Shown here one piece after another: positions 1 to 64,000 of a stretch of DNA of 64,000 nucleotides. How positions within the stretch are numbered: the stretch's first letter is position 1; each line of letters begins with the position of its first letter. The position numbers and the translations under genes are program-made. The notes below the pieces were generated by a model. The model was given only the letters and a program-made list of their open reading frames with translations, had not been told where the DNA came from and made no database searches. The DNA comes from a virus: the IMG/VR virus record IMGVR_UViG_3300035070_002905, positions 96,001 to 160,000 of that record; one strand, given 5' to 3'.

Positions 1-3
1 TTA

Positions 4-324
4 ATGCCTGACACTGTAGCAGAGATCTTCTCACTGCTAGACGTAAGCGAAATTCGACTAGGCGGCTCTGATCGCTACACTATTGATGTAACTGATCGAA
101 TCACCGTTAGTTACCTGAAGAACGGTGGTACGTGGTTCGCCGACCTCCGACTGGATGATTGCTCCATCAGCCTGCCGGCAGACGATCGTGCAGCCTTCGT
201 TAAGTGGTGGGACGACAATCATAAGCAGAAGATCGCCCAGGCCGTCTCCACCATCGAGCATGGACTAGACTGCGCCGTGCAGTTCTACCATGACCACGAC
301 ACCCTACGAATCGAGGACTACTAA
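4..324 (+). CDS. hypothetical phage protein
   Basis: 106-aa ORF; start overlaps an upstream stop (TAATG) and the stop abuts the next ATG; same codon style as neighbours. Confidence 0.65.
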   Translation: MPDTVAEIFSLLDVSEIRLGGSDRYTIDVTDRITVSYLKNGGTWFADLRLDDCSISLPADDRAAFVKWWDDNHKQKIAQAVSTIEHGLDCAVQFYHDHDTLRIEDY

Positions 325-999
325 ATGAAATACATGGACGTATACGTGGCGCTGGACGCGCTAGAGCAGGCTAATGACTCTGTACAGGTAGTCTCTACCG
401 ACTACGCTAAGGCCTACGAGCTGATCGAGCATAACAACTACCAGGAGGAGTTCGCTAAGGGTTCTCGTGAGTACGATATCCAGAAGTTCAGCATACCACT
501 GGATACCATCTACTACATCGGTGGATCATCCGACGGCTACGTGACGCTGGTCTACTCGACCGACCCACTAGTCACCGAGCTAGAGTATCTACTGTACGAA
601 GACCGTTACGCTGCCACCGACTGCTCTGGTTCATTCCAGGCGCTAGGCTGTACGCTACCGATGACCGACCTTAAAGAGGTGGTCATGAACATCTGGGGTG
701 AGCGTCAGGCAGATAAAGCCCTACGCTTCCTCATGGAGAATGATCGACTCGACCTCTTCTACGAGATGGCAGCTCTATGGGAGCATCCACTCGATGATAT
801 CGCCGAGTACTACGGTCTGGCTGACTCTACCTGGTGGGCGAAGGAGAAGGGGGTAGTGATCATGGATCCCGATGGATGGGACCGTCAGAACTACGAGTTC
901 TCCTTCCAGACCGAGCTGATCGACGAAGACGAGTTCGACCGTCGACTGAGCATCTCTACCATCCTAATGTACGTAGAGAGGTCCAGATGTACTCAGTAG
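325..999 (+). CDS. hypothetical acidic phage protein
   Basis: 224-aa ORF directly adjacent to the upstream gene (TAAATG). Confidence 0.7.
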   Translation: MKYMDVYVALDALEQANDSVQVVSTDYAKAYELIEHNNYQEEFAKGSREYDIQKFSIPLDTIYYIGGSSDGYVTLVYSTDPLVTELEYLLYEDRYAATDCSGSFQALGCTLPMTDLKEVVMNIWGERQADKALRFLMENDRLDLFYEMAALWEHPLDDIAEYYGLADSTWWAKEKGVVIMDPDGWDRQNYEFSFQTELIDEDEFDRRLSISTILMYVERSRCTQ

Positions 1000-1244
1000 A
1001 CATCGACGTGTACGTCACGGAAGACCACTACATATCAGAGGTCGAGAGTGACGAAGAACTGGCAGAGCTAGAGGCAGACTACGTAGAGGTAGAGAGATTC
1101 TCTGCTATCGTACCTGAGGATATGATCGAGAAGATCGTCTCCGACAAGCTCAAGACCCTTAAACCATGCGATCTACCCTACGAACTGCGTCGAGCAGTAG
1201 AACTAGAGTACGAGCGCAACAACTACCCTGAAATCTCATACTAA
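987..1244 (+). CDS. hypothetical acidic phage protein
   Basis: ORF track starts at 834, but ATG 987 has GAGAGG upstream and minimises overlap. Confidence 0.65.
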   Translation: MYSVDIDVYVTEDHYISEVESDEELAELEADYVEVERFSAIVPEDMIEKIVSDKLKTLKPCDLPYELRRAVELEYERNNYPEISY

Positions 1245-1253
1245 GGACAGTAT

Positions 1254-1652
1254 ATGATCTATAAACTAACTATCGGCGACTACTGGGATGACGGTCACGG
1301 TAAATATAAACTGATGTACGTGGACTGCAACATCGAAGACCCTAAAGCCATCAACGATGCTGTACTATCGGTCGGTAAGATGATCGGTCTGTGCATCTAC
1401 AATGATATCTGCTGCGAATACGAAGAGGGCTGGATCAACCGCGAGAATGCTGCACGCTTACTAGAGCACGGCATCGACGTGGCCGAGCTGGCAGAGTACG
1501 ACGAGGAAGATCGCTACTACATGCACTATGAAGCTATGGTGCACCTCTACATGGCATACGCAGAGATCCACTTCCCGGAGCTAGAGTATGAAATCGTTAA
1601 AGACCAGGCCACCAGCCTCGGCGATCAGTTCGGCTACGGCCTCTTCTACTAG
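1254..1652 (+). CDS. hypothetical phage protein
   Basis: 132 aa; AAGGA RBS. Confidence 0.7.
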   Translation: MIYKLTIGDYWDDGHGKYKLMYVDCNIEDPKAINDAVLSVGKMIGLCIYNDICCEYEEGWINRENAARLLEHGIDVAELAEYDEEDRYYMHYEAMVHLYMAYAEIHFPELEYEIVKDQATSLGDQFGYGLFY

Positions 1653-1776
1653 GTGTACCAATGACTGCAGACGTGAAGGAGACCACTGCCGAACATGTGG
1701 AAAGACCTTGGAAGAAATGCGGGCTGCTCGTAGGGCGCGAGCGAGACGACAGCCCTCTGTTAGACGAGGTGATTAA
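1588..1776 (+). CDS. small Cys-rich protein, DUF1289-like (CxxxC-x6-CxxCGKTLEE)
   Basis: Motif CTNDCRREGDHCRTCGKTLEEM; stop abuts ATG 1777; start uncertain. Confidence 0.4.
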   Translation: MKSLKTRPPASAISSATASSTRCTNDCRREGDHCRTCGKTLEEMRAARRARARRQPSVRRGD

Positions 1777-2460
1777 ATGTATAACGAAATGCCCTGGGAC
1801 TACCGAGTGTATCCCGGAGATCCATCAATACGTTACCGATCCAGAAGAGGAGACCTAGAGTACTTCCGAGAGGATCTCGCCGCCATGGGGTTCGTCCCCG
1901 GCGACGACGATCAGTTCCCTCGAGAGTTCACTACCGACTACACTGACAACGACTGGGTGCCCCGTGGCGAGACGTACACCCCTGACAACGACCGAGAGTG
2001 GCAGGCAGTGCGCTCGGGCTGTAACGCAGACGTACAGAGCTCTGAGGACTACGAGTGGGAAGATTTCATCGAGGACCTCGGGCTAACCGACCACGTGTAT
2101 CGCGGTCGACTGCCCGACCTCAACTTCGACTCAGACCTATCAGCTGCAAGTATAGAGCTGTTATCTAGGGGTATACCAGCGGACGAGTATATCTTCAACC
2201 AAATGAAAAAAGAGGGATCTACATGGACACCAAGGAGTTCATTCATGTCTTCGATAAACTACGACGCTTTATGGATATCCATTCAAGAGGCACAGCAGAG
2301 GAAATCTCTTTCTCTGAATACAACGGACAGTTCTACCTCGTGGGTACAAACGGGTACGAGTCCGAGTACGGGAGCGACGCTCACCATGAACGGCATGAAG
2401 TTACCGTACCCGGCGACTTCTTTGAGCGGATTGACGAGTACACTGGTGCACTGCTCATAG
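1777..2460 (+). CDS. hypothetical acidic protein (C-terminal ~80 codons overlap the next gene)
   Basis: GAGGT RBS; acidic N-terminal two-thirds typical of the neighbours. Confidence 0.55.
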   Translation: MYNEMPWDYRVYPGDPSIRYRSRRGDLEYFREDLAAMGFVPGDDDQFPREFTTDYTDNDWVPRGETYTPDNDREWQAVRSGCNADVQSSEDYEWEDFIEDLGLTDHVYRGRLPDLNFDSDLSAASIELLSRGIPADEYIFNQMKKEGSTWTPRSSFMSSINYDALWISIQEAQQRKSLSLNTTDSSTSWVQTGTSPSTGATLTMNGMKLPYPATSLSGLTSTLVHCS

Positions 2461-2567
2461 AGCGGCATCTAGAGCGAGAGCTCAAAGCAGAGCAGGCCCG
2501 TAAGAACCAGGAGGAGCGTGACCTGGCTGAACTACAACGACTACAGGAGAAGTATAATGCCAAGTAG
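2223..2567 (+). CDS. hypothetical protein with C-terminal coiled coil
   Basis: AGAGGGA RBS; ends ERDLAELQRLQEKY. Confidence 0.7.
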   Translation: MDTKEFIHVFDKLRRFMDIHSRGTAEEISFSEYNGQFYLVGTNGYESEYGSDAHHERHEVTVPGDFFERIDEYTGALLIERHLERELKAEQARKNQEERDLAELQRLQEKYNAK

Positions 2568-2949
2568 AGCACAACTAGTGCAGATCCTAGATGGGTTTGC
2601 ACACGAGTGGATAGAGGAGCGTCTATACGAGCTCGCACGTATCCGTCACGGTAAATGTATCATCGGCATAGAGGATGTCTACTACGAAGCCGATCAGGCC
2701 TACGGACGTGCATACGAGGACGGCGGAGACTGTCATCCTACCGTAGCCTGGGTGAATGCAGGGGTAGACGAACTGCTCAGCTCAGAGGCAGCCCACGAGT
2801 CCTGGATGGAGCAACAGCGCATCGAGGCAGAGAAGGAGCGTCAGCGTCAGGAGGGCCTGCGAGCTCTAGCGGCGCAGCGTACCGAAGAGCACGAACGTGA
2901 ACAACTACGCAAACTAAAGGCTAAGTATGAGACAACTACTAGTAAATAG
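2557..2949 (+). CDS. hypothetical protein with C-terminal coiled coil (tail resembles that of 2223-2567)
   Basis: ATG 2557 with AGGAG RBS; ends EREQLRKLKAKY. Confidence 0.7.
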   Translation: MPSRAQLVQILDGFAHEWIEERLYELARIRHGKCIIGIEDVYYEADQAYGRAYEDGGDCHPTVAWVNAGVDELLSSEAAHESWMEQQRIEAEKERQRQEGLRALAAQRTEEHEREQLRKLKAKYETTTSK

Positions 2950-3310
2950 CATCAAGTGCCCGGACGGCACCGTCCTGACCAGTCGACACGTCCACGACTT
3001 CCAGAGCCACACCCAGGAAGACGGCCGTGAGTATTTCGTAGACGGTGGCTGCCACTACCAACGTATCGGTTACTCTGATGAGGAGTACCTGGACTGCAGC
3101 CTGTACAGCGATGACCCTCACGAGGTGATCCGAAGCAAGTTCATCTGGACATCCTTCGGTCGCTCGGGTAAAGAGGAGCCTATTCACACTGCACTGGAAG
3201 ACATCGGACGTGCACACTTGAAGGCTCTGCTGAACTGGCCTACCAGTCAGACCATGCGTCAGGTCTTCCAGGCCGAGTGGCTATACCGTGGAGGCGAGAA
3301 GCTATGGTAA
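2927..3310 (+). CDS. conserved phage hypothetical protein (N-x-I-x-C...S-x-H-x-H-D-F...VDGG motif)
   Basis: NSIKCPDGTVLTSRHVHDF and FVDGG resemble a common small phage family. Confidence 0.65.
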   Translation: MRQLLVNSIKCPDGTVLTSRHVHDFQSHTQEDGREYFVDGGCHYQRIGYSDEEYLDCSLYSDDPHEVIRSKFIWTSFGRSGKEEPIHTALEDIGRAHLKALLNWPTSQTMRQVFQAEWLYRGGEKLW

Positions 3311-3663
3311 TCTATTACCATGTATGTGATGGCGGTGATGGCTCCTCTCACGTACGCTTCTTCGACTCGGCTGAGGCCGCAAAGATAGACATGGAGCAAA
3401 CCATAGCCATCGACGGGTACAGCGTGAGCGATGGCACCGAGTTCTTCGAAGCCGAGAATGTCACCGGTCTGCGTATATCTACGCTCGATGATATGCTTCG
3501 AGGATCTAACGGCGGTCCATACGAACTGGCTAGCTGTCCTTACTGCGACGAGCAAGTCAGCTGGTGGTCTCGCAACCGTATCTGGCGCTGCCAAGCTAAC
3601 TGTGACAAATCTGCCGAAGATTGGCGTCGTCACAAATACCTAACCGACGAGGATGTCCTATGA
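3304..3663 (+). CDS. hypothetical protein with C-terminal Zn-ribbon-like CxxC...CxxxC
   Basis: CPYC and CQANC; GGAGG upstream of ATG 3304. Confidence 0.6.
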   Translation: MVIYYHVCDGGDGSSHVRFFDSAEAAKIDMEQTIAIDGYSVSDGTEFFEAENVTGLRISTLDDMLRGSNGGPYELASCPYCDEQVSWWSRNRIWRCQANCDKSAEDWRRHKYLTDEDVL

Positions 3664-3965
3664 TCATCCGCATCCACCTCGACGAGGAACACCTCGACGG
3701 CTCTCGTATTGTACCACTGGACTGTGCACGCAGACTGGTAGACAACCTAGAGAGCTTCGACACGTTCTGCACCGAGTTCTTTCAACCACGCTTCCTAGAG
3801 ATGGGATACGACGTCCACGTACTAAGCGAAGACGGTATCATCACTCTAAGCGAGCTAATGGATAACACCCACCCTTACATCAACAAGGAAATGCGCCGAG
3901 CACACGACACCAGGAAGATGCTCGTAGCCGGTGCGTTTACACCTAAGCCAATAGAGGACTACTAA
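3660..3965 (+). CDS. hypothetical phage protein
   Basis: ATGA overlap with the previous gene; GAGGA RBS. Confidence 0.65.
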   Translation: MIIRIHLDEEHLDGSRIVPLDCARRLVDNLESFDTFCTEFFQPRFLEMGYDVHVLSEDGIITLSELMDNTHPYINKEMRRAHDTRKMLVAGAFTPKPIEDY

Positions 3966-4405
3966 TGCGCACTAGACAAGGATTCGTCAGCAACTCATCT
4001 TCATCTTCATTCCTAATCTACGGCTTCGAGATGAAACCTGAACTCATGGCAGACTACATCGAGACTCTATCAACAGAAGAGATCGCTGCGCAGCTGCAAC
4101 GAGTTTACACAAATCGTAATAAAACGTTAGAAGTACTATGTGAGGAAGCAGCCGCTATGTCCACCGAAGAGCTAACGGATTGGTTCTCCGACGACATGTG
4201 GGATTTCGCTAACACGCTAGGTCTAGACTATGAGTCAACAGATTATGGCCCAGGCCTCATCGGTGTTAGTACGGATCCAACCTGCCTCTCACTCAACGAG
4301 TCGCTTAACGGCTGGCTCACCGCAGCAAACAAGCAGAAGGTCGACGATCTGGCAGCAGACTTCGGCGTACCAACTACACTAATTGGAGATGTATCATATG
4401 GCTAG
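3965..4405 (+). CDS. GFVSNSSSSSF-motif protein, copy 1
   Basis: N-terminus MRTRQGFVSNSSSSSF; GAGGA RBS. Confidence 0.85.
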   Translation: MRTRQGFVSNSSSSSFLIYGFEMKPELMADYIETLSTEEIAAQLQRVYTNRNKTLEVLCEEAAAMSTEELTDWFSDDMWDFANTLGLDYESTDYGPGLIGVSTDPTCLSLNESLNGWLTAANKQKVDDLAADFGVPTTLIGDVSYG

Positions 4406-4835
4406 AACACGCCAAGGCTTCGTAAGTAACTCAAGCAGCTCATCATTCATCATCGGCCTAGGTGTCGCTGTAGACCCTGAGGCCCTTAAAGACATCGGCT
4501 ACGGCATCAACACGCGTCAGCTCTGCGATATCTTTGAGAATCCAGGTTGGGAGATTGATGTTAAGACTCGCGGCGATCGTATCTACCTCGAGATGGAGTC
4601 TTTCACCTACAATACGGTAGAGCTAGACGTTACCGAGGTACCGCCAGATTCAGACATCGCGATCGTCTACGCGACTGGTCATGATGATTCAGACTTCTGG
4701 AACGGTGACGACTACGACTACGATAGCGATAACTGGGAGCTGGAGGGCCATCAGGAAGAAGCTCTTAAGGCACTCGAAGACGATGAGCTAATCGAATTCG
4801 GTACGTATGAAATCGGCGCAGGCCGCAACGGTTAA
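4398..4835 (+). CDS. GFVSNSSSSSF-motif protein, copy 2
   Basis: N-terminus MARTRQGFVSNSSSSSF from ATG 4398 (GGAG upstream). Confidence 0.85.
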   Translation: MARTRQGFVSNSSSSSFIIGLGVAVDPEALKDIGYGINTRQLCDIFENPGWEIDVKTRGDRIYLEMESFTYNTVELDVTEVPPDSDIAIVYATGHDDSDFWNGDDYDYDSDNWELEGHQEEALKALEDDELIEFGTYEIGAGRNG

Positions 4836-4844
4836 GGATAGACC

Positions 4845-5273
4845 ATGAGAACAAGACAGGGATTTGTCAGCAATAGCTCCAGCAGTAGCTTCTTACTGTA
4901 CGGTTGGTCAATGGATACGGCGGACGCTCTTCCGTATCTATGGGAGGCCGAGGATGACTTCATAGATCACCTCAAGCGCCACCATAACCTCCGCGATAAA
5001 TCGGAGGAGTACATCAAGGAACTGATGGAGAAGCCTGCAGAGGAGATCTACCAACACCTAGACTATGATACCTGGTGTCTATTCGAACCCTTTGCGGCAG
5101 AGCAGGGCGAAGACATAGTATACTTCGGATATAATCTAGGCAATCCCGAGTACATGAACGTCCAGCAACTAATGGAACCTCTGCTGACCCTTGAGATCAT
5201 GCAAGAGGTTGACGATGCGGCGGCCATTGCCGGTCAACGAGCTTCCGTGTACGGAGGCACCGTCTACAACTAG
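4845..5273 (+). CDS. GFVSNSSSSSF-motif protein, copy 3
   Basis: Identical 16-aa N-terminus; AAGGA RBS. Confidence 0.85.
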   Translation: MRTRQGFVSNSSSSSFLLYGWSMDTADALPYLWEAEDDFIDHLKRHHNLRDKSEEYIKELMEKPAEEIYQHLDYDTWCLFEPFAAEQGEDIVYFGYNLGNPEYMNVQQLMEPLLTLEIMQEVDDAAAIAGQRASVYGGTVYN

Positions 5274-5281
5274 GAGATAGA

Positions 5282-5695
5282 ATGAGGACACGCCAGGGCT
5301 TTGTAAGCAACTCGTCGTCCTCTTCCTTCATCATCGTGACTCACTCAGAGAATATCCATCCGGATGTCGTGGGTGATGTCACGTGGTTCGATGAGGATAG
5401 AGTGCGTGAAGAGATTAAAGAGGTCTACGGATGGGATGTCGTAGATACGTTATACAACGAGTGGTTCGATAAGAATCCTCACCGAGAAGATCCACCCTCT
5501 ATGTGGGATAAGTGGTCTACCCTATCTGAAGAAGAGCAGTGGAAGCGCTTATTTAATATACCTGAAGCCCGCGAACTGTACGACTATATGATGGACGCAC
5601 TGGACGCCGGGGACTTTGTAGCTGAAGTCGAGATGGACTATAACGACCCGAGCGAACCCATCCGACAACACCATGAAATTATTAAGGAATACTAA
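5282..5695 (+). CDS. GFVSNSSSSSF-motif protein, copy 4
   Basis: Identical 16-aa N-terminus; AGGAG RBS. Confidence 0.85.
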   Translation: MRTRQGFVSNSSSSSFIIVTHSENIHPDVVGDVTWFDEDRVREEIKEVYGWDVVDTLYNEWFDKNPHREDPPSMWDKWSTLSEEEQWKRLFNIPEARELYDYMMDALDAGDFVAEVEMDYNDPSEPIRQHHEIIKEY

Positions 5696-6882
5696 TGATT
5701 AATCCAAAGAAACACATCCTACCTGAAGCAATGCTGAAAAACTGTGAAGTATTCTACTCTGGCCACGGCGTGACCATCTACCAGGCAGGCGAGTGGCGCT
5801 TCGCCCGTTCTGAAGCGTACAACTACGACTACAACACGGTAGACGGCTTCTTCCGTCGCTGGGGTGCCACGCTAGACGAAGACCCTACCTTCGCACCACT
5901 TAACGAGATCCTCGACATCGAGGTGACCACCATTTGTAACGGTCCGGCTAACCGTCTGTGTTCCTTCTGTTACAAAAACAATAACCCTAACGGCTACAAC
6001 ATGCCACTGGCAGACTTCCAGGCGGTAATCGATAAGATGCCCTGGTTGACTCAGTGTGCACTAGGCGCCGATGCTCAGGGTACAACCAACCCCGACCTCA
6101 TCCCGATGATGCAGTACGCACGCAGTAAGGGTATCATCCCGAACCTGACGATCGCCGATGTAAGCGAGGAGGTTGCCGAGCAGCTAGCTTCAGTCGCCGG
6201 AGCTGTAGCTGTGTCTGTGTACCGACATGCAGGCTACGACGTCGCGTATGACTCTGTGAAGCGTCTAACCGACGCAGGCATGACTCAGGTCAACTTACAC
6301 TTCATGATCTCTCAGAGAACGTTAGAGGACGCCTATGAGGTATGTCGAGCCATTAAAGAAGATCCTCGTCTTGCTAATGTCAACGCCGTCGTATTTCTCA
6401 GCCTTAAACAGAAAGGCCGTGGACAGCGACACGAGTACGTTACTGAGACTGAATACAAGGAACTGGTGGATCACTGTCTGGCAGAAGGCATTCCCTTTGG
6501 CTTTGACAGCTGTTCTGCTCCTATATTTCTGGGCGCAGTTCGTGAGCATCCATCGTATGATCGTTTCCGCGAAATGGCAGAAGACTGTGAGTCAACCCTC
6601 TTCAGTTCATACATCAACGAACACGGACACTTCTTCCCTTGCTCCTTTACCGAGAAGTGGGTCGAAGGTGGATGGCTAGAAGGCATCGACGTGCTGGCTG
6701 CCGATGACTTCGTGACCGACGTATGGAATCACCAGCGTACCTGCGACTTTAAAGACGTCCTACGCGATAACACCGATGACCTTGGCTGTCGTCAGTGCCC
6801 GGCGTACGATGTGTGCGGTCGTCCGACTCGAGTGTACGATAGTGAAGTAGAAATTGTTGACTTGACTAGCTACAAGCGATAA
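5695..6882 (+). CDS. radical SAM protein with SPASM/twitch-like C-terminal domain
   Basis: DIEVTTICNGPANRLCSFCY (CX7CX2C variant of CX3CX2C); C-terminal C...YINEHGHFFPCSF...CRQCPAYDVC. Confidence 0.85.
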   Translation: MINPKKHILPEAMLKNCEVFYSGHGVTIYQAGEWRFARSEAYNYDYNTVDGFFRRWGATLDEDPTFAPLNEILDIEVTTICNGPANRLCSFCYKNNNPNGYNMPLADFQAVIDKMPWLTQCALGADAQGTTNPDLIPMMQYARSKGIIPNLTIADVSEEVAEQLASVAGAVAVSVYRHAGYDVAYDSVKRLTDAGMTQVNLHFMISQRTLEDAYEVCRAIKEDPRLANVNAVVFLSLKQKGRGQRHEYVTETEYKELVDHCLAEGIPFGFDSCSAPIFLGAVREHPSYDRFREMAEDCESTLFSSYINEHGHFFPCSFTEKWVEGGWLEGIDVLAADDFVTDVWNHQRTCDFKDVLRDNTDDLGCRQCPAYDVCGRPTRVYDSEVEIVDLTSYKR

Positions 6883-6906
6883 ACTCACCCGGTTCAAGGA
6901 GGAACC

Positions 6907-7467
6907 ATGGCTACACATGAAATAACCTATGATACTGCAGACAATGCCGCTCGAGCCCTCAACACTATGAAGTGGTATAACCGAGACGGTAAGTTCTCTC
7001 GGAAGGGTACTACTGCAATGTTCGACATGCCCGACTCGCGTCCACTGCACGATCACGTAAGTGGTCATCCTCATCATGCTCTACAGTTCTGCGAGTTCGT
7101 CTCCCGATGTCGGATTCCAGAACTAGAGCCAACTATCCTATGCGACCCTGGCATTGCAGCACGATATGCTAAGAGTATCCTGAAGTCTACCTGGCCGGAA
7201 GCAGAGGATAAGATCTTCTCTAGCATCCACGCTATTACCTACTACCTAGAGGTACCGGGCGTTGATATAGATAGATGTAAGGCTGCAGTCATAGCAGAGG
7301 TAAACAGAGGCAGTGAGAGTAGCTACTGGAATGCGTACAACTACTGGGCGATCATCAGTCGTATCAAACAGGCCTGGCCTGAGGTTGAACCTGTACTGAA
7401 GCTGAACCCGTCTATCTGGGCGCAGTACCAAAGGTTATTACCTACATGGAATTCAACAAATTCCTAA
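6907..7467 (+). CDS. hypothetical helical-repeat protein (two WPExE repeats)
   Basis: AAGGAGG RBS; ILKSTWPEAE and IKQAWPEVE repeats. Confidence 0.7.
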   Translation: MATHEITYDTADNAARALNTMKWYNRDGKFSRKGTTAMFDMPDSRPLHDHVSGHPHHALQFCEFVSRCRIPELEPTILCDPGIAARYAKSILKSTWPEAEDKIFSSIHAITYYLEVPGVDIDRCKAAVIAEVNRGSESSYWNAYNYWAIISRIKQAWPEVEPVLKLNPSIWAQYQRLLPTWNSTNS

Positions 7468-7506
7468 AACCTGCTATAAATAAAGTGTAAGGAGTTATAC
7501 ACTCCT
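7452..7506 (+). promoter_or_regulatory. putative phage promoter (TTCAACA-N14-GCTATAA plus downstream hairpin)
   Basis: TTCAACA 7452-7458, GCTATAAATAA from 7473, hairpin AGGAGT-TATAC-ACTCCT 7490-7506; motif recurs six times in the window. Confidence 0.7.
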
Positions 7507-7513
7507 GCGGAAA

Positions 7514-7569
7514 TTCAACATTCTAGTTATTTCCGTTATAATTAAGTTGTAAGGTAAACTACACCTTAC
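7514..7569 (+). promoter_or_regulatory. putative phage promoter, tandem second copy
   Basis: TTCAACA 7514-7520, GTTATAATTAA from 7535, hairpin GTAAGGT-AAACTAC-ACCTTAC 7549-7569. Confidence 0.7.
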
Positions 7570-7638
7570 TCGGAGCAAGTGCTCCAACAGGATTAGCAAT
7601 AGCGATCCTGCAAAATGTCAACTATAGGAATCTGACAT

Positions 7639-8739
7639 ATGACTACTAAGATCATCATCCCTGGCCGTGAAGCACAAACTCTAACTGGCATGACTATGGA
7701 CGTAGAGCAAGTTAAAGCAGCTTACGCTGGTCAAATTGATCTTTCTGCGTATAACGTCGACACTCAAGTTGTTGATGGCGAAACAGTAATCACATTCTCA
7801 AACCGCACTGGTACAAAAGGAACTGACATGCAGGTAATTAACGAAGCAGGCTCTAACCCGGTATTCACTACTATCATCATTCCGGGCCGTGAAGCTCAAA
7901 CTATTCCAGGCATGGCGCTTGGCGTAGACGATGTAGTAGCAGCATTCGCCGGTCAAATCGATCTGAAGAACTACGAGTCTCAAGTGGCTCAAGAAGAAAC
8001 AGGTCCAGTAATCACATTCGCAAACCGTACAGGCACAAAAGGAAATGGCATGCAAGTAATCAACGAAGCAGGTTCTAACCCAGTATTCACAACTATCATC
8101 ATCCCAGGTCGTGAAGCACAAACGATCCCTGGTATGGCGCTAGGCGTGGACGACGTGGTTGCCGCTTTCGCTGGTCAAATCGACCTTAAGAACTACGAGT
8201 CTTCAGTTGCTACTGAAGATACTGGTCCAGTGATCACCTTCAGCAACCGTACTGGTACTAAAGGTAATGACCTGTTCGACGTGCTTTCACAGATGATGGC
8301 ATCTCCTACTACGGTAGAAGAAGAGCCGGCTGCTCCAGCTGGTCCTACTGGTACTAAGATCCTGATCCCAGGCCGTGAAGCTCAGGTAATCCCTGGTATG
8401 CTGATGGACGCTGAGCAAGTTAAAGGTGCTTACGCTGGTCAGATCGATCTATCTGCTTACAACGTTGACGTTAGCGTTGACGGTGACTTCCAGGTAGTGA
8501 CGTTCACTAACCGCACTGGTACTAAAGGTGCTGTCCTAGACGACAGCGCTGCACTTAAGCACACTAAGATCGTGATCCCTGGTCGTGAAGCTCAGGTGAT
8601 CAGCAACATGGTACTTGACGCTTCTGGCGTTAAAGCTGCTTACGCTGGTCAGATCGATCTATCTGCGTACAACGTAGAAGAAACTGAAGACGGTGACACG
8701 TTAGTAGTAACGTTCTCTAACCGTACAGGTACTAAAGGC
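7639..8739 (+). repeat. five intragenic Ubl repeats: 7639-7821, 7822-8043, 8044-8265, 8266-8529, 8530-8739
   Basis: Each unit ends in the codons for NRTGTKG; units 2 and 3 are 74 aa each and near-identical in protein but synonymously diverged. Confidence 0.95.
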
Positions 8740-8745
8740 GCTTAA
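7639..8745 (+). CDS. poly-ubiquitin-like precursor: five tandem prokaryotic Ubl (PRTRC protein C / Prok-Ub-like) domains
   Basis: Five ~60-aa units IIPGREAQ...AGQIDL..Y...TF.NRTGTKG; GTKG is the C-terminal signature of PRTRC protein C; E2, JAB and E1 genes follow. Confidence 0.85.
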   Translation: MTTKIIIPGREAQTLTGMTMDVEQVKAAYAGQIDLSAYNVDTQVVDGETVITFSNRTGTKGTDMQVINEAGSNPVFTTIIIPGREAQTIPGMALGVDDVVAAFAGQIDLKNYESQVAQEETGPVITFANRTGTKGNGMQVINEAGSNPVFTTIIIPGREAQTIPGMALGVDDVVAAFAGQIDLKNYESSVATEDTGPVITFSNRTGTKGNDLFDVLSQMMASPTTVEEEPAAPAGPTGTKILIPGREAQVIPGMLMDAEQVKGAYAGQIDLSAYNVDVSVDGDFQVVTFTNRTGTKGAVLDDSAALKHTKIVIPGREAQVISNMVLDASGVKAAYAGQIDLSAYNVEETEDGDTLVVTFSNRTGTKGA

Positions 8746-8760
8746 GCCTTAGGTATTCTG

Positions 8761-8791
8761 GAAGGCGCCCCTCCGGCGCCTTTCTTTTTTT
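8761..8791 (+). terminator. Rho-independent terminator after the poly-Ubl gene
   Basis: AAGGCGCC-CCTCC-GGCGCCTT followed by a T-rich run. Confidence 0.85.
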
Positions 8792-8809
8792 GCTAATCCA
8801 GGAGTAACC

Positions 8810-9409
8810 ATGGACTATCCACAACCAAGTGACGTACAGAAGCAGATCAATGATGCTATCGTAGCCTGTCTAGATAATAACATCATCCGTTCTCTGGAAG
8901 ACATCCTGGAGCCGATTATCGGTGAGCAGAAAGGAGTCTTCAATGGTTCAATCAAATATCGTGGCGATATCAGCGATGCACAGATGCTGGTTAAACAGTA
9001 TGTAGGCATGATGCCTCTACAACAGATCTGCGGTCGTATCCTCCACGACGATACAATCATCCGCCTATGGAAGGGCGAGAGCTGTGTGGTAACTGAATCC
9101 CTGATGAACACTACATTCGTTCGTCGTGGTGAAGATCACCTCAAGCTTATCTTGGTCACCGTAAATGACCCGGCTACAGTAGACTACGTGAGTAATCTAG
9201 ACTGTGCGTACAACATCGAGCTAAATGAAATGCCGGAAGGCCGCCTTGGTATTGAGCTGCAAGTTCCAGTCAGCACTACCAACGCCGATCACTACTTCCA
9301 ATTCCTACAGCGTCTACCAGCTATCCTAGACGTATACTACACTCTACTGACGAGGTTCCCTACATGTCAAATCTCTTCGATCAATTTTCCGGACTTTCTG
9401 AATTCGTAG
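8810..9409 (+). CDS. hypothetical protein in the Ubl-conjugation operon
   Basis: 199 aa; AGGAG RBS; no motif recognised. Confidence 0.75.
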   Translation: MDYPQPSDVQKQINDAIVACLDNNIIRSLEDILEPIIGEQKGVFNGSIKYRGDISDAQMLVKQYVGMMPLQQICGRILHDDTIIRLWKGESCVVTESLMNTTFVRRGEDHLKLILVTVNDPATVDYVSNLDCAYNIELNEMPEGRLGIELQVPVSTTNADHYFQFLQRLPAILDVYYTLLTRFPTCQISSINFPDFLNS

Positions 9410-9648
9410 ATCTGCGTCACGAGTCGTATATGTCTCTGAACAATCTACTAGAAGGCCTTCGTAGCTTCAACGGCACACCTTCAGAAGCTCTTGAGATGGT
9501 TACTACAAGTAACTGGCAAGAAGGGCTTAACGAATACCAGCGACAGCAACAGCGTGTTCGTAACGGTAACCAACAAACGATCCGCGCTATGCAGCAGATC
9601 ACTTTCCGCGACTGTAAACCTGTAATGAGAGGAATCATCTATGTCTAG
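9364..9648 (+). CDS. small hypothetical protein in the Ubl operon (alternative start 9430)
   Basis: Fills the gap between 8810-9409 and the E2 gene; 8-nt overlap with E2. Confidence 0.55.
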   Translation: MSNLFDQFSGLSEFVDLRHESYMSLNNLLEGLRSFNGTPSEALEMVTTSNWQEGLNEYQRQQQRVRNGNQQTIRAMQQITFRDCKPVMRGIIYV

Positions 9649-10333
9649 TCATATCGACGCTCGTATCCACGCAGAAGGCTACGTATCTATCAGTAACGAA
9701 GCTGGTGCAAACAAGAACATCTCGATCCCTGACTTCTTGCGTAAGATCAACCAGCTTGAGCAGGAGAATGGCAACCAGACTCAGGAAGTAGGCGAGGCGT
9801 ATACTTACCCGTCGTCTATCCACTCGGTCCAGCGTACCACTGATGGTTTCATTGTAAGCCTGTACTTCAACGAGCGTGAAGCTAACATACGTCACTCGTA
9901 CGGTGAAAGCTACCTGATCACTGTACCTAACGTAATGATCCGTCTGGAGCTACGTAAGGTTAACGGCGAAGAGCGCTACTCGATTGTAGATGCACGCTTC
10001 TACGCTACCGATAAGAACCGCATCAGCTTGCCTACGGTATTCCCTAGCGAGCCACGCAGTCAAGAACATATCTGGGCACTACCATTCCCTAATATGTATT
10101 CCGAAGGTAACATGTGCTACGGCGGTAACAGCATGCCTAGCGTAATCTACCGTGATTGGACTGTACTAGACTCTGTCTACCAGACTCTGATCATCGATGC
10201 ATCATGTAACAACGACTTGAACGTACCGTCAGTTAACGATGGTCCGTCTAATGGCGACGACTGGTTACAAGTCCTAGCCGACCACCACTCTCGCGGTGAT
10301 GGTTTCCCTTACACTCGTCTATACAACTACTAG
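9641..10333 (+). CDS. E2-like (UBC-fold) conjugating enzyme, Prok-E2 family D / PRTRC protein B-like
   Basis: ALPFPNMYSEGNMCYG matches the P-F-x-N-x-Y-x-x-G-x-x-C-x-G catalytic-Cys motif; operon context. Confidence 0.8.
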   Translation: MSSHIDARIHAEGYVSISNEAGANKNISIPDFLRKINQLEQENGNQTQEVGEAYTYPSSIHSVQRTTDGFIVSLYFNEREANIRHSYGESYLITVPNVMIRLELRKVNGEERYSIVDARFYATDKNRISLPTVFPSEPRSQEHIWALPFPNMYSEGNMCYGGNSMPSVIYRDWTVLDSVYQTLIIDASCNNDLNVPSVNDGPSNGDDWLQVLADHHSRGDGFPYTRLYNY

Positions 10334-10345
10334 GAATATACTACC

Positions 10346-11479
10346 ATGGCAATGATTATTAACCCGATTACTACAGCATTCATGACAGCAGCCGAGTACG
10401 ATTCAGGTGAATTCGCTCGCTTCCCATTCAAGTACATCCTTGAAGAGAACGGCTCGATCATGTACCACACACAACTAAGTGCAGGTCGCTTCGTCTGCAT
10501 GGAAGAAGCTAAGATCAAAGGCCTGGCGGTCAACAAGACGACTAAGCCTCGTGAAGCAATCTTGCAACATCTACCTAACGGTGGTCAACGCGTTCCTGAA
10601 GAGTTCTTCTGGCAGATCCGCCAGTTCTTCCTTGACGTAATGGGTATGGGCCCGTCTACATATGAAGCTCAGGTCTTCGTACTGTGGAACGAGCATACTC
10701 AAGAGTATCGAATCATGGTCCCTAAGCAAACTGTATCAGCAGCAGCGGTACGTTATGACATTCAAGATCAGCTAGGTGAAGGCGACCACATCATTATGGA
10801 TATCCACAGCCATAACGATATGGGTGCGTTCTTCTCGGGAACCGATGACCGTGACGATGCGAAGAACTGCTGGATCTCTGGCGTGTTCGGTAAGCTCTCT
10901 ACTAACCTAGAGTACCGCTTCCGCTTCAACGATGGCACCGGCCACCACTACGAGCTGGCTAAAGGTGATATCTTCACGGTACCCGCAGCACAGTCTCAAG
11001 AGACTCCGCAGGCTTGGATCGACCAGGTTGAAATCCAGACGTACTCGAGCACTCGGTATCAAGGATACAATCGTCAGCCTTATCAAAGCGGTAACTACGG
11101 CGGTTGGCCGAATAGGAACCGCAATGCAGTAGAGACTCAGGACTACCCTGGCTGGGGCGATTCATGGGATGACGATACTACGGGACTTTTTAGCGAGGCG
11201 TCAGACCTGGACGCCTTCTTAAACGGGTCTACATTCTCGGAAGATGATGCATACAGCGAGTTCTATGATACACTGGTTGACTGCCTGTCTACGTTAGACC
11301 CTAAAGAGAGCGTTAACGTTCTTAAAGAGTTCATTAGCTGGATCGACAACCCTGCTCATGAGGCTGAAACTACTGATCGTGAATGGGACTCCTATAGCGA
11401 CGTGACGTATTACTACAGCCTATTTAAAGTAACACCTGAAATGGGTAAAGCTGTCGCACAGGACGTAATGGGAGCTTAA
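10346..11479 (+). CDS. JAB/MPN+ metallopeptidase (deubiquitinase-like; PRTRC protein A-like) with a low-complexity C-terminal extension
   Basis: YEAQVFV (catalytic Glu), VPKQTVSAAAVRY, DIHSHNDMGAFFSGTDDRDD (HxH-x7-S-x2-D). Confidence 0.9.
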   Translation: MAMIINPITTAFMTAAEYDSGEFARFPFKYILEENGSIMYHTQLSAGRFVCMEEAKIKGLAVNKTTKPREAILQHLPNGGQRVPEEFFWQIRQFFLDVMGMGPSTYEAQVFVLWNEHTQEYRIMVPKQTVSAAAVRYDIQDQLGEGDHIIMDIHSHNDMGAFFSGTDDRDDAKNCWISGVFGKLSTNLEYRFRFNDGTGHHYELAKGDIFTVPAAQSQETPQAWIDQVEIQTYSSTRYQGYNRQPYQSGNYGGWPNRNRNAVETQDYPGWGDSWDDDTTGLFSEASDLDAFLNGSTFSEDDAYSEFYDTLVDCLSTLDPKESVNVLKEFISWIDNPAHEAETTDREWDSYSDVTYYYSLFKVTPEMGKAVAQDVMGA

Positions 11480-12025
11480 ATGGAATTAGAACTGACACAG
11501 GGATGTGTCACTCTTATTGATGATGAAGATGCCGACCTTGTGTCGGCTCACAAGTGGTATCCTTTATACGTACCAAGTAGAGATAAATACATGGTGATAC
11601 GTAATAGGAAGATGGTGAACTACGAGAGGAGTGGTACTAGGTATCTGCATACCTTCCTACTGCCTGTTAAAGATGGATATTCTGTAGATCATATAAACAG
11701 GGATCCTCTAGATAACCGACGTAGTAATTTACGAGTAGCTAATAAGCAGCAGCAGCAGCTTAACACTGGACCTCGCAGGAATTCACCTATCCCGTATAAA
11801 GGAGTATCTTATAAGAAGACTAATAGCAATTACGTAGCTCAGATGTATGCACATGGTAGGAATATACATATAGGATCATTCGATTCTCCTACTGATGCAG
11901 CATTGGCGTATGATGAATACTCATTAGACTATTGGTCTAACATCCCCGACGATCCTATCTCAGGGTCGTATACACAATTCCTATATTTAAACTTTCCGGA
12001 GAAACACAATGGCACTATTGCGTAA
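11480..12025 (+). CDS. HNH homing endonuclease with C-terminal AP2 domain
   Basis: VDHINRDPLDNRRSNLR (HNH); YKGVS...YVAQ...HIGSF...AALAYD (AP2); visibly more AT-rich than its flanks. Confidence 0.9.
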   Translation: MELELTQGCVTLIDDEDADLVSAHKWYPLYVPSRDKYMVIRNRKMVNYERSGTRYLHTFLLPVKDGYSVDHINRDPLDNRRSNLRVANKQQQQLNTGPRRNSPIPYKGVSYKKTNSNYVAQMYAHGRNIHIGSFDSPTDAALAYDEYSLDYWSNIPDDPISGSYTQFLYLNFPEKHNGTIA

Positions 12026-13025
12026 ATTTGATTTACTTTTGCAGGACGTTATCGTCGTGGGTTGTGGTGGTACAGGTTCACGTACAATCCCTATGATCGT
12101 GCAGCTGTTGAAGACTGCTCCTGCAGCGATCGGTCCCGCGCTATACCTAGTGGATGGTGATGAGGTTGAGGCTAAGAACCTTGCCCGTCAGAACTTCATC
12201 GAGCCTGATATCGGTCGTAACAAGGCGGTTGTACTAGCTGAGCGCTACGGCCAGGCTATGGACTTCCCTGTACATGCACATCCGCAGTTCGTTACGGACG
12301 GCGGTAACATCGTGGGTGACATTAACCGATCGGCTAGCTCTAACGACTTCCGTCAGCTAGGCCAGATGCGTAAGATCTGGATCCTTGCAGTAGATAGCAT
12401 CAAGGCTCGTATGATGGTACTTCAACAGGCCGGTCACAACGATGTAATCATCGATGCCGGTAATGAAGATACATTCGGTCAGGTGAGCATCTACGATAAC
12501 ATCCACCTAGAGTGCCTCCAGGGCGACTCTACGCCGGAGTTAGGTCCCTTCCAAGGGGATTACGCACTGCCGTTCATTCCGTCGCCCCTGACGTCGTACA
12601 TCGCCGCTGTGATCAATCCTCCGGTTGCTACCGGTTCGTGTGCAGATCTAGATCAGTCTCTAGCGATCAACAATATGATGTCTGCGGGCATCGTTGGTAT
12701 GCTGCAGAACCTGATCTACAACAACGAGTTCTATACCTGTACTAACTCGTACGACCTGCACCGCGGTAACCAGTCGACTTCAATGAACCACCTCTGGTTC
12801 AACGAGACGATGGGCCGTCAGCGCTTCGAGAAGCAGGAGTTCGGTCGTCTTGGCGATGATCTACCTAACCGTCTGTACGATCACCTGTCTAGCCACTCTC
12901 AGAACTTCCTGATGGCGAAGAACATGGAGACTCGTCGTGGTTCAATGGTACATGAACTGCTTTGCGATATCCGCTCTAAGACTACTGCCGTAGATCCAGC
13001 CGTCCTGGCTGCTCTAAAGCTATAA
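12009..13025 (+). CDS. ThiF/E1-like activating enzyme (PRTRC ThiF-like)
   Basis: VVGCGGTG; DGDEVEAKNLARQNF...GRNKA; AVDS; DAGNE; putative catalytic GSCADLDQSLAIN. Confidence 0.92.
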   Translation: MALLRKFDLLLQDVIVVGCGGTGSRTIPMIVQLLKTAPAAIGPALYLVDGDEVEAKNLARQNFIEPDIGRNKAVVLAERYGQAMDFPVHAHPQFVTDGGNIVGDINRSASSNDFRQLGQMRKIWILAVDSIKARMMVLQQAGHNDVIIDAGNEDTFGQVSIYDNIHLECLQGDSTPELGPFQGDYALPFIPSPLTSYIAAVINPPVATGSCADLDQSLAINNMMSAGIVGMLQNLIYNNEFYTCTNSYDLHRGNQSTSMNHLWFNETMGRQRFEKQEFGRLGDDLPNRLYDHLSSHSQNFLMAKNMETRRGSMVHELLCDIRSKTTAVDPAVLAALKL

Positions 13026-13026
13026 C

Positions 13027-13058
13027 AAAAAGGCCAGCTCCGTGAGGGGCTGGCCTTT
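13027..13058. terminator. bidirectional terminator between the convergent Ubl operon and virion module
   Basis: AAAAAGGCCAGCTCC-GTGA-GGGGCTGGCCTTT. Confidence 0.85.
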
Positions 13059-13084
13059 AGTTCTTCTTATTTTTTCGCTTGTCC

Positions 13085-13444
13085 CTAGTTCCTAGCCTCC
13101 AGACGCGTCACCTGCTTTCTTAGTTCCGATAGCTCCCTAGGTACTTCTGATAATGCTTTTAACGTGGCAGATATTTCAGCCATATTAACCTCCGCGGCAG
13201 TTGATCGGTTCTGCGTCTCTCTTAGGCTTATCACTATGCCTTCTATATTTTTAGTATTGGTAGCTGCAATGAACTCCAGCTTATCGATCCTCGATACGCT
13301 ATCTGCTCGATGGTTTATGCTACTCTCTGCTGCATTCAATCTAACTTCAAGCTTCGCAATTGAGTTTTTTACAGTAGTCCATGCACCGAAAAGGGCTGTT
13401 ATTCCAACGCCCAGGGGTACTAAATTGGCTATTAACCATTCCAT
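13085..13444 (-). CDS. membrane-anchored coiled-coil protein, lysis-associated (holin/antiholin-like)
   Basis: One N-terminal hydrophobic helix then a heptad coiled coil; next to the holin-like gene; AGGAG RBS. Confidence 0.55.
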   Translation of the reverse strand: MEWLIANLVPLGVGITALFGAWTTVKNSIAKLEVRLNAAESSINHRADSVSRIDKLEFIAATNTKNIEGIVISLRETQNRSTAAEVNMAEISATLKALSEVPRELSELRKQVTRLEARN

Positions 13445-13453
13445 ATAATTCTC

Positions 13454-13876
13454 CTACTTAAACTTTCCTACCCATTGTTTCACCACTGCTTCTACCAGTG
13501 GAATAACGAGTCGACGATATCCCCATACAGACACTAGCATAAGCCCAAGGGCAATCTGATAGTATTGAGGCATGCTTTCCAGCACTGTGAATCCCGCCTG
13601 AATATGTGGTACCATCCCAGGAAAGAAAGCAAGAGGCACCGGTAAAAGGAACAGGTAGAAAGAGATATCATCCATCCAACCGGCAGCTGCGCGAGCCCCA
13701 GTATCCTGAGTAATATCTGCAGTCTGTCCTGCTTGTATTGCCTGGATCTTAGACTCCAGGTTGATCTTTTTTAGCTCATCCTTGCGCTCTTTCTGCGCGG
13801 CTTTAATCTTCTGTCCTTCAGTAAAGTAACCTCCGACAGCACTAGCCACCTCACCTACCCATCCGAATCCTAACAT
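13454..13876 (-). CDS. putative holin (3TM/GTA-type holin-like)
   Basis: WMDD-TM-P...LESMPQYYQ-TM-GYR architecture; ATG 13876 has an AGGAG RBS (ORF track start 13882). Confidence 0.65.
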   Translation of the reverse strand: MLGFGWVGEVASAVGGYFTEGQKIKAAQKERKDELKKINLESKIQAIQAGQTADITQDTGARAAAGWMDDISFYLFLLPVPLAFFPGMVPHIQAGFTVLESMPQYYQIALGLMLVSVWGYRRLVIPLVEAVVKQWVGKFK

Positions 13877-13891
13877 AAACACTCCTTAAGA

Positions 13892-13906
13892 GGCCCCGAA
13901 GGGCCT
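13892..13906 (-). terminator. UUCG stem-loop after the fibre gene
   Basis: AGGCCC-TTCG-GGGCC on the minus strand; weak U tail. Confidence 0.5.
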
Positions 13907-13910
13907 ATCA

Positions 13911-16900
13911 TTACCAGTACATGCTCACTGACACTGCATCATCCGTTAGAGTACCTGCTGCGTCTTTAACGTCAACGAATACTTCACCTAGAGTGATCGT
14001 GTAGTTACATGAACGTACTGCACCTGTTGCAGACCTAGCAGTTGCTATAACTGTAGTGGAATCGTCTAGAACCGGTCCAGCAGGAGCTATAGAGTACTGA
14101 CCTGCCTGAACCCGGGTAACAGCGACGGCGTCTGTAAAGTTACCGTGACGACCGTCGATAGCACCTGTATTACTCAGAGTCATGTGCAGTGCATTACCAG
14201 TCGAGGTGTTCTCGTTATGGTTGATGACCGTCTTACCGCCCTCTACGGCCCAGACATTGCCACGAGGTGAGGCAGTCTGCGTGAACGTCATCTCTTTCTG
14301 AGGGAATACCTGCAGAGAAGGCGTACCGCCGAACAGCTGGTTATCACCTACTTCACCCGATACCGTAGCCACTTCAGATGAACCATTCACGATCGTAAAC
14401 GTATTACCGAAGTCGTATAGACCTTTAGGTATGCGTACAGTCACCGGAGCGTTAACGTTCGGGATGTTGTAGCGAAGTCCCGTACGGATAGACTGCCTGT
14501 CCATCGTCACGTCGGTAGATGCCGCAGCAATCGTGTACGTAGTGATAGACTGAATAGACATGTCATTCACGGCGTTACCCGGTGGAGTGTAGAAGAACGT
14601 ACCGCGGTCAGTTGTACCACCGCCGGCGTAAGTTACTTCACCTACCTTCACACCATCAACGTGGATGTCACACGTGTCTTCGCCAGGAGAGTTGATCATA
14701 CTGATCAGATACATTGTATCACGTTCTAGATCGAACGTAGTGTTACCACCAGAGTTGATCATAGTAATCTGTAGCTGACCACTCGATACTGTAACGTTAT
14801 ACTCGAAACGTCCGTTAGAACCCCAAGAGGTGTTGTTCGGTTCGATATCCACCCAGATCTGACCATCGTGAGCTGCTCCGAACATAGCTCGTAAATCTGT
14901 ACGGAAGCCGTTAGCACGACAGGTATCCCAGAATGCCTGAGTATTATTAGGCGCTTGCAGTGTAATTGTACCACCGGTCTGAGTACAGCGGATCACTTCA
15001 GGGAATCCTGCGTGATTCTCTGTATTTACCCAGCGGACGTTGTTACTACCTGTCCAACCCGAGTCGGCTAGGGTATTGCCCTCTGCGAAGAAGAACTGAC
15101 CTACCGGCTCACCTGAAGCGATACGCGTAGTAGTCACGTAAGACCAGTCCGATCCATCGTACCAGATAGGTCGATTATCGGCCAGGCCATTCAACGCCAG
15201 AGAACCTGTAGGATGTCCAGTATTCTGCGGGATGATACGAGGTAGAAGTGTACCACGTAACGGTGAATCCTGCTGTACTACCACATTCTTCTCTAGGTCA
15301 GGCTCGTTAATGATAACGTGCATGTCGTAGTCGTATAGGTATACTGCTTGGTTAGTACCAGTCGAACGCTTACGTAGTGTAAGAACTGTATCGCCTGCAC
15401 CGGTAGCGAACTCATATTCGAACTCATACGTATCACCTACGTTGTTATTAGCTGCAGGGATCGTTAGCTCAGCTACCTGCGTACCCGTACTATCCACCAG
15501 TTCGAAGTCCTGCGTAGTACCACCTGAAGAAGTACTGATACCGAATCTCAAGTAGATTTTGATACGTTGGAATAGACAGTCGCGGAAAGTGATCTGCGTA
15601 CCGCCGGAGCCTGCTGTATTGTATCGAATACCAAAGTGAGTACCGCCACTGACGATAGGCATTAGTTCTCGTACCGAACCACCGGTATCAGCGCCGTTCA
15701 TAGTGATCGTCGATGCCGGGTTAAGACTAGTATCGTCGACCTCTGGACGCTTATCTGCTACTAGATCCGTCCAGTAGTTCGTATCGATAGGCCAATCGGT
15801 CTTGTTATTAGCTATCCAAGTACCATATTCACCTGCACTCATACGAGTACCGTGGCTTGCATACTTACCTATGATAACGTCGTCGGCATGGATATCTACC
15901 TGTGAATTGGTAGAGAAGTCGATGTACGCAGTGTTAGGGCCGTGCTCACCGATAGATGAACATGCTATACCTCCAGACGTTCCATCTACTATATCACGAT
16001 CAGACCACTCATCCGTACTAATAGTAGAGACTACTACTTCTGTACCTGTAGGAGTATATAGGGTAGGAGTACCGAATACTACACCTGAGGCGTAAGGCAG
16101 TGGAATGATACTAGACATCAACCCTTCGTACGTCTTGGATGGGTCTATTCTAATCTGTAATCGTATAGAGTCTACTGTATCGGCAGAATCTCGAATCATT
16201 CGGTACTGAGTACCTCCACCGATATCCCCTGTCTGTACCAGACCTAGGATACGGAAGGTAGTCGTAGACGTTCCATCGGGAACTCCACGTACCATGTTCA
16301 TGTTAATACGGTTAGTGATTACTGTATCGCCGCCCGATTGAATGAACAGGATAAAGTCAGCACCTGAAGTGTCTACCGTACCTGCAGTAAGTGCTGGCCA
16401 AGTAATCAAGTCGTACCAACCTATGCCACCTGCACCTAGATCAGTAAACTGTGCATATGCGTGTTGGCTGCCGCCTGCCGGGATGTTCTTAATGAATGAC
16501 GCGTCTAGACGATCATCTGCAGTAAGAGTCTCCAGGGCATCACGTACACCTGCACCGGATGTGTAGATCGTATCGGCTACAAACCCGTATGGATTGTACG
16601 TAGTTGTAGGGTTCAGAGTAACACCTACTGAATCATGGATGATCTCTATATGTGCATCACCGACACCACCTGTATCTAGGAATGTACCAGTTAGATAATC
16701 TTCGATGCGCAGGTAAGATGCTGCGAAGGCACTGTTACCGATTACAATATCACCAGCTACTTGTCCGAAGTTGTAGTGACTACCATTAGATAGTGTTATG
16801 TTACCTACCAGTGCTCCGATGTGCATCTCACAACGTGCAGCTGTGGAGTTACTTACGTTACCTGTAAGTGTAGCGTAAGGCAGTTCGAAGTCTAAGGGCG

Positions 16901-17651
16901 TAAATGGAGCGATGTTCTCTGTAAACGTAGACGCATCTTGACATTTAATAACGCGCTTACTTGTCGTAGGGAACGCAGAAGCTAGAGTAACCGCTTGCGC
17001 GATAGTCAGTACCGGCTGTTCCGGAGAACGACCATCGGCATTATCATCACCGCTAGCTGATACGTATACCATCTGTGCACTATCGATAAAGTCGATAGCT
17101 TCTGCACCTAGACGATCTGCGTCCGTAAGAGTCTCTAGCTTATCACGGATAGTACTAGCATCATCTTTAACTAGTAGAGAAGAAGGTTCTACCGGTCCGA
17201 ATACTACCTCTTCATCTGTCATTGGAGTCCAGACAGTTAAGTTCTCGGGGATGGTAGTTGTATCGCCTGCAGGATTCCTTGCAACTGATAGGTCTACATT
17301 CATAGACGACAGTGCAGCAGTAGCCTGAACTTGTAGATGTACAGGTGATCGTAGATCATTAGAATCTTCACGTAGAAGACGTACCATATCTACTGCAGGC
17401 ACATTAGAGTCTGTTGCGTGCGTTAGGATGCCCCATTTTACAGGTGCGTTACCTAGGTTACCTTGTATTGTGAAATCAAAGTAAGTGAACTCGCCTGCTT
17501 TAGACATGTCCAGCGTTACCCTCTCTGAGAAGCTGCCACTACCGGTGACGGTAGCGATAGTCAGCCAGTCGTTATTCGTTCGGGTCTGTCCTACTAGATT
17601 AACGGAGGTGAACGACTTATCCCCTACTGGGATTATATTTGCTATTGACAT
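13911..17651 (-). CDS. tail fibre / receptor-binding protein (1246 aa)
   Basis: Thr/Gly/Ser-rich beta-type sequence; VYVSASGDDNADGRSPEQPVLTI (motif that precedes beta-helix domains); shares the RDxLExLTxxxRLDAS module with the neighbour; gp37-like C-terminus VTRVQAGQY. Confidence 0.7.
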   Translation of the reverse strand: MSIANIIPVGDKSFTSVNLVGQTRTNNDWLTIATVTGSGSFSERVTLDMSKAGEFTYFDFTIQGNLGNAPVKWGILTHATDSNVPAVDMVRLLREDSNDLRSPVHLQVQATAALSSMNVDLSVARNPAGDTTTIPENLTVWTPMTDEEVVFGPVEPSSLLVKDDASTIRDKLETLTDADRLGAEAIDFIDSAQMVYVSASGDDNADGRSPEQPVLTIAQAVTLASAFPTTSKRVIKCQDASTFTENIAPFTPLDFELPYATLTGNVSNSTAARCEMHIGALVGNITLSNGSHYNFGQVAGDIVIGNSAFAASYLRIEDYLTGTFLDTGGVGDAHIEIIHDSVGVTLNPTTTYNPYGFVADTIYTSGAGVRDALETLTADDRLDASFIKNIPAGGSQHAYAQFTDLGAGGIGWYDLITWPALTAGTVDTSGADFILFIQSGGDTVITNRINMNMVRGVPDGTSTTTFRILGLVQTGDIGGGTQYRMIRDSADTVDSIRLQIRIDPSKTYEGLMSSIIPLPYASGVVFGTPTLYTPTGTEVVVSTISTDEWSDRDIVDGTSGGIACSSIGEHGPNTAYIDFSTNSQVDIHADDVIIGKYASHGTRMSAGEYGTWIANNKTDWPIDTNYWTDLVADKRPEVDDTSLNPASTITMNGADTGGSVRELMPIVSGGTHFGIRYNTAGSGGTQITFRDCLFQRIKIYLRFGISTSSGGTTQDFELVDSTGTQVAELTIPAANNNVGDTYEFEYEFATGAGDTVLTLRKRSTGTNQAVYLYDYDMHVIINEPDLEKNVVVQQDSPLRGTLLPRIIPQNTGHPTGSLALNGLADNRPIWYDGSDWSYVTTTRIASGEPVGQFFFAEGNTLADSGWTGSNNVRWVNTENHAGFPEVIRCTQTGGTITLQAPNNTQAFWDTCRANGFRTDLRAMFGAAHDGQIWVDIEPNNTSWGSNGRFEYNVTVSSGQLQITMINSGGNTTFDLERDTMYLISMINSPGEDTCDIHVDGVKVGEVTYAGGGTTDRGTFFYTPPGNAVNDMSIQSITTYTIAAASTDVTMDRQSIRTGLRYNIPNVNAPVTVRIPKGLYDFGNTFTIVNGSSEVATVSGEVGDNQLFGGTPSLQVFPQKEMTFTQTASPRGNVWAVEGGKTVINHNENTSTGNALHMTLSNTGAIDGRHGNFTDAVAVTRVQAGQYSIAPAGPVLDDSTTVIATARSATGAVRSCNYTITLGEVFVDVKDAAGTLTDDAVSVSMYW

Positions 17652-17689
17652 TTTGTCTCCTAAATAGGGGCCGGAGCCCCCTTTATTTA

Positions 17690-20600
17690 CTAGATAAGAT
17701 ACGGTTGGCCTATGCCGATAAGAATCGTATCATCATCGATTACCTGGAATACCTCTTGGATCAAACCTGATACAGGCTGAGCCGAAGTAAATGTCCCTGC
17801 ACTGTTTAGCCAGTAGTACTGTCCGGTAGTATAGCCGTGTCCGGTAATCGTACAGATTCCGCTAGACTGTACTCGATAGGTACCGATGTCCACTACCTCA
17901 CATACAAAGCCGGTAGCCGGAGCCATAGACGATGCATCTGCCGGAGCCCAGTTAGCACCTGCACCTCTAGCTAGCAACTGCTGCTGAGTAAACGGATGGT
18001 TAGGGTGGACTACTGTAATGATATCAGTTGAAGCACCTTCGATAGCGCTAACGTTTAGACGCTCAGTACCAGTTAATGCCTCTAGCTTATCGCGAATCTG
18101 GATTCCAGTATCGCTGCCTACCGGCACGTCTGCATGAAACTTAATGTTAGTTACTGCAACTCGAGCGAATACGATGTGTAGATCGTTTGTTACCAGTCCA
18201 CCAGCTCCTGGAGTAGTCGAAACAGTCCAGTAAGTGGTGTCCGTATTAGTATGAGCTTCTGTACCAACTACTGGATCTATTTTAGTAGCACCACCACCCA
18301 CAGGGTTGCCTTCGTACACGCGGATATCACGATCAGTACCCGATGAGGTCACTTGACCGTATCGAATCTCTAGGACCATGTTATGTGTAAGGGCACCTGC
18401 CGGGACTACCAGCTCACATACATCCGCGGAGGCAGAAGTCTCATCGGCGAATACGTTAGTGAAAAAACCTGCACCGCTACCGAAACCAAGAGGGAAGCTA
18501 CGTCCTGCATCTCTACGGAATGATGCACTTACACCAAGGCCTTCGACCATGTCATCTGCTAGAGTGTTCAGTGGAATGCCGTTAGTAACTCCGAAATCCT
18601 CGAAGATCTTAAGGGCCGCACTACCGAATCCACTACCGCGGATATCAGATGCCATAAACGGAGCGTTAGATACTACCTGTAGATCGTAAACGCCTTGACG
18701 CTGTACTACTACGTGGTAATCATCGGTTGCAACCAGCGCACTATCTAGGTTCCAAACTACAGTCTGTAGAGCACCGTATACGTTAGACTCTTGACCGTAT
18801 ACCGGATCAACTACTACACCGCCTGATGTAGGATCACCTCGGTATACCCTGAAGTGCCTATCACCGGTAGCAGATCCACGTGCGAATCGCGCCTGTAAGA
18901 CCTTGCCTCGAGCTTCCTGTGCTGGAATTATGAATTCCGCTACTGCACCGTCTCCCGTTTCATCTACCGAGCTGTTAAGCCAGAACCACCACGAGCCTGC
19001 CGTTAATGAGGCAAACGGCATGATACGAGAGTTAGTATCTCTCCATGCAGTCCCTGGGACTAGAGTACGTTCAAGTAGCTCATCGCCCTGTGCCTTAGTA
19101 AGCGTAGTACCGGTAGGAATAGCATCACGTACCGCAATCTCACGAAATACGTTCTGGAACGTACCTGTACCATCTATATTCAAGTTCTGAATAGCAGATG
19201 AATCCAGGCGATCTGTACCTGTTAATGCCTCTAGTTCATCCCGAATCTGTGTACCAGTAGACTGGCCAAGAGATGTATGGAACTCTACGTCAAGTAGAAT
19301 CTGACGTCCTAGGTATACGTAGATGTCAGCTGAGTTAGCTGGGACCTGGTAAGTTACCGCATGAGCAGTAGCACCGCTGTTCGTACCGACTACCGGTAGA
19401 ATCTCTGTACCTGAAGCTGTAGCATCACCGTTGAATACACGTAGTTCACGAGTCAGACCTGACACGATATCACTTATGAAGAACGTGATGTATGAACCGC
19501 CAGTTAGATCTTTACCAGTGAAGATTACCTCGCTGTACGCGTGACCTGCATCTGTAGGATCTTGTCCACCCGATGGTGCATATACACCCCACGAGTCAGC
19601 ATCGTCGTAGTATGCTAGTGCAGTACGAGCTGTAGTAACACCTACACCAAATGTGCGTAGGATCTCTGTAGACTGTGCTACCGATAGAGCCTCATCATCT
19701 GCAATAGAGTCACGGTCTGCGATCGTCTTAGCATGCTTAGCGTACTTACTGAATACATTCTGTACCGCCCAAGATTCTAGGCGATTAGCCTCTGCCACCG
19801 ATTCGATATCATCGATAAGCTCTAGTGGAGTAAACCCTAGACGATTGTTGATCGCCTGAAGAGATAGCTCTTCCCAGTCTGCCGCGTTGAATGCACCTGC
19901 AGTAACCGTAGCGATAGCCACGTAGTCACGTCCAAGGTGAGATACATAGGCGCCGATCGCATAGTTGTTCGCGATGTTAAACACGTTGTAAGCTGCCGCA
20001 CCACGTAGGGATACGATGTCACCTTCAACTGCTTCGATTCGGTTTTCGTTAGTGATTGCACTGACGATCTGCCACTCCGCAACATCCCATGCACCTGCTG
20101 CCACGCCTGTACGTGCTTTGTACAATCTGCTTAGGTAGATTACGTAGGTACCTGCAGTATACGTTGCAGTAGAATCAAAGTCTGCCGGACGAGCTGCCCC
20201 GCGTAACGCCTCGATGTCTACTTCAGCTGTATCGATACGACCTTCGTTATCTACAATCGAGATGACCTGCCATTCCGATGCGTCGAAGTTACCTGGAAGT
20301 ACTGCTGCAATAGCATGGTATAGACGGTTGCCGAATACACAGCTATCGTCGATTGCGTAAGTAGCCGTAGAGTCAAAGTCTGCCGCTACTGCCTGGCCGC
20401 GTAGCTGTTCGTGCGCATCGCTGATACCTACTGAAGTCTCTAGGACTAGCGCTGCGTTACTTAGAGTAGACGCTTCGTACCAGTTAGCTGCATCCCACGG
20501 TCCTGCCGTAAGATCTTCACGAGCGATGAACGTACGGTTATCTGCTGTACGATATACCGAGTCACCTGCAGAGTATGCCTGAGTAGCGCTGAATTCTGTC

Positions 20601-22357
20601 GGGCGGGCTCCGCCACGTAGTTCCAGACGTTCCGGCGCACCGGTATCGCTAGATAGCGGTAGGTTAGTGTGCACTGCGATGTTGTTAACTGTTACTCGAG
20701 AGAAAACGATATGCAAATCAGTAGTTACTGCGCCATCATTCTCTGGAGTAGTCGAAACATTCCAGTAGGTCGTAGCCGCACCTGTATGCGCTTCAGTACC
20801 CTCTATAGGTGTCAACTTGGTTACGCCAGTCGTAGGATCTCCTGGGTATACACGAACATCACGTTCTGTACCGCCAGTAGTAACTTGACCATAGGTAACT
20901 TCTAAGACTTGGTTATGTGAAAGTCGGCTCGCAGGAATCACTAGTTCACATACGTCTGCCGTAGCTGCAGTCTCATCGCCGAACGAAGCCGAGAATAGAC
21001 CGGCACCATTGCCGAACATCCTAGGGTATTGACGTCCTGCGGTAGTACGGAATTCCGCACCGATACCCATACCTTGAACTATATCGTTAGCGTGAGTACC
21101 TAGTAGCTCTCCGTTGACTAGACCTGTTTGTTGGTTAACTAGCGCAGCAGCTTCTGAAAAGGATGCACCCTTAAGAGCGGCCATGTGATATGCTGAGTTA
21201 TCCACTAGTTGTAGATCGAAGATACCTTGACGCTGTACGATGATATGGATATCGCCAGCAACGCCGTCCGGGCGCTCTAGATCCCATACTGTAGTAGCCT
21301 GGCTACCGCGAAGAACGAACTCGTTACCTAGAATAGGGTCGATTTCCACACCTAGGTTAACCGGGTTGCCGTCGTATACGCGGAACATTCGAGTTCCAAT
21401 AGTTGACGAACGAGTGAACCTAGCAGTTAACGCCTTGCCACGTACTGATTCTGCAGGAAGTACTAATTCTATACACGCTCCGGCACCAGTCTCATCTATC
21501 TCACTGTTTCTCCACAGCATGAAGCTGTTATTAGACTGAGATACGATCGGCATGATACGTGAGTTATCAGTAGCCCAGAACGCATCGATACCTAGAGTAC
21601 GTCGAACAATCTCATCGGCTTGTGCTTTAGTTAACGTAGCACCTGAGGTAAGACCATCACGTACGAAGATCTCTTCTACTACCGGCTGGAATGCAGCATC
21701 GCCGTCGAGATTAAGATTCTGGATAGCTGATGCATCTAAGCGAGCAGTACCAGTAAGTTCTTCCAGACGATCACGGATTGTAGTACCGCGTGCGTTGTTA
21801 CGTACAGACAGTTCCTGCCATCGTGCCGTATTGAAGGCTTCCGGCGTAGTTACTGGATCGATACACAGGTATTCACGGGCAGACGTAGTCTCCCATACCG
21901 TAGCACCGAGTACGTACGTAGATGAAGCACTGTAGTCTGCCGAACGAGCTGCGCCGCGTAGCGCTACGATCTCTTCCGGTAGAACGCTAAGTGCTTCTAC
22001 TCGAGTGTTAATAGACTCTAGCGATAGATCCTGCCATTTAGCCGAGTCGAATGCTTCTGCCACGGTAACCGCAGTAGTACAGACATAGTGTACTGAGTTA
22101 AAGGTTACTAGATCATCTAGTGCGTATGTTGCGGTGGCATCATACAGTGAAGCAGAGTTGCTCCCGATGACGCTGTGTACGGTTGATTGTAGGAATCGTC
22201 CGTTAGAGAGAGTGATCTCGCCACCCGTACCATTACATAGGTACGATAGACCGGTCTCAGTGATAAACGTGAATTCGCCTAGCCTAATCGGTAGGGCAAT
22301 CGCTGCCGCTACAGTATCTGCCTGTAGACGTCTCACTTGTTGTTGGTTATAGCTCAC
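17690..22357 (-). CDS. tail fibre-like protein (1555 aa) with six CBM5/12-like repeats and an internal ~380-aa duplication
   Basis: Repeats F/Y-x5-Y-x2-G/D-x2-V...Y...W; duplicated module at ~20640-21780 and ~18105-19246; GTG start with AGGAG RBS. Confidence 0.75.
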   Translation of the reverse strand: MSYNQQQVRRLQADTVAAAIALPIRLGEFTFITETGLSYLCNGTGGEITLSNGRFLQSTVHSVIGSNSASLYDATATYALDDLVTFNSVHYVCTTAVTVAEAFDSAKWQDLSLESINTRVEALSVLPEEIVALRGAARSADYSASSTYVLGATVWETTSAREYLCIDPVTTPEAFNTARWQELSVRNNARGTTIRDRLEELTGTARLDASAIQNLNLDGDAAFQPVVEEIFVRDGLTSGATLTKAQADEIVRRTLGIDAFWATDNSRIMPIVSQSNNSFMLWRNSEIDETGAGACIELVLPAESVRGKALTARFTRSSTIGTRMFRVYDGNPVNLGVEIDPILGNEFVLRGSQATTVWDLERPDGVAGDIHIIVQRQGIFDLQLVDNSAYHMAALKGASFSEAAALVNQQTGLVNGELLGTHANDIVQGMGIGAEFRTTAGRQYPRMFGNGAGLFSASFGDETAATADVCELVIPASRLSHNQVLEVTYGQVTTGGTERDVRVYPGDPTTGVTKLTPIEGTEAHTGAATTYWNVSTTPENDGAVTTDLHIVFSRVTVNNIAVHTNLPLSSDTGAPERLELRGGARPTEFSATQAYSAGDSVYRTADNRTFIAREDLTAGPWDAANWYEASTLSNAALVLETSVGISDAHEQLRGQAVAADFDSTATYAIDDSCVFGNRLYHAIAAVLPGNFDASEWQVISIVDNEGRIDTAEVDIEALRGAARPADFDSTATYTAGTYVIYLSRLYKARTGVAAGAWDVAEWQIVSAITNENRIEAVEGDIVSLRGAAAYNVFNIANNYAIGAYVSHLGRDYVAIATVTAGAFNAADWEELSLQAINNRLGFTPLELIDDIESVAEANRLESWAVQNVFSKYAKHAKTIADRDSIADDEALSVAQSTEILRTFGVGVTTARTALAYYDDADSWGVYAPSGGQDPTDAGHAYSEVIFTGKDLTGGSYITFFISDIVSGLTRELRVFNGDATASGTEILPVVGTNSGATAHAVTYQVPANSADIYVYLGRQILLDVEFHTSLGQSTGTQIRDELEALTGTDRLDSSAIQNLNIDGTGTFQNVFREIAVRDAIPTGTTLTKAQGDELLERTLVPGTAWRDTNSRIMPFASLTAGSWWFWLNSSVDETGDGAVAEFIIPAQEARGKVLQARFARGSATGDRHFRVYRGDPTSGGVVVDPVYGQESNVYGALQTVVWNLDSALVATDDYHVVVQRQGVYDLQVVSNAPFMASDIRGSGFGSAALKIFEDFGVTNGIPLNTLADDMVEGLGVSASFRRDAGRSFPLGFGSGAGFFTNVFADETSASADVCELVVPAGALTHNMVLEIRYGQVTSSGTDRDIRVYEGNPVGGGATKIDPVVGTEAHTNTDTTYWTVSTTPGAGGLVTNDLHIVFARVAVTNIKFHADVPVGSDTGIQIRDKLEALTGTERLNVSAIEGASTDIITVVHPNHPFTQQQLLARGAGANWAPADASSMAPATGFVCEVVDIGTYRVQSSGICTITGHGYTTGQYYWLNSAGTFTSAQPVSGLIQEVFQVIDDDTILIGIGQPYLI

Positions 22358-22407
22358 AGTAATCTCCTATCTATGGTACGCATGCGCGCTAATTAATGTG
22401 CTTACGT

Positions 22408-22415
22408 ATATTTTA
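22408..22415 (-). promoter_or_regulatory. putative late promoter element TAAAATAT
   Basis: Same 8-mer lies upstream of minus-strand genes at 28852, 40468 and 52195; variants at 59073 and 63112(+). Confidence 0.55.
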
Positions 22416-22418
22416 GAC

Positions 22419-22444
22419 AAAAAGAAAGGGCCCGAAGGCCCTTC
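22419..22444 (-). terminator. Rho-independent terminator
   Basis: Minus strand GAAGGGCC-TTCG-GGCCCTTTCTTTTT. Confidence 0.85.
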
Positions 22445-22445
22445 A

Positions 22446-25400
22446 TTAGGTTGGTCTGATGACGTCGAGGAAATCCTCGTTAGCCACTGAATCGTATACA
22501 ATACGAATCGCCGTGTCTGACACTCGGAATACTTCAGTGCCGTGTCGCAGGTGCGCTCCGTTGAACTGGAACCCTGCACGAGTATACTCGTCTGCAGTCA
22601 TGTTAGGGATCGCCCAGCTAGCTCCTGCCGCTACCGTAGCTGTGTACTCGGTAGAAATATCGAAGTTAACTGTAGGGACATCGCCGTTACGCTGTACTAC
22701 CGTATAGATTCCACTGCCTGTATGGACAACCTTACCTACGATGTACGAGTCACGTGGTACCGGAAGATCCTCTACGATGTACGCCTGCATCTGCTCTGAA
22801 GTCATCGGCTCACCGATATACTTCATCAACGCGATGTTAGGACTATCGGAGCGAGCGATCAGAGTATCCACTACGTACGAGTTAGCCGGTACAGTCGCCA
22901 GGGCATCATCCGATGCATCCCAGTACTGGTTACCTGTAGCGGAGCCGCCTGGACCCCACTGGTAATCCGTAACGAAGGTACGAGCCAGCTCTGCGAAGCT
23001 AGTTCCGGCTACTGGAATCAGAACCTCCAGATCTACCGTAGCGTCTGCCGCCGTGTTGTACTGACGTAGAGACTCTGCAATCACTCGACCGGTACGAACT
23101 GATAGGTTCTGTACGTTACGTGCAATGCTTCGGCCTACGACGACCGGAAGTCGTGTTAGATACTCGTTAAGAGTACCATCACCGAAGAACGGTCCGATTA
23201 CGTTAGTAGTCAGAGTAGATCCCGCTATGCGAATCTCACCTACTAGTACGATCTGCGCTAGCTCTGCATCTGTGAATAGTCGTTCCTCGCCCAGTAGGAA
23301 GTTAGAACGTTTAATCACGATGTCGATGCTAGGAGAAGTAGTAGAATTAACTACTGTGTATCGTCCGGTGGGTGCTGTAAATGTACCTACTGGACATATA
23401 CCGACTACTGCGTGCTGATCTGTAGCGACCATTCCATGAGCAATACCCGTCTCACCTGCGTACGATAGGTCTGTAGCGAATAGCTTAGCCTCGATCGCCG
23501 ACATAGCGAATGTCGTAATAGGACTCTCCAGCGTAATCGTCACTGCTCGATCATAACGTAGGCCGTAGTCTCCTACCGGAGTAACCTCCGTCTGAATCTT
23601 AGCGTTCAGCTCTGTCACCGCCGCCTGTAGCTCAGTCGCTACGATAGGGTTAGGTGAAGTATCCTGTGCAGGATCGTAACTAACATCTGCCGCCGTAATA
23701 GGAGGAAGACTAATAGCACCTGAACCCGCAGCCGTAATATCGATCACCGCGTAGCTCACTACATCGGTATCGTCTACGTTGTGCGGAATGACCTGTAGTA
23801 CAGTACTCCCGTCGAACGTACCCGTTACACTAGCACCACCGTTGATTAGCGATAGGACATCGGTAGGGTTACGTCGGATTATGTAGCTACCCTCGCCGAG
23901 TAACTTAACTGTAACCGTTGCAGAGTCAGGGACGTCTGCTTCTGTTACCGCGTTAAGGATAGGCGTTTCGAATACCCAGTCACGTACACCATCTGCGATG
24001 AAGATCGTATTCTGAACGATATCCTCAATGGTAACATACACTGTCGGTAACGATGTGAACACCGTGAACAACCAGTCTGACAGGTAGACATTCGATAGGT
24101 TGGCTACTTCGCCTGTATCGAAACGGTTCTCTGAGACTGAACCGGTATACGGTTGGACCCAATTAGATACTATAGCCGACTGAGCATCTGCTGCAGTAGG
24201 AGGAGTTACTGTAAGGGTCATTACACCCCAGTTATTACCAGCCTTAGGAGCGATCTCTACTCGGACATCAAAGTAATCTACTACACCGGTGAAGGTGAAT
24301 ACCGTAGAACCCATGGTGAATACAGTATCGCTGCCGACAACCTCTACGTCGATCAGTAGCTGACCTGCCGTATTAGGTACCGGAGAGTCTACTGCCGTCC
24401 AGCAAGACTGAAGACGAGCTTTACCTGATGCTAACTTGAAGTTATAGTCGATCACGTTACCGTTATCGAATACTACCGCCAGATTCTCCAGTGACATCGG
24501 ACGGGTTAGACCTGTCTGAGCAGTCGCTGAGGTATCTTCACATTGTAGTACGTTGCGTCCTGACTCGACTACCAGAGAAGGAGTACCTACCTCGGTCCAG
24601 CCTTGCAGTGTTGCATCACCGTTATACAGGTTAGTATTGTACGTTACGCGTGCCGTAAGGTTACGAGAAGTATGGAACTGAGTCTGAGACGTCAGGTCTT
24701 CAAGTAGATCCGGTACGATTACCACTAGCTCGCTGCTACTAGTAAGTTCGTGCTCGTTAGAGACTGCTGCGTATGTCGTATCCCCACCTTTCTGTACTAG
24801 CGCCGCTGCAAGTCGGTATCCGTTTCTACCTGAAGTAGGTAGAGATAGGATAGGAATACCTGCGGATAGCTCTGAGGCCGTGTACAGGGTGTCGCCCTTA
24901 GTAAGCAGTAGATCTCGAGATGAACCAGGCTTCTGGTAAATCCACAGGTAATCTACTGAGAACATACCTTCCGGGATCAGAGCATGCTGTGCGTTCGTTT
25001 CGTCTGAGTCTGGTACAGTACCTAGGATGTTATAGTAACGCCCATCGGCCTGCAGAACCTCATCACGGTTATCATCATCCGGCCATAGTGCACGCACGGT
25101 AGGTGACGTAGCGCCTAGATAAGGTACGACCTGTCCATACGTAGTACGGATGAATCCCGAGGTGATGTTGTAAGTAACACCTGCACCTGGGATTACGTTA
25201 ATACCGCTAAGGATCTCCGAGATTGTACCTTCTTTAATCTCCTCTGAACCGTTATCTGCAAGCCATATACTCTCGGTAATAGTATTAATATTACCTGAGT
25301 CCGCTAGTACGTGTGCGAAGTCCATCGCCCAGGGTTCGTTACTAGTGAATGAAGGGTTCTCACCTTCATCGCCTGTAAGTACAACGATATCATAGCCAGA

Positions 25401-26492
25401 GTTATTGATGTTAACTATGTTATAAGCGTTAGTGAACGTAGAGATATCATATTGTTCACGGTTGCTTACGATAAATAAGTTCTGTACTTCAAAATCTCTC
25501 AGTTGAATCGTAGGGATCGCAGGGATTACGTGATGTTGTCCACGGTATGTATAGCTAAGCGTGTTAACTAGACTTACTGTCAACGGGCCGGTCTGAGCCA
25601 TATATCCAGTAGGTCGTTGGTTATCGCCATTCGTATCGAAACCATAACCGCCTTCTACTGGAACAATCTGGTATGGATTCCATGAGTTAGCGGCAGTGCC
25701 TGCAGTAGAGAAGATCGTACCGGCAGCTACATAGGTCTTAGGGAATGGATACCCGACTAAACCTGCACTGTTGAACTGTACGCGCGTACCTGCAGCTACA
25801 AGCGGCTGATCGAAAGTAAAACGATAAACCCTATAGCCTACACCGTCTGGGTAGCCTGTCTGCTGATTGAAGATCGAACGGTTAAGAATGATCGTACCAG
25901 CTGAAGGCATAGTATCCACGATGAACGTGTTATTAGTACTTACCGGAAAGCTACCGTCTGCCGGCACTGTAGCCGAGACGTACAGCGCATCGCCTTCATT
26001 AAGCGTAATGCCTGGAATAGCAGAGTATTCTAGTTTGTAAGTACCGTTAACGTTACCATCAGTAGCAATCTGTAGGAAGCCCAAGTCTTCGTACGCAAAG
26101 TTCTCACCTAGGAACGACGGGTTGTACGGAGCGTAGTTCTCTGCATCTACCGTCGCCAGTAGACGGGTACCATCGTTAGCCTGCATTAGACTCTGCAGGA
26201 TAGTCTCTACGCTATCGTCAAATGGTACGTAGGGATCTGGCACTTCGCCACTATACGTGATGTTAGCCGCATCGCCGGGAGCACCGCCACCGGTGCCCGT
26301 AGAGATGTCAAATAGGAAGTTCCCATTGTCCAACTCAATATCCGCCACGTTAGTACGCGTAGTACGACAGATATACGGAGTGCTAGTATCCTGAAGGATA
26401 GCTAGTTCACCTGCCTGTACATCTGTTAGTATGGCTGTGGCTGCATCAGCCAGCTGTAACCTACGCAGCTGGTCTTGATTAATTGTCTTCAT
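22446..26492 (-). CDS. large tail fibre/baseplate-associated structural protein (1348 aa)
   Basis: N-terminus NQDQLRRLQLA...GEL...T...YIC is homologous to the N-terminus of 17690-22357; Thr/Val/Gly-rich. Confidence 0.7.
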   Translation of the reverse strand: MKTINQDQLRRLQLADAATAILTDVQAGELAILQDTSTPYICRTTRTNVADIELDNGNFLFDISTGTGGGAPGDAANITYSGEVPDPYVPFDDSVETILQSLMQANDGTRLLATVDAENYAPYNPSFLGENFAYEDLGFLQIATDGNVNGTYKLEYSAIPGITLNEGDALYVSATVPADGSFPVSTNNTFIVDTMPSAGTIILNRSIFNQQTGYPDGVGYRVYRFTFDQPLVAAGTRVQFNSAGLVGYPFPKTYVAAGTIFSTAGTAANSWNPYQIVPVEGGYGFDTNGDNQRPTGYMAQTGPLTVSLVNTLSYTYRGQHHVIPAIPTIQLRDFEVQNLFIVSNREQYDISTFTNAYNIVNINNSGYDIVVLTGDEGENPSFTSNEPWAMDFAHVLADSGNINTITESIWLADNGSEEIKEGTISEILSGINVIPGAGVTYNITSGFIRTTYGQVVPYLGATSPTVRALWPDDDNRDEVLQADGRYYNILGTVPDSDETNAQHALIPEGMFSVDYLWIYQKPGSSRDLLLTKGDTLYTASELSAGIPILSLPTSGRNGYRLAAALVQKGGDTTYAAVSNEHELTSSSELVVIVPDLLEDLTSQTQFHTSRNLTARVTYNTNLYNGDATLQGWTEVGTPSLVVESGRNVLQCEDTSATAQTGLTRPMSLENLAVVFDNGNVIDYNFKLASGKARLQSCWTAVDSPVPNTAGQLLIDVEVVGSDTVFTMGSTVFTFTGVVDYFDVRVEIAPKAGNNWGVMTLTVTPPTAADAQSAIVSNWVQPYTGSVSENRFDTGEVANLSNVYLSDWLFTVFTSLPTVYVTIEDIVQNTIFIADGVRDWVFETPILNAVTEADVPDSATVTVKLLGEGSYIIRRNPTDVLSLINGGASVTGTFDGSTVLQVIPHNVDDTDVVSYAVIDITAAGSGAISLPPITAADVSYDPAQDTSPNPIVATELQAAVTELNAKIQTEVTPVGDYGLRYDRAVTITLESPITTFAMSAIEAKLFATDLSYAGETGIAHGMVATDQHAVVGICPVGTFTAPTGRYTVVNSTTSPSIDIVIKRSNFLLGEERLFTDAELAQIVLVGEIRIAGSTLTTNVIGPFFGDGTLNEYLTRLPVVVGRSIARNVQNLSVRTGRVIAESLRQYNTAADATVDLEVLIPVAGTSFAELARTFVTDYQWGPGGSATGNQYWDASDDALATVPANSYVVDTLIARSDSPNIALMKYIGEPMTSEQMQAYIVEDLPVPRDSYIVGKVVHTGSGIYTVVQRNGDVPTVNFDISTEYTATVAAGASWAIPNMTADEYTRAGFQFNGAHLRHGTEVFRVSDTAIRIVYDSVANEDFLDVIRPT

Positions 26493-26495
26493 GTA

Positions 26496-26960
26496 TTACA
26501 CCTCTAAATCTTGACGTCTCTCACGAGAAGCATTAGCATCGGTATCTTCCACGTTGAACTTGAACTTAGATACGCCGTTCTGATCGTACATAGTAAGCAG
26601 GTTCGTACGCTTATCCCAATACCAACTACCCATTGTAGCAGTCTTGATATCGTTAAGTTCATCAATAATCTGCGCATAGATTGGATCTATGATAGCAGTC
26701 GGAGAATAATCAGTCATAATCTCCAGGACGTCATCACCGTCAGGTACGCCGTTAGGGTACTGTGTAAGATCTAGGGTTACTCGATGATAATTATTTGGAT
26801 CGTTCGGGTCTGTATTACTAACTGTATAGTCGGTAATGCGAACCAGTTTGATCCCGTTAAGATAGATCGTTTCTGCGTCTTTAGAAAACGGGTTGACATC
26901 GAAGGCGTTCTTACCTACTGCATCATCTCCCGTAAAGACTTCTGAATATCCGTAAGCCAT
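26496..26960 (-). CDS. virion structural protein (short beta-domain)
   Basis: IYLNGIKL...DYTV motif typical of tail-associated repeats; in the virion operon. Confidence 0.6.
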   Translation of the reverse strand: MAYGYSEVFTGDDAVGKNAFDVNPFSKDAETIYLNGIKLVRITDYTVSNTDPNDPNNYHRVTLDLTQYPNGVPDGDDVLEIMTDYSPTAIIDPIYAQIIDELNDIKTATMGSWYWDKRTNLLTMYDQNGVSKFKFNVEDTDANASRERRQDLEV

Positions 26961-27445
26961 TACGCGGTACCTCCCGTCTTGTACATAGCCCTGATGTATA
27001 GGTCTGCAGCCTTAGTCCTTTGGTTCGTAACGAATGGACGACCTGCGTACTCGCTAAGACATGTATGGAATGCCTCGCCGTGCCCCTCATTATCTAGGAC
27101 GTAGCCAGTTACTTCACGTAGCATATCATTCTGAGGTACATTCGCTTTACCGAGGATCTTCCATGCTTCCTGAAAGGCGAACGCCAGCTCTAGTGAAGTA
27201 GGGATATCAGTATAGTGAGCGTCGGGGGTGTTGTTATTAGCCACCTCTACGAAGCGCAGGAAGTACTCTGCATCACCTAGGACTAAGTCAGGGTGTTCCT
27301 GTAGTGCCTTGAGCATTACAATCTGAACTACCGATAGCTCGTCGAAGCGAGCACCTAACTCTAGGCTAATTGTTTCTAACTCTAAAAAGTGCCAGTCAGG
27401 ACCGAGTGTCTTGTCTAGCGATTCATCTAATTTACTTAATAGCAT
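26960..27445 (-). CDS. hypothetical virion-module protein
   Basis: 161 aa; AGGAG RBS; coupled stop/start. Confidence 0.7.
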   Translation of the reverse strand: MLLSKLDESLDKTLGPDWHFLELETISLELGARFDELSVVQIVMLKALQEHPDLVLGDAEYFLRFVEVANNNTPDAHYTDIPTSLELAFAFQEAWKILGKANVPQNDMLREVTGYVLDNEGHGEAFHTCLSEYAGRPFVTNQRTKAADLYIRAMYKTGGTA

Positions 27446-27454
27446 CGTATTCTC

Positions 27455-28306
27455 CTATACCAGACTCTCTAGTACCTGTAGCTCTCCTAGAGGTAGTGCC
27501 TCGATGGCGTCCTTCATTTGGTGGGCTTCTTTAAGTAGCTGGCCGATATCATCACCTAGTGCAGCGCCTGCAGCCTCTGCGACTTTGATTAAGCTCTCAG
27601 CCGGTACGCTCTTCTTGTGTAGCTTAATAGAGCATGCTGCCTGCTTAACCATGAAGCAATCTTTATAGAATGACGGGCCGAAATAGTTAGCCGACTTCTC
27701 TAGTCCGCGGATGGTATTGTAAATGGCACGGTTATCTTCTACGCTAAGCTTCTCGGGATCGGTAGATGCAACTACCTGAGCGATCTTAGTGAACTCATCC
27801 TCGCCGGTAATATCTGCACGATGCTTGAGTGCTTCTACTGCAGCGATCTTACTCATAGTACCTGCGCCCGCGAAGATCTTGATGATATCTGAATCGACCA
27901 TGCTAGAGTAGTTATCCACTAGACTCTCACACGCCGATGCGATCTTATCCATATCAGGTCGTACCTGGGCTAGCTGAGTATGAATGAACCCCTCTGCCTG
28001 TGCAACCTTATCGCCTAGCTCTTGGACGCCTGCCTGACGTACCTGAGCGGCTTTAATCATCTTGCTAGTCATATCGGCTACAACACCGCGTACTTCGTAT
28101 AGGTCTACTGCTTTATCAACTCGAGGGATTGCATCATAATCACCTGGACGGTGTGCGATCTTCTCAAGGTATGCCAGCTCTAGTGCGCTGACGATCGTGT
28201 GGTCTTTGCTGTCTGTCTCATAGTTACCTTCCAGTGCGGCCTGTTTGACCATCTCATTAACTTCTGGAAGAAGCTCTGCTACTTGACGAATAGTATGTAA
28301 AGGCAT
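27455..28306 (-). CDS. putative internal head protein rich in hydrophobic-x-K-x-A motifs
   Basis: MVKQAA, LEKIAH, MIKAAQ, MDKIAS, MSKIAA, FTKIAQ, LEKSAN, LIKVAE. Confidence 0.65.
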   Translation of the reverse strand: MPLHTIRQVAELLPEVNEMVKQAALEGNYETDSKDHTIVSALELAYLEKIAHRPGDYDAIPRVDKAVDLYEVRGVVADMTSKMIKAAQVRQAGVQELGDKVAQAEGFIHTQLAQVRPDMDKIASACESLVDNYSSMVDSDIIKIFAGAGTMSKIAAVEALKHRADITGEDEFTKIAQVVASTDPEKLSVEDNRAIYNTIRGLEKSANYFGPSFYKDCFMVKQAACSIKLHKKSVPAESLIKVAEAAGAALGDDIGQLLKEAHQMKDAIEALPLGELQVLESLV

Positions 28307-28317
28307 ATAATGCTCCT

Positions 28318-28830
28318 TTAAACGGGTAGGCCGGCCATTTGGCGGGCTCTTTGTAAAATTGTTGGGTCTTCAACTGGATCACTTGGAATACCCTGTAGCA
28401 TCAGCATATCAGCTGCAATCTCAGGTTCCGTATGCGAGGCTACTCGATTTATTCGAGAGGTTACATCCAGTGCGTGTTTTTGTTTAGATCTGTCAGCAAT
28501 GATTTTAGCGATTGTCGCACCAGCACCTACGATACCGCCTGCTATGGCCATAGTCTTGTTGCTTGCTGATGTCCCCTTGGCTGCTGCCATAACGTTGGTC
28601 ATTAGCGCTGCGCCTACAGCACCTTTAGCTCCAGCGCCTAGTGCGCCTCGGGCTTTATCTGCCAGACTGGTCTCGGGTACCGAGAGCTTTCCGCTGGCGT
28701 CCATAATAGTTTCTCGTTGACCTTGCTGATCCATGCTACGAAAGTACGGGCTGTTTAACTGAACTGCCGGCGATACTCCACGCGATGTATTTGCGATAAG
28801 TGCACGAGATACATTTGCAAGTTTTTCCAT
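28318..28830 (-). CDS. putative ejected/internal virion protein with Gly/Ala-rich hydrophobic helices
   Basis: Starts MEKLA; GALGAGAKGAVGAA and AGGIVGAGA glycine-zipper-like segments. Confidence 0.55.
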   Translation of the reverse strand: MEKLANVSRALIANTSRGVSPAVQLNSPYFRSMDQQGQRETIMDASGKLSVPETSLADKARGALGAGAKGAVGAALMTNVMAAAKGTSASNKTMAIAGGIVGAGATIAKIIADRSKQKHALDVTSRINRVASHTEPEIAADMLMLQGIPSDPVEDPTILQRARQMAGLPV

Positions 28831-28847
28831 AATGATCTCCTCTGTCT

Positions 28848-28887
28848 TTCAATATTTTAGGGTATTGGGTTATAAGAGAAGTATAGG
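28848..28887 (+). promoter_or_regulatory. putative phage promoter driving the (+) island (degenerate copy without hairpin)
   Basis: TTCAATA 28848-28854, N14, GTTATAAG from 28869; overlaps a TAAAATAT element on the opposite strand. Confidence 0.55.
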
Positions 28888-28911
28888 ACAATCATTTTAC
28901 CGGAGAACGAA

Positions 28912-29031
28912 ATGAACTCATTCATCGCACGACTAAAGAATCTTAACCTGCCGCAATTCCTGTTAGTAGTCTACCTGGCTGCTACGACAGTTATTGGGTC
29001 AGTATTTGCAATCGGCACCTTCAAGGAGTAA
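28912..29031 (+). CDS. small membrane protein (39 aa, not in the ORF track)
   Basis: GGAG RBS; MNSFIARLKNLNLPQFLLVVYLAATTVIGSVFAIGTFKE. Confidence 0.55.
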   Translation: MNSFIARLKNLNLPQFLLVVYLAATTVIGSVFAIGTFKE

Positions 29032-29034
29032 CAC

Positions 29035-29415
29035 ATGAAACTACCAGCACTAACGGAACTAGTGTTCAAAGATGTATATGCAGCGGGATTATCTGCACAC
29101 AAAGCAATTAGTAAGTTCAACTCGGTTAACTGCCGTGCTAACTTCTCAACGACCGTGCCTAAGTCTATTCGTGAAATGGAATCTGAGTATACCGTGGGCG
29201 CGCACATTATCAAGAACCACCGCGACCGCTATAAGTGGATGCCGCTAGAAGTGGAGTATGAAGGCGCAGAGTATCGCATCGTCGGTAAGCCTGAGATCTT
29301 CTTCCCGGGCTACGTAGCGATCGGTGACGACTACTACGCGGTGACTGCACAGGATCTTCTACGTGGTTACATTGAAGAGAGCATGCAGATCAGCAAGGAC
29401 GAACTAGAATGTTAG
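29035..29415 (+). CDS. hypothetical protein
   Basis: AAGGAG RBS; 126 aa. Confidence 0.7.
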   Translation: MKLPALTELVFKDVYAAGLSAHKAISKFNSVNCRANFSTTVPKSIREMESEYTVGAHIIKNHRDRYKWMPLEVEYEGAEYRIVGKPEIFFPGYVAIGDDYYAVTAQDLLRGYIEESMQISKDELEC

Positions 29416-29597
29416 ACATCGATGACTATGATCGCGAAGAAATTCGTGACATAGTATGCGAGAGTGACGAGCTCGTGCAGGCTATCAAGTATGAGATCTT
29501 AAATAATCTAGAGATCACAATGACAAATCCGTCAGAGCCAGGCGCTACTCCGCGTATCGCCCTGACCTACGACGGTGAGGTAATCAGTTCAATCTAG
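29409..29597 (+). CDS. hypothetical acidic protein
   Basis: 62 aa; AAGGA RBS. Confidence 0.6.
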   Translation: MLDIDDYDREEIRDIVCESDELVQAIKYEILNNLEITMTNPSEPGATPRIALTYDGEVISSI

Positions 29598-29605
29598 GAG
29601 GCAAT

Positions 29606-29803
29606 ATGGCCAGAGGAATGGCAATTCTTGGTGTATCAGTTCGAGACGAGTACATCACACCTTACCTATTTGAAACCATGGAAGAAGCGAACGACTGGGA
29701 GGCTCAGGCCGACGGTTGCTACCGCGAAGTCCATACTGGAGAAGTGAAGATTGTTAACGGCCGCCTGCAATGGATGCGCGGCTTTGATAGACCGGAGGAA
29801 TAA
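29606..29803 (+). CDS. hypothetical protein
   Basis: AGGAGG RBS; 65 aa. Confidence 0.65.
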   Translation: MARGMAILGVSVRDEYITPYLFETMEEANDWEAQADGCYREVHTGEVKIVNGRLQWMRGFDRPEE

Positions 29804-30279
29804 TGCCGATTAATGAAGTAGTACAGGGCGACTTGATCGCCCTAGCTAAGAACTATGAGTACGAAGCGATTGCGCATGGCTGTAACTGCCTGTGTACAAT
29901 GGGGTCTGGAATCGCACCGATGATTCGTCAGGCATTTCCTGCAGCATGGGAGGCAGATCAATTTACCGTGAAGGGAGATCGAGATAAGCTCGGTAGCTAC
30001 TCAGTAGGATATGATGAAGGGCATGATATGTTCGTCTTCAATCTGTACACTCAGTACGATTACTTTGGTCGTAAGCAAGGCCGTCGAGACGTGGACTACA
30101 ACGCCGTAACCTCAGCATTCGCCGCCATGAATGAATGGTGTCGTGACAATGGTATTAGTGTTATAGGCATCCCTAAGATTGGCGCCGGCTTAGCTGGCGG
30201 TGACTGGGAGACGATCAAGGAGCGTATCAATGCGGTTACTCCCGACTTAGATATTGAGTTAGTGGAGTATAATCGATGA
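29803..30279 (+). CDS. macrodomain (Appr-1-p processing / ADP-ribosylhydrolase) protein
   Basis: VVQGDLI, IAHGCNC...MGSGIA, NLYTQY, IPKIGAGLAGGDW: phage macrodomain motifs (T4 Tk.4-like). Confidence 0.9.
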   Translation: MPINEVVQGDLIALAKNYEYEAIAHGCNCLCTMGSGIAPMIRQAFPAAWEADQFTVKGDRDKLGSYSVGYDEGHDMFVFNLYTQYDYFGRKQGRRDVDYNAVTSAFAAMNEWCRDNGISVIGIPKIGAGLAGGDWETIKERINAVTPDLDIELVEYNR

Positions 30280-30839
30280 AACTGTTTATAGTCGCTCTTA
30301 TCTTCGCATCGATAGCGATAACCTTCCTGACTAAGTCCGTGGCGATATTCGTTATCGCCGGTCTGGGTATTACCGTGGGAGTTATCCTATGGACTCAGTT
30401 CGTAGACAAGAAGGCTAAGGAGAAGTACTCTCCGCCTCCCCGCAAGAAGCGTGTAGTAGATCCATACGCTCCGCAGTACGTATACGTGATCATGAACCCT
30501 GCCTTTCGCCCAGGTATCTTCAAGGTCGGTATGACTACCGTGAGTATCATGGATCGAATCAAGCAGCTGTTCACTACCGGAGTTCCAGTACCATTCGCTA
30601 CGGTACTTAAGTTCCAGGTAGATAACGGTAAAGAATACGAGAAGGCGTTGCACGTTAAGTTCGCCGATAAGCGTATCAACCGTCGCAGAGAGTTCTTCCA
30701 GCTAACGGAAGAGGACGTCCTAGAGATGGCTCTCCTTCCGGAATGCCAGGAACAAGATCCAGAGGCCCTTAGACGAGCTCTGAGCAAGGAAATGGACCTC
30801 ACGTGGACATTGCCTCAAGTGAAACGCAAAGAGGCTTAG
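30276..30839 (+). CDS. GIY-YIG (T5orf172/MUG113-type) domain protein with an N-terminal membrane anchor
   Basis: YVYVIMNP...KVGMT...RIKQL...TGVP.PF...EKALH...RREFF; hydrophobic first ~40 aa. Confidence 0.85.
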   Translation: MKLFIVALIFASIAITFLTKSVAIFVIAGLGITVGVILWTQFVDKKAKEKYSPPPRKKRVVDPYAPQYVYVIMNPAFRPGIFKVGMTTVSIMDRIKQLFTTGVPVPFATVLKFQVDNGKEYEKALHVKFADKRINRRREFFQLTEEDVLEMALLPECQEQDPEALRRALSKEMDLTWTLPQVKRKEA

Positions 30840-30859
30840 AATAGCCTACAGGAGCATCT

Positions 30860-31258
30860 ATGCGATACCTAGTCTTCGCCGGACCGGAGTACTATCCCTC
30901 CGGCGGGGTTTATGATTTAAAGTTCCAAACGGACGACATCCAAGAAGTCTTAGACTTTATCGAGAACCCGATAGATGATAGCAGCCGGTGGCGTGAGAGA
31001 TTCGATTGGGTCCACGCGCTGGATACTAAATGGGCACTTAAGATCGACCGCTATTTCCTAGGGCGTGCCAAACGTCTGGTATCCCTTATGGAGGACGGTC
31101 AGATAAAGTGTGAGAATGACTGGAAGCTTAAATCGATATGTGATGACCTAGTTATCGCAGGACTAGCTACAGAGGAACCTGACGGCCATTACGATATACT
31201 AGACGAAACTCTAGAAGGGATTATGAGGGAATATGGATGGAATGGTCTGACTTCCTAG
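30860..31258 (+). CDS. hypothetical phage protein (YYPSGG motif)
   Basis: MRYLVFAGPEYYPSGG N-terminus; AGGAG RBS. Confidence 0.7.
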   Translation: MRYLVFAGPEYYPSGGVYDLKFQTDDIQEVLDFIENPIDDSSRWRERFDWVHALDTKWALKIDRYFLGRAKRLVSLMEDGQIKCENDWKLKSICDDLVIAGLATEEPDGHYDILDETLEGIMREYGWNGLTS

Positions 31259-31461
31259 AACAAATGGGTATCACGGATGATACTACTATCGATGAACTAA
31301 AACAGATGCTGTACGAATCTCACTTCGAGAATATACAGTTAGCCGACCGATACGAAGCAGAAATCCGTGAACTGAAGACTAATAGTAAGGGTACTCTTAA
31401 AGAGGCCCTTAAAGTTAAATCAGAAATGGAATGCTTATGTCGAAAACTCCAATCTACTTAA
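31237..31461 (+). CDS. hypothetical coiled-coil protein
   Basis: 74 aa; GAGG RBS. Confidence 0.55.
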   Translation: MEWSDFLEQMGITDDTTIDELKQMLYESHFENIQLADRYEAEIRELKTNSKGTLKEALKVKSEMECLCRKLQST

Positions 31462-31640
31462 AAGATGTACAACAGGCTGCGGAAGGCTTATGCCTAGAAG
31501 TAGTATCCGCTAACGATATCATGCTTGAATGTCGGACTCATATACTCTACGAAGATATCATCGAGTGTATGCAGTATTTGGAATCACAGGGGCAGGCTCA
31601 ACGACACCGCTTAGGCTGGGATAGTTGGACTCTCCTATAA
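31431..31640 (+). CDS. hypothetical protein
   Basis: 69 aa; ends just before a terminator. Confidence 0.5.
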   Translation: MLMSKTPIYLKDVQQAAEGLCLEVVSANDIMLECRTHILYEDIIECMQYLESQGQAQRHRLGWDSWTLL

Positions 31641-31643
31641 CAA

Positions 31644-31668
31644 AGAAGGAGCCTCTAGGGCTCCTTTT
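31644..31668. terminator. bidirectional terminator
   Basis: AAGGAGCC-TCTAG-GGCTCCTTTTT between convergent genes. Confidence 0.8.
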
Positions 31669-31672
31669 TAGC

Positions 31673-31969
31673 TTATCCAGCAATGACTGTACCTGCGCCT
31701 GCAGATACTACAGAGCCACATGCCGTGGCATCTCCTACTCGTGCCGCCGGTTGACCGTTGATCAGTACGGTACCAGAGCCTGCAGAGATTACCACGCCGT
31801 GTGGGCCTGGAGGGTTAGGGCAGATCCAGCTATGTGGAGTACCCGAGTCTCCCACTCGTGCAGCAGGAGAACCTTCGATGATTACATCAGGAGATCCACT
31901 GGTTATTACACCGCCAGACCAACATCCGTGCGGGGCGATTGCATCCCCGACTCTAGCTACACTGGGCAT
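31673..31969 (-). CDS. PAAR-repeat spike tip protein
   Basis: ARVGD three times, including two PAARVGD; His/Cys metal ligands. Confidence 0.95.
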   Translation of the reverse strand: MPSVARVGDAIAPHGCWSGGVITSGSPDVIIEGSPAARVGDSGTPHSWICPNPPGPHGVVISAGSGTVLINGQPAARVGDATACGSVVSAGAGTVIAG

Positions 31970-32490
31970 TATGGGTAGTACCTCTTGAATTCGGCTACGT
32001 TAGTATCCGTATCGTAGTTAACCACCTGAGTGGCCGTGAATGTACCCGTCTTCGGGGTTACTACTGGAAGTAGCGGATCGGTAGAGTCGGTCTCCGTCCA
32101 GGAAGCCTGGATGGTATACGTAACCGTCACCGTCATGATGCCCGGAGGACTGTACTCGTAGAGGAACCAGATGCCTGGATCTCCTGGATCTGGAACGTCT
32201 GCCCAGGTAGTAGTCGTTACTGACTCCGGTGCCGTGTAGGCATCTACCTGAGGCTTATTGAAGCTAATGGTATGAGCGAACTGTTCTTCGTATCGACCTG
32301 ACAGACCGAGTGCGGTAGGATTAGACACGAAGTCTAGGACCATTCCGCTATCTGCAGGAGACATACTAGCTCCTGTCACTACATACATCGACTCGACGAC
32401 CGTAGCCGTATCATCGGGAACCAATGCGATAGTCCCCGTATTATCCCCCAGCTCTAAGACTGGAGGTAGACTCGTTACACTTAAATGCAT
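31969..32490 (-). CDS. baseplate-associated hypothetical protein
   Basis: Between spike and PAAR genes; AGGAGG RBS. Confidence 0.6.
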   Translation of the reverse strand: MHLSVTSLPPVLELGDNTGTIALVPDDTATVVESMYVVTGASMSPADSGMVLDFVSNPTALGLSGRYEEQFAHTISFNKPQVDAYTAPESVTTTTWADVPDPGDPGIWFLYEYSPPGIMTVTVTYTIQASWTETDSTDPLLPVVTPKTGTFTATQVVNYDTDTNVAEFKRYYP

Positions 32491-32498
32491 TACGCCTC

Positions 32499-33770
32499 CT
32501 AGTTAAGCTGGATGGTCGGTGCGCTCACTACGAAGTTACCACCGCAGTTAAACGTACAAGTACCCGTGTTGAACGTAGTATCCGCTATATCGAATGTGGT
32601 ATTCGCAGCTGATACGTTGAGAGTTCCAGTAGTATCAATCTGAGTATTGCCGGTATTGGTCACGGTAAGATTACCATCAGCCGAGCAGTTGATTACAACC
32701 TGTCCGTCCACGTTAATGACTACGCCGTCTGCGTTACCGTTAATGAATACCTTACCTTCGTTGACATCCCAGTGGAAGTCAGTCTCGTTCATCCAGTAGT
32801 TAGTTTGTGCACCGCCGTGGATCTCCTTGCGGATCTCCTGTGCAGTATCCTGTTGATACGATTCAGATTCTCCGGTTGTAATCAACTCGTCGTACTGAAG
32901 TGAAGTCTCTTTTTTAGTACTGGTAGAGCTATCATCGCCTTCTACTACCTGACGGTAGGTATAACCGGTGATCTCCTGAGTGTACGTAGAGGTAATCTTA
33001 TCCTCATCGTTATACGTATACTCCTTGACTACCATATTGACATCTTCTGGTATCAAAGGGTCAGCCGGGAAGTCTTCTGAAGTGTACGCCGCGTATCCCT
33101 TACCGATCGTCTCGGCCATAGCCACGTCGCCTTCATAGCGTATAAGACTAGGCTGTTCTCCTCGAGAACGTTCAGGCGTGCGGAATACTTCTCGGAGAGA
33201 ATATAGTTTATTACGAATAGATACTTTGTACGTACTATCCATATCAGTGAAGTGTTCGAAGTTTCGCGTGATCAGACGACCTAGATCGCCGAAGCGACTC
33301 AGTACCATCTGTGCAAGAGGGGAGGATTTAGCTATGAAAGTACCACCACGTAATAGGCCGAATAGCCCTGACTCACCAGTAGTTATCTGGTCGCCTACGC
33401 GTTGATCTTTAGGAGTGCCAGGTCCACACACGAAATTCTGTGAGCCTGTTCCCGTAGTATAGTCTGCCTCACCGCCTGCGACCTCTCCCTGTTTGGAGAT
33501 AGCCATACGAGGAACTGGGTTCGTGTTAGGACTTAGCAGAGTACCTACGATAATAGGAGAACCCGTGGACGTATCCACGAGTACTCTATTATTTTCTTGA
33601 GGGTGTCCGTCGGCTCCAATGCCGTCAGAGCCTCCGGTAGGTACAGTCCACGTAACATCCGTGTAATACTCGCCTTGATCGCCGAGACACTTACATGTCC
33701 CGCCCTGAAGGTCAACCGCGACGACCGTAGCCACGCGGGAACTATTATTTGAACTGTACTGATTAATCAT
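32499..33770 (-). CDS. baseplate central spike (gp5/VgrG/gpV-like)
   Basis: N-terminal OB-fold-like region (ATVVAVD...P...RVLV); C-terminal beta-repeat ending APTIQLN; PAAR downstream. Confidence 0.75.
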   Translation of the reverse strand: MINQYSSNNSSRVATVVAVDLQGGTCKCLGDQGEYYTDVTWTVPTGGSDGIGADGHPQENNRVLVDTSTGSPIIVGTLLSPNTNPVPRMAISKQGEVAGGEADYTTGTGSQNFVCGPGTPKDQRVGDQITTGESGLFGLLRGGTFIAKSSPLAQMVLSRFGDLGRLITRNFEHFTDMDSTYKVSIRNKLYSLREVFRTPERSRGEQPSLIRYEGDVAMAETIGKGYAAYTSEDFPADPLIPEDVNMVVKEYTYNDEDKITSTYTQEITGYTYRQVVEGDDSSTSTKKETSLQYDELITTGESESYQQDTAQEIRKEIHGGAQTNYWMNETDFHWDVNEGKVFINGNADGVVINVDGQVVINCSADGNLTVTNTGNTQIDTTGTLNVSAANTTFDIADTTFNTGTCTFNCGGNFVVSAPTIQLN

Positions 33771-34459
33771 TAACCCACCGCCACTGGTACTGCACGGTCG
33801 AACATAATGCCGACGTTTTCAGAGATTACCGGTGCTTGTGCTGATACCTGGAACTGGAAGTTAGACAGGTGGCAGTTTTCAAGATATACCGCACCCATAA
33901 TGTTACCGTTCAAGCTATCTGAACCAGTCTGACCTTTAGTCTTAAACGTCATGAGGATACCGAAAGGTACGCTCAGCGCTTCAGAGTCTAGGTTAAACCA
34001 TAGGTTGCCTACGCCCGGAGACTTAGTACCTGCAGTGTTAACGTAAAGGTCTGCCGAGCCAGTATCGTTTACTTGACCAGTCTCTGCGTTATAAGATTCC
34101 TGAGTAAGGGCATTCATTAGAGACGCATGGTCTGCTAACATAGCACCTACTTGAATCGAGTTCTGACTCTTACCGCGCGTGAAGAATGTACGGTTAGAAC
34201 CGATCTCCCATAGAGGCTGAAGGCTGTTCTGTGTTTGGTAGCTGAAAGAATCAACTAGACCTAGTGGGTGGAGACGGTTAGTTACGTCACTATCGCTGAA
34301 GCGAGCAGGGCCCGCAAACAGGATAGTAGTATCAGGAGTCAGAGACCCCTGAGAGAAACGTTCAAGACCGTCACCAGATGCCAGGCGATCTACGTATTCA
34401 CCTTTCCAGTCCCAACCAGCTGCAAAGCCTTGCGTGTCGGAAGTTACACCTAATGCCAT
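33770..34459 (-). CDS. tail tube protein
   Basis: Follows the sheath gene; LQPLWEIGS, VYLENC, ISENVGIMFDR motifs. Confidence 0.75.
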   Translation of the reverse strand: MALGVTSDTQGFAAGWDWKGEYVDRLASGDGLERFSQGSLTPDTTILFAGPARFSDSDVTNRLHPLGLVDSFSYQTQNSLQPLWEIGSNRTFFTRGKSQNSIQVGAMLADHASLMNALTQESYNAETGQVNDTGSADLYVNTAGTKSPGVGNLWFNLDSEALSVPFGILMTFKTKGQTGSDSLNGNIMGAVYLENCHLSNFQFQVSAQAPVISENVGIMFDRAVPVAVG

Positions 34460-34470
34460 GTGTTATCTCC

Positions 34471-36531
34471 TTAGATTACTAGATAAACGTTAGTATAGTT
34501 ATTCGGGCTAACGATTGCGATATTCATTCGAACATCCAGAGCATCAGCGCTTGTTGCGTTCTGTGTCACCGTTAAGCCACTGTACGATAGCATCGGAGGA
34601 CCTACCTTCGGTAGTTTCTGAACTAGCAATCGTTCTGCAGCAGAGATGATAGTCTGCTCGATCGTACGAATAGTATCAGGAGTAATGTTCCACGTACCGA
34701 TAAACGGTTCTAGGATACTCTTGAAGTAGTACGATAGGTAATCCCAGTTCTTAACCTTAAGGATCTCACGGTATTCTAGCACCGATACATCGGTAGTAAT
34801 AGCGTGACGGTTATAAGGTGTAGTACCTTGAGATTCTTGAACGTATAGTACCGTACCGAACTCTGCCATCAAGTCAAGCTGAGCCTGGCTGAAGTAGAAG
34901 TTCGAGTGGACTAGGTTGCTGATACCTGCAATGGTTACATTCGTAAAGCCTGTCTGAGCCGGGAAGCCTGAGCCCTGTCCTGCTAGACCACACATTAGGA
35001 AGTAGCCTGGAACCTGAGTATCTAGACCGTCTACTGGAACGAATACATCACCCGGGAAGTTCATCACACGGTTATGCGCCCAAGTTGTACCTTGGTCTGC
35101 AACGTTCTGAGCCTGATCCTGCTTAGTAGCAGTACGACCTACGTAGAAATCTACTACAGTACCCTGAGTAAGAGCGCCGCCAGCATCTTCAACGATGATC
35201 AGGAAGCCGCCTGCATCTGATACTACATAGTCTACATACGGGCTATCTGCCACGTATACATGTAGATTATCACCAGAGGTAACAGTACCTACTTGGCTGC
35301 CATCTGTAATCGTAATAGTCGCCAGAGCGCCTGCTGCAGTTACAGTACCTTGGATTAGACCGTCAGGGATCTGATCTGCATCTGAACCGTCAGCCGTACC
35401 AGGAACACCCAAGATGTTAATCTCAGAGAGGATCGCTTGGTTTAGTAGAGTTACACGCCATTGACCAGAAGCCGGTAGGCTCATAGCTCGTACGTGAGAA
35501 TCCCAGATAGCTTGAACTGCCGGAGCGGTAGTTAGAGGTACCATCCAGTATAGGTTCTGACCTTCTGCAAGCTGAGCTGCAACTGAGTGAGCTGCTACTT
35601 CGTCTAGGCCTTGGTCGGTAGCGATCGCGTAGATCGGTGCACCGCCAGAGTTAGCTAGAGCAATGCTTACGCCGAATGCTAGAGGGTTATCCGGATGGAT
35701 GGTACCTAGTAGATTCTGTAAGTCAGTCGTGTCGTTGATCGTCAGGATAGTGTTGATCGTATCTTGACGTGCAGCCGTGTAGCCGATGTAGATATCTAGA
35801 TCGTCACCTGAACCGCGGATCTCTTGCTCTACTGCGTACTGGTACTGTTCACCAGTAACTGTAGTGTAAGGGAACGTACCGTTACTATGAGTAGTAGCTG
35901 AACCGATAACTAGAGCGTTAAGGGTAGAATCCCAGCCGACAGCTGCAGGAGTATGTTGAGAGTACTTATGGTACACCTCTACTTCCCAGTCTGTTTGGTC
36001 TGAAACTGTTTGATCTGCTACTGCGAATGTATTAACTGTACCGCCTACTTCTACATCTGTTACGAATGTACGAATAGTAAGGCTAGCCGCTGCTGAAGTA
36101 AGAACTACTGCATCACCTAGGTTAATATGGTTAGCTGTAGTGTCGTACGGCAGTGAGTCGTTGTACGCGTTAATTCCACTAGTACCGATTAGGTTCGTAG
36201 TGATAGTAATTACGCCGCCTGCAGATGTAACGCCTGCTTCAGAGTAGTTGTGGATCAGACAATTACCCATAATGGCAGTTACAGAAGTATCCGTAATGAC
36301 CTGGCCCGGGAAGTCTGTGTCAGAGTTAACTGATACATTCGACGTGGTTGGCCAAGTTGTAATTGTGCTAGCTAGGCTGCCGGCAAGGGCTACTGAGTCA
36401 TTAAAGTCAATGCTAATGATGTTATTCAGTTCTCCGATGATGCAAGCTGGTAGATCGGGACTGATCGCTGCTGCTCCACCAGGATTAGCCAGCTCTTGAT
36501 AAACCTGTACCATAGGTTTAGTATAAGCCAT
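34471..36531 (-). CDS. contractile tail sheath protein
   Basis: N-terminal Y-x-x-P-x-V-x-V-x-Q; C-terminal RHAITTD...REI...DY...FIG...NIT and P-x-N-Y-x-x-V terminus. Confidence 0.85.
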   Translation of the reverse strand: MAYTKPMVQVYQELANPGGAAAISPDLPACIIGELNNIISIDFNDSVALAGSLASTITTWPTTSNVSVNSDTDFPGQVITDTSVTAIMGNCLIHNYSEAGVTSAGGVITITTNLIGTSGINAYNDSLPYDTTANHINLGDAVVLTSAAASLTIRTFVTDVEVGGTVNTFAVADQTVSDQTDWEVEVYHKYSQHTPAAVGWDSTLNALVIGSATTHSNGTFPYTTVTGEQYQYAVEQEIRGSGDDLDIYIGYTAARQDTINTILTINDTTDLQNLLGTIHPDNPLAFGVSIALANSGGAPIYAIATDQGLDEVAAHSVAAQLAEGQNLYWMVPLTTAPAVQAIWDSHVRAMSLPASGQWRVTLLNQAILSEINILGVPGTADGSDADQIPDGLIQGTVTAAGALATITITDGSQVGTVTSGDNLHVYVADSPYVDYVVSDAGGFLIIVEDAGGALTQGTVVDFYVGRTATKQDQAQNVADQGTTWAHNRVMNFPGDVFVPVDGLDTQVPGYFLMCGLAGQGSGFPAQTGFTNVTIAGISNLVHSNFYFSQAQLDLMAEFGTVLYVQESQGTTPYNRHAITTDVSVLEYREILKVKNWDYLSYYFKSILEPFIGTWNITPDTIRTIEQTIISAAERLLVQKLPKVGPPMLSYSGLTVTQNATSADALDVRMNIAIVSPNNYTNVYLVI

Positions 36532-36563
36532 ATATGCTCCTATTTAATTATCCCGTAGCGATG

Positions 36564-37148
36564 CTACGAAGTCTGATTTAATTCCTGGAAGATATGATTA
36601 AGACGAGTAAGATTACCCGTTATTCTCCATCTATCTTCTACAATGTAAGGAATGCTAATATTGATTTTAAACTTTTCAGTATCCTCAGTATCCATGTTGC
36701 ATTCCGATACGTTGATCTGCTTGCCAAAAGCCTGGAAACCAAATTGTGATTCGATGTACGGCTTACACCAACAGAGGAACTTACGGACGATCTCCGCGAC
36801 TTCCTCGCAGGAACCCTCTTGACGGGTCTCGATGATGATGTTAATCATACCTTGGATATCTTGACGATATTCCTCTTGACCGCCGGGGCGCTGTAGACCG
36901 CCACCAATAGTGTTCTGATGGTTATTGTTAATGAACTGACTACCCATCTGGCAGCCGCCTCTCTGAATGAGGATGCGCGGAGACATCTGAGTTCGAGCGT
37001 CATCGTGCACGTCGTTAACCGTACCTACACGTATTTTAGACGCCTTCGGGTCGGGGTCCCACGCGTACTTGCTCCCGCCATACTCAAAGAACATAGCCTG
37101 GAACATGTCTCGGATATAAGATACTAGGTATAGCGGATTATATTCCAT
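36564..37148 (-). CDS. putative tail terminator/completion protein
   Basis: Immediately upstream of the sheath; 194 aa; PRILIQRG motif. Confidence 0.55.
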   Translation of the reverse strand: MEYNPLYLVSYIRDMFQAMFFEYGGSKYAWDPDPKASKIRVGTVNDVHDDARTQMSPRILIQRGGCQMGSQFINNNHQNTIGGGLQRPGGQEEYRQDIQGMINIIIETRQEGSCEEVAEIVRKFLCWCKPYIESQFGFQAFGKQINVSECNMDTEDTEKFKINISIPYIVEDRWRITGNLTRLNHIFQELNQTS

Positions 37149-37648
37149 TACTTAGCCTTAGGCTTAGCCGCGTCGGCCATCTTAGCCTTCTCTTGATTAT
37201 CTTTATACTTACTACGAGCCTTCATCGCCAGGCCGGCTGCTGCCAGACCACCACCGACTAGTCCTACTTTCTTACGTAGGGACATGCCTGCAGTATTCCC
37301 CAGGGCGCCTGTATGTGCACGCTGTAAGGGTTTAGGTGTAGGAGTAGGAGTGAAATTCCCGCCGGACACAACCTTTTTCTTCTTAAGAGCAGGCTGCTTC
37401 TTAGCTGGAGTGCTCGGCTTGAAGTTCTTATCCTTATATACTTTCTGTGGCTTAGGGCCACCTGAAGTTGCCTTACCGGTTTTCTTATCGGTAGTCATCT
37501 TCTTTTTAGTTTCGACTTGCATTACCGCTACATCTTTAGGCTTACGCTTAGGACGTGTACCGCCCTTCACCTTGCCAGTCTCGACCTTACTCTTGTCGGT
37601 CTTCATAGCGATTGCAACTTTTTCCATAATCTCTAGGCGATCCATCAT
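37148..37648 (-). CDS. highly basic Lys/Pro-rich virion protein
   Basis: Histone-like composition; MEKVA near the N-terminus; one Gly/Ala hydrophobic segment. Confidence 0.6.
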   Translation of the reverse strand: MMDRLEIMEKVAIAMKTDKSKVETGKVKGGTRPKRKPKDVAVMQVETKKKMTTDKKTGKATSGGPKPQKVYKDKNFKPSTPAKKQPALKKKKVVSGGNFTPTPTPKPLQRAHTGALGNTAGMSLRKKVGLVGGGLAAAGLAMKARSKYKDNQEKAKMADAAKPKAK

Positions 37649-37654
37649 ATCTCC

Positions 37655-38563
37655 TTACTGATGAACGTGCGGCTGACGTAGAGGAATATCCTGTACATCC
37701 GTACGATTGAATAGCTGATACTCAATGGCATCTCGGTTTAGTTCTTTGATAATAACGTTCTGTCTCTGCATGTTGATACCGAACTCGGTAGAACCCTGGT
37801 GTCCTTCTATCCGGAAAGCCCTGCGGTCAGCCTCTCGTAAGAGGATTGCGTGTGGGTTCAGTAGAGGGAACGCGATGGTCCATGCGGATATAGTGGTAGG
37901 TTCAAACTCACCGAAGTACGTGTAGGTCATTTGCGGATCGATAGATCCATAAGCGATCTTAGTGCGCATTCCTGTATTGTAGCCACCTTCATATCCAGTG
38001 CCGTAACAGGTCTCGCATTGATCGTCCATAACCTTCTTGTATACAGGGTCCCAGCATACCTTACAGCGCTCACCCCAGATCTTAGGAGTGCATACTACGG
38101 TACTCATACCTACCGCGAACTTATCCAGTAGAATAGCCTCGCGACGCATTATGTCTAAGTGCTGCTTATTCTGTATGCGTCCCATCTTAGTATCAGGGAA
38201 CATATATCCTGCAGTCTGCGGGTAACTCTTTACGGATACCTTATCGGGCCAGATGACCTCTATGGTAAAGTACTCTTCGTAAGTCTTACGGTCTTGGTTC
38301 GTGTAGCTAGTAGTGTAGAATGGATCGAGGATCGGCTCTGCAGTTACCGTGCGGAATGGACCTAACTCTGAATCCGAGGAGTATACCATGAACATCGGAT
38401 CTCCAGGATCTACACCGCTAGGGTGAGTAGGAGGAATCCACTCAAGGTATACACTACGCTTCCAATCGGGAACTACCCGTACACTCATTCGGACAAACTC
38501 TGCGGCATCGGGAGTACGCTCCTGATGCCTCATCTTGCCCCATGTGACATTCATTAAGTCCAT
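37655..38563 (-). CDS. putative neck/head-closure protein with Zn finger
   Basis: RCKVCWD...QCETCYGTGYEGGY; lies between capsid and sheath genes. Confidence 0.6.
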   Translation of the reverse strand: MDLMNVTWGKMRHQERTPDAAEFVRMSVRVVPDWKRSVYLEWIPPTHPSGVDPGDPMFMVYSSDSELGPFRTVTAEPILDPFYTTSYTNQDRKTYEEYFTIEVIWPDKVSVKSYPQTAGYMFPDTKMGRIQNKQHLDIMRREAILLDKFAVGMSTVVCTPKIWGERCKVCWDPVYKKVMDDQCETCYGTGYEGGYNTGMRTKIAYGSIDPQMTYTYFGEFEPTTISAWTIAFPLLNPHAILLREADRRAFRIEGHQGSTEFGINMQRQNVIIKELNRDAIEYQLFNRTDVQDIPLRQPHVHQ

Positions 38564-38571
38564 GGTACTCC

Positions 38572-39000
38572 TTACCAGATCGGGAACGTAACGTAATCCG
38601 ACTGGACATTACCCCAACCAGAGTTAAGGTTGACGTTAATCTTGTAGTCCTTAGCAGCCTGACGGAAGGTAGTCTCGTACTGTCCGGCTAACTGGATATA
38701 GAACTGGTAACGCTCTTCGATTGGAACGGTAAGTCCGCCATCTGAATAACTCATCTGGTTACGTGCAGCTAAAGCTGATTGGCCGATGTATAGTTGCCAG
38801 AGGATCCCGTACAATAGGATTGCGTTAGGGATATTAGCATCTGTTACATCGCTGATCGGGGGCATTACGTTATACATACTGACTGCCATATCGGTAGCCA
38901 GTTCGATGCGCATATCGGTGAACTCCAACCCGTCTAACAGGTGGTTGTTATCCTCACTGTCCGCCACGAAACGACGGACATAGTCTGCTGATACTGCCAT
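38572..39000 (-). CDS. putative head-tail adaptor
   Basis: 142 aa, helical, VRRFVAD start and YSDGG motif; position after the capsid module. Confidence 0.6.
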   Translation of the reverse strand: MAVSADYVRRFVADSEDNNHLLDGLEFTDMRIELATDMAVSMYNVMPPISDVTDANIPNAILLYGILWQLYIGQSALAARNQMSYSDGGLTVPIEERYQFYIQLAGQYETTFRQAAKDYKINVNLNSGWGNVQSDYVTFPIW

Positions 39001-39009
39001 TAGATCTCC

Positions 39010-39882
39010 TTAGATTTGGCTTAGAGTCCAGAAAGGACGGCCGCCGAAACCTACCAGTGAAGCATTATTGCTACCTACGGTATCAGGAATTACGCTAGTA
39101 GTTGGAATCGTATCTGCCTCTACCACTGTATCATACGCATGACTTCCGGTACCGCCGGTAAAGCTTAGATCTGCAATGTTACCGTTTAGGAACGTATCAC
39201 TAGCAGACGAAGGGCCTTCTCCTATCCAGCGTACGCCGGTGTTACCATTCGCAGTCATCTCAAGATCATATACTACACCGAACTCCAGTGGAGTGGTATT
39301 AGTAGGAGCGTCTACTCCGTTAATCTTACCGCTAGCCCAGCGGACTGTGTCCCACTCGAGCATGCCAGAAGATCCATTACGACGTACGTGACTGTATAGT
39401 GCACCCGAGTCATCACAGAATATCATCTGGTCATTACCGCTAGCATCATCGAAGAATACTACCTTGCAAGTAACTACACCACCTGCACCACCCCAAGTAT
39501 TAATGCCCATACGAGCATTCTCTGCGCCGAAGTTAATAGCCCAACGATAGGGAATCTCGGTATACTTACCGCCGCCCTGGCCGAAGCCTGACTTGCGGAC
39601 TGCCTCATGGATAAACGTACGGCTGGCTCGAGGGATATTATCCCACTCAGTATCCTGGACGAGAGCAGGTACGCTGACGCCGTGATACTTAAACTTATCT
39701 CCGCGATGCTCTAGGTCACCGATCAGAGGTACTGATAGTAGCGGAACGTTAGCTGTATAAAGTCCTTCAGGATCACCCGGCTCTTTACTTACTAGAGGTA
39801 GCGACTTAACGCCGTCTCCGTAATCGTAACGCCATAGGTTAGACTGACGGATGAACTTTTCTAGTACTTCCTTCTTTCTCAT
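39010..39882 (-). CDS. virion protein with a beta-rich (lectin/LamG-like) C-terminal region
   Basis: Gly/Thr-rich; WIGEG...FLNGNIADL motif. Confidence 0.5.
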   Translation of the reverse strand: MRKKEVLEKFIRQSNLWRYDYGDGVKSLPLVSKEPGDPEGLYTANVPLLSVPLIGDLEHRGDKFKYHGVSVPALVQDTEWDNIPRASRTFIHEAVRKSGFGQGGGKYTEIPYRWAINFGAENARMGINTWGGAGGVVTCKVVFFDDASGNDQMIFCDDSGALYSHVRRNGSSGMLEWDTVRWASGKINGVDAPTNTTPLEFGVVYDLEMTANGNTGVRWIGEGPSSASDTFLNGNIADLSFTGGTGSHAYDTVVEADTIPTTSVIPDTVGSNNASLVGFGGRPFWTLSQI

Positions 39883-39891
39883 AGGAATCCC

Positions 39892-40440
39892 TTACTTAGC
39901 TAGTTCAGCTTCTACGAACTCGATCATATCAGTTTTAGATAGTCGACCGTCTACTTCGATGCCCTGCTCGGCAGCCCAAGTGTCAATCTGCTTCTTAGTC
40001 ATAGCTGAGAAGTCGGGTGTTTCTACTGGAGCCTCTGCTTCTACTGGCGCCGGCTCAGGCTCAGGCTCTTTAACGGCAACTTTAGCGGCAACTTTAGCGG
40101 CAACTTTAGCGGCAACTTTAGGTTCGACCATGCTGATCTCTGCTTGGCCGTGTAGATCGCCTGCCAGTACTTTAAGTAGAGCGGCATCGTTAACATCCCA
40201 AGTAGGTTTAGTAGCTGAGATAGCTGTAGTAATGCCAATGAACTTGAACCGTTCGCCTTTACCTGCAGCTCGTGCTGCCGGAGTACGACCCTTCTGACCT
40301 TTGTAGATCTCCCCGGTAATAGGGTTGTGTACTTCAGGTGCGTACGCTTCGTATAGGCCCGTACCAACCTGGTAGATTAGTGGAGTTGCGTGAGTTGACG
40401 CAGCCGTTAGCCACGCTTCGATATCTGTTTTACGACTCAT
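39892..40440 (-). CDS. hypothetical protein with KVAA repeat and C-terminal HeH/Rho-N-like domain
   Basis: (KVAA)x4 and PEPEP linker; FSAMTKKQIDTWAAEQGIEVDGRLSKTDMI. Confidence 0.7.
   Translation of the reverse strand: MSRKTDIEAWLTAASTHATPLIYQVGTGLYEAYAPEVHNPITGEIYKGQKGRTPAARAAGKGERFKFIGITTAISATKPTWDVNDAALLKVLAGDLHGQAEISMVEPKVAAKVAAKVAAKVAVKEPEPEPAPVEAEAPVETPDFSAMTKKQIDTWAAEQGIEVDGRLSKTDMIEFVEAELAK
40075..40121. repeat. 12-bp perfect tandem repeat GGCAACTTTAGC x~3.9
   Basis: Units start at 40075, 40087, 40099 and 40111. Confidence 0.95.
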
Positions 40441-40472
40441 GTTAGTTTCCTTCTGTAGTTGTCTACTATATT

Positions 40473-41462
40473 TTACTCGTGGAACTGGGTCAGGCCGAGC
40501 TCTTTGTCGACACCGCGCTTGTATTTCTTGTAGCGATACTCTGGAAGAATCCAGGCGTTCTTGAGTTTAGTCTTCTTATTGATGATCTCTTGCTTGCGAT
40601 CATCGCTTAATTCGTCACGTAGTTTACGTACATGAGCCGCCAGGTCAGATGACTTGCCGCCGTGTACCAGAGCCACATCTACATCACGCGTATCGTCTTT
40701 ATAAGAGTAAACCTTATAGCCGTCACGCTTACGTGCATTGTATGGACTCTCTTTAAGCCCGAAGCCTTGGTCGTTCAACTTGCTGACCAGACGATTATAT
40801 CCTTCGCGTGTCTTATACGGTACCAGGATATCTCGATCAGATGCACCGGCGATGTTAATACCGATACCTTCAGATCCTACGATCGTAGCATTAGGAGATA
40901 GAAGACGGTGAATCTCCTTCTCGCTGCCCGAGTATAGTGTGTCGATACTAGCAGACTTCATCAGCTTCTGGCCGAGAGTACGTGCAGTATCTACTAGATT
41001 AGCTTTGCGTGCATTCATCTCGCTATGCCCCCTGAAGAGAATGTCTTTATGTTTCTCGCGTAGGCCTTCCAGTTCTTCGTCCGGTGCATACACGGTTGCG
41101 TTACTCTTCAAGCTTAACGCACGAGGAGTTATATATTCGTTGGCGATTAGATTCATCTTAGGGTTAAGCGTAGGAGATCTCATCTTCTTCTCTACGATGT
41201 ACTTACCGTAGCTATCAGAAGACAGCGTGTCCTTCGTCAAGAACACATTATCTACATCCTTAACGCCCTGCATCTTGGTGTAGGCGTCCTGGGCGCGCAA
41301 CTTCTCGCGTGCTGATACTAGTCCACCGAGGTTCCTACCGCCCGCCCCTGACTCAACCTCTAGTTCTAGGTCTGGATTATCCCGAGCGAGATGCTTCAGA
41401 GCCTTGATCCTTCCAGAAGCAAGTGCTGCCAGGTTATTCGTTCGATGATAAAAGGTATCCAT
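40473..41462 (-). CDS. two-domain protein: N-terminal ADP-ribosyltransferase-like region plus C-terminal Pol-beta-type nucleotidyltransferase
   Basis: IVGSEGIGI...SDRDILV...DVDVALV (GS, DxD, third D); N-terminal FYHRT...VFLT...YGKYIVE. Confidence 0.6.
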   Translation of the reverse strand: MDTFYHRTNNLAALASGRIKALKHLARDNPDLELEVESGAGGRNLGGLVSAREKLRAQDAYTKMQGVKDVDNVFLTKDTLSSDSYGKYIVEKKMRSPTLNPKMNLIANEYITPRALSLKSNATVYAPDEELEGLREKHKDILFRGHSEMNARKANLVDTARTLGQKLMKSASIDTLYSGSEKEIHRLLSPNATIVGSEGIGINIAGASDRDILVPYKTREGYNRLVSKLNDQGFGLKESPYNARKRDGYKVYSYKDDTRDVDVALVHGGKSSDLAAHVRKLRDELSDDRKQEIINKKTKLKNAWILPEYRYKKYKRGVDKELGLTQFHE

Positions 41463-41479
41463 CTTTGCTCCTTAAACGA

Positions 41480-41508
41480 AAAAAAGGAGCCCCCATAGGG
41501 ACTCCTTT
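41480..41508 (-). terminator. Rho-independent terminator after the major capsid gene
   Basis: Minus strand AAAGGAGTCCC-TATG-GGGGCTCCTTTTTTT. Confidence 0.85.
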
Positions 41509-41526
41509 AGAGGTAGCCTTAAGCCA

Positions 41527-42501
41527 TTATAGGCGAGGACTGATTTGACCAAGCACGAATGCCTTCGTATTACCGATGCCAACACCTACTGCTTCGTAAG
41601 TCTTGAACGAGATCATATCTGCTTCAGACTTCAGGTATACAGTTGGCTCTTGTAGAGAGTAGAACTGACCGAAGTAAGCTTCAGGAGCGAATACTACTAC
41701 TAAATCACCTTTAGCTGCAGTTTGTTCTGCATCTGTTCCGGCGTCAAGCCAAGCTGTATTCAAGATATCAGACTTGTTAGAAGTTACGATTTCGAAACCG
41801 TAGAAACCTTCCATTGAACCTGTGTCGAAGTGACGAGAAGCCACTGCGTCACCTAGCTGAGTAGCTGGTTCACGTAGAATCGCAAGGTAAAGCTGATGAG
41901 ACATCAGGATCTTGCCAGGTTTTTGGAAGTCATCAACCATGAACTGTACTAGCTGCATAAGCTTGTCAGTAACAGTTACGCCAGTCAACTCAGTATCGTT
42001 GTAGTAACGACGACCAGACAAGCCACGAGTATCACTAAAGATCTGAGCTAGAGAAGTAATGAAGTTACTATCTTCTTGCTTCTGGATGTCTTTCACTGAG
42101 TTCTCTTGCAAGATGTGACGGATGTCAGTCTTGTAAGTAGCTAGCTCAAATTTAGACTTTTCGAATTCCGCAGATTCAATCTTGTGGAATGCTACTTGGT
42201 AACGTGAACCTTTGAAGTAACGAGTCTCAGACTTACCGTTCAATGCGATTGTAGCCGCTACTGAATCAGGTTCTTTCTCGATGATCACACGTGGTGTGTC
42301 GTCTAGGTCACGGTCAAGGTCACTTGCTGTAACCATTTGTGGAGTAAGGATCTTACGAGTAAATCCGTCTTCACGTAGTTTTTGTCGAACGAACGTAGAC
42401 ATTGCTGCGCCCGCTTCTTTCGTCATGCCCTGCTCAATCTTATCTAGGAAAGCGTTGTTCAGGAACTGAACGTTCAGTGTTTCAGTTGCATATTCAGACA
42501 T
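41527..42501 (-). CDS. major capsid protein
   Basis: 324 aa; high-expression codon bias; followed by a strong terminator; downstream of protease, scaffold and decoration genes; ends YEAVGVGIGNTKA. Confidence 0.8.
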   Translation of the reverse strand: MSEYATETLNVQFLNNAFLDKIEQGMTKEAGAAMSTFVRQKLREDGFTRKILTPQMVTASDLDRDLDDTPRVIIEKEPDSVAATIALNGKSETRYFKGSRYQVAFHKIESAEFEKSKFELATYKTDIRHILQENSVKDIQKQEDSNFITSLAQIFSDTRGLSGRRYYNDTELTGVTVTDKLMQLVQFMVDDFQKPGKILMSHQLYLAILREPATQLGDAVASRHFDTGSMEGFYGFEIVTSNKSDILNTAWLDAGTDAEQTAAKGDLVVVFAPEAYFGQFYSLQEPTVYLKSEADMISFKTYEAVGVGIGNTKAFVLGQISPRL

Positions 42502-42513
42502 TAGTCTCTCCTA

Positions 42514-43017
42514 TTACTTCAAGATGATTACACGAGTCGGTGCAGTAACACCAGTATCGTCAACAGCGTTGTTGTTAAGTTCTAGACAGTAAGCGCCTGG
42601 AACCGCATCAGTAACCGAACCTGAAATTGCACACCAGCAAGGGCGGTTTGTATTAGCATTGATGCCGATACCTACAGCAGCACCTGGAACTGGAGCAACG
42701 TCGTTAGTACCGCCAGAACCAATCTCAGTAGTCTCTAACACAGCATTACCGAATAGTACGATGTTAGGCCATACTTGACCGCCTGTACCAGTAGTCTGTG
42801 AAAGGAAGTCGGCAGCACCACGAACGACTACGCCGATAGTACTCGTATCATTAGCAGTAGCAGCTTCAATTACTCCGCCTGCAGCAGTTACTTTAACAAT
42901 ATTTCCGTTACCAAAAGTAGCAGAACCTGAACCGTAGTTCATCTCTGCAGTTGGTTCGGCCATAGGCCAGCCACGTAGGAAGTTCGCGGCATACTCAACA
43001 GTATTTAATCGAGCCAT
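42514..43017 (-). CDS. capsid decoration/stabilising protein
   Basis: Small Gly/Ala/Thr-rich beta protein directly upstream of the capsid gene. Confidence 0.65.
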   Translation of the reverse strand: MARLNTVEYAANFLRGWPMAEPTAEMNYGSGSATFGNGNIVKVTAAGGVIEAATANDTSTIGVVVRGAADFLSQTTGTGGQVWPNIVLFGNAVLETTEIGSGGTNDVAPVPGAAVGIGINANTNRPCWCAISGSVTDAVPGAYCLELNNNAVDDTGVTAPTRVIILK

Positions 43018-43031
43018 CTATTTGTCTCCAA

Positions 43032-43559
43032 TTATGATAGTAAGAATTCGGTAAAGCTATCAACACCCGTCGCTAGACGATCTGATGGCCCACCCATATT
43101 CATTGGCGTGTTATTGACTTGATAAGCTACTTTCTGCAGGGTAGAATCATCTAGCATGCTTAGAGCATTTAGATCCTCACCTGAAAACACGCCAGTGTCA
43201 GATAGTGCTTCAACCGAAGGCGCCTTAACTGCATCTTCTGCAGCCTTTTCCATATTGGAAAGATCGGCCTCTCTGTTATCTAGTTTAACCTCTAAATCAG
43301 CAATATAACCAGCAGTCTTCTCAAAGATTGTCGCGAAGTGCTTAAGTTCCTTTGCTTTCTCGAGGTCTTGATCACGATTTGGATAAGCGCGCTCTGCTAA
43401 TTTCTCAAGAAGACCTTCGGCGTCTGCCTGGTCGACGCCCTGTGTAGACAGGGCCTCAACTGTACTCTTCTTAATGTCGCCCCAGGTATTCTCAAGGGCG
43501 GAAGCTTGCTTCTCCAGATTTCTAGCCTGCGTGAATAGCAGGTCTGTAATCTCGGACAT
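43032..43559 (-). CDS. prohead core/scaffold-like protein
   Basis: Acidic coiled coil; LEKQAS, LEKLAE, FEKTAG, MEKAAE, LQKVAY. Confidence 0.6.
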   Translation of the reverse strand: MSEITDLLFTQARNLEKQASALENTWGDIKKSTVEALSTQGVDQADAEGLLEKLAERAYPNRDQDLEKAKELKHFATIFEKTAGYIADLEVKLDNREADLSNMEKAAEDAVKAPSVEALSDTGVFSGEDLNALSMLDDSTLQKVAYQVNNTPMNMGGPSDRLATGVDSFTEFLLS

Positions 43560-43568
43560 GCTTACTCC

Positions 43569-44045
43569 TTATTTATTAGCAGCGCGTTCTTGCTTGCGGA
43601 GATCCTTGCGGATATCCTTATGCTGTTGCTTGGCGGATGCCTTACCGTGAGATGCACCTACTGCCGCGCCTGCCGCAAGACCATAAGTCTCTCGGTTACG
43701 CTTAACATGTGCGCCAGTCTTACCGGCTACGTCCTTTGCCTTACCGGCAAGTTTCTTAGCTTTCTTCTTGGCTTGCTGAGTACCTGCAGCTGCTAGCAAA
43801 GCTGTGTTCAGACCGGCAGTCTTATTCATCTTCGCGTCGCGAGTCTTCTTGGCTTGCTTCTGGGTCTTCTTCATCTCTTTAGAATCGCCAACTGCTACAC
43901 CAGCACCTAGGCCTAGAGCCATACCAGTACCGACTGCGCCTGCTGTACCACTTTGTGCACCTTCTTTAAAGGCCTTTACACCTTTACGAGTAGCTTTACC
44001 CGCCGAACCATCTTTGACTTTGCCGATGGCTTTCTTAGCCTTCAT
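43569..44045 (-). CDS. basic Lys/Ala-rich domain, probably expressed as a -1 frameshift extension of 44069-44812
   Basis: No clear RBS; reading frame is open back to the GGGAAAG heptamer at 44072-44078. Confidence 0.65.
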   Translation of the reverse strand: MKAKKAIGKVKDGSAGKATRKGVKAFKEGAQSGTAGAVGTGMALGLGAGVAVGDSKEMKKTQKQAKKTRDAKMNKTAGLNTALLAAAGTQQAKKKAKKLAGKAKDVAGKTGAHVKRNRETYGLAAGAAVGASHGKASAKQQHKDIRKDLRKQERAANK

Positions 44046-44068
44046 TCGCCCAAGACGTCCGACGGCTT

Positions 44069-44812
44069 TTACTTTCCCGCTAAAGCGGCTTCCTTCACTA
44101 GCTCAACTGCAGAGGCGAAATCCATGCCGTCTTCAGTCATAAGCTCTTGAACAGCAGCTGCTTTTTCTAAATCTGAATAATCTTCTGATTGATCGCATGC
44201 TTGCTTAACAAGCTCAACTGCGTCTTCAAAAGAGTGACCTTCTTCTAGCAAGATGCCTACAGCAGCAGCTTTCTCAAGCTCGTCGCCTTCAGACTCAAGC
44301 TCTTCAGAAGCTTGCTTAACTAGTGCGATAGCATCTTCGAAGTCAACACCGTCAGCCATTAGCTCGTCTAGAGCAGCTTTCTTATCGATGTCGGAAGGTT
44401 TAGCTGGTACGTTAGAAGGCTCATTACCTTCAGATGCCATTACGTCATCTTTGTGTTCGCCACCTGCAACGCCACGCTCTTGAAGTGCTTTAGCTACCTG
44501 AGTAACTGTTTTGCCTTCGCGAGGAGTCAGCTCATCACGAGCATCATCTGAAGCAACCATTGTATCGATTTCTGCGATAACTTTGTTTTCAGCAGCTTTC
44601 TCGTGACCATCAAGCATTGCTAGGATGCTGTTTGCGATTTCTTGACCTGTAGCCATAGTGTTTGTATCTCCCATATCTGATGCAGATTTTTCTAAAGTTT
44701 CTTTAAGTTCGTCAGCAGCAGAAGTTTCTGATGCTACCTTCTCGATCTCAGCCGAGCCGTCTTCAGCCTCAAGACTTTGAAGCAGGCTGTCTAGAGTAAA
44801 TTCGTTAGACAT
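44069..44812 (-). CDS. acidic scaffold/prohead core protein with three internal repeats
   Basis: KAA..EL...G.DF..A..LVK.A repeated three times; ATG 44812 has a GGAG RBS (ORF track start 44830). Confidence 0.7.
   Translation of the reverse strand: MSNEFTLDSLLQSLEAEDGSAEIEKVASETSAADELKETLEKSASDMGDTNTMATGQEIANSILAMLDGHEKAAENKVIAEIDTMVASDDARDELTPREGKTVTQVAKALQERGVAGGEHKDDVMASEGNEPSNVPAKPSDIDKKAALDELMADGVDFEDAIALVKQASEELESEGDELEKAAAVGILLEEGHSFEDAVELVKQACDQSEDYSDLEKAAAVQELMTEDGMDFASAVELVKEAALAGK
44072..44078 (-). promoter_or_regulatory. programmed -1 ribosomal frameshift site G GGA AAG
   Basis: Minus strand GCG GGA AAG TAA; the -1 frame reads GGG AAA GTA AAA GCC GTC GGA CGT CTT GGG CGA ATG into ORF 43569-44045. 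Confidence 0.75.
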
Positions 44813-46247
44813 TGTATTCTCCAAGTTCATTACGAATCGCTAGATCCATAAGTTTCATTGTCAGGGCCGATTGCTCGACTCCACTATTTGATTTTACCTC
44901 ACTGGCAGTCTTGTTCATCCCGCCTGCGATGGTACTAATCATTATTTTAGCGATTATCGCACCGCCAACCAGTTTTAGCAGCGTATTTGTGTTACCGGTA
45001 GTAGGCCTACTATTAGTTTGTGTGAGGTTTCGCGCGTATTCAGGACGAATATCTGCACCCCCACGGCCTTCCTGCCAGTTAAGCGCTGCTCGTTTCTCTA
45101 CGTAATCTCGCTGATAGCTAGATGTCTCCATATACTTATACAAGATGTTGATAAGCTTAGGATTCGGTAGAGTATCTTCCATATCAGGGATCAGTTCGTC
45201 GGCGTCAAGAGGGATACTCTCTACTCCGTTTTCCTGAAGTGCCTTCATGGCTAACATAGCGATCTCGCCTTCACGAGAGCCTACATACTTACTTGCTAAT
45301 ATTTTAACCAAAAACTCAACAGACGGATTAATTCCAAGGTGAGCAAGGGTAGAAATGATATCCGTAAGAGGGTACGGCTTGAGTACATCTACTACATCCA
45401 TATCGGGATCGCGAACCTTCTCTAGGATCTGTAATAGACTTCCACTAGCCTCTACCTCGCCAGGAATTTCCTTAACGATATCAGCAGCTTTAGCTAAAGC
45501 GGCCTTCTTAATGCTAGCTCGTTTCTCTGTACCGTAGGATACGCCTTCTGCGTCCGCAGCCTCTGCCGAACCGATAGTAACCTCGTCACCTGCAACTTTC
45601 TGGAGTACAGAACTAGTTACATCTGCGGGACGAATTACGATCGAAATGTCAAAGAATTTTAGCGGACCGACGTTGATCGCCATTACGCGACGGCCGTCAG
45701 GCATAATCTTATTGAGTTGGGTAGTAAGATGCGAACAGTATTCTGCACGGCTATGCGCCTTATTATTACAGATACTACATACATCGTACGGGGTGTTACA
45801 CGCCATAGACGTCATAGGGAATTGGCCATCTTCGATAGCTGCAAGTTCCATAGCTCCCAGCTGCTTATCGACTTCGGCTACTAATTCTACTCGGTGCATA
45901 CGTGGATTGTAGTACGAGTAGATTACCTTACCGATCGCTCGAGCGGGATCTTTATTGACGTGATGACGGAATACATGAGCGGGACTAGTCTCGAAAGTCT
46001 TGTACCACTGTAGCAGGTTATCCTCAGGGAAGTAGTCCCCGTTACGGTTAGAGCCGTAGTATTCGCCTGCACCCATAGCGTTGATGTGTAAGTAGAACTT
46101 GCCTTCTTCGGGAGTAATCTCCCCGACAAACTCCGTGACCTCATCTGCGGCCGCGGCTTTCTCAAGTCCACTAGAAGGAGACTCTAGGTCTAGTAGAGTC
46201 ACCTCCCAATCTTCAGAGAAGGACACAGCATCAATTAGCTTGTCCAT
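44805..46247 (-). CDS. prohead maturation protease (with Zn-finger insertion)
   Basis: NRNGDYF, HVFRHH, TSMAC...CSIC...YCSH, FFDISIVIRPAD resemble HK97/assemblin-type phage proteases; upstream of scaffold and capsid. Confidence 0.7.
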   Translation of the reverse strand: MDKLIDAVSFSEDWEVTLLDLESPSSGLEKAAAADEVTEFVGEITPEEGKFYLHINAMGAGEYYGSNRNGDYFPEDNLLQWYKTFETSPAHVFRHHVNKDPARAIGKVIYSYYNPRMHRVELVAEVDKQLGAMELAAIEDGQFPMTSMACNTPYDVCSICNNKAHSRAEYCSHLTTQLNKIMPDGRRVMAINVGPLKFFDISIVIRPADVTSSVLQKVAGDEVTIGSAEAADAEGVSYGTEKRASIKKAALAKAADIVKEIPGEVEASGSLLQILEKVRDPDMDVVDVLKPYPLTDIISTLAHLGINPSVEFLVKILASKYVGSREGEIAMLAMKALQENGVESIPLDADELIPDMEDTLPNPKLINILYKYMETSSYQRDYVEKRAALNWQEGRGGADIRPEYARNLTQTNSRPTTGNTNTLLKLVGGAIIAKIMISTIAGGMNKTASEVKSNSGVEQSALTMKLMDLAIRNELGEYNV

Positions 46248-46255
46248 ATAGACTC

Positions 46256-46780
46256 CTATCGAGCCTGCTTGGCTAGCTTCTCTTCAAGTTCAGTTACTGC
46301 GCGAACAGTCTGAAGGTCTAGGCTCTCGCCGTGCACTGCGTTAGTCAGTACGTTAGCAAGTACGTTAGCATCGCCTGCTACTGTAGGAGCGAACGCGAAG
46401 ATAGAATCTCCAAGACGCTTAGCTTTCATCGGGTTATCTGCAAGGATCTCAGACATCTTAATAGCCTGTTGAAGTGCCGCTTGATAGCGTTGCTTCTGAC
46501 CAGATGCGCCCATAGAACCTACAGCTTTACTGAATGCCATTGCGCCTAGAGTACCCAGTGCAGTAGCGCCCATACCTAGAGCTGCCTTACCTACATTCTC
46601 GCCACCGAAAGCGCCTGCAAAGTCAGAACCCCAAGCAGCTTCCTTATCCATACCAGTAGTAAGCATCAGGCGTTCAAGTTCCTCTGCAGTCTTCTCGACT
46701 AGCTCTGCCTTATCGTACTCGCATGCCACTTTCTCAAGGCCTTCTGTTAGAGCCTCTTTAAATTCTTGAATTACGTCCAT
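46256..46780 (-). CDS. putative internal head/ejection protein
   Basis: LEKVAC, VEKTAE, MDKEAA followed by a Gly/Ala hydrophobic stretch; ATG 46780 has a GAGGA RBS (ORF track start 46810). Confidence 0.6.
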   Translation of the reverse strand: MDVIQEFKEALTEGLEKVACEYDKAELVEKTAEELERLMLTTGMDKEAAWGSDFAGAFGGENVGKAALGMGATALGTLGAMAFSKAVGSMGASGQKQRYQAALQQAIKMSEILADNPMKAKRLGDSIFAFAPTVAGDANVLANVLTNAVHGESLDLQTVRAVTELEEKLAKQAR

Positions 46781-46781
46781 A

Positions 46782-47786
46782 TTATCCTCGTAGAGATTTC
46801 CAAGCATCATGCTTGCGGTTAGTTTTACGCGATACTTCAGCAGCTGAATCCGCTACCGACCACGTATTGTATGCCTTCTTAGCCTTACTGGCTGCCGGGC
46901 TTTGCTTAGCTGCGGCTGCTCGTGACTTACCAGACTTAATGGTATTCTGAGCAGTTACTTTAGCTGCATTAAGGAATGGCGCCAGCGCCTCCTTGATGAA
47001 TCCCTCGGCTTGTACAACCTTAGGTTCCAGCTCTGACAGCTCAGCTTGTGCTGCCTTTACCATAGTAAGTGTTTCTGATAGATATTTTACGTCGCTCAGT
47101 GCACTATCGGTAAATACTGTACGGCTTTCCTGAGGTTTAGCAGGAGTGAACTCGTTACGAATACTTGCAGCTTTCTCTAGTCCCATAGGAACATCGAGGA
47201 TATCACCGTCGAAATGCTGAGACTTAATACCGTCAGGGTAGATCAGTTTGCATAGTTCATCGGCGTTATCAAAATGAGCAACCTTCTCTAGTACTTTAGG
47301 ATCTCCGAATACTACATCACGTGCAGCGGCTAGCTTGCATAGGTTGTCATGGCTAGCTTCCTTCAGATGATCTACTCGACGACGGCCGTGTTCTGACTGA
47401 CGCTTAAGCATCTTGATCTTATCTGTACGGCCCCACTTCTCGAGGTCTGCCTCTTTCTCAGTGGCTACCTTCTCCATAGGCTCGGCGAAGATGTCTGTGA
47501 TGCTAGAGAGAACGTCGGGAGTATCCTGTACGCTCGCCTGCTTGGTAAACATACCAGACATTACATCATCGTATTTAGCTACGTCAAACTCAAAGGTACG
47601 ATCAGCCGACTTCTCTAGTTGAGAAAGGTAGGCGACTTGGTTAGTCGCCTCCACTAGTCGTTGAATCTGATCGGGGTTGAGTTCGTTATCCATAGCCTGC
47701 TTAGTAATGGCTCCCGTTAAGTTACCATCCTGAGCATCGACGACACAGCGTGCCGCCATCGTTTTTAAGGCTTCTGGTGTGAACAT
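46782..47786 (-). CDS. putative internal head protein
   Basis: About nine hydrophobic-x-K-x-A motifs. Confidence 0.6.
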   Translation of the reverse strand: MFTPEALKTMAARCVVDAQDGNLTGAITKQAMDNELNPDQIQRLVEATNQVAYLSQLEKSADRTFEFDVAKYDDVMSGMFTKQASVQDTPDVLSSITDIFAEPMEKVATEKEADLEKWGRTDKIKMLKRQSEHGRRRVDHLKEASHDNLCKLAAARDVVFGDPKVLEKVAHFDNADELCKLIYPDGIKSQHFDGDILDVPMGLEKAASIRNEFTPAKPQESRTVFTDSALSDVKYLSETLTMVKAAQAELSELEPKVVQAEGFIKEALAPFLNAAKVTAQNTIKSGKSRAAAAKQSPAASKAKKAYNTWSVADSAAEVSRKTNRKHDAWKSLRG

Positions 47787-47787
47787 A

Positions 47788-49914
47788 TTATCCCTCGTGT
47801 GCGATTAAGTTTTGCAGCTCTACGTAGTTCTCTCCGAGATTACGGAAGGTGTTACGAGTAGCTGTCATCAGTGAGTTAAGTGCATCGGCATCGATCTGCT
47901 CTGCCAGCTTAGCACTGTTAAGGCGCATAAGGAACAGTGAACGTCCCAGCTTGTCGATTGCATCCTTGATATCAGGTAGATACTCTTGGATTGCTCCGTG
48001 CATATCCGGGTTATGGAGCATCTCGGTAATCAGAGTAGCCTCCATAGCCTGACGGTCAGCCGAAGCTGCAGCATTCTCTACCTTACCTGGCATGCCCTCG
48101 TTACGTTGGCGTGCGGTACCGGTAATCTGCTTATCATTAGGAAGTTTCTCACCGTACTCAACCATAGGAGAGCGCATTGTAGCACCGCCACCAGTGGAAG
48201 GACGACCGCCGCCTCGAGCTGCCTCTTTATTCATACCGAAGAACGCGTCCATCTCCTTAGCGGCTGCATCTTTCAGCATACCTACTGCGCGATCTTCTGC
48301 GGTACCCGTCAGCTGCTCGGTCTGACCCTTCCCGCGGACTGCGGTATGAGTAGCTCCTAGAGCTGAAGCGGATGTAGGTGCAGGGATGTTTCCGTAACGT
48401 GGGAATGGCGCCGGTTTAGCGTTACGAGAATCCTGACCACCTGAACCGGTACGTGCGTTGGCTTGCTTGCTCATACGGATATTAACCGTACCCTGCTCTT
48501 CAGCCTTCTTAACGAAAGTCTCAACGGTCGGTACGTCCATCGACCAGGTTACCAGGCCGTGTGTGATCATCTGAGGTTTACCGCCTACTACCTGACCGTC
48601 TACTGCATATTGACCATCACGGTGCTGTAGAGTAGATGCGTAAGGGAGTGCGCGTGCCTCGTTGATCTCATGGATCATCTGTGCCTTATTGATATCAGTC
48701 ATGATTTCAACAGGTGCTTCAGATAGTGGAACGAATGTAGCATCCTCTGGAATAAGGTGCATACCTTTAGACTTGCAGTAGCGCTTGATAGATGGATGAG
48801 TCTTGAAGTAAGTACAACCACCATCGCCTAGTACCTTGAAGCAAGTCCAATCGCCTTCTTTGTATACTTCAGCCACTGTACCGGCCTCTGCATATCCTTC
48901 AGGAGTAGCGAACATACCATAGTCTTTCTGCTTGACGGCTACTAGAGCCTTGGCGCCAAGCTCTTCGAGTGCCGATTCATAGCTGACCGGACGCTCGTAT
49001 ACTACAGGCTTCTGCTTACACGTCATGCTAACCATCTGGCCTTTAGTAGTAACTACCAGAGGACCTTCGCCGATAGGAGCATTCGTACCGCGACCCAGTC
49101 GCTTATTAAGTAGAAGGGCATCGCCGTCCTGATTAGACTCAAGACGCTTAAGACATACCACGCTGATATCTTGTCCGGCCATAGTAAGACCGTTGTAGGC
49201 CTCGCCAGGTTGCAGGGAGTTAGCCTGAACGAATGCGTCTACACCACCGGCTTCTACAGCTACGATGGTTGACTTAGGTGCGTTCTTAACGGTGTAGCCT
49301 TTACTTAGTACTTCCTGAACCTGCTCTTCGCTAAGTCCACCGGCCTGAGTGACAACCTCTGGCATTGGACCTACCGGTGCACGGTATTCAGGCTTCGGAC
49401 GATTAATCGCCTCGATTAGAACCTCTACATCCATTACTGGATTGATGTGGTTAGCGCACTTCTGAATCATCGCCGCCATACCTTCACGCAACTCGTTAGG
49501 AAGCTGAGCTGCAAGTTCATGTACACGGGACTCGCCTGCGTATACGTACTTACCAGTCTTAGGTGGAACGATGGCATCATATAGATCAGGATCTCGAGCC
49601 ACGTGGCCTGGAACCTTCTCGCCCTGACCGAGGAACGGGTCCTTCTCCATCAGCCATTCGACTGACTTCTTGGTTAGCGGGATGAATACCTTAGCTTCGG
49701 CGTCGAAGATCGACTCCATAGGCTGTACGGTATCACCCTTAGCAATAACAGGTACGTAGTAGTACTTGTTATTCATATCGATAATGAACATACCGATCTG
49801 AATGCCATTGTTTTCAGGCAACTCCTCGGTCATGTCCTTGAAAGCTGCGACGTAGCGTCCCAGTTCCGGGGCTTGACGTTGAAGCTGGTTCATCGCCTGC
49901 TTAGAATAGTCCAT
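47788..49914 (-). CDS. large putative internal head protein (708 aa)
   Basis: YSKQAM, FVKKAE, MSKQAN, MNKEAA; between RNAP and protease genes. Confidence 0.6.
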   Translation of the reverse strand: MDYSKQAMNQLQRQAPELGRYVAAFKDMTEELPENNGIQIGMFIIDMNNKYYYVPVIAKGDTVQPMESIFDAEAKVFIPLTKKSVEWLMEKDPFLGQGEKVPGHVARDPDLYDAIVPPKTGKYVYAGESRVHELAAQLPNELREGMAAMIQKCANHINPVMDVEVLIEAINRPKPEYRAPVGPMPEVVTQAGGLSEEQVQEVLSKGYTVKNAPKSTIVAVEAGGVDAFVQANSLQPGEAYNGLTMAGQDISVVCLKRLESNQDGDALLLNKRLGRGTNAPIGEGPLVVTTKGQMVSMTCKQKPVVYERPVSYESALEELGAKALVAVKQKDYGMFATPEGYAEAGTVAEVYKEGDWTCFKVLGDGGCTYFKTHPSIKRYCKSKGMHLIPEDATFVPLSEAPVEIMTDINKAQMIHEINEARALPYASTLQHRDGQYAVDGQVVGGKPQMITHGLVTWSMDVPTVETFVKKAEEQGTVNIRMSKQANARTGSGGQDSRNAKPAPFPRYGNIPAPTSASALGATHTAVRGKGQTEQLTGTAEDRAVGMLKDAAAKEMDAFFGMNKEAARGGGRPSTGGGATMRSPMVEYGEKLPNDKQITGTARQRNEGMPGKVENAAASADRQAMEATLITEMLHNPDMHGAIQEYLPDIKDAIDKLGRSLFLMRLNSAKLAEQIDADALNSLMTATRNTFRNLGENYVELQNLIAHEG

Positions 49915-49925
49915 TTATATACTCC

Positions 49926-51755
49926 TTAATATCTGCCGCCTTTGCCATCGCCGAAGTTTCCGCCCATGACGTATGCTGCAATTGGATCAGTAGATGAGAT
50001 TTCAGATTCGCGGCCCATGACTACAGATTCTTTCAGGTTACGTACCTGATTACCAGTAGCAAGACGAGAGATCCAGTTTTCATCTAGATGTTTAACTGAG
50101 TTTAGACCAGGTACGAGAGGCTTAACGGATAGATTAGTCTTACTGACTTTAACCTTATCAACGCCTTTAAGCTCTAGCTCGTCTATGTGGTTTTGATCTA
50201 GCACAGTACCAGGAGTCATATATAAGACACCGTGTGATAGCATGCGACCTAGCGCAGCACTCAACGGTAGCTCTTCGACGTCCTCTTGAAGTTCTTTTTG
50301 TAGAACGTTAACGTTAACCTTCTGGCCTGGCAGGTATCCAGTATCTCCTGGATTCTCTACTAGGACATGCTTAACCATGTTCTTAGCGATCAGATCATAG
50401 TGACGCGTGTCGAGTTTATTACCTGCACCCTCGTAGATTTCACGTAGGGTATTAGTAATGTGCTTACGACCGGCGCCGGTTCCGCGTAGTTCTACTAGTT
50501 CACGAGGGTTAATCGTACCGGTAGATAGAGCGTCGCCTTGCTTGACCTGTTGACCCATCTTAACTAGAACTTCCTGCTCACGAGGAACGAAGTGTTCTTG
50601 GCCGTTGATATAGATCTTGTGTGCATTCAGAGAGGTACGCAGAATCTCATCTACCTTACCGTTAAGGCTAGCGATGGTCGCCTTCTCTTTGAATGTACTA
50701 GGGTTAGCTAGTAGGTTACTTACTTGATCGAATGGGCTGGCACGTTTACCGGCTTTCGAGTCATGCTTCGTAGATAGGATCATCTGGGTCAATACCTCAG
50801 ATGCCGATTGAGCTGCCAGTACGCCTACGTTCTCGCCTACATCTGGAACCTTAGCACGTGAATCCATGCCGTAACACTTCTGGCATACTCCGTCAGGAGC
50901 CTCACAGGTCAGCGTAGAGCGGACGGTGATGTTAGTCTTACCAGAGCTCTTAAGTTCCTTCCAGTACTCCTCGTCGATTAGATGATTAGTACCCGCCTCA
51001 TAGCGGTGCATGATCTTACCCTTGTCGCTAACCTTAGCAGAGTCACCGTTCTTAGTCCCGCAGTCGGGCTCGGTGATTACTTCATGGTATACGTTAGGAG
51101 TGATCTGCTTAAACATCGCACCAGGTTTACTAGTAGATAGCTGTGCAGATACCGTGTTACCACGACCCCAATATGACATCGCTAGTTGCTCTGCAGGACT
51201 AAGGCCCTCAGCGTACGAGCTAGTAATGGCTACAGGGATTGGCGTGCCGTCGATTCTCTTAGAGATCAGCGGTGAGCTTGTCGCCTGTTGTAATTGGTTC
51301 GGGTTACCACGAGCCTTGGTCTTAGCCATGATCGCCGCGGTAGAGTTACGGTCTACTAGGTAGTTAAGGTTTTGATCAACCATCTTAGGCTGATACTTGT
51401 TTGTCATGTCGTTGATCATATCGTTCTTCTGCTGCTGACTTAAGTCGCCGCGAAGGTTGATCTGATCGATCTTACCTTTGAACTCTTGAAGCATCGTCTT
51501 GCGATCTTCCGAGTCATTGTAGTAATCTGCTAGTGGAGTAGAATAGCCATTAGCTGTAGCCTGACCGAAGAACTCGTTACTAAGATTAGTAATAGTATCT
51601 CCAGCTTCGCTGCCGCCGTAGGTAATAACCTTATGCATAAGGTCGTTTACTCCGCCTTTATCCAAGTGTCGAGTCACATCGTAATGCTCTTTGACGCCAC
51701 TAGGAAGCATCTTTTTTATTTTCAGCGCTCCCGCTGCGAAGACTGGTTCCGTCAC
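49926..51755 (-). CDS. phage RNA polymerase beta' subunit, C-terminal half
   Basis: KARGN, bridge helix EGLSPAE...GR...T...G, EPDCGT, RSTLTC...GVCQKCYG, trigger loop GENVGVLAAQSASEVLTQMILSTKH, DTRHYDLI. Confidence 0.92.
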   Translation of the reverse strand: MTEPVFAAGALKIKKMLPSGVKEHYDVTRHLDKGGVNDLMHKVITYGGSEAGDTITNLSNEFFGQATANGYSTPLADYYNDSEDRKTMLQEFKGKIDQINLRGDLSQQQKNDMINDMTNKYQPKMVDQNLNYLVDRNSTAAIMAKTKARGNPNQLQQATSSPLISKRIDGTPIPVAITSSYAEGLSPAEQLAMSYWGRGNTVSAQLSTSKPGAMFKQITPNVYHEVITEPDCGTKNGDSAKVSDKGKIMHRYEAGTNHLIDEEYWKELKSSGKTNITVRSTLTCEAPDGVCQKCYGMDSRAKVPDVGENVGVLAAQSASEVLTQMILSTKHDSKAGKRASPFDQVSNLLANPSTFKEKATIASLNGKVDEILRTSLNAHKIYINGQEHFVPREQEVLVKMGQQVKQGDALSTGTINPRELVELRGTGAGRKHITNTLREIYEGAGNKLDTRHYDLIAKNMVKHVLVENPGDTGYLPGQKVNVNVLQKELQEDVEELPLSAALGRMLSHGVLYMTPGTVLDQNHIDELELKGVDKVKVSKTNLSVKPLVPGLNSVKHLDENWISRLATGNQVRNLKESVVMGRESEISSTDPIAAYVMGGNFGDGKGGRY

Positions 51756-51981
51756 GCTTGCTCCTTATATCTCTGCCGATCTCTGCTAGTGTAGCCGAGC
51801 GCGGTGCTTTGATAGGTTCATAAGAAATTGGTTTGCCATCCCTGGCTACATAGGCCCTAGAGTCACCTTTCTTCGTATCCACAGAGTTCTGGCTCTGCTT
51901 CATAGGCATCTGGGCTGGGGTTTTAACTTTAGGTGTTTGGACTTTTGGGTTGCCCGCCCGCACCTTCTGTACTAGATCCAC
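51700..51981 (-). CDS. small basic hypothetical protein
   Basis: GTG start with AAGGAG upstream; 93 aa. Confidence 0.5.
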   Translation of the reverse strand: MDLVQKVRAGNPKVQTPKVKTPAQMPMKQSQNSVDTKKGDSRAYVARDGKPISYEPIKAPRSATLAEIGRDIRSKRDGTSLRSGSAENKKDAS

Positions 51982-52168
51982 TCTTCAGCTCCTTAGCCTT
52001 ACGGTATAGTTTCGTCTTCAGGTATCTCTTCAAGCCTCGTTTGGTAGCTCCTTCAGAACCGATGGCTCTAATGGCTGCCTTAGGGACATCAACTGTCATC
52101 TTAGGAGGATCGATGGTGACTTCCTCTGCCTGCTTAAACAGTCTAGCCTGCTCGGTAAGTGTACACAT
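51929..52168 (-). CDS. small basic hypothetical protein
   Basis: GGAG RBS; LFKQAE motif; downstream of a TAAAATAT element. Confidence 0.55.
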   Translation of the reverse strand: MCTLTEQARLFKQAEEVTIDPPKMTVDVPKAAIRAIGSEGATKRGLKRYLKTKLYRKAKELKSGSSTEGAGGQPKSPNT

Positions 52169-52205
52169 TTAATTTCTCCCATAGTTTACTAAGTATATTT
52201 TAAAG

Positions 52206-52234
52206 AAAAGGCGCCCCGAAGGACGCCTCTTTTT
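52206..52234 (-). terminator. Rho-independent terminator after the RNAP beta/beta'-N gene
   Basis: Minus strand AGGCGTCC-TTCG-GGGCGCCTTTTCTTT. Confidence 0.8.
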
Positions 52235-52373
52235 ATCTACGTGCTGTCTGTGCCTTATCTACCGGAGTCTCACGCTCTGGTATAATAGGACTCTTTGACT
52301 TGGCCTTACCGATATTATTAGCGGCATTAGTAGAGGCGATAGCCCTCGCCTCCTCTACTAGTGGTCTCTTCAC
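52233..52373 (-). CDS. possible 46-aa protein (not in the ORF track)
   Basis: GTGA overlap with the RNAP stop; frame exactly fills the gap to the terminator. Confidence 0.35.
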   Translation of the reverse strand: MKRPLVEEARAIASTNAANNIGKAKSKSPIIPERETPVDKAQTARR

Positions 52374-55300
52374 TTCTTACGGATTCGGATAGGAGTGTTC
52401 TCTGAGATCTGTCCAGATTCCAGTGCAGCCATAGCCGCCTGTTCACTGTCGAAACTCATAGTCTCCTGCTCCATGTCCGGACTAGTCAAGTAAGATGATC
52501 CTAAGATCGCCTCGTGACCCGGTGCGTACATCGGAGAGCCATGCCCCATACGAGCATCGTGTAGATGGTTCTCAGGGAGTAGCTTATCCTTAGCCTCTTG
52601 AATTGCTTCAGGAGTCACCGGAGCGAACATCGACATTGCATCACCATCGTAATCGGCCGCGAAGCCAGGTAGATGGAGGATGTTCATACCGATTGTCTTA
52701 CCGCTTGTCGGTACCGCTTTAAGCGCTAGGATATTCGTCTTCATCAATGTAGGTGCACGGTTGAGAATCACCGGTACTTCCTGACACATCTTGTTGAACG
52801 AAGCGCCTGCCGCCTGGTTGCGAGTCTCGTAAGCCTCTTTAGCCGATGCTGCATCGTAACCCTTCTGAGCCAGGTCACGCTTGATGTGCATCTCGTACAT
52901 AGTCCATAGCTGCTCTTTAGGGATCTTAGCCTCGTTGAAGCCTACATCCGGAGCTGCGTAGATCGTACCACGACCAGAGATGTCCTGCTTCTTACTCAGA
53001 AGCTTGCTCTGGAAGAGACCGGTCTTAGGACCGCCTTCACCACCAATCTGCTTAAGCAAACCTTTAAGGCCCTGCTGCTTATGCTTATAGTTAGCCGGAT
53101 CGCCTGCCGCCATGATAGCCTTAAGACCCTGATAGGTCTCAGAACGAACATCCTGCAGTGGCTGATACTCAGGTGTAACGATGTCTTTCAACTCGCCAAC
53201 CTTCTCGTTACTGATGAACGCATCTTTATACAGAGAGTTAACGTCTGCTACCGAAGCACGTCCACCCGTTACCGATACTGGACGCATCACTGGTGGAATG
53301 ATCGGAATGTTACGTAGCATTACCGCTTTAGAGGGATCGTCGTAACCCTGCTTGTTAAGACCGTGTAGGTACTTCAACTTCTTAATCGCCTGGTCTTTCT
53401 TACTACGTGAAGTAATAGAGTGTACCTGACCTTTAAGATAGTCTACCTCGGCAGTCGTATCGATGTCCGCTAGCATTTGACTGAATGCCTCGCCGCCTAC
53501 GATCATCTCACCGTTCTCAGCCTGCTTAGTGAAGTCAGGGATAGAGCTAACGTTTACCTGACGAACAACCTCTTCGCTATCAGAATCGATCAAGTCGAAT
53601 ATACCAGTAGCCTTGCGCTTAACGCCAAACTTACCAGAGATCAGACCGTCGTATTCCTTCTGCTTAAGATCGAGCATTGAACGTACAGGATCCTCGAAGA
53701 CTGGGTTAACTGTAGGCTCTGCCAGCTTCATATGAGACCACTTCTGACCGTCAGGTCCACCGGTGATACTCGTATCGAATAGGCCGCCCTTCTCAGGACG
53801 TGCATCCTTACCGTAAACCATCTTAGCATTCTGGATCTCTCCGTTAGAACGTTTAAGGATTGACTCATCGGTCAGAGGAGAAAGACTAAGCTTACCGTTA
53901 CGGTGACTCACGTCGATGCCTGAACCTACTAGGTAATCGAAGAACTTGTTCGTAGCGAATGTAGTCTTAGGCTTCGGAAGCGGTAGACCTCGTACGTACT
54001 TGTCCCAGTATTCATTCTGATCTGTTAGCGCGCCACCTTCAGATTTAATGGTACCGATTTCCTTCAGGTTCTTACGAGCGTTCGAGCCTAGTAAGCCTAG
54101 GAACTCCATGTAACCTACTGATTTAGCACCTTCTTCACCACCTTTAGTTGGCTGACCGACGTTATCGTAGCCGCCTACCGAACGAGCCGAGTAGTTAGCG
54201 TCAACCGTCTTGTCTAGCTTAAGGATGTACTGTGGTCCAGCTAGTACGTTAGCACCGATAGTCTTACCGGTCTGCGGATCGTAGATCTCCTCGGTATCGC
54301 TCAGGCCATGCTTGGCAAGGTCATCACGAATCTTCGCAAGGTTATCCTTCTCACCGTAGTTCTGTACCATGTACGGCTGTCCGGTCTTCTTAGCGATCTT
54401 ACTAGCTGCAGTCTCAAGGACCTGGCCTAGGTTGATACGCGAAGTTACCGACGCAGGGTTAAGTAGAAGGTCTACTGCTTTACCAGTCTCCTTACTATGT
54501 GGCATCTCGTGATCGTCTAGGATCAGCGATACAACACCCTTGTTGCCGTGCAGTCCAGTAATCTTATCACCCATCTCAAGGTTCTTCTCAGAACGAATGA
54601 TTACGCGGATATTCTTACCAGAGTGGTCTACATCTACAATCTCTCCAGCCTCGTGGTGATCCCATACAATCGAAGCATCACGATACGGACTTACCAGAGT
54701 CTTATGCAGACGTCCCAGTACTTTATCCGTATCAGACTGTTGGCGCTCCTCCATGATAGGCCAGATTAGATCGCCATGACTTAGCTTACGGCCTTTAGTA
54801 GGCTTGCCGTCCATTGCGAATCCATTAAGCTGTTCAGGCTTGTACTTACGACCGAAGTTCGCACGGAACTTAGCGGCATCTAGTACTGTTTCTTTACCGG
54901 TCTGGTAGTCAAACTTATAGCAGTGGTTACTGGTCATAGACTCGGCAGCCGACTTACTGATGATGATACCATCCTCGTGGTTAAAGCCTTTGTACGGGAT
55001 GTATGCTGCGTGCAGGTTCTTACCTAGAGCAAGACTTCCGTCTTTAGTATAGTTATTATCTGCTACTACATCGCCAGGTTTAACTCGATCGCCGATCTGT
55101 AGATGACTCTCAGAGTCATCGTGGAAGCCCTTCATGTTAAACGGCATGTTATCTACCAGCTTAATCGTATGGTCTTCCTTAGTACCATCCTCGCGGATTG
55201 TAATCGACTTAGGAGTCTTACCGACTACCGTGCCTTCTACTGGGCTCTGACTTGAGAATACTCCAGCCATACGAGTGCCGTAAGAAGTACCAGTATGATC

Positions 55301-56932
55301 GACCGTCTGTACTAGCGGCTGCTCACGTTCCTTCAGGCTTAGAGACTGAGGGATTGCCTTACCTGCCATCGTTAGACGACCGGGGTGGTTACTGTTAAAG
55401 AACGGCACAAGGTTAGTCGTTACCGTGTACATATCAGAACCTGCTGGAATCCAGTAGTCTACCTGTGCACGAGGCACCTCGGCGAACTTACCGTTACGCT
55501 GGGCCTGTACTGTAGGAGCATCAGACTTAAGGCCGTCCGAGAAGCCTACCGTAGAGTTCATCATCTCGTTAGACGATAGGTAGTGTTCGACACCCTTACT
55601 ATCTAGTACACGAGCGTACATGTTACCCTCTTCATCACGACGTGAAGTCATGGTGAAACGCTGGTCGATACCAGCCATGCCAGATTCCGGTGTACGTGAT
55701 GGATCAAGGATACCTAGATGCGAAGGATCGACGTTACGAGCCTCGTCTGGAACACCTTGAGCCGATGCGATACCGCCGTAGCCCTGACCTAGGATTGTAG
55801 CCTTACCAACGTTCTCAATGCTCTCTACCGGGTTTGTTTCCGTCGGTGTTGATGCCAGTGAGCTGTTGATGATGAAATTAGTGTATACCTTGTTAAAAGG
55901 CTTGGCTCCAAGTACTCCTCGAATCTTAGGGTTATTCTTGTCCACGCGGCCAAGAGCACGCTGTACATTCTTGAGGGTACCTGTAACATTCGCATTACCT
56001 TTACTGAAGTGGCTGCCGATGAAGTCCGGAAGGTTCTGCACCTTCTTGAACTGCAGGCTATCACGGTTATCTTCCTGACGTTCACCACGGCTGATATCAA
56101 CCAGGTTCTTACAGGCACGCATGATGGTCTCTGCCTCTACATGGCCGAACGACTTACCTAGGGTAGTCTCGGTAGTAGATGCATCAAGGCTAGAGCTCTC
56201 TAAGGCCTCGCGAAGGATACGAGCCTTCTCGTCGACCGGTAGACTCTTATCCTGCAGACGCTTGTTAACCATCTTACCGTATAGGTTAGTGATTACCTTG
56301 TTCTCCATACCCTTAGATGCTTTGATGTTAACTGTAAGCAGGTCCTGAGGAATGAAGCGCGACATGTCTGCAAGGTTCATCTTGAAGACTTCAGTCAGTA
56401 CTGGGATTAGCGGTACGCCGGCAGACTTAGCGCCACCTGCACGTACGTTGAAGACCTCTGTTTCAGGGTCTAGAACGATACTAAAATTCGCACCCGAGCC
56501 GGTGTTAAAGGAGGATTCCAGTTCGTCGTTATCGCGAGAGCGAGTATATACTCCAGGCTTAAGCACAATGAGGTTAGCGACATTGTAGTTGTTCCCTCTA
56601 TAGATTGCAGTATGCTTACCCGTCATAGAGTAAGTGTCTGCTAGTTGAAAGTTCTTCACGGTATCGACGAGATCGCCGGTCTTCTTATCGTACATCTTAA
56701 CGGTACCCTTAACCGGGTACGTTAGAGATTTACCTTTAAGAATTGCCTGCTTCTCATCCTCGTGGTCGAAGTGCTTCTTGTCTGCGTAGACATCTTCCAC
56801 TTCGATTCGGTAATTGTTATCCTCAATAGGAAACGTTGAAGAAATCCCTTTGATCATCGCGTTGTCAGTCTTCTCATTGATATCATGAGGGGATGTAAAC
56901 AGCGGGATTAGTTCATCAGCCTTCTTTGGCAT
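52370..56932 (-). CDS. phage multisubunit RNA polymerase: beta subunit fused to the N-terminal half of beta' (catalytic DxDGD)
   Basis: beta motifs GILDPSRTPESG, LALGKN...GFNHEDGIIIS, GDKITGLHGNKGVVS, LLNPASVTSRINLGQVLE, YILKL...ARS; beta' motifs PEKGGLFD, IPIIPPVMRP, LLSKKQDISGRGTI, LNRAPTL, FAADYDGDAM. Confidence 0.95.
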   Translation of the reverse strand: MPKKADELIPLFTSPHDINEKTDNAMIKGISSTFPIEDNNYRIEVEDVYADKKHFDHEDEKQAILKGKSLTYPVKGTVKMYDKKTGDLVDTVKNFQLADTYSMTGKHTAIYRGNNYNVANLIVLKPGVYTRSRDNDELESSFNTGSGANFSIVLDPETEVFNVRAGGAKSAGVPLIPVLTEVFKMNLADMSRFIPQDLLTVNIKASKGMENKVITNLYGKMVNKRLQDKSLPVDEKARILREALESSSLDASTTETTLGKSFGHVEAETIMRACKNLVDISRGERQEDNRDSLQFKKVQNLPDFIGSHFSKGNANVTGTLKNVQRALGRVDKNNPKIRGVLGAKPFNKVYTNFIINSSLASTPTETNPVESIENVGKATILGQGYGGIASAQGVPDEARNVDPSHLGILDPSRTPESGMAGIDQRFTMTSRRDEEGNMYARVLDSKGVEHYLSSNEMMNSTVGFSDGLKSDAPTVQAQRNGKFAEVPRAQVDYWIPAGSDMYTVTTNLVPFFNSNHPGRLTMAGKAIPQSLSLKEREQPLVQTVDHTGTSYGTRMAGVFSSQSPVEGTVVGKTPKSITIREDGTKEDHTIKLVDNMPFNMKGFHDDSESHLQIGDRVKPGDVVADNNYTKDGSLALGKNLHAAYIPYKGFNHEDGIIISKSAAESMTSNHCYKFDYQTGKETVLDAAKFRANFGRKYKPEQLNGFAMDGKPTKGRKLSHGDLIWPIMEERQQSDTDKVLGRLHKTLVSPYRDASIVWDHHEAGEIVDVDHSGKNIRVIIRSEKNLEMGDKITGLHGNKGVVSLILDDHEMPHSKETGKAVDLLLNPASVTSRINLGQVLETAASKIAKKTGQPYMVQNYGEKDNLAKIRDDLAKHGLSDTEEIYDPQTGKTIGANVLAGPQYILKLDKTVDANYSARSVGGYDNVGQPTKGGEEGAKSVGYMEFLGLLGSNARKNLKEIGTIKSEGGALTDQNEYWDKYVRGLPLPKPKTTFATNKFFDYLVGSGIDVSHRNGKLSLSPLTDESILKRSNGEIQNAKMVYGKDARPEKGGLFDTSITGGPDGQKWSHMKLAEPTVNPVFEDPVRSMLDLKQKEYDGLISGKFGVKRKATGIFDLIDSDSEEVVRQVNVSSIPDFTKQAENGEMIVGGEAFSQMLADIDTTAEVDYLKGQVHSITSRSKKDQAIKKLKYLHGLNKQGYDDPSKAVMLRNIPIIPPVMRPVSVTGGRASVADVNSLYKDAFISNEKVGELKDIVTPEYQPLQDVRSETYQGLKAIMAAGDPANYKHKQQGLKGLLKQIGGEGGPKTGLFQSKLLSKKQDISGRGTIYAAPDVGFNEAKIPKEQLWTMYEMHIKRDLAQKGYDAASAKEAYETRNQAAGASFNKMCQEVPVILNRAPTLMKTNILALKAVPTSGKTIGMNILHLPGFAADYDGDAMSMFAPVTPEAIQEAKDKLLPENHLHDARMGHGSPMYAPGHEAILGSSYLTSPDMEQETMSFDSEQAAMAALESGQISENTPIRIRKK

Positions 56933-56933
56933 C

Positions 56934-57218
56934 TTACTCTCCTTGACGTTCTAAATATGTAACTACTACTGTATAAACTCCAGTCGCCGTACTAATAGAA
57001 TCCTTACGCTCCAAGATCATTACCTCCTGGTCTGCACTGACCGAGCGGTTAAGCAGGGTCTCGTACGCAGTGATATCGTCGCTTCCCTCGGCACTGTTAG
57101 ACAGCGTGAAGAAACCGATACGATATCGGTAGTTAGTCAGGTCTGGACCGCCTTGATTATTAGCCGGCAGCATCTCTGGAGATGCAGGCCCTTGGTTTTT
57201 CTCATTAAACAGATCCAT
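56934..57218 (-). CDS. hypothetical protein between portal and RNAP
   Basis: ATG 57218 with AGGAG RBS (ORF track start 57233). Confidence 0.6.
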   Translation of the reverse strand: MDLFNEKNQGPASPEMLPANNQGGPDLTNYRYRIGFFTLSNSAEGSDDITAYETLLNRSVSADQEVMILERKDSISTATGVYTVVVTYLERQGE

Positions 57219-59028
57219 TACGTGACTCCTCAAAGATTCTCTGTTGTGCCGTACGTGAGCGACGGCGTGTTGGTTTTGGTTTCGGTGCTACCGATGCGGC
57301 CTTCTGCATACCGGCCTGAGGATCTTCCTCTACCTCGTCTGCTCCGCCCATGTATTGCTGGATGATAGTCATAACGTGGTCGTACTTCGCCTCGTCTTCG
57401 GCCTGTAGGGCCATAACCATTTCCATACGTTTCTGTTCGTCAGGCTCTTGAAGAATCGCCTGCGCTTTAGTCATGACATCTTGACGGTAATCGTTATAGC
57501 CGGACTCGTCCTCGCCATCAGATACCTCGTCTTTGTGAGCCATGTAGACTGCCTGTTCCATCTTGTACTTCATGCGTACTGATTCTTCAGCCTTATCGAT
57601 CTGCTCTTGGACAATCTTCTCGCTCTCCTTCTCGGGATCGATGTCGCATGTCTCGAGCAGGGTCTTGCCGCTGATTAGGCTAGCCTGATGTAGCTGTAGG
57701 TACATGTTCTTCAGTGCATCGTTATCGGTCAACTGGTATGGCACCAGGCTAACATCGGCTTCTTCTAGGCCTAGGTAGTTAGCGATCTGATCGACGATCC
57801 AAGTAAGATAGCGTTTAATCTTACGGTTGTACTGGTTCATGTTGTTCTCTAGTAGACGTAGGCCTACCGTAGAGCTCGTCCAGTTAGTCGTACCGCTCAA
57901 TAGCTCACGGCTCACGCCCATTGCCATTAGCAGCTGCTCTTCAGCGAATTGCAGTTCCTGTGTAACCAGTAGAGATTTACCCTGACCGCCTACGTAAGCT
58001 GTACCGATCGGCACTGGACTTAGTAGTACATGGTTAGGATCCTGCTTGAATCGCTGCAGGCTTGACTTCACGTTAGTCGTGAAGTTATTCATACTCATCA
58101 TCGATACCGGGTCGCCGGCAGAAGAACTCTGTTGCGGGTACAATACGCGCATCGGGTTCATATGCTCCAGGGCAATCGCCTCGTTAGCCTTCTTCAGACA
58201 CTGCATGTAGAATACAGTCGAGTAGTGAGATAGTAGCGGCGGAACACCGAATCCCTCGATGAAGTCACCCATTGTAAGGCTCTTCATGTGGTGGATGGCG
58301 CCAGGCGCAAACTTAAATTCTTTCTGTGTGCGTACAGCCTCTACGAATTCCCATGGTACAGTCGTCAGGAAGTGCGGGTCACCGATTAGGATCTTACGCT
58401 TGACGTCGCCAGGGATGTTGTAGAAGTACTCTGTATCGCCGGTAATAGGGTTATCATTGATGGAGATGTTATCCGGCTTCCACTTAATGATATTGATACG
58501 GTTTACATCTTTACTCTTCGTATCGATGCGCTTGTATATTACCTTCTGTGAACATCCAGGACATTCTCCACTGAACTGAAACTTCTTCCAGATCGCGTAC
58601 TTGCCGTCCAGCGCCTTGCGGCTGTTGTAGCTAGTCTTACACGAAGGGCACTCTAGCATACGATCGATAGGAAAGTAGATAGAGGTGAAGCTGTTTCCGT
58701 AAGCATGGTAATCGAAGCCACCGTCTGACATCTTCTCGATTAGCTTAACCGATTCGAATATCTCTTCGTACTTCTCACGGAGTTGTTTCTTCGGAGAACT
58801 CACGGTTACTTCAGTGATCGGATAGGTCGCTAGCTTACGTAGTACCTCAGCACTAGTAGGAGACTTAACGATGATGAATCGCGTCCACTTAAGAAGGTCG
58901 TGAAAACTACGCGGGAGGAACTGACTGGATACGTCGTACGCAGGGTTCGCGTAAGTACCTAAGTCATATCGTCCGTAGTAGCCACCAGGTGTAATTGTTG
59001 GGCTAGTCCCAATCTGACCAATAGCCAT
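57205..59028 (-). CDS. putative portal protein with Zn-ribbon insertion
   Basis: 607 aa, first gene of the head module; DYHAYGNSF, IHHMK...GFGVPPL, GVSRELLSG; CPSC/CPGC insert. Confidence 0.7.
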   Translation of the reverse strand: MAIGQIGTSPTITPGGYYGRYDLGTYANPAYDVSSQFLPRSFHDLLKWTRFIIVKSPTSAEVLRKLATYPITEVTVSSPKKQLREKYEEIFESVKLIEKMSDGGFDYHAYGNSFTSIYFPIDRMLECPSCKTSYNSRKALDGKYAIWKKFQFSGECPGCSQKVIYKRIDTKSKDVNRINIIKWKPDNISINDNPITGDTEYFYNIPGDVKRKILIGDPHFLTTVPWEFVEAVRTQKEFKFAPGAIHHMKSLTMGDFIEGFGVPPLLSHYSTVFYMQCLKKANEAIALEHMNPMRVLYPQQSSSAGDPVSMMSMNNFTTNVKSSLQRFKQDPNHVLLSPVPIGTAYVGGQGKSLLVTQELQFAEEQLLMAMGVSRELLSGTTNWTSSTVGLRLLENNMNQYNRKIKRYLTWIVDQIANYLGLEEADVSLVPYQLTDNDALKNMYLQLHQASLISGKTLLETCDIDPEKESEKIVQEQIDKAEESVRMKYKMEQAVYMAHKDEVSDGEDESGYNDYRQDVMTKAQAILQEPDEQKRMEMVMALQAEDEAKYDHVMTIIQQYMGGADEVEEDPQAGMQKAASVAPKPKPTRRRSRTAQQRIFEESRNGSV

Positions 59029-59087
59029 GTAAGTTCCTCTTTGATTTGTTATGATGATTTTAGCTCGTAATAGTATTTTACGATTTG

Positions 59088-59143
59088 TTCAACAATAGCC
59101 TGCCGATTTGTTATAAGTAATACGTAGGGATATACACTCTACG
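59088..59143 (+). promoter_or_regulatory. putative phage promoter with hairpin
   Basis: TTCAACA 59088-59094, N15, GTTATAAGTAA from 59110, CGTAGGG-ATATACA-CTCTACG. Confidence 0.7.
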
Positions 59144-59145
59144 CT

Positions 59146-59200
59146 TTAAATATATAGTGTTCATCTTGTTATAAGTAAGATGTACAGGAGAATACTCTCC
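59146..59200 (+). promoter_or_regulatory. putative phage promoter with hairpin, tandem copy
   Basis: TTAAATA, N15, GTTATAAGTAA from 59168, GGAGA-ATAC-TCTCC. Confidence 0.7.
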
Positions 59201-59229
59201 GTCCTAACAAAAATTATTGAGGTTACACC

Positions 59230-59487
59230 ATGCGCATTATCGATAACAACAACGCTCGTCTTGACATCACTGCTCCAACTGGTACTATCGCTGAGAACGG
59301 CGTAGTAGAAATCGCTGCTCCAAAACGTACAATCACTGGCCTGCTTAGCGCCGCTGCTCTTTCAGTAGTAAGCAAGCTAGATCTTAAAGTTACACTTAAC
59401 GGTATGGTCGGCAAGGCTCATAAAGTTGAGTTCAGCAGCGACGTATCTGAAGCAGATATCCGCACAGCACTAAACCTCGTCAACTAG
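59230..59487 (+). CDS. hypothetical early protein
   Basis: GAGGT RBS; first gene after the tandem promoters. Confidence 0.75.
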   Translation: MRIIDNNNARLDITAPTGTIAENGVVEIAAPKRTITGLLSAAALSVVSKLDLKVTLNGMVGKAHKVEFSSDVSEADIRTALNLVN

Positions 59488-59488
59488 C

Positions 59489-59722
59489 ATGATGACGGCT
59501 AAGGTGGCTGAAGCTGTACGTGCACTGGCCGGCACGACACACAAGTACAATACTTTCCGTAAGACTTGCCGCCAGGTAGGTCTTAACGGGGAGCACATTA
59601 GTAACTCCGAACTGCGTGAGACTTTTGAGATGTGCAAGCGAAAGCAACCGCGCAAACGTATCGCTAACGTTAACCGATACGATATTAACAATTATGGTTC
59701 AAGAGGAATGATCAAATGCTAA
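59489..59722 (+). CDS. small basic hypothetical protein
   Basis: 77 aa, adjacent to the upstream gene. Confidence 0.55.
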   Translation: MMTAKVAEAVRALAGTTHKYNTFRKTCRQVGLNGEHISNSELRETFEMCKRKQPRKRIANVNRYDINNYGSRGMIKC

Positions 59723-59844
59723 GAGCTACTTACCTCGTCTGCATTACAGTAATATGTCTCCTACCAGACGATGTCCAAGGGCTCTTAGCCGTATCTACAT
59801 CGCTAGGTATGCTGTACCAGTATAAACGTTCAACATTCGCATAA
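59716..59844 (+). CDS. small hydrophobic protein (42 aa, not in the ORF track)
   Basis: GAGGA upstream; MLRATYLVCITVICLLPDDVQGLLAVSTSLGMLYQYKRSTFA. Confidence 0.4.
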   Translation: MLRATYLVCITVICLLPDDVQGLLAVSTSLGMLYQYKRSTFA

Positions 59845-59883
59845 CTTTATGCTATAAGTAATGTGTACCGAGGATTACTCCTC
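59829..59883 (+). promoter_or_regulatory. putative phage promoter with hairpin
   Basis: TTCAACA 59829-59835, N15, GCTATAAGTAA from 59851, GAGGA-TTAC-TCCTC. Confidence 0.7.
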
Positions 59884-59940
59884 ACATTAAACCTATGGGT
59901 TGCCGGTCCCTCCACCGGTATCTTAAAGAAGGAAAGACTC

Positions 59941-60198
59941 ATGTCTCAGAAAACAGCAATGACTAACGAACAACTTACTGTAGCAATCCAACAGCTTCAG
60001 GAAGGTCAGCAACAAATCGCTGATGCCCTTACTCAGGGCGCGCCGGCTACTCGTAAAGTAGCAAGCTTCTTCGGAAAGCACAAGACGAAAATCCTTGCAG
60101 CCATTGGTGTGGTTGCAGCGGGCGGTCTAGGCTATGCCGGTTACAATCAGGTTTCTAACAAATCTGAAACTCCTCTTCTTGAGGATGTAGCCGAGTAG
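59941..60198 (+). CDS. small membrane-anchored protein
   Basis: ATG 59941 with AAGGA RBS (ORF track start 59863 lies inside the promoter); ILAAIGVVAAGGLGY helix; followed by a terminator-like hairpin at 60214-60236. Confidence 0.7.
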   Translation: MSQKTAMTNEQLTVAIQQLQEGQQQIADALTQGAPATRKVASFFGKHKTKILAAIGVVAAGGLGYAGYNQVSNKSETPLLEDVAE

Positions 60199-60262
60199 AG
60201 TCTGGGCTGCCCTGGGCCTCCGGGCCCTTTTTCTTTCGCTATACCTTTATTGGAGTACTACC

Positions 60263-60787
60263 ATGGAATTAGCATTAAAACAAGCACGTCGCTTAGACAT
60301 CGCTCTACGTAACTTGACTATCGAAGGTCAGACTGCGGAAGTTCGTAAGTACGACCGCCAGACTATCGTCGGTGATCTTGATGCAGGTGGTGAAAGCCTG
60401 TCCCGTAACATCCTAGATGTAATGATCTTAAACGATATCCGTTATCAGATCCGTCATCTAATCAACTACGCTAACATGGAGACCGGCGTAAGCGAACTTC
60501 TTAACGAACGTGACCGTCTGACTCGTGACCTAGAGATCTACAGCAAGCTAGGCCGCGTCGATAGCACGGAAGATCAGCTTCGCTTCGTAGGCTCTAACTT
60601 CGATACTAATACCGTGCGCCTAAGCGTTGTACGCCAGGAGCATCGTACTAATGTCGACAAGGAAGTGGCTACCGCTAAGCACCGTCTAGAAGAAATCTCT
60701 GCAGAGCTTAACCAGCTTAACGAGACGGCAGTAATCGAGCTAGACGATGATGATGTAGCTATGTTAAAACACTACAACTATCTATAG
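60263..60787 (+). CDS. coiled-coil hypothetical protein
   Basis: GGAG RBS; 174 aa. Confidence 0.75.
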   Translation: MELALKQARRLDIALRNLTIEGQTAEVRKYDRQTIVGDLDAGGESLSRNILDVMILNDIRYQIRHLINYANMETGVSELLNERDRLTRDLEIYSKLGRVDSTEDQLRFVGSNFDTNTVRLSVVRQEHRTNVDKEVATAKHRLEEISAELNQLNETAVIELDDDDVAMLKHYNYL

Positions 60788-60794
60788 GTCCCCT

Positions 60795-60929
60795 ATGAAG
60801 AAGATACGAAACTGGCTGGCGATCCTACTCGCCGCCTGGGTCGTACTGATGTACATTAGCTGGCACGTCTGGCCTTATGTACTAGGTACAGTAATTGCGT
60901 ACGTAATCTATAAACTTTGGAGTAAATAA
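60795..60929 (+). CDS. small membrane protein (44 aa, not in the ORF track)
   Basis: MKKIRNWLAILLAAWVVLMYISWHVWPYVLGTVIAYVIYKLWSK fills the intergenic gap. Confidence 0.5.
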   Translation: MKKIRNWLAILLAAWVVLMYISWHVWPYVLGTVIAYVIYKLWSK

Positions 60930-60931
60930 AT

Positions 60932-61378
60932 ATGTTCGATCTATTCGGATTCTGGTTTGGTGTAACCGTATTATCAGCACCTATGCTAATTCTTGGCTTG
61001 ATCCTATCGCTGGCTCTAGCCGATCTATTGGTTAAAGACATGAGCCGTGGTCGTATGGACGGCTGCAGTCATCTGTTCCCGGGCAGCAGTACTCTGCAGG
61101 CTATCCTGAAGGACTTCGGTAAAGGTGCCAAAGGCTTCTTCGAGATCCTGGTACTATTCGTAAGTGCGTTCTTCTGGGTGATGTGGTTATTCGCATGGAT
61201 TAAGCATGATATTACCATGGTTAAATTCGTAAGCCGAGCTGCAGAAGGCCTAGCGCCATACCTAGGTTGGGTTGGTGCAGTAGTAGTTCCTGTGTTCTTG
61301 ATTCGCGTAGTTGGTCGTAAGATGTTCGATGCGTACTACAAAGTTGAAACAATCCTGGCTGATAAGGAAGGTAAATAA
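60932..61378 (+). CDS. 3-TM membrane protein, tandem paralogue 1
   Basis: MFDLFGFW...LAPYLGW...DAYYK. Confidence 0.85.
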   Translation: MFDLFGFWFGVTVLSAPMLILGLILSLALADLLVKDMSRGRMDGCSHLFPGSSTLQAILKDFGKGAKGFFEILVLFVSAFFWVMWLFAWIKHDITMVKFVSRAAEGLAPYLGWVGAVVVPVFLIRVVGRKMFDAYYKVETILADKEGK

Positions 61379-61800
61379 TGTTAGATCTATTAGGTTTCTG
61401 GACTGCGGTAACTGTCTTCACCCTACCGGTGCTGTTCCTATTCAGTATCGTTATGATTATCGTAACTAACTGTACGGTACATTGGGCTACTCGTGGTCGC
61501 TGTCAAGACTTCTGCTGCAAGGTTCCAGTTCTAAACAAAGTGATCGCCTGGATCGAAGCGAGTAACGACGGCCTATTCACGCTGGTCTTCTGCCTAGGTG
61601 TAGCAGAAGTAATCATGGGGCTGGTCATTTCAGTAGATAATGGTATCTCTGTAGTGCAGCTAGTGGCTGTCCTATCAGAAGCTACTGCTCCGTTCTTCTC
61701 GTGGATCGGTATCCTAGCTCTATTCGTCATTGCTATTCGTGTAGTCTCAGATGCATACTACAAGATTGCAGATAAGCTTGAAAAGTTGGAGAGTAAGTAA
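61378..61800 (+). CDS. 3-TM membrane protein, tandem paralogue 2
   Basis: MLDLLGFWT...APFFSW...DAYYKI; TAATG coupling. Confidence 0.85.
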   Translation: MLDLLGFWTAVTVFTLPVLFLFSIVMIIVTNCTVHWATRGRCQDFCCKVPVLNKVIAWIEASNDGLFTLVFCLGVAEVIMGLVISVDNGISVVQLVAVLSEATAPFFSWIGILALFVIAIRVVSDAYYKIADKLEKLESK

Positions 61801-62222
61801 TGTTTGATCTATTAGGTTTCTGGACTGCGGTAACTCTACTTACTGGTCCTACTCTAATCATATCTATGGCACTCCTAGCGCTTGCTCTTAACGGAGCAGG
61901 TGGCTGGATTACCCGTGGTCGCTGCGAGAATCTAGGTGAGAGCCTGCCTATCCTAAAGCAGTTCTGTAAGGGGTTAGATGATGCGCCAGAGCCGCTAGGC
62001 ATGGCTATAATCATAGTAGGCGTGGTCTTCGGGCTTGTCCTCGGGCTTGTCGCTGTAAATGCTGGCCTCAGTCTAGTGCACATCGTGTCTACTCTAGCGG
62101 AAGCTCTGGCTCCGTACTTCGGATGGATCGGTGTGGTTATCCTAGTATCGTTCGGTGCACGTGCCGTGTCTGATGCTTACTACAAAATCGCTACTAAACT
62201 TGAAAACTTGGAGAATAAATAA
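61800..62222 (+). CDS. 3-TM membrane protein, tandem paralogue 3
   Basis: MFDLLGFWT...LAPYFGW...DAYYKI. Confidence 0.85.
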   Translation: MFDLLGFWTAVTLLTGPTLIISMALLALALNGAGGWITRGRCENLGESLPILKQFCKGLDDAPEPLGMAIIIVGVVFGLVLGLVAVNAGLSLVHIVSTLAEALAPYFGWIGVVILVSFGARAVSDAYYKIATKLENLENK

Positions 62223-62644
62223 TGTTAGATCTATTTGCATTCTGGACAAACACTACAATCATGATTATCCCGGTACTAATCTGCTGGAGCGTAATCGTAG
62301 TATCCTTCTTCGACTGGCGCATCGACTGCATTACCGACGGTAAGCACAAGAAGTTCCTGTACAACCGTATCCCTGGTATGAAGTCGGCTGACCAATGGAT
62401 GTGTCAGAACGACGGCCTAGGCTTCATCGTATTCCTGATCTGTGTTGCAGCAGGCTTCGGTCTACCGGTCTCGGCGTTCATGCTAGATACTTCAATGGTG
62501 CATATCATTGCTACTCTAGCCGAGTGGTCTGCACCGTACACTGCATGGGTTGACATCGTGTTAGTGGCATGGTTTAGTGTTGAAGTTGTACTTAAGCGAC
62601 TAATCTCGCTTATCGATCGTATCGAAAACTTGGAGAATAAGTAA
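62222..62644 (+). CDS. 3-TM membrane protein, tandem paralogue 4
   Basis: MLDLFAFWT...APYTAW. Confidence 0.85.
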   Translation: MLDLFAFWTNTTIMIIPVLICWSVIVVSFFDWRIDCITDGKHKKFLYNRIPGMKSADQWMCQNDGLGFIVFLICVAAGFGLPVSAFMLDTSMVHIIATLAEWSAPYTAWVDIVLVAWFSVEVVLKRLISLIDRIENLENK

Positions 62645-63069
62645 TGTTTGATCTATTAGGTTTCTGGACTACTCTAACTCTACTAGTTGCACCTGTATTC
62701 TGGGTGGCAGGCGCGATCGTCGTAAGTCTGGTCGACTGGGAAGTGGGTCGTATCTCTAACGGTAAGACTACTAACTTCACCGATCGATTCGACTTCCTAG
62801 ATATCTTCAAGCATAACCTGTTCCTGCTTCCGATACAGCGTGGTTTTCCGCTAGTACTCTGGACAGCTGCGTCGCTGGTCATGCTTCTGGTCTCTGTTAT
62901 TGCATACCTGGAAGACGGTTACTACATCGTCCATATGTATGCAGGTCTATCAGAGCTACTGGCTCCGGTATTCGGCTGGGTCGGTCTACTGCTAGGTGGC
63001 TACTTCCTAGTGCACTTCGTGCTTAAGAAGATGTACACGTTGAGCGAAAAGATTGATCGCTTAAGCTAG
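62644..63069 (+). CDS. 3-TM membrane protein, tandem paralogue 5
   Basis: MFDLLGFWT...LAPVFGW. Confidence 0.85.
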   Translation: MFDLLGFWTTLTLLVAPVFWVAGAIVVSLVDWEVGRISNGKTTNFTDRFDFLDIFKHNLFLLPIQRGFPLVLWTAASLVMLLVSVIAYLEDGYYIVHMYAGLSELLAPVFGWVGLLLGGYFLVHFVLKKMYTLSEKIDRLS

Positions 63070-63108
63070 TCCTTCGGGACTAGCAAAGAGTCCTTCGGGG
63101 CTCTTTTT
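63065..63108 (+). terminator. two consecutive UUCG hairpins; the second is a Rho-independent terminator
   Basis: GCTAGTCC-TTCG-GGACTAGC then AAAGAGTCC-TTCG-GGGCTCTTTTT. Confidence 0.85.
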
Positions 63109-63149
63109 AGCTAAAATAGAAGGGTATACTTAGAGAAATCGGAGGAAGG

Positions 63150-63335
63150 ATGAAGTATAGTGAACTGGCGCAGACGGCGCTTAAGCATGCAGAACACAGA
63201 AAGATATTCGTTGCAGAGGTATCATCACTGCAGGAAATTAACCGTGCGATTAAGAAGGGAGTTACAAAAGAAAAACGCCAGGCTCTCGAGGAGGCTGGCG
63301 TTAGATATGCTAAGGCTATCTTAGCGAAAGGGTAG
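63150..63335 (+). CDS. small basic protein downstream of a TAAAATA element
   Basis: GGAGG RBS; TAAAATA at 63112-63118. Confidence 0.55.
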   Translation: MKYSELAQTALKHAEHRKIFVAEVSSLQEINRAIKKGVTKEKRQALEEAGVRYAKAILAKG

Positions 63336-63999
63336 CTTGTCGGATGCGTACAGCGGCTTGGCTATCGCCGGTACTGACTACTTCAGATAGAGTAATCGAT
63401 CCGGCTGCTGCATCTGCCGTCCAGTCAAACTGGTTGACACCTTGCAGGAATACTTCGATACTACCTGGATCGGTAAGATCGATAGGGTCTGCTCCGCCAC
63501 CTACTTGGATTGGCACGTTGCTAGAGCCTGCAGGTACGGTAACGATCTGCGTATTGTACTTCACGGTAGACTGTCCGATATCAGCAGCCTGAACGGTAGT
63601 CTTCATGTTATACAGAGCGATGGTCGCATCGTCTAGGCTAGCCGCACCGAAAGGTACAGTTACCGCCATAAGGATGATCGTATTGCCATCTAGCGCAGGT
63701 GGAATCGGTGGAGTGCCTACTGCATGATATGTAGCCTGACTAGCAATCTCTGCAACCCATACCGGCGAGTTAGCCGTAGGTACGAAGTCAGATGCTGTAG
63801 GTGCACGGCGTGTAGCTAGTACGAAGTACGTAGCATCCTGTGCGTTACTCGGAGGCGGAATCATTTGGAATGTATCTGCCTGATCGTGTACTGCCAGATT
63901 AGGTACATCGATACCGCGGGCGCCGTCTAGGATCAACCAAGTACCGAAGCCGTAAGCATGAGTCAGCGAGAAGCCTACGTAAGAGTAGTCGCCGATGTA
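63316..63999 (-). CDS. structural-type protein, truncated at its 5' end by the window edge
   Basis: Frame stays open from 63936 to the window end; IEVFLQGV motif resembles 26496-26960. Confidence 0.65.
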   Translation of the reverse strand, partial: YIGDYSYVGFSLTHAYGFGTWLILDGARGIDVPNLAVHDQADTFQMIPPPSNAQDATYFVLATRRAPTASDFVPTANSPVWVAEIASQATYHAVGTPPIPPALDGNTIILMAVTVPFGAASLDDATIALYNMKTTVQAADIGQSTVKYNTQIVTVPAGSSNVPIQVGGGADPIDLTDPGSIEVFLQGVNQFDWTADAAAGSITLSEVVSTGDSQAAVRIRQATLSLR

Positions 64000-64000
64000 C

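Follow-up and report, generated by a model that had tools for sequence, protein, structure and literature searches.

Does a lytic-type phage encode its own ubiquitin-like (Ubl) protein-conjugation system, and how would such a system be related to those of bacteria? The question was raised by a 64,000-nucleotide stretch of viral DNA (the window; positions 96,001 to 160,000 of IMG/VR record IMGVR_UViG_3300035070_002905), in which the original prediction had placed a phage-encoded ubiquitination operon. The genome carrying the cassette is 172 kb long and 95% complete (CheckV); no integrase was found in the whole 172-kb genome, in agreement with the lytic-type phage that had been proposed. Judged from its sequence, the cassette is probably a phage-encoded Ubl-conjugation system and a divergent relative of the PRTRC or 'type 6d' family; those parts of the prediction that sequence and fold modelling could probe were borne out.

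The ORF list and scans for motifs and terminators defined a single co-oriented unit on the + strand at 7452-13058. Every item listed in the original prediction was found at its coordinates, but a seventh gene inside the unit, with HNH_3 and AP2 domains, had been omitted. The unit is arranged in the following order:

7471..7494, + strand: promoter-like motif P1 (CTGCTATAAATAAAGTGTAAGGAG), 0 mismatches to the motif in a fuzzy search
7533..7556, + strand: promoter-like motif P2, a tandem second copy with 3 mismatches (fuzzy search)
7639-8745, + strand: poly-Ubl ORF, 368 aa
7639-7821, 7822-8043, 8044-8265, 8266-8529 and 8530-8739, + strand: Ubl units 1-5, with NRTGTKG ends
8740-8742, + strand: Ala cap, followed by the stop codon at 8743-8745
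8760..8794, + strand: predicted intrinsic terminator/attenuator, 10-bp GC-rich stem and U-tract, -19.9 kcal/mol
8810-9409, + strand: X, ORF of 199 aa
9364-9648, + strand: Y, ORF of 94 aa
9641-10333, + strand: E2-like ORF, 230 aa
10115-10117, + strand: candidate catalytic Cys159 of E2, in LPFPN-x7-C-x-G (GNMCYG)
10346-11479, + strand: JAB ORF, 377 aa
11480-12025, + strand: HNH-AP2 homing endonuclease (HNH_3, AP2, PHROG 99)
12009-13025, + strand: E1 (ThiF-type) ORF, 338 aa
12639-12641, + strand: candidate catalytic Cys211 of E1 (GSCA), in the loop before the Q..A.N helix
13029..13058, + strand: predicted closing terminator hairpin, 13-bp stem, -25.6 kcal/mol, z = -4.7

A tail/baseplate module adjoins the cassette. 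Upstream, at a distance of 0.8 kb, is a radical-SAM/SPASM gene, which in relatives is outside the conserved cassette.

The first gene encodes a precursor of five Ubl units, which is followed by a single Ala and the stop codon. The units are 57-70% identical to unit 1, and a 222-nt period was detected across units 2-3 by TRF. They are joined by linkers of 13-27 residues, so that units 2-5, once released, would have N-terminal extensions. The precursor matched Prok_Ub with an E-value of 2.3e-5 (24.5 bits; the cut-off is 25). An AF2 model of unit 1 (pLDDT 88.6) has a beta-beta-alpha-beta-beta order, and its structural neighbours were MoaD, ThiS, ubiquitin, SUMO, Urm1 and GB1. A beta-grasp fold is predicted from this model, with modest Z-scores (3.4-5.3 over 50-60 of 61 residues). 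The five Ubl-like domains that had been proposed are thus present, with unit 1 modelled as a beta-grasp.

Relatives have 1, 3 or 5 Ubl units, the polyprotein of 3-5 units being confined to one subclade, and the Ubl end F...G-x-K-G is invariant among them. The C-terminal cap varies across the window and its relatives (none, A, K, DA or INYSK): relatives with three units end in INYSK, K, DA or no cap, and single-unit Ubls stop exactly at KG. Bacterial PRTRC-C proteins have the same R-x-G-T/A-K-G end and likewise variable caps. In a joint alignment with bacterial PRTRC-C-like Ubls the F, G, K and G were invariant, and the phage Ubl HMM retrieved Ubls in bacterial JAB-E1 loci.

The 'two promoters' of the original prediction correspond to the tandem motif copies P1 and P2, for which we infer a promoter function. 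P1 has a TGn-extended -10-like box and, after it, a short hairpin, a sigma-70-type scan near P2 gave TCAACA-16-TATAAT at 7515-7542, and a stable 5' hairpin (z = -3.6) lies downstream of P2. The 24-nt motif was found in 10 copies in the genome, compared with 0-1 in shuffled sequence (fuzzy motif search), and its other copies stand only ahead of non-structural gene blocks on the + strand. This agrees with the idea of a promoter class shared with other phage genes, but the word 'early', which had been attached to that class, derives solely from the distribution of the motif. The predicted terminator at 8760..8794 separates the Ubl gene from the genes for the enzymes; a hairpin with a U-tract after the Ubl gene was also seen in six of seven relatives (L006, L007, L009, D69, Arash and L005), the stem sequences being different. 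The hairpin closing the unit is common to it and to the convergent genes on the - strand.

The E1 has one adenylation domain. GCGGTG, NLARQNF and GSCA, which had been pointed out before, could all be read and are invariant across relatives, as are the motifs GxGGTGSR, D49, R60-Q61, N71-K72, D129 and DAGNE. Cys211 is kept across phage and bacterial relatives, canonical PRTRC ThiF included. The protein matched ThiF (1.7e-13) and PRTRC_ThiF (1.2e-20) and also the adenylation domains of MccB, UBA3, UBA7 and UBA1; its N-terminal part matched the ThiF and MoeB models. With Pfam and NCBIfam, no rhodanese or sulfurtransferase domain was found on or beside E1.

The E2-like protein has a small N-terminal domain (residues 1-48). 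Its Prok-E2_D match (E 5.8e-4) is below the curated cut-off, and its homologues fall into 16 clusters, some with PF14460. In the alignment of relatives P148, N151, C159 and G161 (P-x-N-x7-C-x-G) are invariant, which bears out the intact GNMCYG cysteine noted previously. Among the best 20 VIA matches of the AF2 model (pLDDT 79.8), 19 were E2/UBC enzymes, with 113-131 residues aligned. A UBC-like fold is predicted, in which the Cys follows P-x-N at the canonical distance; the Z-scores (4.5-5.7) are modest. For the fold models, a Foldseek search of the PDB gave no significant match. The protein has neither the canonical HPN histidine nor the one described downstream in type 6d E2s, and phage E2s have an invariant N190-N191-D192 at the F-T-H-P position of Ralstonia PRTRC-B.

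JAB is composed of an N-terminal extension, a JAMM core and a variable acidic C-terminal tail, and is the sole JAB in the genome. It matched Prok-JAB (3e-10) and PRTRC_A (8e-21). The predicted HSH-x7-S-x2-D was indeed intact, the JAMM residues E107, H154-S-H156, S164 and D167 being invariant among relatives.

The two ORFs that had been left unassigned, X and Y, proved to be lineage-specific and to evolve fast, and neither fold nor family could be detected for them. X gave no match in Pfam, NCBIfam, PHROG or PADLOC and has 29 representatives among 1.84 billion proteins; its alignment shows QQxxGxxLxD and a C-terminal LLTRFPxCQ...LPxFxNS. By hhalign no similarity of X to PRTRC-F or to E2 was seen (X family and Ralstonia PRTRC-F, probability 0.2%), and X is a predicted lineage-specific protein at the place held by PRTRC-F in canonical cassettes. 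Y starts 46 nt within X and has a conserved GAGG ribosome-binding site of its own. The Y HMM matched phage loci only, no usable Atlas match was obtained, and neither Y nor the gene upstream of the cassette had an NCBIfam match.

The relation to PRTRC was examined with NCBIfam models TIGR03734-03742 and with Pfam Prok_Ub, Prok-E2_D, Prok-JAB and ThiF. These profile searches, suggested in the original prediction, gave matches to all four Pfam models and to PRTRC_A and PRTRC_ThiF. All scores were below the curated NCBIfam cut-offs, in bits: PRTRC_A 74.5/101.8, B 13.9/131.45, C 15.2/45.95 and ThiF 73.9/144.75, whereas the Ralstonia PRTRC cassette, used as a control, clears all of them. PRTRC-D, PRTRC-E and PRTRC-F had no NCBIfam match, and a search of the entire genome (172 kb) with TIGR03734 and PF02195 gave no match for ParB, which had been predicted only to be missing nearby. 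The supposed match to PRTRC holds for the C-, B-, A- and ThiF-type proteins and their order, but it is distant, and PRTRC-E, PRTRC-F and ParB are absent. As predicted, no E3 was recognisable, nor was a substrate.

The cassette is, on these comparisons, related to the PRTRC / 'operon type 6d' family, but divergent and reduced in content. The two share a beta-grasp Ubl with the R-x-G-T/A-K-G end, often capped, an E2-like protein with a conserved Cys, a JAB with an N-terminal extension, and a ThiF-type E1 of one domain that keeps the same Cys and lacks a rhodanese. The order of Ubl, spacer gene, E2, JAB and E1 is parallel to the canonical ParB-E-C-F-B-A-ThiF. They differ in that X and Y replace PRTRC-F, the phage Ubl is a polyprotein of 3-5 units in one subclade, and the phage cassette belongs to the core genome of large lytic phages, PRTRC being found on plasmids or ICEs. 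Iyer, Burroughs and Aravind (2006) described the type 6d operon with a strictly conserved His beyond the Cys of E2; in its place the phage E2 has N-N-D. No biochemical evidence for any PRTRC / type 6d system was found in the searchable literature.

The order Ubl-X-Y-E2-JAB-E1 was seen in D69, Arash, L003-L010 and L047. It returns in every portal-level relative (Vibrio phages D69, D148 and D181, Salmonella phage Arash and metagenomic contigs), the four cultured ones included. Relatives with the cassette at the same position are deeply divergent (portal identity 49-68%, E1 identity 31-55%). The lineage's nine E1s came together in the E1 tree as one group with 100/100 support and a long stem, apart from Ralstonia phage Dina, Bacillus jumbo phage vB_BceM_WH1 and the bacterial and archaeal E1s. 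The cassette belongs to the vertically inherited core of these large lytic phages; it therefore probably works for the infection cycle of the phage itself and is not an accessory gene.

PRTRC genes on a phage have a precedent at the level of annotation, as RefSeq annotates Dina so. Dina and vB_BceM_WH1 also have E2-like, JAB and ThiF proteins in the same order. Dina, however, has the canonical PRTRC set (E, C, F, B, A, ThiF), and its E1 groups with Ralstonia chromosomal PRTRC, while that of vB_BceM_WH1 groups with Bacillota and Saccharibacteria loci. Since both are separate from the window's lineage, they represent independent acquisitions.

What was computed comprises the gene content and its layout, the motifs and their conservation, and the predicted folds; from these we infer the following chemical steps, expression timing and targets. 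Transcription would start from the two tandem promoters, of the class of the phage's non-structural gene blocks, and most transcripts would end at the terminator after the Ubl gene and carry the tag alone; five copies per polypeptide would further raise the excess of Ubl over the enzymes. JAB would cleave after each ...RTGTKG, releasing Ubl monomers whose C-terminal Gly is free and removing the Ala cap. E1 would then adenylate this Gly and form a thioester on Cys211, and the Ubl would be handed to Cys159 of E2 and on to target lysines, where X and/or Y would probably be partners or confer specificity. The tagged proteins would probably be abundant ones of phage or host, for the phage's own infection cycle, and JAB could also reverse the conjugates. 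The oxyesters of Bub (PMC11601596) show that E1/E2 relatives in bacteria need not follow the expected chemistry, so the thioester steps should not be assumed.

The same Ubl chemistry could serve an accessory role in conflict, either defence or superinfection exclusion by tagging proteins of competitor phages, or counter-defence in which Ubl-based immunity of the host, such as Bil, Bub or type II CBASS, is tagged or saturated. Characterised bacterial E1/E2/JAB systems so far act in phage-host conflict, and Bil systems tag a phage tail protein (PMC11601596). The fast evolution of X and Y resembles that of conflict interfaces, and the promoter class is common to non-structural gene blocks. Nevertheless, we regard such a role as possible but rather unlikely, given that all known relatives have the cassette at the same position, across deep divergence and with a single E1 group. 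Defence and anti-defence accessory genes are usually patchy between close relatives, and this patchiness was not seen. PADLOC, too, argues against it, with only the weak Rossmann-only match of E1 to Cap2.

Two further readings dispense with conjugation. In one, the Ubl would be a sulfur carrier of the ThiS/MoaD/Urm1 type, adenylated by E1 for thiocarboxylate formation and feeding a cofactor, tRNA or DNA-modification pathway. The ThiF and MoeB matches of E1, the MoaD and ThiS neighbours of the Ubl model and the nearby radical-SAM/SPASM gene would fit, but that gene is outside the conserved cassette, of which JAB and an E2-like protein with an invariant Cys are integral parts. In addition, E1 is not accompanied by a sulfurtransferase or rhodanese, the tag ends in KG and not GG, and 3-5 tags per precursor together with an attenuator suggest stoichiometric consumption, not a recycling carrier; we consider this reading very improbable. 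Equally hard to credit is a non-conjugated assembly factor freed by JAB, like the tail-assembly Ubl protein TAPI of lambda/T1 with its JAB-containing partner TAPK; E1 and E2 would then be vestigial or otherwise used. Phage Ubl and JAB pairs in tail assembly are a precedent (Iyer et al., 2006; PMC1779556), and the cassette adjoins the tail/baseplate module. Arash E1 and E2 are also labelled 'structural protein' in GenBank from virion mass spectrometry, although that 'virion' proteome of 116 proteins includes ribonucleotide reductase and RNA ligases, and its breadth makes detection there weak evidence of virion association. The catalytic residues of E1 and E2 are invariant in the lineage, so neither enzyme is vestigial, and the promoter class is that of non-structural blocks.

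We also compared the cassette with other Ubl systems. Bil (BilABCD) and Bub are likewise operons of Ubl, E2, peptidase and E1 without an E3, but they are host antiphage defence. Their Ubls may have 1-3 beta-grasp domains (PMC11601596, PMC11601603), which are domain architectures, in contrast to the capped phage precursor with a conserved Gly end on each unit. The phage E1 departs from the Bil architecture (PMC11601596), being a 338-aa protein with a single adenylation domain whose Cys precedes the Q..A.N helix. Bub relies on Ser/Tyr oxyesters and has a DUF6527 protease; in the phage both enzymes have an invariant Cys and the peptidase is a JAB. Type II CBASS (Cap2/Cap3) was rejected: an E1-E2 fusion with a CD-NTase as substrate is expected there, E1 and E2 are separate genes here, and Pfam and NCBIfam gave no cyclase for the proteins of the cassette or of the two genes upstream. 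In PADLOC the cassette gave no model match beyond weak ones of E1 (residues ~7-135, best E 2.5e-7) to E1-E2 (Cap2) models. The ThiS/MoaD sulfur-carrier class was rejected as well, the cassette having a KG-ending Ubl, E2 and JAB and no rhodanese, Thi or Moa genes.

Eukaryotic polyubiquitin genes (UBI4/UBB/UBC type) similarly encode head-to-tail units, each with an activation-competent Gly end, plus a C-terminal cap. In these genes the extra C-terminal residue or residues vary and must be removed before activation, and copy number differs between lineages. The phage units differ in being non-identical, joined by linkers and ended by KG instead of GG, and the predicted processing enzyme is the JAMM peptidase of the same operon.

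The seventh gene matched HNH_3 (1.9e-9), AP2 (7.2e-7) and PHROG 99 (E 2.1e-30). It is a homing endonuclease, outside the conjugation machinery, whose gene has been inserted between those for JAB and E1; the latter two are directly adjacent in relatives, and in the window this insertion alone separates them. It is missing at that site in D69, Arash, L003, L005, L006, L009 and L010, but is also found in the near-identical L047.

The source record is a single contig of 172,110 bp that is 95% complete according to CheckV, and the window covers its positions 96001–160000. Seven tightly packed open reading frames were found on the plus strand at 7452–13058. Their positions, together with profile matches to Prok_Ub, Prok-E2_D, Prok-JAB and ThiF, confirmed the original prediction of an operon for a repeated ubiquitin-like tag (Ubl) and its E1, E2 and JAB enzymes:

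7639–8745, plus strand: repeat (poly-Ubl) protein, 368 aa (Prok_Ub, E 2.3e-5)
8810–9409, plus strand: protein X, 199 aa
9364–9648, plus strand: protein Y, 94 aa
9641–10333, plus strand: E2-like protein, 230 aa (Prok-E2_D, E 5.8e-4)
10346–11479, plus strand: JAB peptidase, 377 aa (Prok-JAB, E 3e-10)
11480–12025, plus strand: HNH-AP2 endonuclease, 181 aa (HNH_3, 1.9e-9; AP2, 7.2e-7)
12009–13025, plus strand: ThiF-type E1, 338 aa (ThiF, E 1.7e-13)

The gene set had also been equated with the PRTRC cassette, and this held only in part. The tag and the three enzymes are present in the same order and the tag has the KG tail; among the NCBIfam profiles PRTRC_A (8e-21) and PRTRC_ThiF (1.2e-20) were matched, and PRTRC_B and PRTRC_C were matched weakly. 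However, every PRTRC score was below the curated cut-off, PRTRC-E and PRTRC-F are missing from the cassette, a histidine downstream in the PRTRC E2 is replaced by N-N-D, and no ParB was detected anywhere in the genome. No integrase was detected in the genome either. Bioinformatic descriptions of the family go back to 2006, when ‘operon type 6d’ was described as a set of genes for a small Ubl whose last residue is Gly, an unknown alpha-helical protein, an E2-like protein bearing a Cys, a JAB that carries an N-terminal domain, and an E1 (Iyer, Burroughs, Aravind 2006, PMC1779556). Judging by composition and gene order, we regard type 6d as the core of what TIGRFAM calls the PRTRC cassette. In a literature search with most subscription journals outside its coverage, we found no functional study under PRTRC, Prok_Ub, PF14454 or PF14460, and no paper on a phage-encoded version. 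The cassette is also distinct from three other systems: the E1 of Bil has another architecture, Bub uses oxyester chemistry and a DUF6527 protease, and type II CBASS has an E1–E2 fusion and a cyclase. In these three systems bacterial Ubl conjugation has so far been studied as an anti-phage defence, whereas here it is the virus that owns the complete predicted machinery.

Megablast of the cassette against deposited phages gave no match. The order Ubl-X-Y-E2-JAB-E1 was also present in Vibrio phages D69, D181 and D148, Salmonella phage Arash, three IMG/VR contigs and several metagenome contigs. By tblastn, E1 identity to the window was 60% for the three Vibrio phages and 33% for Arash. In a portal search, no close cultured relatives other than these four came up, and the cassette is present in each of them; the only further matches, two records of Bacillus phage G and an uncultured phage, were distant (20–22% identity). 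In a tree of E1 sequences, the nine from this phage lineage formed one group with 100/100 support and a long stem. Outside this group were Ralstonia PRTRC together with Ralstonia phage Dina, the Chloroflexota loci and Bacillus phage vB_BceM_WH1. The lineage-wide presence and the single E1 group thus argue that the cassette is an old, vertically inherited core module of the lineage; related cassettes were acquired independently by other phages.

Two unrelated phages carry cassettes with E2-like, JAB and ThiF genes, vB_BceM_WH1 (L046, 3114–6208) and Dina (L045, 2832–7184). In WH1 the genes are annotated as hypothetical, ThiF excepted. Dina has a complete canonical PRTRC, whose genes RefSeq already annotates as such, and its Ubl extends about 65 residues past GRKG.

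The Ubl precursor consists of five units, each ending in NRTGTKG, with a single Ala before the stop after the last. The unit cores comprise about 60 residues and are 57–70% identical to unit 1; units 2–5 are each preceded by a linker of 13–27 residues, and units 2 and 3 represent a recent 222-nt duplication. Unit 1 was modelled with AlphaFold from a 21-row alignment of phage and bacterial units, giving a pLDDT of 88.6 and the order beta-beta-alpha-beta-beta. Foldseek against the PDB gave no significant E-value for this small domain, although its list was mostly beta-grasp (protein L and G B1 domains, ubiquitin, NEDD8, MoaD). An exhaustive VIA search with the same model returned MoaD, ThiS-like, ubiquitin-fold, SUMO, Urm1 and ISG15 chains with Z of 3.4–5.3, covering 50–60 of the 61 residues, so that the repeats are predicted to adopt the beta-grasp fold originally expected of them.

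The end of the tag is conserved far more strictly than what follows it. The number of units per gene is five in the window phage and in L047, a relative 98% identical to it, three in D69-like phages, and one in Arash and the IMG/VR relatives, where the Ubl stops exactly after ...KG. Across these phages the last Gly is followed by nothing, A, K, DA or INYSK, and bacterial PRTRC-C-type Ubls share the R-x-G-T/A-K-G end and have variable caps, from 3 to about 65 residues long. Such a fixed end with arbitrary residues behind it would be expected of a precursor whose Gly is uncovered by a peptidase prior to activation. As the original prediction pointed out, and as the sequence implies, target lysines would keep just a Gly remnant after trypsin digestion, which is isobaric with carbamidomethyl, so ArgC, leaving TGTKG, would be needed for proteomics. 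The Arash Ubl gene (L002, OQ632216, 107–307; 66 aa, ending in RTGTKG and a stop) is not annotated, and the deposited gp251c CDS (L002 102–320) covers its DNA in a different frame.

The three enzymes retain their predicted active sites. E2 homologues formed 16 clusters among 5.8 billion proteins, several with a precomputed PF14460 match, and in an alignment of 19 rows L147, P148, N151, C159 and G161 were invariant. The spacing of eight from Asn to Cys and a Gly at position −3 relative to the Cys are as in the eukaryotic HPN...G..C active site. The E2 model (pLDDT 79.8) gave nothing significant with Foldseek against the PDB, and in the VIA search 19 of its 20 best matches were ubiquitin-conjugating enzymes (Z 4.5–5.7; 113–131 residues aligned across model residues 47–230). 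These Z-scores are modest, yet the list is uniform; for the Ubl and the E2 alike, the fold was revealed only by exhaustive VIA alignment. Comparison of the E2 family with a single Ralstonia PRTRC-B by hhalign was marginal (E 0.004), with the active-site motif aligned. In JAB the full JAMM signature was invariant (E107, H154-S-H156, S164, D167). Likewise invariant in the E1 were a Gly-rich loop with Arg25, D49, R60-Q61, N71-K72, D129 and a DAGNE motif, and its family profile matched the adenylation domains of MccB, UBA3, UBA7 and UBA1. Cys211 (GSCA), directly preceding a conserved Q..A.N helix, was present in all phage and bacterial relatives examined, including canonical PRTRC ThiF. The D69 E1 (L001, OZ195729, 6989–7975) is annotated only from an internal Met (251 aa); its frame already opens just past the stop of JAB and includes the complete GxGGTGSR N-terminus, yet no ATG, GTG or TTG start is present, which suggests a non-canonical start or coupled translation.

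Directly 3′ of the Ubl gene, a GC-rich hairpin with a U-tract was found (8760–8794, −19.9 kcal/mol). The same arrangement, with different stem sequences, was seen in D69, Arash and the related loci L005, L006, L007 and L009; among the relatives compared, a clear hairpin was absent from L003 alone. This terminator and the repeat expansion together argue for selection for far more tag than enzyme, which fits a modifier that is consumed stoichiometrically. With its repeated units, variable cap, dedicated (predicted) processing peptidase and terminator favouring tag over enzymes, the gene resembles eukaryotic polyubiquitin and appears to be a striking case of convergent gene design.

Upstream of the Ubl gene, a promoter-like 24-nt motif with a consensus of about YTGYTATAAKTAAWRTGTARGG occurs in two tandem copies at 7471 and 7533. 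Its features are a TGn-extended −10-like box and, after it, a hairpin; the genome has 10 copies compared with 0–1 in shuffles. Nine copies are on the plus strand, ahead of plus-strand blocks without recognisable virion genes, and one weak copy lies on the minus strand near 163.5 kb; copies were recorded at 6805, 33025, 42416, 103471, 103533, 155108, 155849, 162136 and 163920 of the whole genome record. We infer that the putative cassette promoters are of an early class. The shorter TATAAATA was considered as a T4-type late promoter mark and rejected, since it has only 7 genome copies and the real repeat is the longer motif. The minus-strand structural block encodes split multisubunit RNA-polymerase beta/beta′-like proteins (49929–51755 and 52373–56932) adjoining the portal gene (57208–59028), and the RNA-polymerase beta subunit was the most abundantly detected protein in Arash virion preparations. 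This points to an RNA polymerase packaged in the virion, as it is in phiKZ-like phages, and the 24-nt motif could thus be read by either the host or the virion enzyme.

X and Y occur only together with the cassette. A profile search with X among 1.84 billion proteins returned only 29 representatives of the same family. Neither protein matched Pfam, NCBIfam, PHROG or PADLOC, and their ESM Atlas models were of low confidence with no usable match. Compared with canonical Ralstonia PRTRC (ParB-E-C-F-B-A-ThiF), X holds the position of PRTRC-F without similarity to it, and hhalign gave negative results for X with both PRTRC-F and the E2 family. Y starts 46 nt within X at a conserved GAGG-ATG. The conserved overlap had prompted the idea of a programmed −1 frameshift fusion, which was rejected because Y has its own GAGG and ATG and a slippery heptamer is absent. 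The HNH-AP2 gene has been inserted: JAB and E1 adjoin in relatives except L007 and L008, which have a small 64-aa ORF there. In L047, poly-Ubl is immediately preceded by an additional DUF723 (HNH-like) gene (5282–5830) that is not in the window phage; homing endonucleases seem to target the cassette flanks repeatedly.

Taken to the limit of sequence and predicted structure, these results support the proposed ubiquitination operon. Most probably, JAB would process the polyubiquitin-like precursor, and the released Ubl would pass from E1-Cys211 to E2-Cys159 and on to target lysines. As to its role, the tag may serve the core life cycle or a conflict with the host or rival phages. We give about even weight to the view that conjugation is a core step of the infection cycle in this lineage, in which a mass-produced precursor would tag abundant phage or host proteins and X and Y would act as specificity factors of a new type. 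In Arash, E1 and E2 are labelled ‘structural protein’; these labels are weak evidence, because 116 proteins, metabolic enzymes among them, are listed in the underlying proteome and the Gp numbers of the paper map poorly onto the GenBank tags. If conjugation is indeed a core step of the infection cycle, the cassette would be the first ubiquitin-like modification system run by a bacteriophage. It would also mean that the polyubiquitin gene design was invented independently, and would open the PRTRC/type 6d family to experiment for the first time. Arash, D69, D148 and D181 are cultured phages with laboratory hosts, making direct tests feasible of two questions: the function of the family predicted in 2006, and what a phage gains from tagging proteins.

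Just upstream of the cassette, the plus strand encodes a 395-aa protein (5695–6882) that matches radical-SAM and SPASM in Pfam weakly and PHROG 7293, a family of unknown function, very strongly (E 2.2e-175); the gene is not among the conserved cassette genes in relatives. Directly downstream, on the minus strand, lie three giant ORFs of 1246, 1555 and 1348 aa (13911–26492) with almost no PHROG match. L047 does not have them at this position; there, the cassette is followed by three small minus-strand genes (138, 140 and 116 aa) and then by the 154-, 161-, 283- and 170-aa genes found at 26496–28830 in the window. The giant ORFs are probably a swapped or inserted tail-fibre/host-range module.

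Follow-up and report, generated by a model that had tools for sequence, protein, structure and literature searches.

Bacterial Ubl conjugation has recently been tied to anti-phage defence through Bil, CBASS (Cap2/Cap3), and Bub. Eukaryotic polyubiquitin genes (UBB, UBC, and UBI4) encode head-to-tail beta-grasp units, each with an activation motif at its end, and carry an extra residue after the last unit. Multi-beta-grasp Ubls were called "reminiscent of poly-ubiquitin" already in 2006 (PMC1779556), and the Ubl2/Ubl3-type proteins of Bub and type II Bil have been described as single modifiers of several domains, able to form dimers and, with Ca, filaments (PMC11601603). In phages lambda and T1, tail protein I has a Ubl-like domain with a conserved Gly and is encoded beside the JAB-containing protein K, and release of the domain by cleavage has been predicted (PMC1779556). 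Within Bil (BilABCD), BilC, which is a JAB, trims the single Ala after the reactive Gly of BilA by cutting between Gly97 and Ala98, and also cuts linear fusions, among them a Ubl-GFP fusion (PMC10557695); in a linear SAMP1-MoaE fusion, HvJAMM1 makes its cut exactly behind the final Gly (PMC4443979). Our literature searches returned no reported function for PRTRC, no experimental study of a phage system of the kind described below, and nothing relevant on phage poly-Ubl.

The poly-Ubl gene and its cassette

The locus lies in a 64,000-nucleotide stretch of viral DNA, referred to here in its entirety as the window. Its features are as follows.

7515..7542, + strand: promoter-like site upstream of the poly-Ubl gene (TCAACA, 16 nt, TATAAT), from a consensus scan
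7639..8745, + strand: poly-Ubl gene (P0001), 368 aa, made up of five Prok_Ub-type units, Ala, and stop
7639..7821, + strand: unit 1, "last"-type, with NRTGTKG end (aa 1-61)
7822..8043, + strand: linker with MQVINEAGSNPVF leader, and unit 2, "mid"-type (aa 62-135)
8044..8265, + strand: linker, again with MQVINEAGSNPVF leader, and unit 3, "mid"-type (aa 136-209)
8266..8529, + strand: linker (short helix, Pro/Glu/Ala stretch) and unit 4, "last"-type (aa 210-297)
8530..8739, + strand: short linker and unit 5, "last"-type, with NRTGTKG end (aa 298-367)
8740..8745, + strand: Ala cap (GCT, Ala368, 8740-8742) and TAA stop (8743-8745)
8760..8792, + strand: terminator-like GC hairpin and T-run, directly 3' of the poly-Ubl gene
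8810..9409, + strand: ORF X, 199 aa, its position kept in related cassettes
9364..9648, + strand: ORF Y, 94 aa, overlapping X and E2
9641..10333, + strand: E2-like protein, 230 aa, PFPNxY-x5-C-xGG, with Cys159 as candidate catalytic residue
10346..11479, + strand: JAB/JAMM metallopeptidase, 377 aa, Glu107 and H154-S-H156-x7-S164-xx-D167
11480..12025, + strand: homing-endonuclease-like gene (HNH_3 + AP2), an insert that separates JAB from E1
12009..13025, + strand: ThiF-type E1, 338 aa, GCGGTG, NLARQNF, candidate Cys in TGSCADLDQS
13029..13058, + strand: terminator-like hairpin closing the cassette, 13-pair stem with 8 GC pairs

The cassette order is thus poly-Ubl, X, Y, E2-like, JAB, HNH insert, and ThiF E1. 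Translation of 7639-8745 bore out what a sequence-only reading of this DNA had described, namely five units that all end in NRTGTKG (at residues 61, 135, 209, 297, and 367) followed by Ala and a stop, the MQVINEAGSNPVF leader before units 2 and 3, and a Pro/Glu/Ala-rich linker before unit 4 (residues 210-238). With five exact copies of NRTGTKG within 59-aa repeats, chance is excluded. The core units, each of 59 aa, are 54-93% identical in pairs: units 2 and 3 share 93% of their residues, while units 1, 4, and 5 are 66-75% identical among themselves and 54-63% identical to units 2 and 3. At the DNA level units 2 and 3 are only 80% identical, with a dS of ~1.2 and a dN/dS of 0.05; the repeats are therefore not fresh duplicates, and the substitution pattern indicates that both copies of this duplicated unit are under strong purifying selection. 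The two copies of the 14-aa leader differ by 5 synonymous and 0 non-synonymous changes, and the linkers, 10-29 residues long at the poly-Ubl junctions, are likewise under purifying selection and so are not free spacers.

Two signal-like sites flank the gene. The upstream promoter-like site is a pattern match only, in a region that has fewer such sites than its shuffles. The hairpin at 8760..8792 has a 10-pair stem with 7 GC pairs, followed by TTTTTTT, and, taken together with five units in the gene, would mean a large excess of tag over enzymes.

The cassette enzymes were compared with family models and homologues. The E2-like protein matches Pfam Prok-E2_D below the cut-off of 25 (20.1 bits, E 5.8e-4); its PFPNMY-x5-C159-YGG motif is invariant in a 3-way alignment, and its orthologues in two related cassettes (L003 and L010) carry PF14460. 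The JAB matches Pfam Prok-JAB (E 3e-10), and 54 homologues show no variation at His154, Ser155, His156, Ser164, or Asp167 and at least 90% conservation of Glu107. The E1 matches Pfam ThiF (E 1.7e-13); in an alignment, the distant cassette L003 does not share its candidate Cys. A phmmer search of PDB sequences returned no match for the JAB, and the E1 matched MccB alone, over the E1 N-terminus. All three enzymes, E2, JAB, and E1, have intact and conserved catalytic motifs.

For ORF X no family was found in Pfam, NCBIfam, PHROGs, or PADLOC, and Atlas gave no usable match by sequence features; a structure search with Atlas's own poor model (pLDDT 0.44) reached a TM of at most 0.38 by query. Its counterparts in Vibrio phage D181 (233 aa) and in cassette L007 (173 aa) were matched by position, without alignment, and relatives have small ORFs of 95 and 90 aa at the position of ORF Y. 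Neither ORF X nor ORF Y matched NCBIfam at E ≤0.1. No HNH_3 + AP2 gene lies between JAB and E1 in L007 or D181. PHROGs returned nothing for any cassette protein. PADLOC returned no match for Ubl, X, Y, E2, or JAB, and for E1 only weak ones (E 2.5e-7 or worse), to models named E1-E2.

Fold and family of the units

The AF2 model of a single unit (unit 1) has a pLDDT of 92.6 and consists of two strands, a helix, and two more strands, with a free flexible tail. In a wide VIA search, the best structural matches of the unit were MoaD, ThiS, Ub, SUMO, ISG15, and BubA, with Z of 3.3-5.0 and rmsd of 2.5-3.6 over 50-59 residues, scores that are weak for such a small domain; a Foldseek search of the 60-residue unit against PDB gave no match at E ≤0.001. 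Weak but consistent, these model comparisons point to a small beta-grasp fold. In the model of the full-length protein, five units are seen, the junctions have pLDDT <50, and pTM is 0.23; the junctions are thus modelled as exposed, with no confident packing between units. In this model the linker of unit 4 has a helix at 212-219, and pLDDT falls below 50 at residues 206-233.

By profile, P0001 just misses the Pfam Prok_Ub (PF14454) cut-off of 25 (24.5 bits, E 2.3e-5) and misses that of PRTRC_C (TIGR03738; 15.2 bits against 45.95). A profile built from the units retrieves two poly-Ubl proteins of more distant kinship, P0053 and P0061, which score 77.7 and 71.5 bits on PRTRC_C, above the cut-off. 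Through these two proteins, and so by an indirect link at the level of sequence, the poly-Ubl units are assigned to the Prok_Ub / PRTRC_C family.

The likeness to PRTRC extends across the cassette. For each of the four window components the best family match is a PRTRC one, strongly so for the JAB (PRTRC_A, E 8e-21) and the E1 (PRTRC_ThiF, E 1.2e-20) and weakly for E2 and Ubl, and both PRTRC and the phage cassette travel on mobile elements and include a small Ubl whose C-terminal Gly is conserved. All four window proteins nevertheless fall below the curated cut-offs (74.5 bits against 101.8 for PRTRC_A, 13.9 against 131.45 for PRTRC_B, and 73.9 against 144.75 for PRTRC_ThiF). No PRTRC_D, E, or F match was found in an NCBIfam search of the cassette, where two apparently unrelated small ORFs occupy their place, and the full 172-kb record (95% complete) contains no match to PRTRC_parB or ParB_N. 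The carrier also differs, being a lytic-looking large phage, as does the Ubl, which is a 5-mer in the phage and a single domain of 66 positions in the PRTRC_C model.

The same four activities (Ubl, E2, JAB, and E1), seen in the phage as genes, make up Bil, and the trimming of one Ala by BilC parallels the single-residue cap found here. The phage proteins nonetheless show no sequence membership of Bil in PADLOC, Bil is a host defence system whereas the cassette is phage-encoded, and the reactive Gly tested in BilA is its C-terminal Gly97, whereas every phage unit has a full tail.

Unit number, tails, and caps among relatives

The same five-unit gene is kept in two other public assemblies that are ~93% identical (cf. 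P0003). A DNA search of the region against deposited phages gave no match; at the protein level, relatives were found in Vibrio phages D181, D148, and D69, and the cultured phage D181 has a three-unit Ubl in the same gene order. The E1/E2/JAB neighbourhood recurs with this gene order in D181, L003, L007, and L010, and the cassette adjoins ribonucleotide reductase genes in relatives. Matches among sequencing runs were marine or seawater metagenome contigs (share ≤0.33), with no RNA run among them. A JAB scan of IMG/VR contigs yielded 160 relatives, of which 80 loci were kept; a recognisable Ubl lies upstream of the JAB in 41 of these 80, many on contigs of ~100-190 kb.

The sequence-only reading had suggested that unit number be compared across related phages. 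In phage cassettes, Ubl ORFs of 1, 2, 3, 4, or 5 units lie ~2-3 kb upstream of related JABs. That reading had also named loss of the internal GTKG junctions in homologues as evidence against its proposal. No such refutation emerged: each of the 41 close homologues retains internal x[RK]TGTKG junctions, and so do more distant phage cassettes. Across 110 units from 40 proteins, tail residues G57, K59, and G60 never vary, and conservation is at least 90% at T56 and T58, with whole units only 36-76% identical to unit 1. The mono-unit forms stop exactly at ...TG[TN]KG, so that the internal tails reproduce what is a genuine C-terminus elsewhere.

What follows the last Gly varies freely (nothing, A, K, E, N, DA, EA, KA, ALA, KDQS, INYSK, or a 20-aa tail), which is what an extension that can be removed should show. 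The claim that no unit is conjugatable until processed does not hold in general: 17 of 41 close homologues end exactly at Gly with no C-terminal cap, as do 26 of the 31 distinct Ubls in the wider JAB-linked phage set from IMG/VR.

In a tree of the 110 units, the two subtypes (units 1, 4, and 5 versus units 2 and 3) separate, which, together with the identities given above, upholds the division that had been noticed from the sequence. First, middle, and last units cluster across phages, with 8 label changes against 52 for shuffled labels; judged from this clustering, the unit types are old and tied to position. A GD..V.N-type linker is common to homologues, as are a helix and an acidic stretch before the last unit. 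In two homologues, P0006 and P0019, there is an internal degenerate unit without a tail, which would not be releasable as a conjugatable unit. Among the distinct di-unit proteins in IMG/VR, four of six have halves that are 94-99% identical, and near-identical abutting units occur in some distant relatives (P0053, P0047, and L028), P0053 having five abutting units with a 2-aa spacer. Tandem forms thus arose more than once.

Set against eukaryotic polyubiquitin, the phage gene shares the head-to-tail beta-grasp units, each ending in an activation motif, the extra residue after the last unit, and a presumed processing by deubiquitinase activity. It differs in that its units are non-identical and of two old subtypes, its junctions are conserved linkers of 10-29 residues and not direct Gly-Met joints, its tail is RTGTKG and not LRLRGG, a JAMM metallopeptidase is presumed to do the processing, and many homologues have no cap. 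The tandem layout is probably independent of the eukaryotic one. The earlier description of a polyubiquitin-like design therefore stands as regards a head-to-tail Ubl multimer beside E2-like, JAB, and E1 genes with intact motifs, but not as regards interchangeable units, these being old position-specific types with conserved linkers.

Processing by the cassette JAB and alternative readings

To model the enzyme with its presumed substrate, JAB residues 1-235 were predicted in complex with one unit, alongside three controls. The JAB-unit pair reached an ipSAE of 0.80 (0.79-0.81 across runs), against 0.00 for the best control; of 80 solved complexes 58 attain this level, and of 110 mismatched pairs 2 do, counts that hold only roughly here because our own alignments were used for the model. 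At least 95% of contacts recur between runs, the partner has a pLDDT of 89 or more, and the modelled interface brings tail residues 54-60 to JAB residues 107, 154, 156, 164, and 166-167. Since JAB-Ubl complexes have already been solved, the ipSAE may partly reflect that likeness.

We regard a five-unit precursor in a conjugation cassette, with JAB cleavage after each TKG, as the best reading and as reasonably probable. Such cleavage is suggested by the mono-unit forms ending at Gly, the kept tails, the disordered junctions, and the JAB model; the JAB also occurs beside single-unit Ubls ending at Gly, so that its presence alone implies no precursor processing. The cassette JAB would bind each unit and cleave directly behind the final Gly of every ...RTGTKG tail, and would also take off the single Ala cap, giving up to five Ubls with a free C-terminal Gly, most of them with the upstream linker as an N-terminal extension. 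The ThiF-type E1 would then adenylate the C-terminal Gly of a released Ubl, and Cys159 of the E2-like protein would receive the Ubl and hand it over to lysines of phage or host proteins, a conjugation that the JAB may also reverse. Activation, conjugation, and a functional difference between the two unit subtypes are steps that we infer. That the phage JAB cuts the polyprotein into distinct first, middle, and last Ubls, attached to different host or virion targets, is a tentative extension that we hold to be doubtful.

The alternative that we rate highest, though we think it unlikely, is an uncleaved multi-beta-grasp modifier like ISG15 or Ubl2/Ubl3, in which only the C-terminal Ala would be trimmed and all five domains activated and conjugated as one chain via Gly367, the internal tails serving as contact sites or linkers. 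Ubls of two or three beta-grasp domains are frequent in bacterial conjugation operons (PMC11601603, PMC1779556), and Ubl2/Ubl3 and the mlr6139-type triple Ubl resemble the phage protein in having several such domains within a conjugation operon; the old, position-specific unit types are also what a fixed multi-domain protein would look like, and the conserved linkers and the degenerate internal units of P0006 and P0019 fit it as well. The phage units, however, each repeat the complete C-terminal motif, and the internal tails vary no more than the terminal one even though they are modelled as disordered and outside the fold. Related cassettes of the same gene order differ in unit number, which ranges from 1 to 5, near-identical fresh duplications recur, and, as a further difference from Ubl2/Ubl3, no confident inter-unit packing is modelled for the phage chain (pTM 0.23). 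The lambda/T1 I-K pair, for its part, lacks E1 and E2, has a single-domain Ubl, and belongs to a tail module, whereas the phage cassette has non-structural genes around it.

A chain that repeats one binding surface on flexible linkers could instead act without conjugation, as a multivalent decoy or scaffold occupying a peptidase, an E1, or a Ubl-binding protein of host or phage, for example as a counter-measure to host Ubl-based defence, or as a polymerising chain. Ubl3 proteins do form filaments (PMC11601603), and phages meet Ubl-conjugating host defence (10.1101/2023.09.04.556158). We consider this improbable given a single co-oriented cassette with its own E1, E2-like protein, and JAB, all with intact catalytic motifs, given mono-unit versions in cassettes of the same gene order, and given the invariant terminal Gly, which points to activation. 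Separate products might also come from internal translation starts and not from proteolysis, junctions 1/2 and 2/3 reading AAAGGA, 6 nt, ATG (7816-7831 and 8038-8053), that is, a Shine-Dalgarno-like site and then Met64 or Met138. Such starts would give nested products all ending at residue 368 and no single units, there is no ATG at junctions 3/4 and 4/5, and the linkers of most homologues have no Met; with a layout that is not conserved and would yield no single units, this very improbable reading was set aside. Least credible of all is a repetitive virion structural or decoration protein that merely resembles a Ubl. A large structural-looking gene block does lie on the minus strand from ~13.9 kb of the window, and small folds of beta-grasp type find matches in Ig-binding domains too, but the gene is on the other strand, in an enzyme cassette that in relatives lies by ribonucleotide reductase genes, and a Ubl is indicated by the PRTRC_C family link, by the invariance of the terminal Gly, and by the JAB model.

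Significance

The cassette presents a mirror image of bacterial defence, in that a large marine phage brings a complete set of Ubl, E2, JAB, and E1. The poly-Ubl is a clean and cheap biochemical handle, with one substrate, five predicted cleavage sites, and one candidate protease. If the predicted processing is true, the making of a modifier from a tandem precursor would have at least two separate origins, and the question would open of what the phage tags, in its host or in itself. If the polyprotein reading is true, this would be a virus-encoded prokaryotic "polyubiquitin" system, independent of the eukaryotic one, and the cassette might act against host Ubl-based defence.

Poly-Ubl gene and its cassette

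The window belongs to a 172-kb IMG/VR virus record that is 95% complete, and its poly-Ubl gene, which encodes five ubiquitin-like (Ubl) units, is the first of a co-oriented cassette in the order poly-Ubl, X, Y, E2-like, JAB, HNH+AP2 insert and E1.

Features of the poly-Ubl cassette
7639-8745 (+), poly-Ubl ORF, an uninterrupted frame of 368 residues
8740-8742 (+), a single Ala codon after the last NRTGTKG, followed by TAA
8760-8792, terminator-like hairpin after the poly-Ubl gene
ORF X, 199 aa
ORF Y, 94 aa
E2-like protein, motif PFPNxY-x5-Cys-xGG (invariant)
JAB peptidase, with Glu107 and H154-S-H156-x7-S164-xx-D167
11480-12025, HNH_3 + AP2 homing-endonuclease-like gene, between JAB and E1, with a 17-nt overlap with the E1 start
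ThiF-type E1, best family match PRTRC_ThiF

Translation of 7639-8745 places the ends of the NRTGTKG heptapeptide at residues 61, 135, 209, 297 and 367. The 59-residue unit cores share 54-93% pairwise identity and fall into two subtypes, one consisting of units 2 and 3 (93% identical), which have in common the 14-residue leader MQVINEAGSNPVFT, and the other of units 1, 4 and 5 (66-75% identical), with a linker rich in Pro/Glu/Ala preceding unit 4. The anatomy described in the sequence-only reading, from the five NRTGTKG endings and the Ala cap to the subtypes, leader and linker, was thus confirmed in every detail. Between units 2 and 3, 20% of nucleotides differ, nearly all synonymously (dN/dS 0.05, dS ~1.2), and the duplicated leader carries five synonymous differences and no non-synonymous ones. 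Two other public runs yielded contigs, ~93% identical, that cover the gene and keep its five units, as does the homologue P0003; the only deletions, two of 3 nt each, fall in the linker that follows unit 3. The repeats are therefore neither recent nor an assembly artefact.

At junctions 1/2 and 2/3 (7816-7831 and 8038-8053), Lys-Gly is encoded by AAAGGA, with an ATG (Met64 and Met138) 6 nt further on, a Shine-Dalgarno-like layout; the remaining junctions have GGT instead and lack an ATG, and the linker Met is absent in most homologues. A promoter-like site 5' of the gene has on either side, within 7483-7570, two short inverted repeats that resemble each other (gtgtaagg...tacac type) and may be regulatory elements.

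Searches of Pfam, NCBIfam, PHROGs and PADLOC assigned no family to ORF X or ORF Y. Across 54 JAB homologues, the His, Ser and Asp positions of the motif never vary, and Glu107 reaches at least 90% conservation. The HNH_3 + AP2 gene is absent between JAB and E1 in IMG/VR contig L007 and Vibrio phage D181, and so appears to be a mobile gene that inserted recently without disrupting the cassette.

Fold and family of the units

AF2 predicted a single unit (pLDDT 92.6) as two strands, a helix and two further strands, ending in a seven-residue tail of lower order. Structure searches with it gave weak matches (Z 3.3-5.0), mostly to MoaD, ThiS, ubiquitin, SUMO, ISG15, Urm1 and BubA, and we accept the modelled unit as a minimal beta-grasp Ubl. 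Poly-Ubl falls slightly short of the Pfam Prok_Ub cut-off (24.5 vs 25 bits, E 2.3e-5) and has a weak NCBIfam match to PRTRC_C. From 1.84 billion representative proteins, a profile built on 110 units retrieved only 57, among them P0053 (77.7 bits) and P0061 (71.5 bits), which exceed the PRTRC_C cut-off of 45.95 bits.

Junctions and unit number across homologues

The internal GTKG junctions, at which the sequence-only reading had placed cleavage, are conserved: x[RK]TGTKG ends every unit in all 41 close homologues, apart from a single degenerate internal unit in P0006 and another in P0019, and G57, K59 and G60 are invariant in the 110-unit alignment. The degenerate units (P0006 residues ~160-225; P0019, encoded at L007 3262-4353, residues ~186-245) have lost the TGTKG tail and always lie immediately before the acidic linker and last unit. 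Seventeen of the 41 close homologues stop at the last Gly; the others end in A, K, E, N, DA, EA, KA, ALA, KDQS, INYSK or 20 residues.

Scanning IMG/VR with the JAB yielded 160 relatives, with 80 loci kept, 41 of which carry a recognisable Ubl in the same orientation, ~2-3 kb upstream. The distinct Ubls (24 single-unit, six two-unit and one five-unit) terminate exactly at the ...TG[TN]KG glycine in 26 of 31 cases; in two-unit forms the halves are 58-99% identical, and Ala is usually next after the internal Gly. Further two-, three-, four- and five-unit forms, some with near-identical abutting copies, came from the profile search, so that unit number varies from one to five across related cassettes. 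These endings and recurrent multi-unit forms show that the free Ubl ends at the TKG Gly, that internal copies retain the full C-terminus, and that tandem fusion occurred repeatedly.

Comparison with PRTRC systems

The Ubl, E2-like, JAB and E1 proteins of the window all score under the PRTRC equivalog cut-offs, and no ParB was found in the 172-kb genome; the cassette therefore resembles PRTRC systems but is not one of them. The order Ubl, X, Y, E2, JAB, E1 also occurs in Vibrio phage D181, IMG/VR contig L007, the distant Logan contig L003 and L010, a 216-kb contig of a bacterial assembly. The annotated D181 E1 (L001 11250-12263) starts at MAERYS without a nucleotide-binding loop; its frame stays open for another 86 codons in the upstream direction, where GCGGTG and NLSRQNF are encoded; probably, then, the annotation is too short or the gene starts in an unusual way. 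The window, D181 and L007 share TGSCADLDQS, which holds the candidate catalytic Cys of E1. In the distant five-unit cassette, E1 (L003 12983-13864) has no Cys at this position; either the TGSCADLDQS Cys is not the catalytic one, or transfer in the L003 branch is directly from the adenylate.

Other ORF groups in the window

Two adjacent ORFs within 4845-5695 both begin MRTRQGFVSNSSSSSF and then diverge, and directly downstream lies a radical-SAM/SPASM-like protein (5695-6882; phrog_7293, E 2e-175), a layout that resembles precursor peptides beside a maturase. At 61378-63069 (+), four consecutive abutting ORFs are of near-equal size (140-141 aa), with a fifth of 148 aa immediately upstream (60932-61378); together these are probably a tandem array of paralogous genes.

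Proposed processing of poly-Ubl

The best-supported reading, which we favour with some reserve, is that JAB would cut poly-Ubl after each TKG, and that the units so released would be conjugated by E1 and the E2-like enzyme. For JAB residues 1-235 modelled in complex with one unit, the score was 0.80 (0.79-0.81), whereas the best of three controls reached 0.00; 58 of the 80 solved complexes attained this mark, as did 2 of the 110 mismatched pairs, counts that are rough because our own alignments were used. Contacts agree by at least 95% between runs, with partner pLDDT of at least 89, and unit tail residues 54-60 contact JAB 107, 154, 156, 164 and 166-167. Solved JAB-Ubl complexes may contribute to this pass. 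The model supports the tail binding JAB in a productive pose, a pose and not cleavage. Precedents for a cut after Gly are BilC, which cuts BilA between Gly97 and Ala98 as well as a Ubl-GFP fusion (PMC10557695), and HvJAMM1, which cuts a linear SAMP1-MoaE fusion after the last Gly (PMC4443979). The JAB cleavage proposed in the sequence-only reading thus gains a modelled tail in the active site and enzymatic precedents, and the cut itself stays a prediction.

The main rival, which we consider rather improbable, is that the chain stays uncleaved and acts as a multi-domain modifier in the manner of ISG15 or Ubl3 (PMC11601603, PMC1779556). In its favour, units from different phages group by type (first, middle or last) on a tree of 110 units from 40 proteins, three-unit homologues align to window units 2, 3 and 5, and the linkers are conserved. 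Of the units in the window protein, two are 'mid'-type, three are 'last'-type and none is 'first'-type. In the full-length model the five units are separate (pTM 0.23) and pLDDT is <50 at junctions 57-74, 131-148, 206-233 and 293-304, so that no confident inter-unit packing is predicted.

That bacterial conjugation operons encode tandem Ubl domains was noted in 2006 (PMC1779556), with characterisation following in 2024 (PMC11601603), and JAB pre-processing of Ubl is already known (PMC10557695). The literature searched yielded no account of a phage-borne PRTRC-like cassette or of tandem Prok_Ub units each with the C-terminal motif, and no reported PRTRC function.

The likeness to polyubiquitin drawn earlier holds for the tandem tailed units, but the position-linked unit types and conserved linkers mean that the system does not simply reproduce the eukaryotic design. 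Unlike eukaryotic polyubiquitin, poly-Ubl would, if cleaved, release non-identical products, most of which would keep a conserved N-terminal extension.

Follow-up and report, generated by a model that had tools for sequence, protein, structure and literature searches.

Does translation of the acidic gene in the head module of this phage end at its stop codon, or do some of the ribosomes slip back by one base there and continue into the basic open reading frame (ORF) behind it? Programmed frameshifting is well known in phages, where tail chaperones as well as some capsid and tail-tube proteins are made in this way. In the literature searched, we found no report of frameshifting for the gene of a scaffold or core protein, and the first 300,000 of the 449,034 characters of a 2016 review (PMC5009743) do not mention the word 'scaffold'. 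The locus lies in the window, that is, the whole 64-kb stretch of DNA analysed here, which belongs to a marine phage with a 172-kb genome. A sequence-only reading had proposed a −1 frameshift of the lambda G/GT type, by which a scaffold-like acidic protein acquires a basic tail. Our analysis supports this proposal at a probability of roughly 0.7: a programmed −1 frameshift of the tandem-slippage type, X_XXY_YYZ, would fuse the acidic protein to the basic ORF. Support comes from conservation of the heptamer, from the coding bridge in the −1 frame and from a relative (L003) that lacks a start codon behind the stop, and further from predicted hairpins, a weak ribosome-binding site (RBS) and in-frame fusions in relatives.

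Slippery heptamer at the end of the acidic gene

The acidic gene (44069-44812, minus strand) encodes 247 residues. It starts at 44812 behind a GGAG-type RBS, and this start agrees with the N-termini of its homologues. Its 3' end reads GCC GCT TTA GCG GGA AAG TAA AAG CCG TCG on the minus strand. The heptamer G_GGA_AAG (44072-44078, minus strand) stands here in zero-frame phase, encodes Gly-Lys in both frames and adjoins the zero-frame stop TAA (44069-44071, minus strand), which would be bypassed upon a −1 slip. The −1 frame at the junction is GGG AAA GTA AAA GCC GTC GGA CGT CTT GGG CGA ATG, giving GKVKAVGRLGRM, and is free of stop codons from the heptamer down to 43569. The resulting ORF (43569-44078, minus strand) comprises 169 codons from the heptamer plus a stop and encodes a basic fusion tail rich in Lys, Ala and Gly. 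The predicted fusion has 247 + 167 = 414 residues and a mass of 43.2 kDa, and the short product has 26.2 kDa. The minus-strand sequence bore out both the ending GCG GGA AAG TAA with its heptamer at 44078-44072 and the direct passage, by a −1 slip, into the Lys/Ala-rich ORF at 43569-44045, as had been described; the identification of GGGAAAG as the slippery site of lambda G/GT agrees with the literature (PMC3296357).

The window contains a single GGGAAAG against 4.5 expected, a deficit that is not significant on its own. The 172-kb genome contains four copies, of which one lies within a long ORF in the register G_GGA_AAG. Only two of the 230 genes of this genome (crude gene calls) combine an in-frame X_XXY_YYZ heptamer at the stop codon with a long open −1 frame behind it: the acidic gene and a tail-chaperone-like gene. 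The latter, which serves as a positive control, ends A_AAT_TTT TAA and is followed by a 114-codon −1 ORF; the ending A_AAT_TTY TAA is kept in five lineages, and this G/GT-like pair (7136-7660 and 6801-7118 of L185) precedes a 978-aa gene. That the acidic/basic pair is itself a G/GT tail chaperone was rejected on its position, which leads from a protease-like gene to the capsid gene and is not in the tail module.

Initiation downstream of the stop codon

The basic protein might instead be made without a functional frameshift, by its own initiation or by termination-reinitiation, with the heptamer representing just the codons of a conserved Gly-Lys C-terminus. The starts used would be ATG 44045 in the window, a TTG in Vibrio phage D181 and an internal ATG in the IMG/VR lineage L003. 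We regard this as unlikely, with evidence on both sides. The ATG (44043-44045, minus strand) lies in the −1 frame 23 nt past the stop, and independent or coupled initiation there is a possible second expression route. It is kept as Met in the nearest relative (P0130), and two D181-like lineages (P0132, P0133) have a start-capable codon (TTG or Met) at the same place, 9 nt past the stop; both observations favour own initiation. With these start codons, termination-reinitiation could supply the basic protein in the window phage and the D181-like lineages. L003, on the other hand, has no ATG, GTG or TTG in the 72 nt past the stop, yet this stretch is conserved as a peptide through non-identical codons. 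The −1 peptide after the slip is GKVKGALSKAK in L003 and GKVKSALSGAK in D181, in which the matching Leu is encoded by CTT vs TTG and the matching Ser by AGT vs TCT.

Weak Shine-Dalgarno pairing also speaks against own initiation. The best anti-Shine-Dalgarno duplex before ATG 44045 reaches −3.6 kcal/mol, compared with −5.7 to −8.8 kcal/mol at nine of the ten neighbouring starts (the tenth, 46810, is at +0.6), so that this ATG has the second-weakest match among eleven local starts; the basic ORF indeed has no clear RBS, as had been remarked. The heptamer was rejected as a Shine-Dalgarno element for the downstream start, because the spacing would be at least 14 nt and the duplex is weak. Furthermore, ATG 44045 would be buried in a long irregular stem-loop predicted at 43999-44067 (minus strand), which begins 4-6 nt past the heptamer and is a candidate stimulator of frameshifting. 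Its predicted stability is −30.2 kcal/mol (z = −4.73), and none of 200 dinucleotide shuffles was as stable. The hairpins predicted for the window, D181 and L003 differ in sequence and all start 3-6 nt past the heptamer (z = −4.73, −4.71 and −2.45 for the three lineages).

Conservation of the heptamer in related phages

The sequence G GGA AAG TAA AA is identical in the window, in the Vibrio phages D181, D69 and D148 and in L003; the acidic proteins of the D181-type and L003 lineages are about 50% identical to that of the window. Across the three lineages the codon before the GGA of the heptamer is GCG, GCG or CTG, so that the amino acid before Gly-Lys differs, yet the required G is kept. When the acidic genes were compared, 19% of fourfold and 44% of twofold sites were identical in all three lineages, which gives a chance of about 0.016 that the three wobble positions of the heptamer are conserved; GGA makes up 18% of Gly codons. 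Conservation of heptamer and frame in relatives, which the sequence-only reading had named as a check, was found in three lineages and beyond the synonymous background. Such conservation of wobble bases against a near-saturated background argues against a heptamer that merely encodes a Gly-Lys C-terminus. It concerns the DNA of these three lineages, whereas the Gly-Lys ends described below are at the protein level. Between D69/D148 and D181, six of seven substitutions in the −1 ORF fall at third codon positions, and three of the substitutions lie upstream of the annotated ATG.

The same comparison bears on the idea that GGGAAAG slips intrinsically and yields the fusion as a by-product under no selection, while independent initiation supplies the functional basic protein. 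The heptamer is highly shift-prone in E. coli, and this in any context, according to the 2016 review (PMC5009743), which favours the idea. In-phase slippery heptamers are, however, otherwise rare in this genome, and without selection the heptamer would be lost from lineages whose synonymous sites are saturated. We consider a by-product very unlikely.

Fused and separate forms among homologues

At the protein level, 24 homologue clusters terminate exactly in Gly-Lys, and at least 24 other clusters carry an in-frame basic Gly/Ala tail. In P0023 (367 aa), a full-length homologue of the −1 ORF is joined in frame exactly at ...ALGK (hhalign of its tail against the −1 ORF, E = 1.4e-5). The in-frame fused relatives further include a 309-aa gene of L161/L162, the clusters P0003, P0007, P0026 and P0028, and a clade of 18 clusters. 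In L161 the in-frame fusion was confirmed at the DNA level, and a second basic gene is kept downstream of it. As in the pair in the window, the acidic body of the fused relatives leads into a tail with the order basic, Gly/Ala, basic; unlike the pair, they lack the stop and the frameshift, so that every molecule carries the tail, and most of the tails are shorter (40-100 aa). Fused and Gly-Lys-stop forms are interleaved in the tree, with at least four switches, and the four fused forms within the Gly-Lys clade have lost Gly-Lys. These results suggest that Gly-Lys is kept only where the slip is needed, contrary to what a C-terminus conserved for its own sake would predict under own initiation. 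That in-frame fusions have evolved repeatedly indicates a use for the joined protein and speaks against an unselected by-product.

In other relatives the two parts are encoded separately. The homologous acidic and basic genes of Salmonella phage Arash (OQ632216), gp223 and gp224, share their order with the window. Unlike the window, Arash has no heptamer: its acidic gene ends GGC GAG TAA, and an intergenic hairpin is followed by a GAGG RBS and an ATG for the basic gene. Both products were detected in particle preparations, gp224 on its own (PMC10585845). In Arash-like genomes the frame relation between the acidic and basic genes is variable and the basic protein comes from its own RBS, while lineage L004 is without a gene for it. 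Function therefore does not require covalent fusion. The separate RBS and the separate detection of gp224 count in favour of own initiation; the separate-gene and gene-less relatives, in which the fusion is dispensable, count in favour of a by-product.

The existence of in-frame fusions could also suggest that an indel from assembly or sequencing splits what is a single fused gene, but the chance of this is negligible, since the stop and the frame relation recur in the isolates D181, D69 and D148, in the independent metagenome assemblies L003, L083, L084 and L160 and in the window genome, and Gly-Lys ends recur in the 24 protein clusters. Transcriptional slippage was rejected because a long homopolymer is absent, and stop-codon readthrough because the downstream ORF is in the −1 frame and not in frame 0.

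The acidic protein and its predicted basic tail

The acidic product has a pI of 4.06 and a net charge of −42 and is predicted to be alpha-helical. Its gene sits between a prohead-protease-like gene and the capsid gene. The former, its upstream neighbour (44805-46247, minus strand), encodes 480 aa and matches the head maturation protease family phrog_18299 (E = 1.3e-7); the latter (41527-42501, minus strand) encodes a major capsid protein of the HK97 fold family, which carries MTKEAG at residue 26. The acidic protein contains three helical-hairpin repeats with the ending ...LVK(E/Q)A, and the motif [LIMFV][EDNT]K.A[ASG] occurs in it five times. This motif has 17 matches genome-wide vs 3.4 in shuffles, and 16 of the 17 are within the genes at 41527-49914. 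Judged from sequence, the hydrophobic-x-K-x-A motif of the head module is probably a site of the prohead protease. The AlphaFold model of the homologue P0023 is confident over the helical repeats only (pLDDT about 90). From position, composition and motif, we infer that the acidic protein is a scaffold.

Neither the acidic nor the basic protein matched a family above threshold in PHROGs or Pfam, and PDB profile searches gave no sequence match for either. For the acidic protein, Foldseek of the P0023 model against the PDB gave no match with E <= 0.001, and a scan of the genome contigs with the acidic-protein alignment found no relative. A search of the ESM Atlas gave no match above 0.8. For the basic ORF, tblastn against the phage collection gave no match, phmmer against 1.84 billion representatives yielded one true relative, and a profile search that was swamped by low-complexity words yielded three matches.

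The basic tail has a pI of 10.9 and a net charge of +32. Both of the Gly/Ala hydrophobic segments that had been noticed in it were located. Segment 1 (GTAGAVGTGMALGLGAGVAVG; 43887-43949, minus strand) has a Kyte-Doolittle value of 1.54 over 17 residues and aligns with its counterpart in D181, in L003 and in the in-frame tail of P0023; segment 2 (YGLAAGAAVGASHG; 43644-43685, minus strand) was located in the sequence. The MNKTA of the basic part, also pointed out earlier, belongs to the motif that is almost confined to head-module proteins. As MNKTAG (43812-43829, minus strand) it is a putative site of the prohead protease, at which the tail would be split, and the near-confinement of the motif to the head module is in keeping with the proposed entry of the tail into the prohead.

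Proposed mechanism and significance

In the mechanism that we propose, a ribosome on the acidic gene would meet G_GGA_AAG directly followed by TAA and, a few bases on, by a stable hairpin. Most ribosomes would terminate, yielding the 26-kDa acidic protein. A fraction would slip one base back, with tRNA-Gly moving from GGA to GGG and tRNA-Lys from AAG to AAA, and would translate 167 more codons to give a 43-kDa protein with an acidic helical-repeat body and a basic tail. The body may take the tail into the prohead core, in which the prohead protease may cut the hydrophobic-x-K-x-A motifs, five in the body and one (MNKTAG) in the tail, and the freed basic fragments may stay with the DNA or act at ejection. 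In line with the sequence-only reading, we infer that the shift occurs in a minor fraction only and that the tail would bind DNA or membranes.

Tentatively, the frameshift may be a dosing device, which would make a set fraction of the scaffold as a covalent scaffold-cargo fusion, the basic, glycine-zipper-like cargo being freed by the protease at MNKTAG. The lineage would then have switched repeatedly among in-frame fusion, frameshift and separate genes for the same two parts, and the device would parallel in nature what scaffold-fusion encapsulation achieves by engineering. If the frameshift is real, the site illustrates how the ratio of plain to basic-tailed scaffold can be set, and it connects recoding with the loading of capsid cargo in phages of 170-190 kb that form a large and little-studied lineage; this lineage probably packages its own RNA polymerase. 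The public annotation of D181, D69 and D148 starts the downstream gene at an internal ATG, which the frameshift reading would correct. As these are isolate genome records, the prediction should be directly testable.

Comparison with known systems

The closest parallel in the site itself is the frameshift of the lambda G/GT tail-assembly chaperone (Levin, Hendrix, Casjens 1993; PMC3296357). Both genes have the identical GGGAAAG with Gly-Lys in both frames, at which tRNA-Lys(UUU) reads AAG and then AAA, as well as a bypassed zero-frame stop just downstream and a long −1 extension. G/GT lies between tail tube and tape measure, whereas the acidic gene lies in the head module (protease, acidic protein, capsid). 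Unlike lambda, the window genome has a separate G/GT-like site, A_AAT_TTT, elsewhere, and the acidic gene has a strong predicted hairpin and an acidic-to-basic product.

For T7 10A/10B and Lactobacillus phage A2 gp5A/5B, −1 frameshifts are described at the 3' ends of the genes for the major head protein (PMC5221750, PMC5009743). Both cases resemble what is predicted for the acidic gene, in that a −1 slip beside the stop extends the C-terminus of a head-morphogenesis protein and two products arise from one mRNA. In T7 and A2 the capsid shell protein is extended, whereas here a scaffold-like core protein would receive a basic Gly/Ala-rich extension with a putative protease site.

The prohead core of T4 contains the gp22 scaffold, the internal proteins IPI-III and the gp21 protease. 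The internal proteins are encoded by separate genes and carry an N-terminal capsid-targeting sequence, and cleavage occurs after Glu. No sequence or fold similarity was found between the T4 prohead core proteins and the window proteins. Both T4 and the window phage have a core protein that is acidic, helical and rich in protease motifs, as well as, in the window phage presumably, basic proteins that enter the prohead and are cut by its protease. Unlike T4, the window phage would achieve targeting through translational fusion, and its motif is hydrophobic-x-K-x-A.

Frameshift signals at the end of the acidic gene

The end of the acidic, head-scaffold-like gene carries -1 frameshift signals that are conserved as expected for a functional site, and we consider the frameshift probably real and selected (probability about 0.7). 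All genes in this stretch of the window lie on the minus strand. Their order is a 708-aa structural gene, 334-aa and 184-aa genes, a 480-aa gene whose product weakly resembles head maturation proteases (phrog_18299, E = 1.3e-7), the 247-aa acidic gene (44812-44069), the basic ORF ending at 43569, a 175-aa acidic gene, a 167-aa gene and, last, the HK97-family major capsid protein gene. The 3' end of the acidic gene is GCG GGA AAG TAA; G_GGA_AAG at 44078-44072 is in a phase that fits tandem -1 slippage, and the -1 frame from the heptamer reads GKVKAVGRLGRMKAKK... and is open through to 43569. The computed short product is acidic (pI 4.06, 26.2 kDa), and the predicted fusion has 414 aa and 43.2 kDa. 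The tail by itself is 35% Gly+Ala, with a pI of 10.9 and a 17-residue stretch at Kyte-Doolittle 1.54. The sequence-only reading had described this gene end, its heptamer and the -1 reading into a Lys/Ala-rich ORF, and that observation is exact.

The 172,110-bp genome contains four copies of GGGAAAG, one of them in the window, and only the acidic-gene copy is in phase within a long ORF. When in-frame X_XXY_YYZ (Y = A or T) was scanned for within the last 90 nt of 230 crude genes, only two had such a heptamer abutting the stop and followed by a long open -1 frame: the acidic gene and a tail-chaperone-like 174-aa gene outside the window (L185 7136-7660, in another part of the genome), which ends A_AAT_TTT TAA. 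The latter belongs to a -1 frameshift candidate of the classical kind known from tail chaperones (L185 6801-7660, genome G000:C1 86800-87659, minus strand). It is followed by a 114-codon -1 ORF and a 978-aa gene of tape-measure size, with the large terminase on one side and a weak baseplate-hub match on the other. A tail assembly chaperone G/GT pair ahead of the tape measure is laid out in this way. A_AAT_TTY TAA with a 114-122-codon -1 ORF is kept in Vibrio phage D181, Salmonella phage Arash and two IMG/VR genomes. This conserved heptamer-stop design therefore serves as an internal positive control: a conserved frameshift site in this lineage looks exactly like the scaffold site. Ten phage tRNA genes are clustered at genome G000:C1 10950-12322, outside the window; they include tRNA-Gly(UCC) and tRNA-Lys(UUU), and phage encoding of these decoders of the heptamer (GGA/GGG, AAG/AAA) is suggestive only.

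Gene arrangements in relatives

Among public phages, Vibrio phages D181, D69 and D148 (about 187 kb) are nearest and Arash is further off; scans with the protease and the acidic protein as queries gave about 180 IMG/VR and metagenome loci. Four arrangements occur among the loci: heptamer plus stop, separate genes, in-frame fusion (e.g. L161/L162) and no basic gene (L004). The sequence-only reading had proposed conservation of heptamer and frame in related phages as a check, and both are conserved: G GGA AAG TAA AA with an open -1 frame is present in three lineages, namely the window, the D181 group and the metagenomic lineage L003 (= L083, L084, L159, L160). Arash-like genomes have an acidic gene terminating in GGC GAG TAA, with a hairpin of high GC content, then a GAGG RBS and an ATG, downstream. 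The basic ORF there is in frame 0, +1 or -1 depending on the genome, and is therefore independently initiated.

The peptide GKVK occurs twice in the window, 18 codons apart (44012-44078), at the junction and in ...AIGKVKDGS. The D181 and L003 junctions align to the second copy, so an 18-codon duplication or insertion may have occurred in the window lineage and brought in ATG 44045 as well. As to annotation, Arash gp225 and gp224 overlap by 71 nt (L002 3196-4348); the gp225 start is probably too far upstream, because homologues begin at a later Met (MNTDLIRNRAG...). An unannotated 159-aa ORF (2696-3175) ahead of the Arash capsid gene is a homologue of the window's 167-aa gene.

Probable nucleotide-level constraint at the junction

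Codons 5' of the heptamer differ synonymously among lineages (GTG/GTT, AAG/AAA, GCC/GCT, GCT/GCA/GCC). The residue ahead of Gly is Ala, Ala or Leu in the three lineages, and the last base of its codon is always G. Across four head genes, at identical amino acids, all three lineages share the same base at 19% of fourfold and 44% of twofold sites. The chance of joint conservation at the three wobble bases is about 0.016, even without requiring that they spell a slippery heptamer. Among Gly codons 18% are GGA, and among Ala codons 15% are GCG.

The frame directly 3' of the heptamer also shows peptide-level conservation. The bridge peptide is GKVKGALSKAK in L003 and GKVKSALSGAK in D181, with Leu encoded by CTT versus TTG and Ser by AGT versus TCT, a codon pattern characteristic of selection acting on the peptide. 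Seven substitutions in the -1 ORF separate D69 and D148 from D181; six affect the third base of a codon, and three precede the GenBank-annotated ATG. The GenBank CDS of the D181 basic gene (L001 4367-4852, OZ196140) has 102 aa from an internal ATG, and those of D69 and D148 are alike. The substitutions and the alignment with relatives indicate that the coding frame reaches at least 53 codons further upstream, to the heptamer, and that the annotation is thus truncated in all three phages.

RNA 3' of the heptamer was folded alone and compared with 200 shuffles. The predicted stem-loops have -30.2 kcal/mol in the window (z = -4.73, 0/200 shuffles), -22.1 kcal/mol in D181 (6-nt spacer, z = -4.71, 0/200) and -11.8 kcal/mol in L003 (z = -2.45, 3/200); they share a position and differ in sequence.

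Reinitiation may add free basic protein besides the fusion, since an ATG 23 nt past the stop in the window is kept in its nearest relative, the homologue P0130 (68% identity), and in D181-like lineages a codon able to serve as a start lies 9 nt past the stop. The -1 frame of L003 has no ATG/GTG/TTG until 72 nt beyond the stop, a point within the first Gly/Ala segment and downstream of the conserved bridge peptide. The earlier statement that the basic ORF has no clear RBS while nearly all its neighbours do was also confirmed: the anti-Shine-Dalgarno match of ATG 44045 is -3.6 kcal/mol versus -5.7 to -8.8 kcal/mol for 9 of 10 neighbouring starts (the tenth, at 46810, has +0.6 kcal/mol), and this ATG is enclosed by the predicted hairpin.

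Gly-Lys ends and in-frame fusions

Searching with the acidic protein returned 214 homologues. Among the best 120 of these, 24 clusters (45-60% identity) have an exact ...GK C-terminus with a variable residue ahead of Gly, and at least 24 others carry an in-frame extension of 40-130 aa with a basic, Gly/Ala, basic pattern. One fused homologue, P0023 (367 aa), reads ...ELVKEAALGK-LKAAAGKAANSKAGK..., and BLASTP links its tail to the -1 ORFs of D181 (E = 0.001) and L003 (E = 4e-4), while hhalign aligns the tail, from the junction onward, with the -1 ORF profile (E = 1.4e-5). A rapidly computed maximum-likelihood tree covered the best 96 homologues (P0097-P0120 left out, SH-aLRT support only); in it, Arash-like proteins form a single clade (support 97), and fused and GK-stop forms are interleaved, with at least four switches forced by well-supported branches. 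A 27-member clade including D181 holds 20 short forms with Gly-Lys at the junction and four fused forms (P0003, P0007, P0026, P0028) without it. Gly-Lys thus persists in forms that would need a slip and is missing from those that would not, a pattern that points to a constraint on nucleotides rather than on protein. P0025 and P0128, which cluster with P0124 and P0006 and closely resemble GK-ending proteins, extend past that point by 9-21 residues (GKQ...), apparently by a TAA-to-CAA change; the stop right after the heptamer is therefore not invariant within populations.

Basic tail and a head-module motif

Searches with the basic tail found no family, solved structure or Atlas cluster that explains it. 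Its architecture is kept among the -1 ORFs: a basic N-terminal stretch, Gly/Ala segment 1, M-x-K-(T/S)-A, a basic stretch, Gly/Ala segment 2 and a basic end. In the window the motif, noted earlier as MNKTA, reads MNKTAG. In L161, the acidic protein carries the first Gly/Ala segment as an in-frame fusion, and a further basic Gly/Ala protein has its own gene; this split matches the two halves parted by MNKTAG in the window.

The pattern [LIMFV][EDNT]K.A[ASG] has 17 matches genome-wide versus 3.4 in within-protein shuffles. All but one lie in the minus-strand head module (16/17, genes 41527-49914; the other in 27455-28306). The acidic protein holds five of these and the protease-like protein three, with both of its ends represented; another is at residue 26 of the capsid protein. 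A prohead protease cutting or recognition site is a plausible role for this motif. If so, the acidic protein would be a core protein cut up during maturation, like T4 gp22, and the tail a prohead-internal substrate.

Five distant relatives (L172, L173, L175, L179, L181) encode acidic proteins of 480-640 aa with internal Gly/Ala-plus-basic segments, followed by small basic glycine-rich proteins beginning M-x-N-K-Y-L-x-K-(I/L)-A, a start reminiscent of an N-terminal capsid-targeting peptide. In Arash particle preparations, acidic gp223 gave 283 spectra and basic gp224 gave 222, in a non-stringent list of 116 proteins (PMC10585845).

Proposed mechanism and comparison with known systems

A minority of ribosomes would shift at G_GGA_AAG, the acidic body would bring the tail to the prohead, and the prohead protease would free it there. 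That a set fraction of scaffold is made as such a fusion, loading basic polypeptide into the prohead, is a tentative reading to which we give less than even odds. G_GGA_AAG is described as highly shift-prone in E. coli (PMC5009743). It is also the lambda G/GT site, where the zero frame is held about 96% of the time and the shift rate is tuned by tRNA-Lys(UUU) modification (PMC3296357). The papers searched contained no report of a frameshift in a scaffold or core gene. Membership of the acidic/basic pair in the tail chaperones fails on location; the scaffold site would work like that of lambda G/GT but differs in not belonging to a tail chaperone. The nearest functional analogues are T7 10A/10B and Lactobacillus phage A2, whose capsid genes carry 3'-terminal -1 frameshifts.
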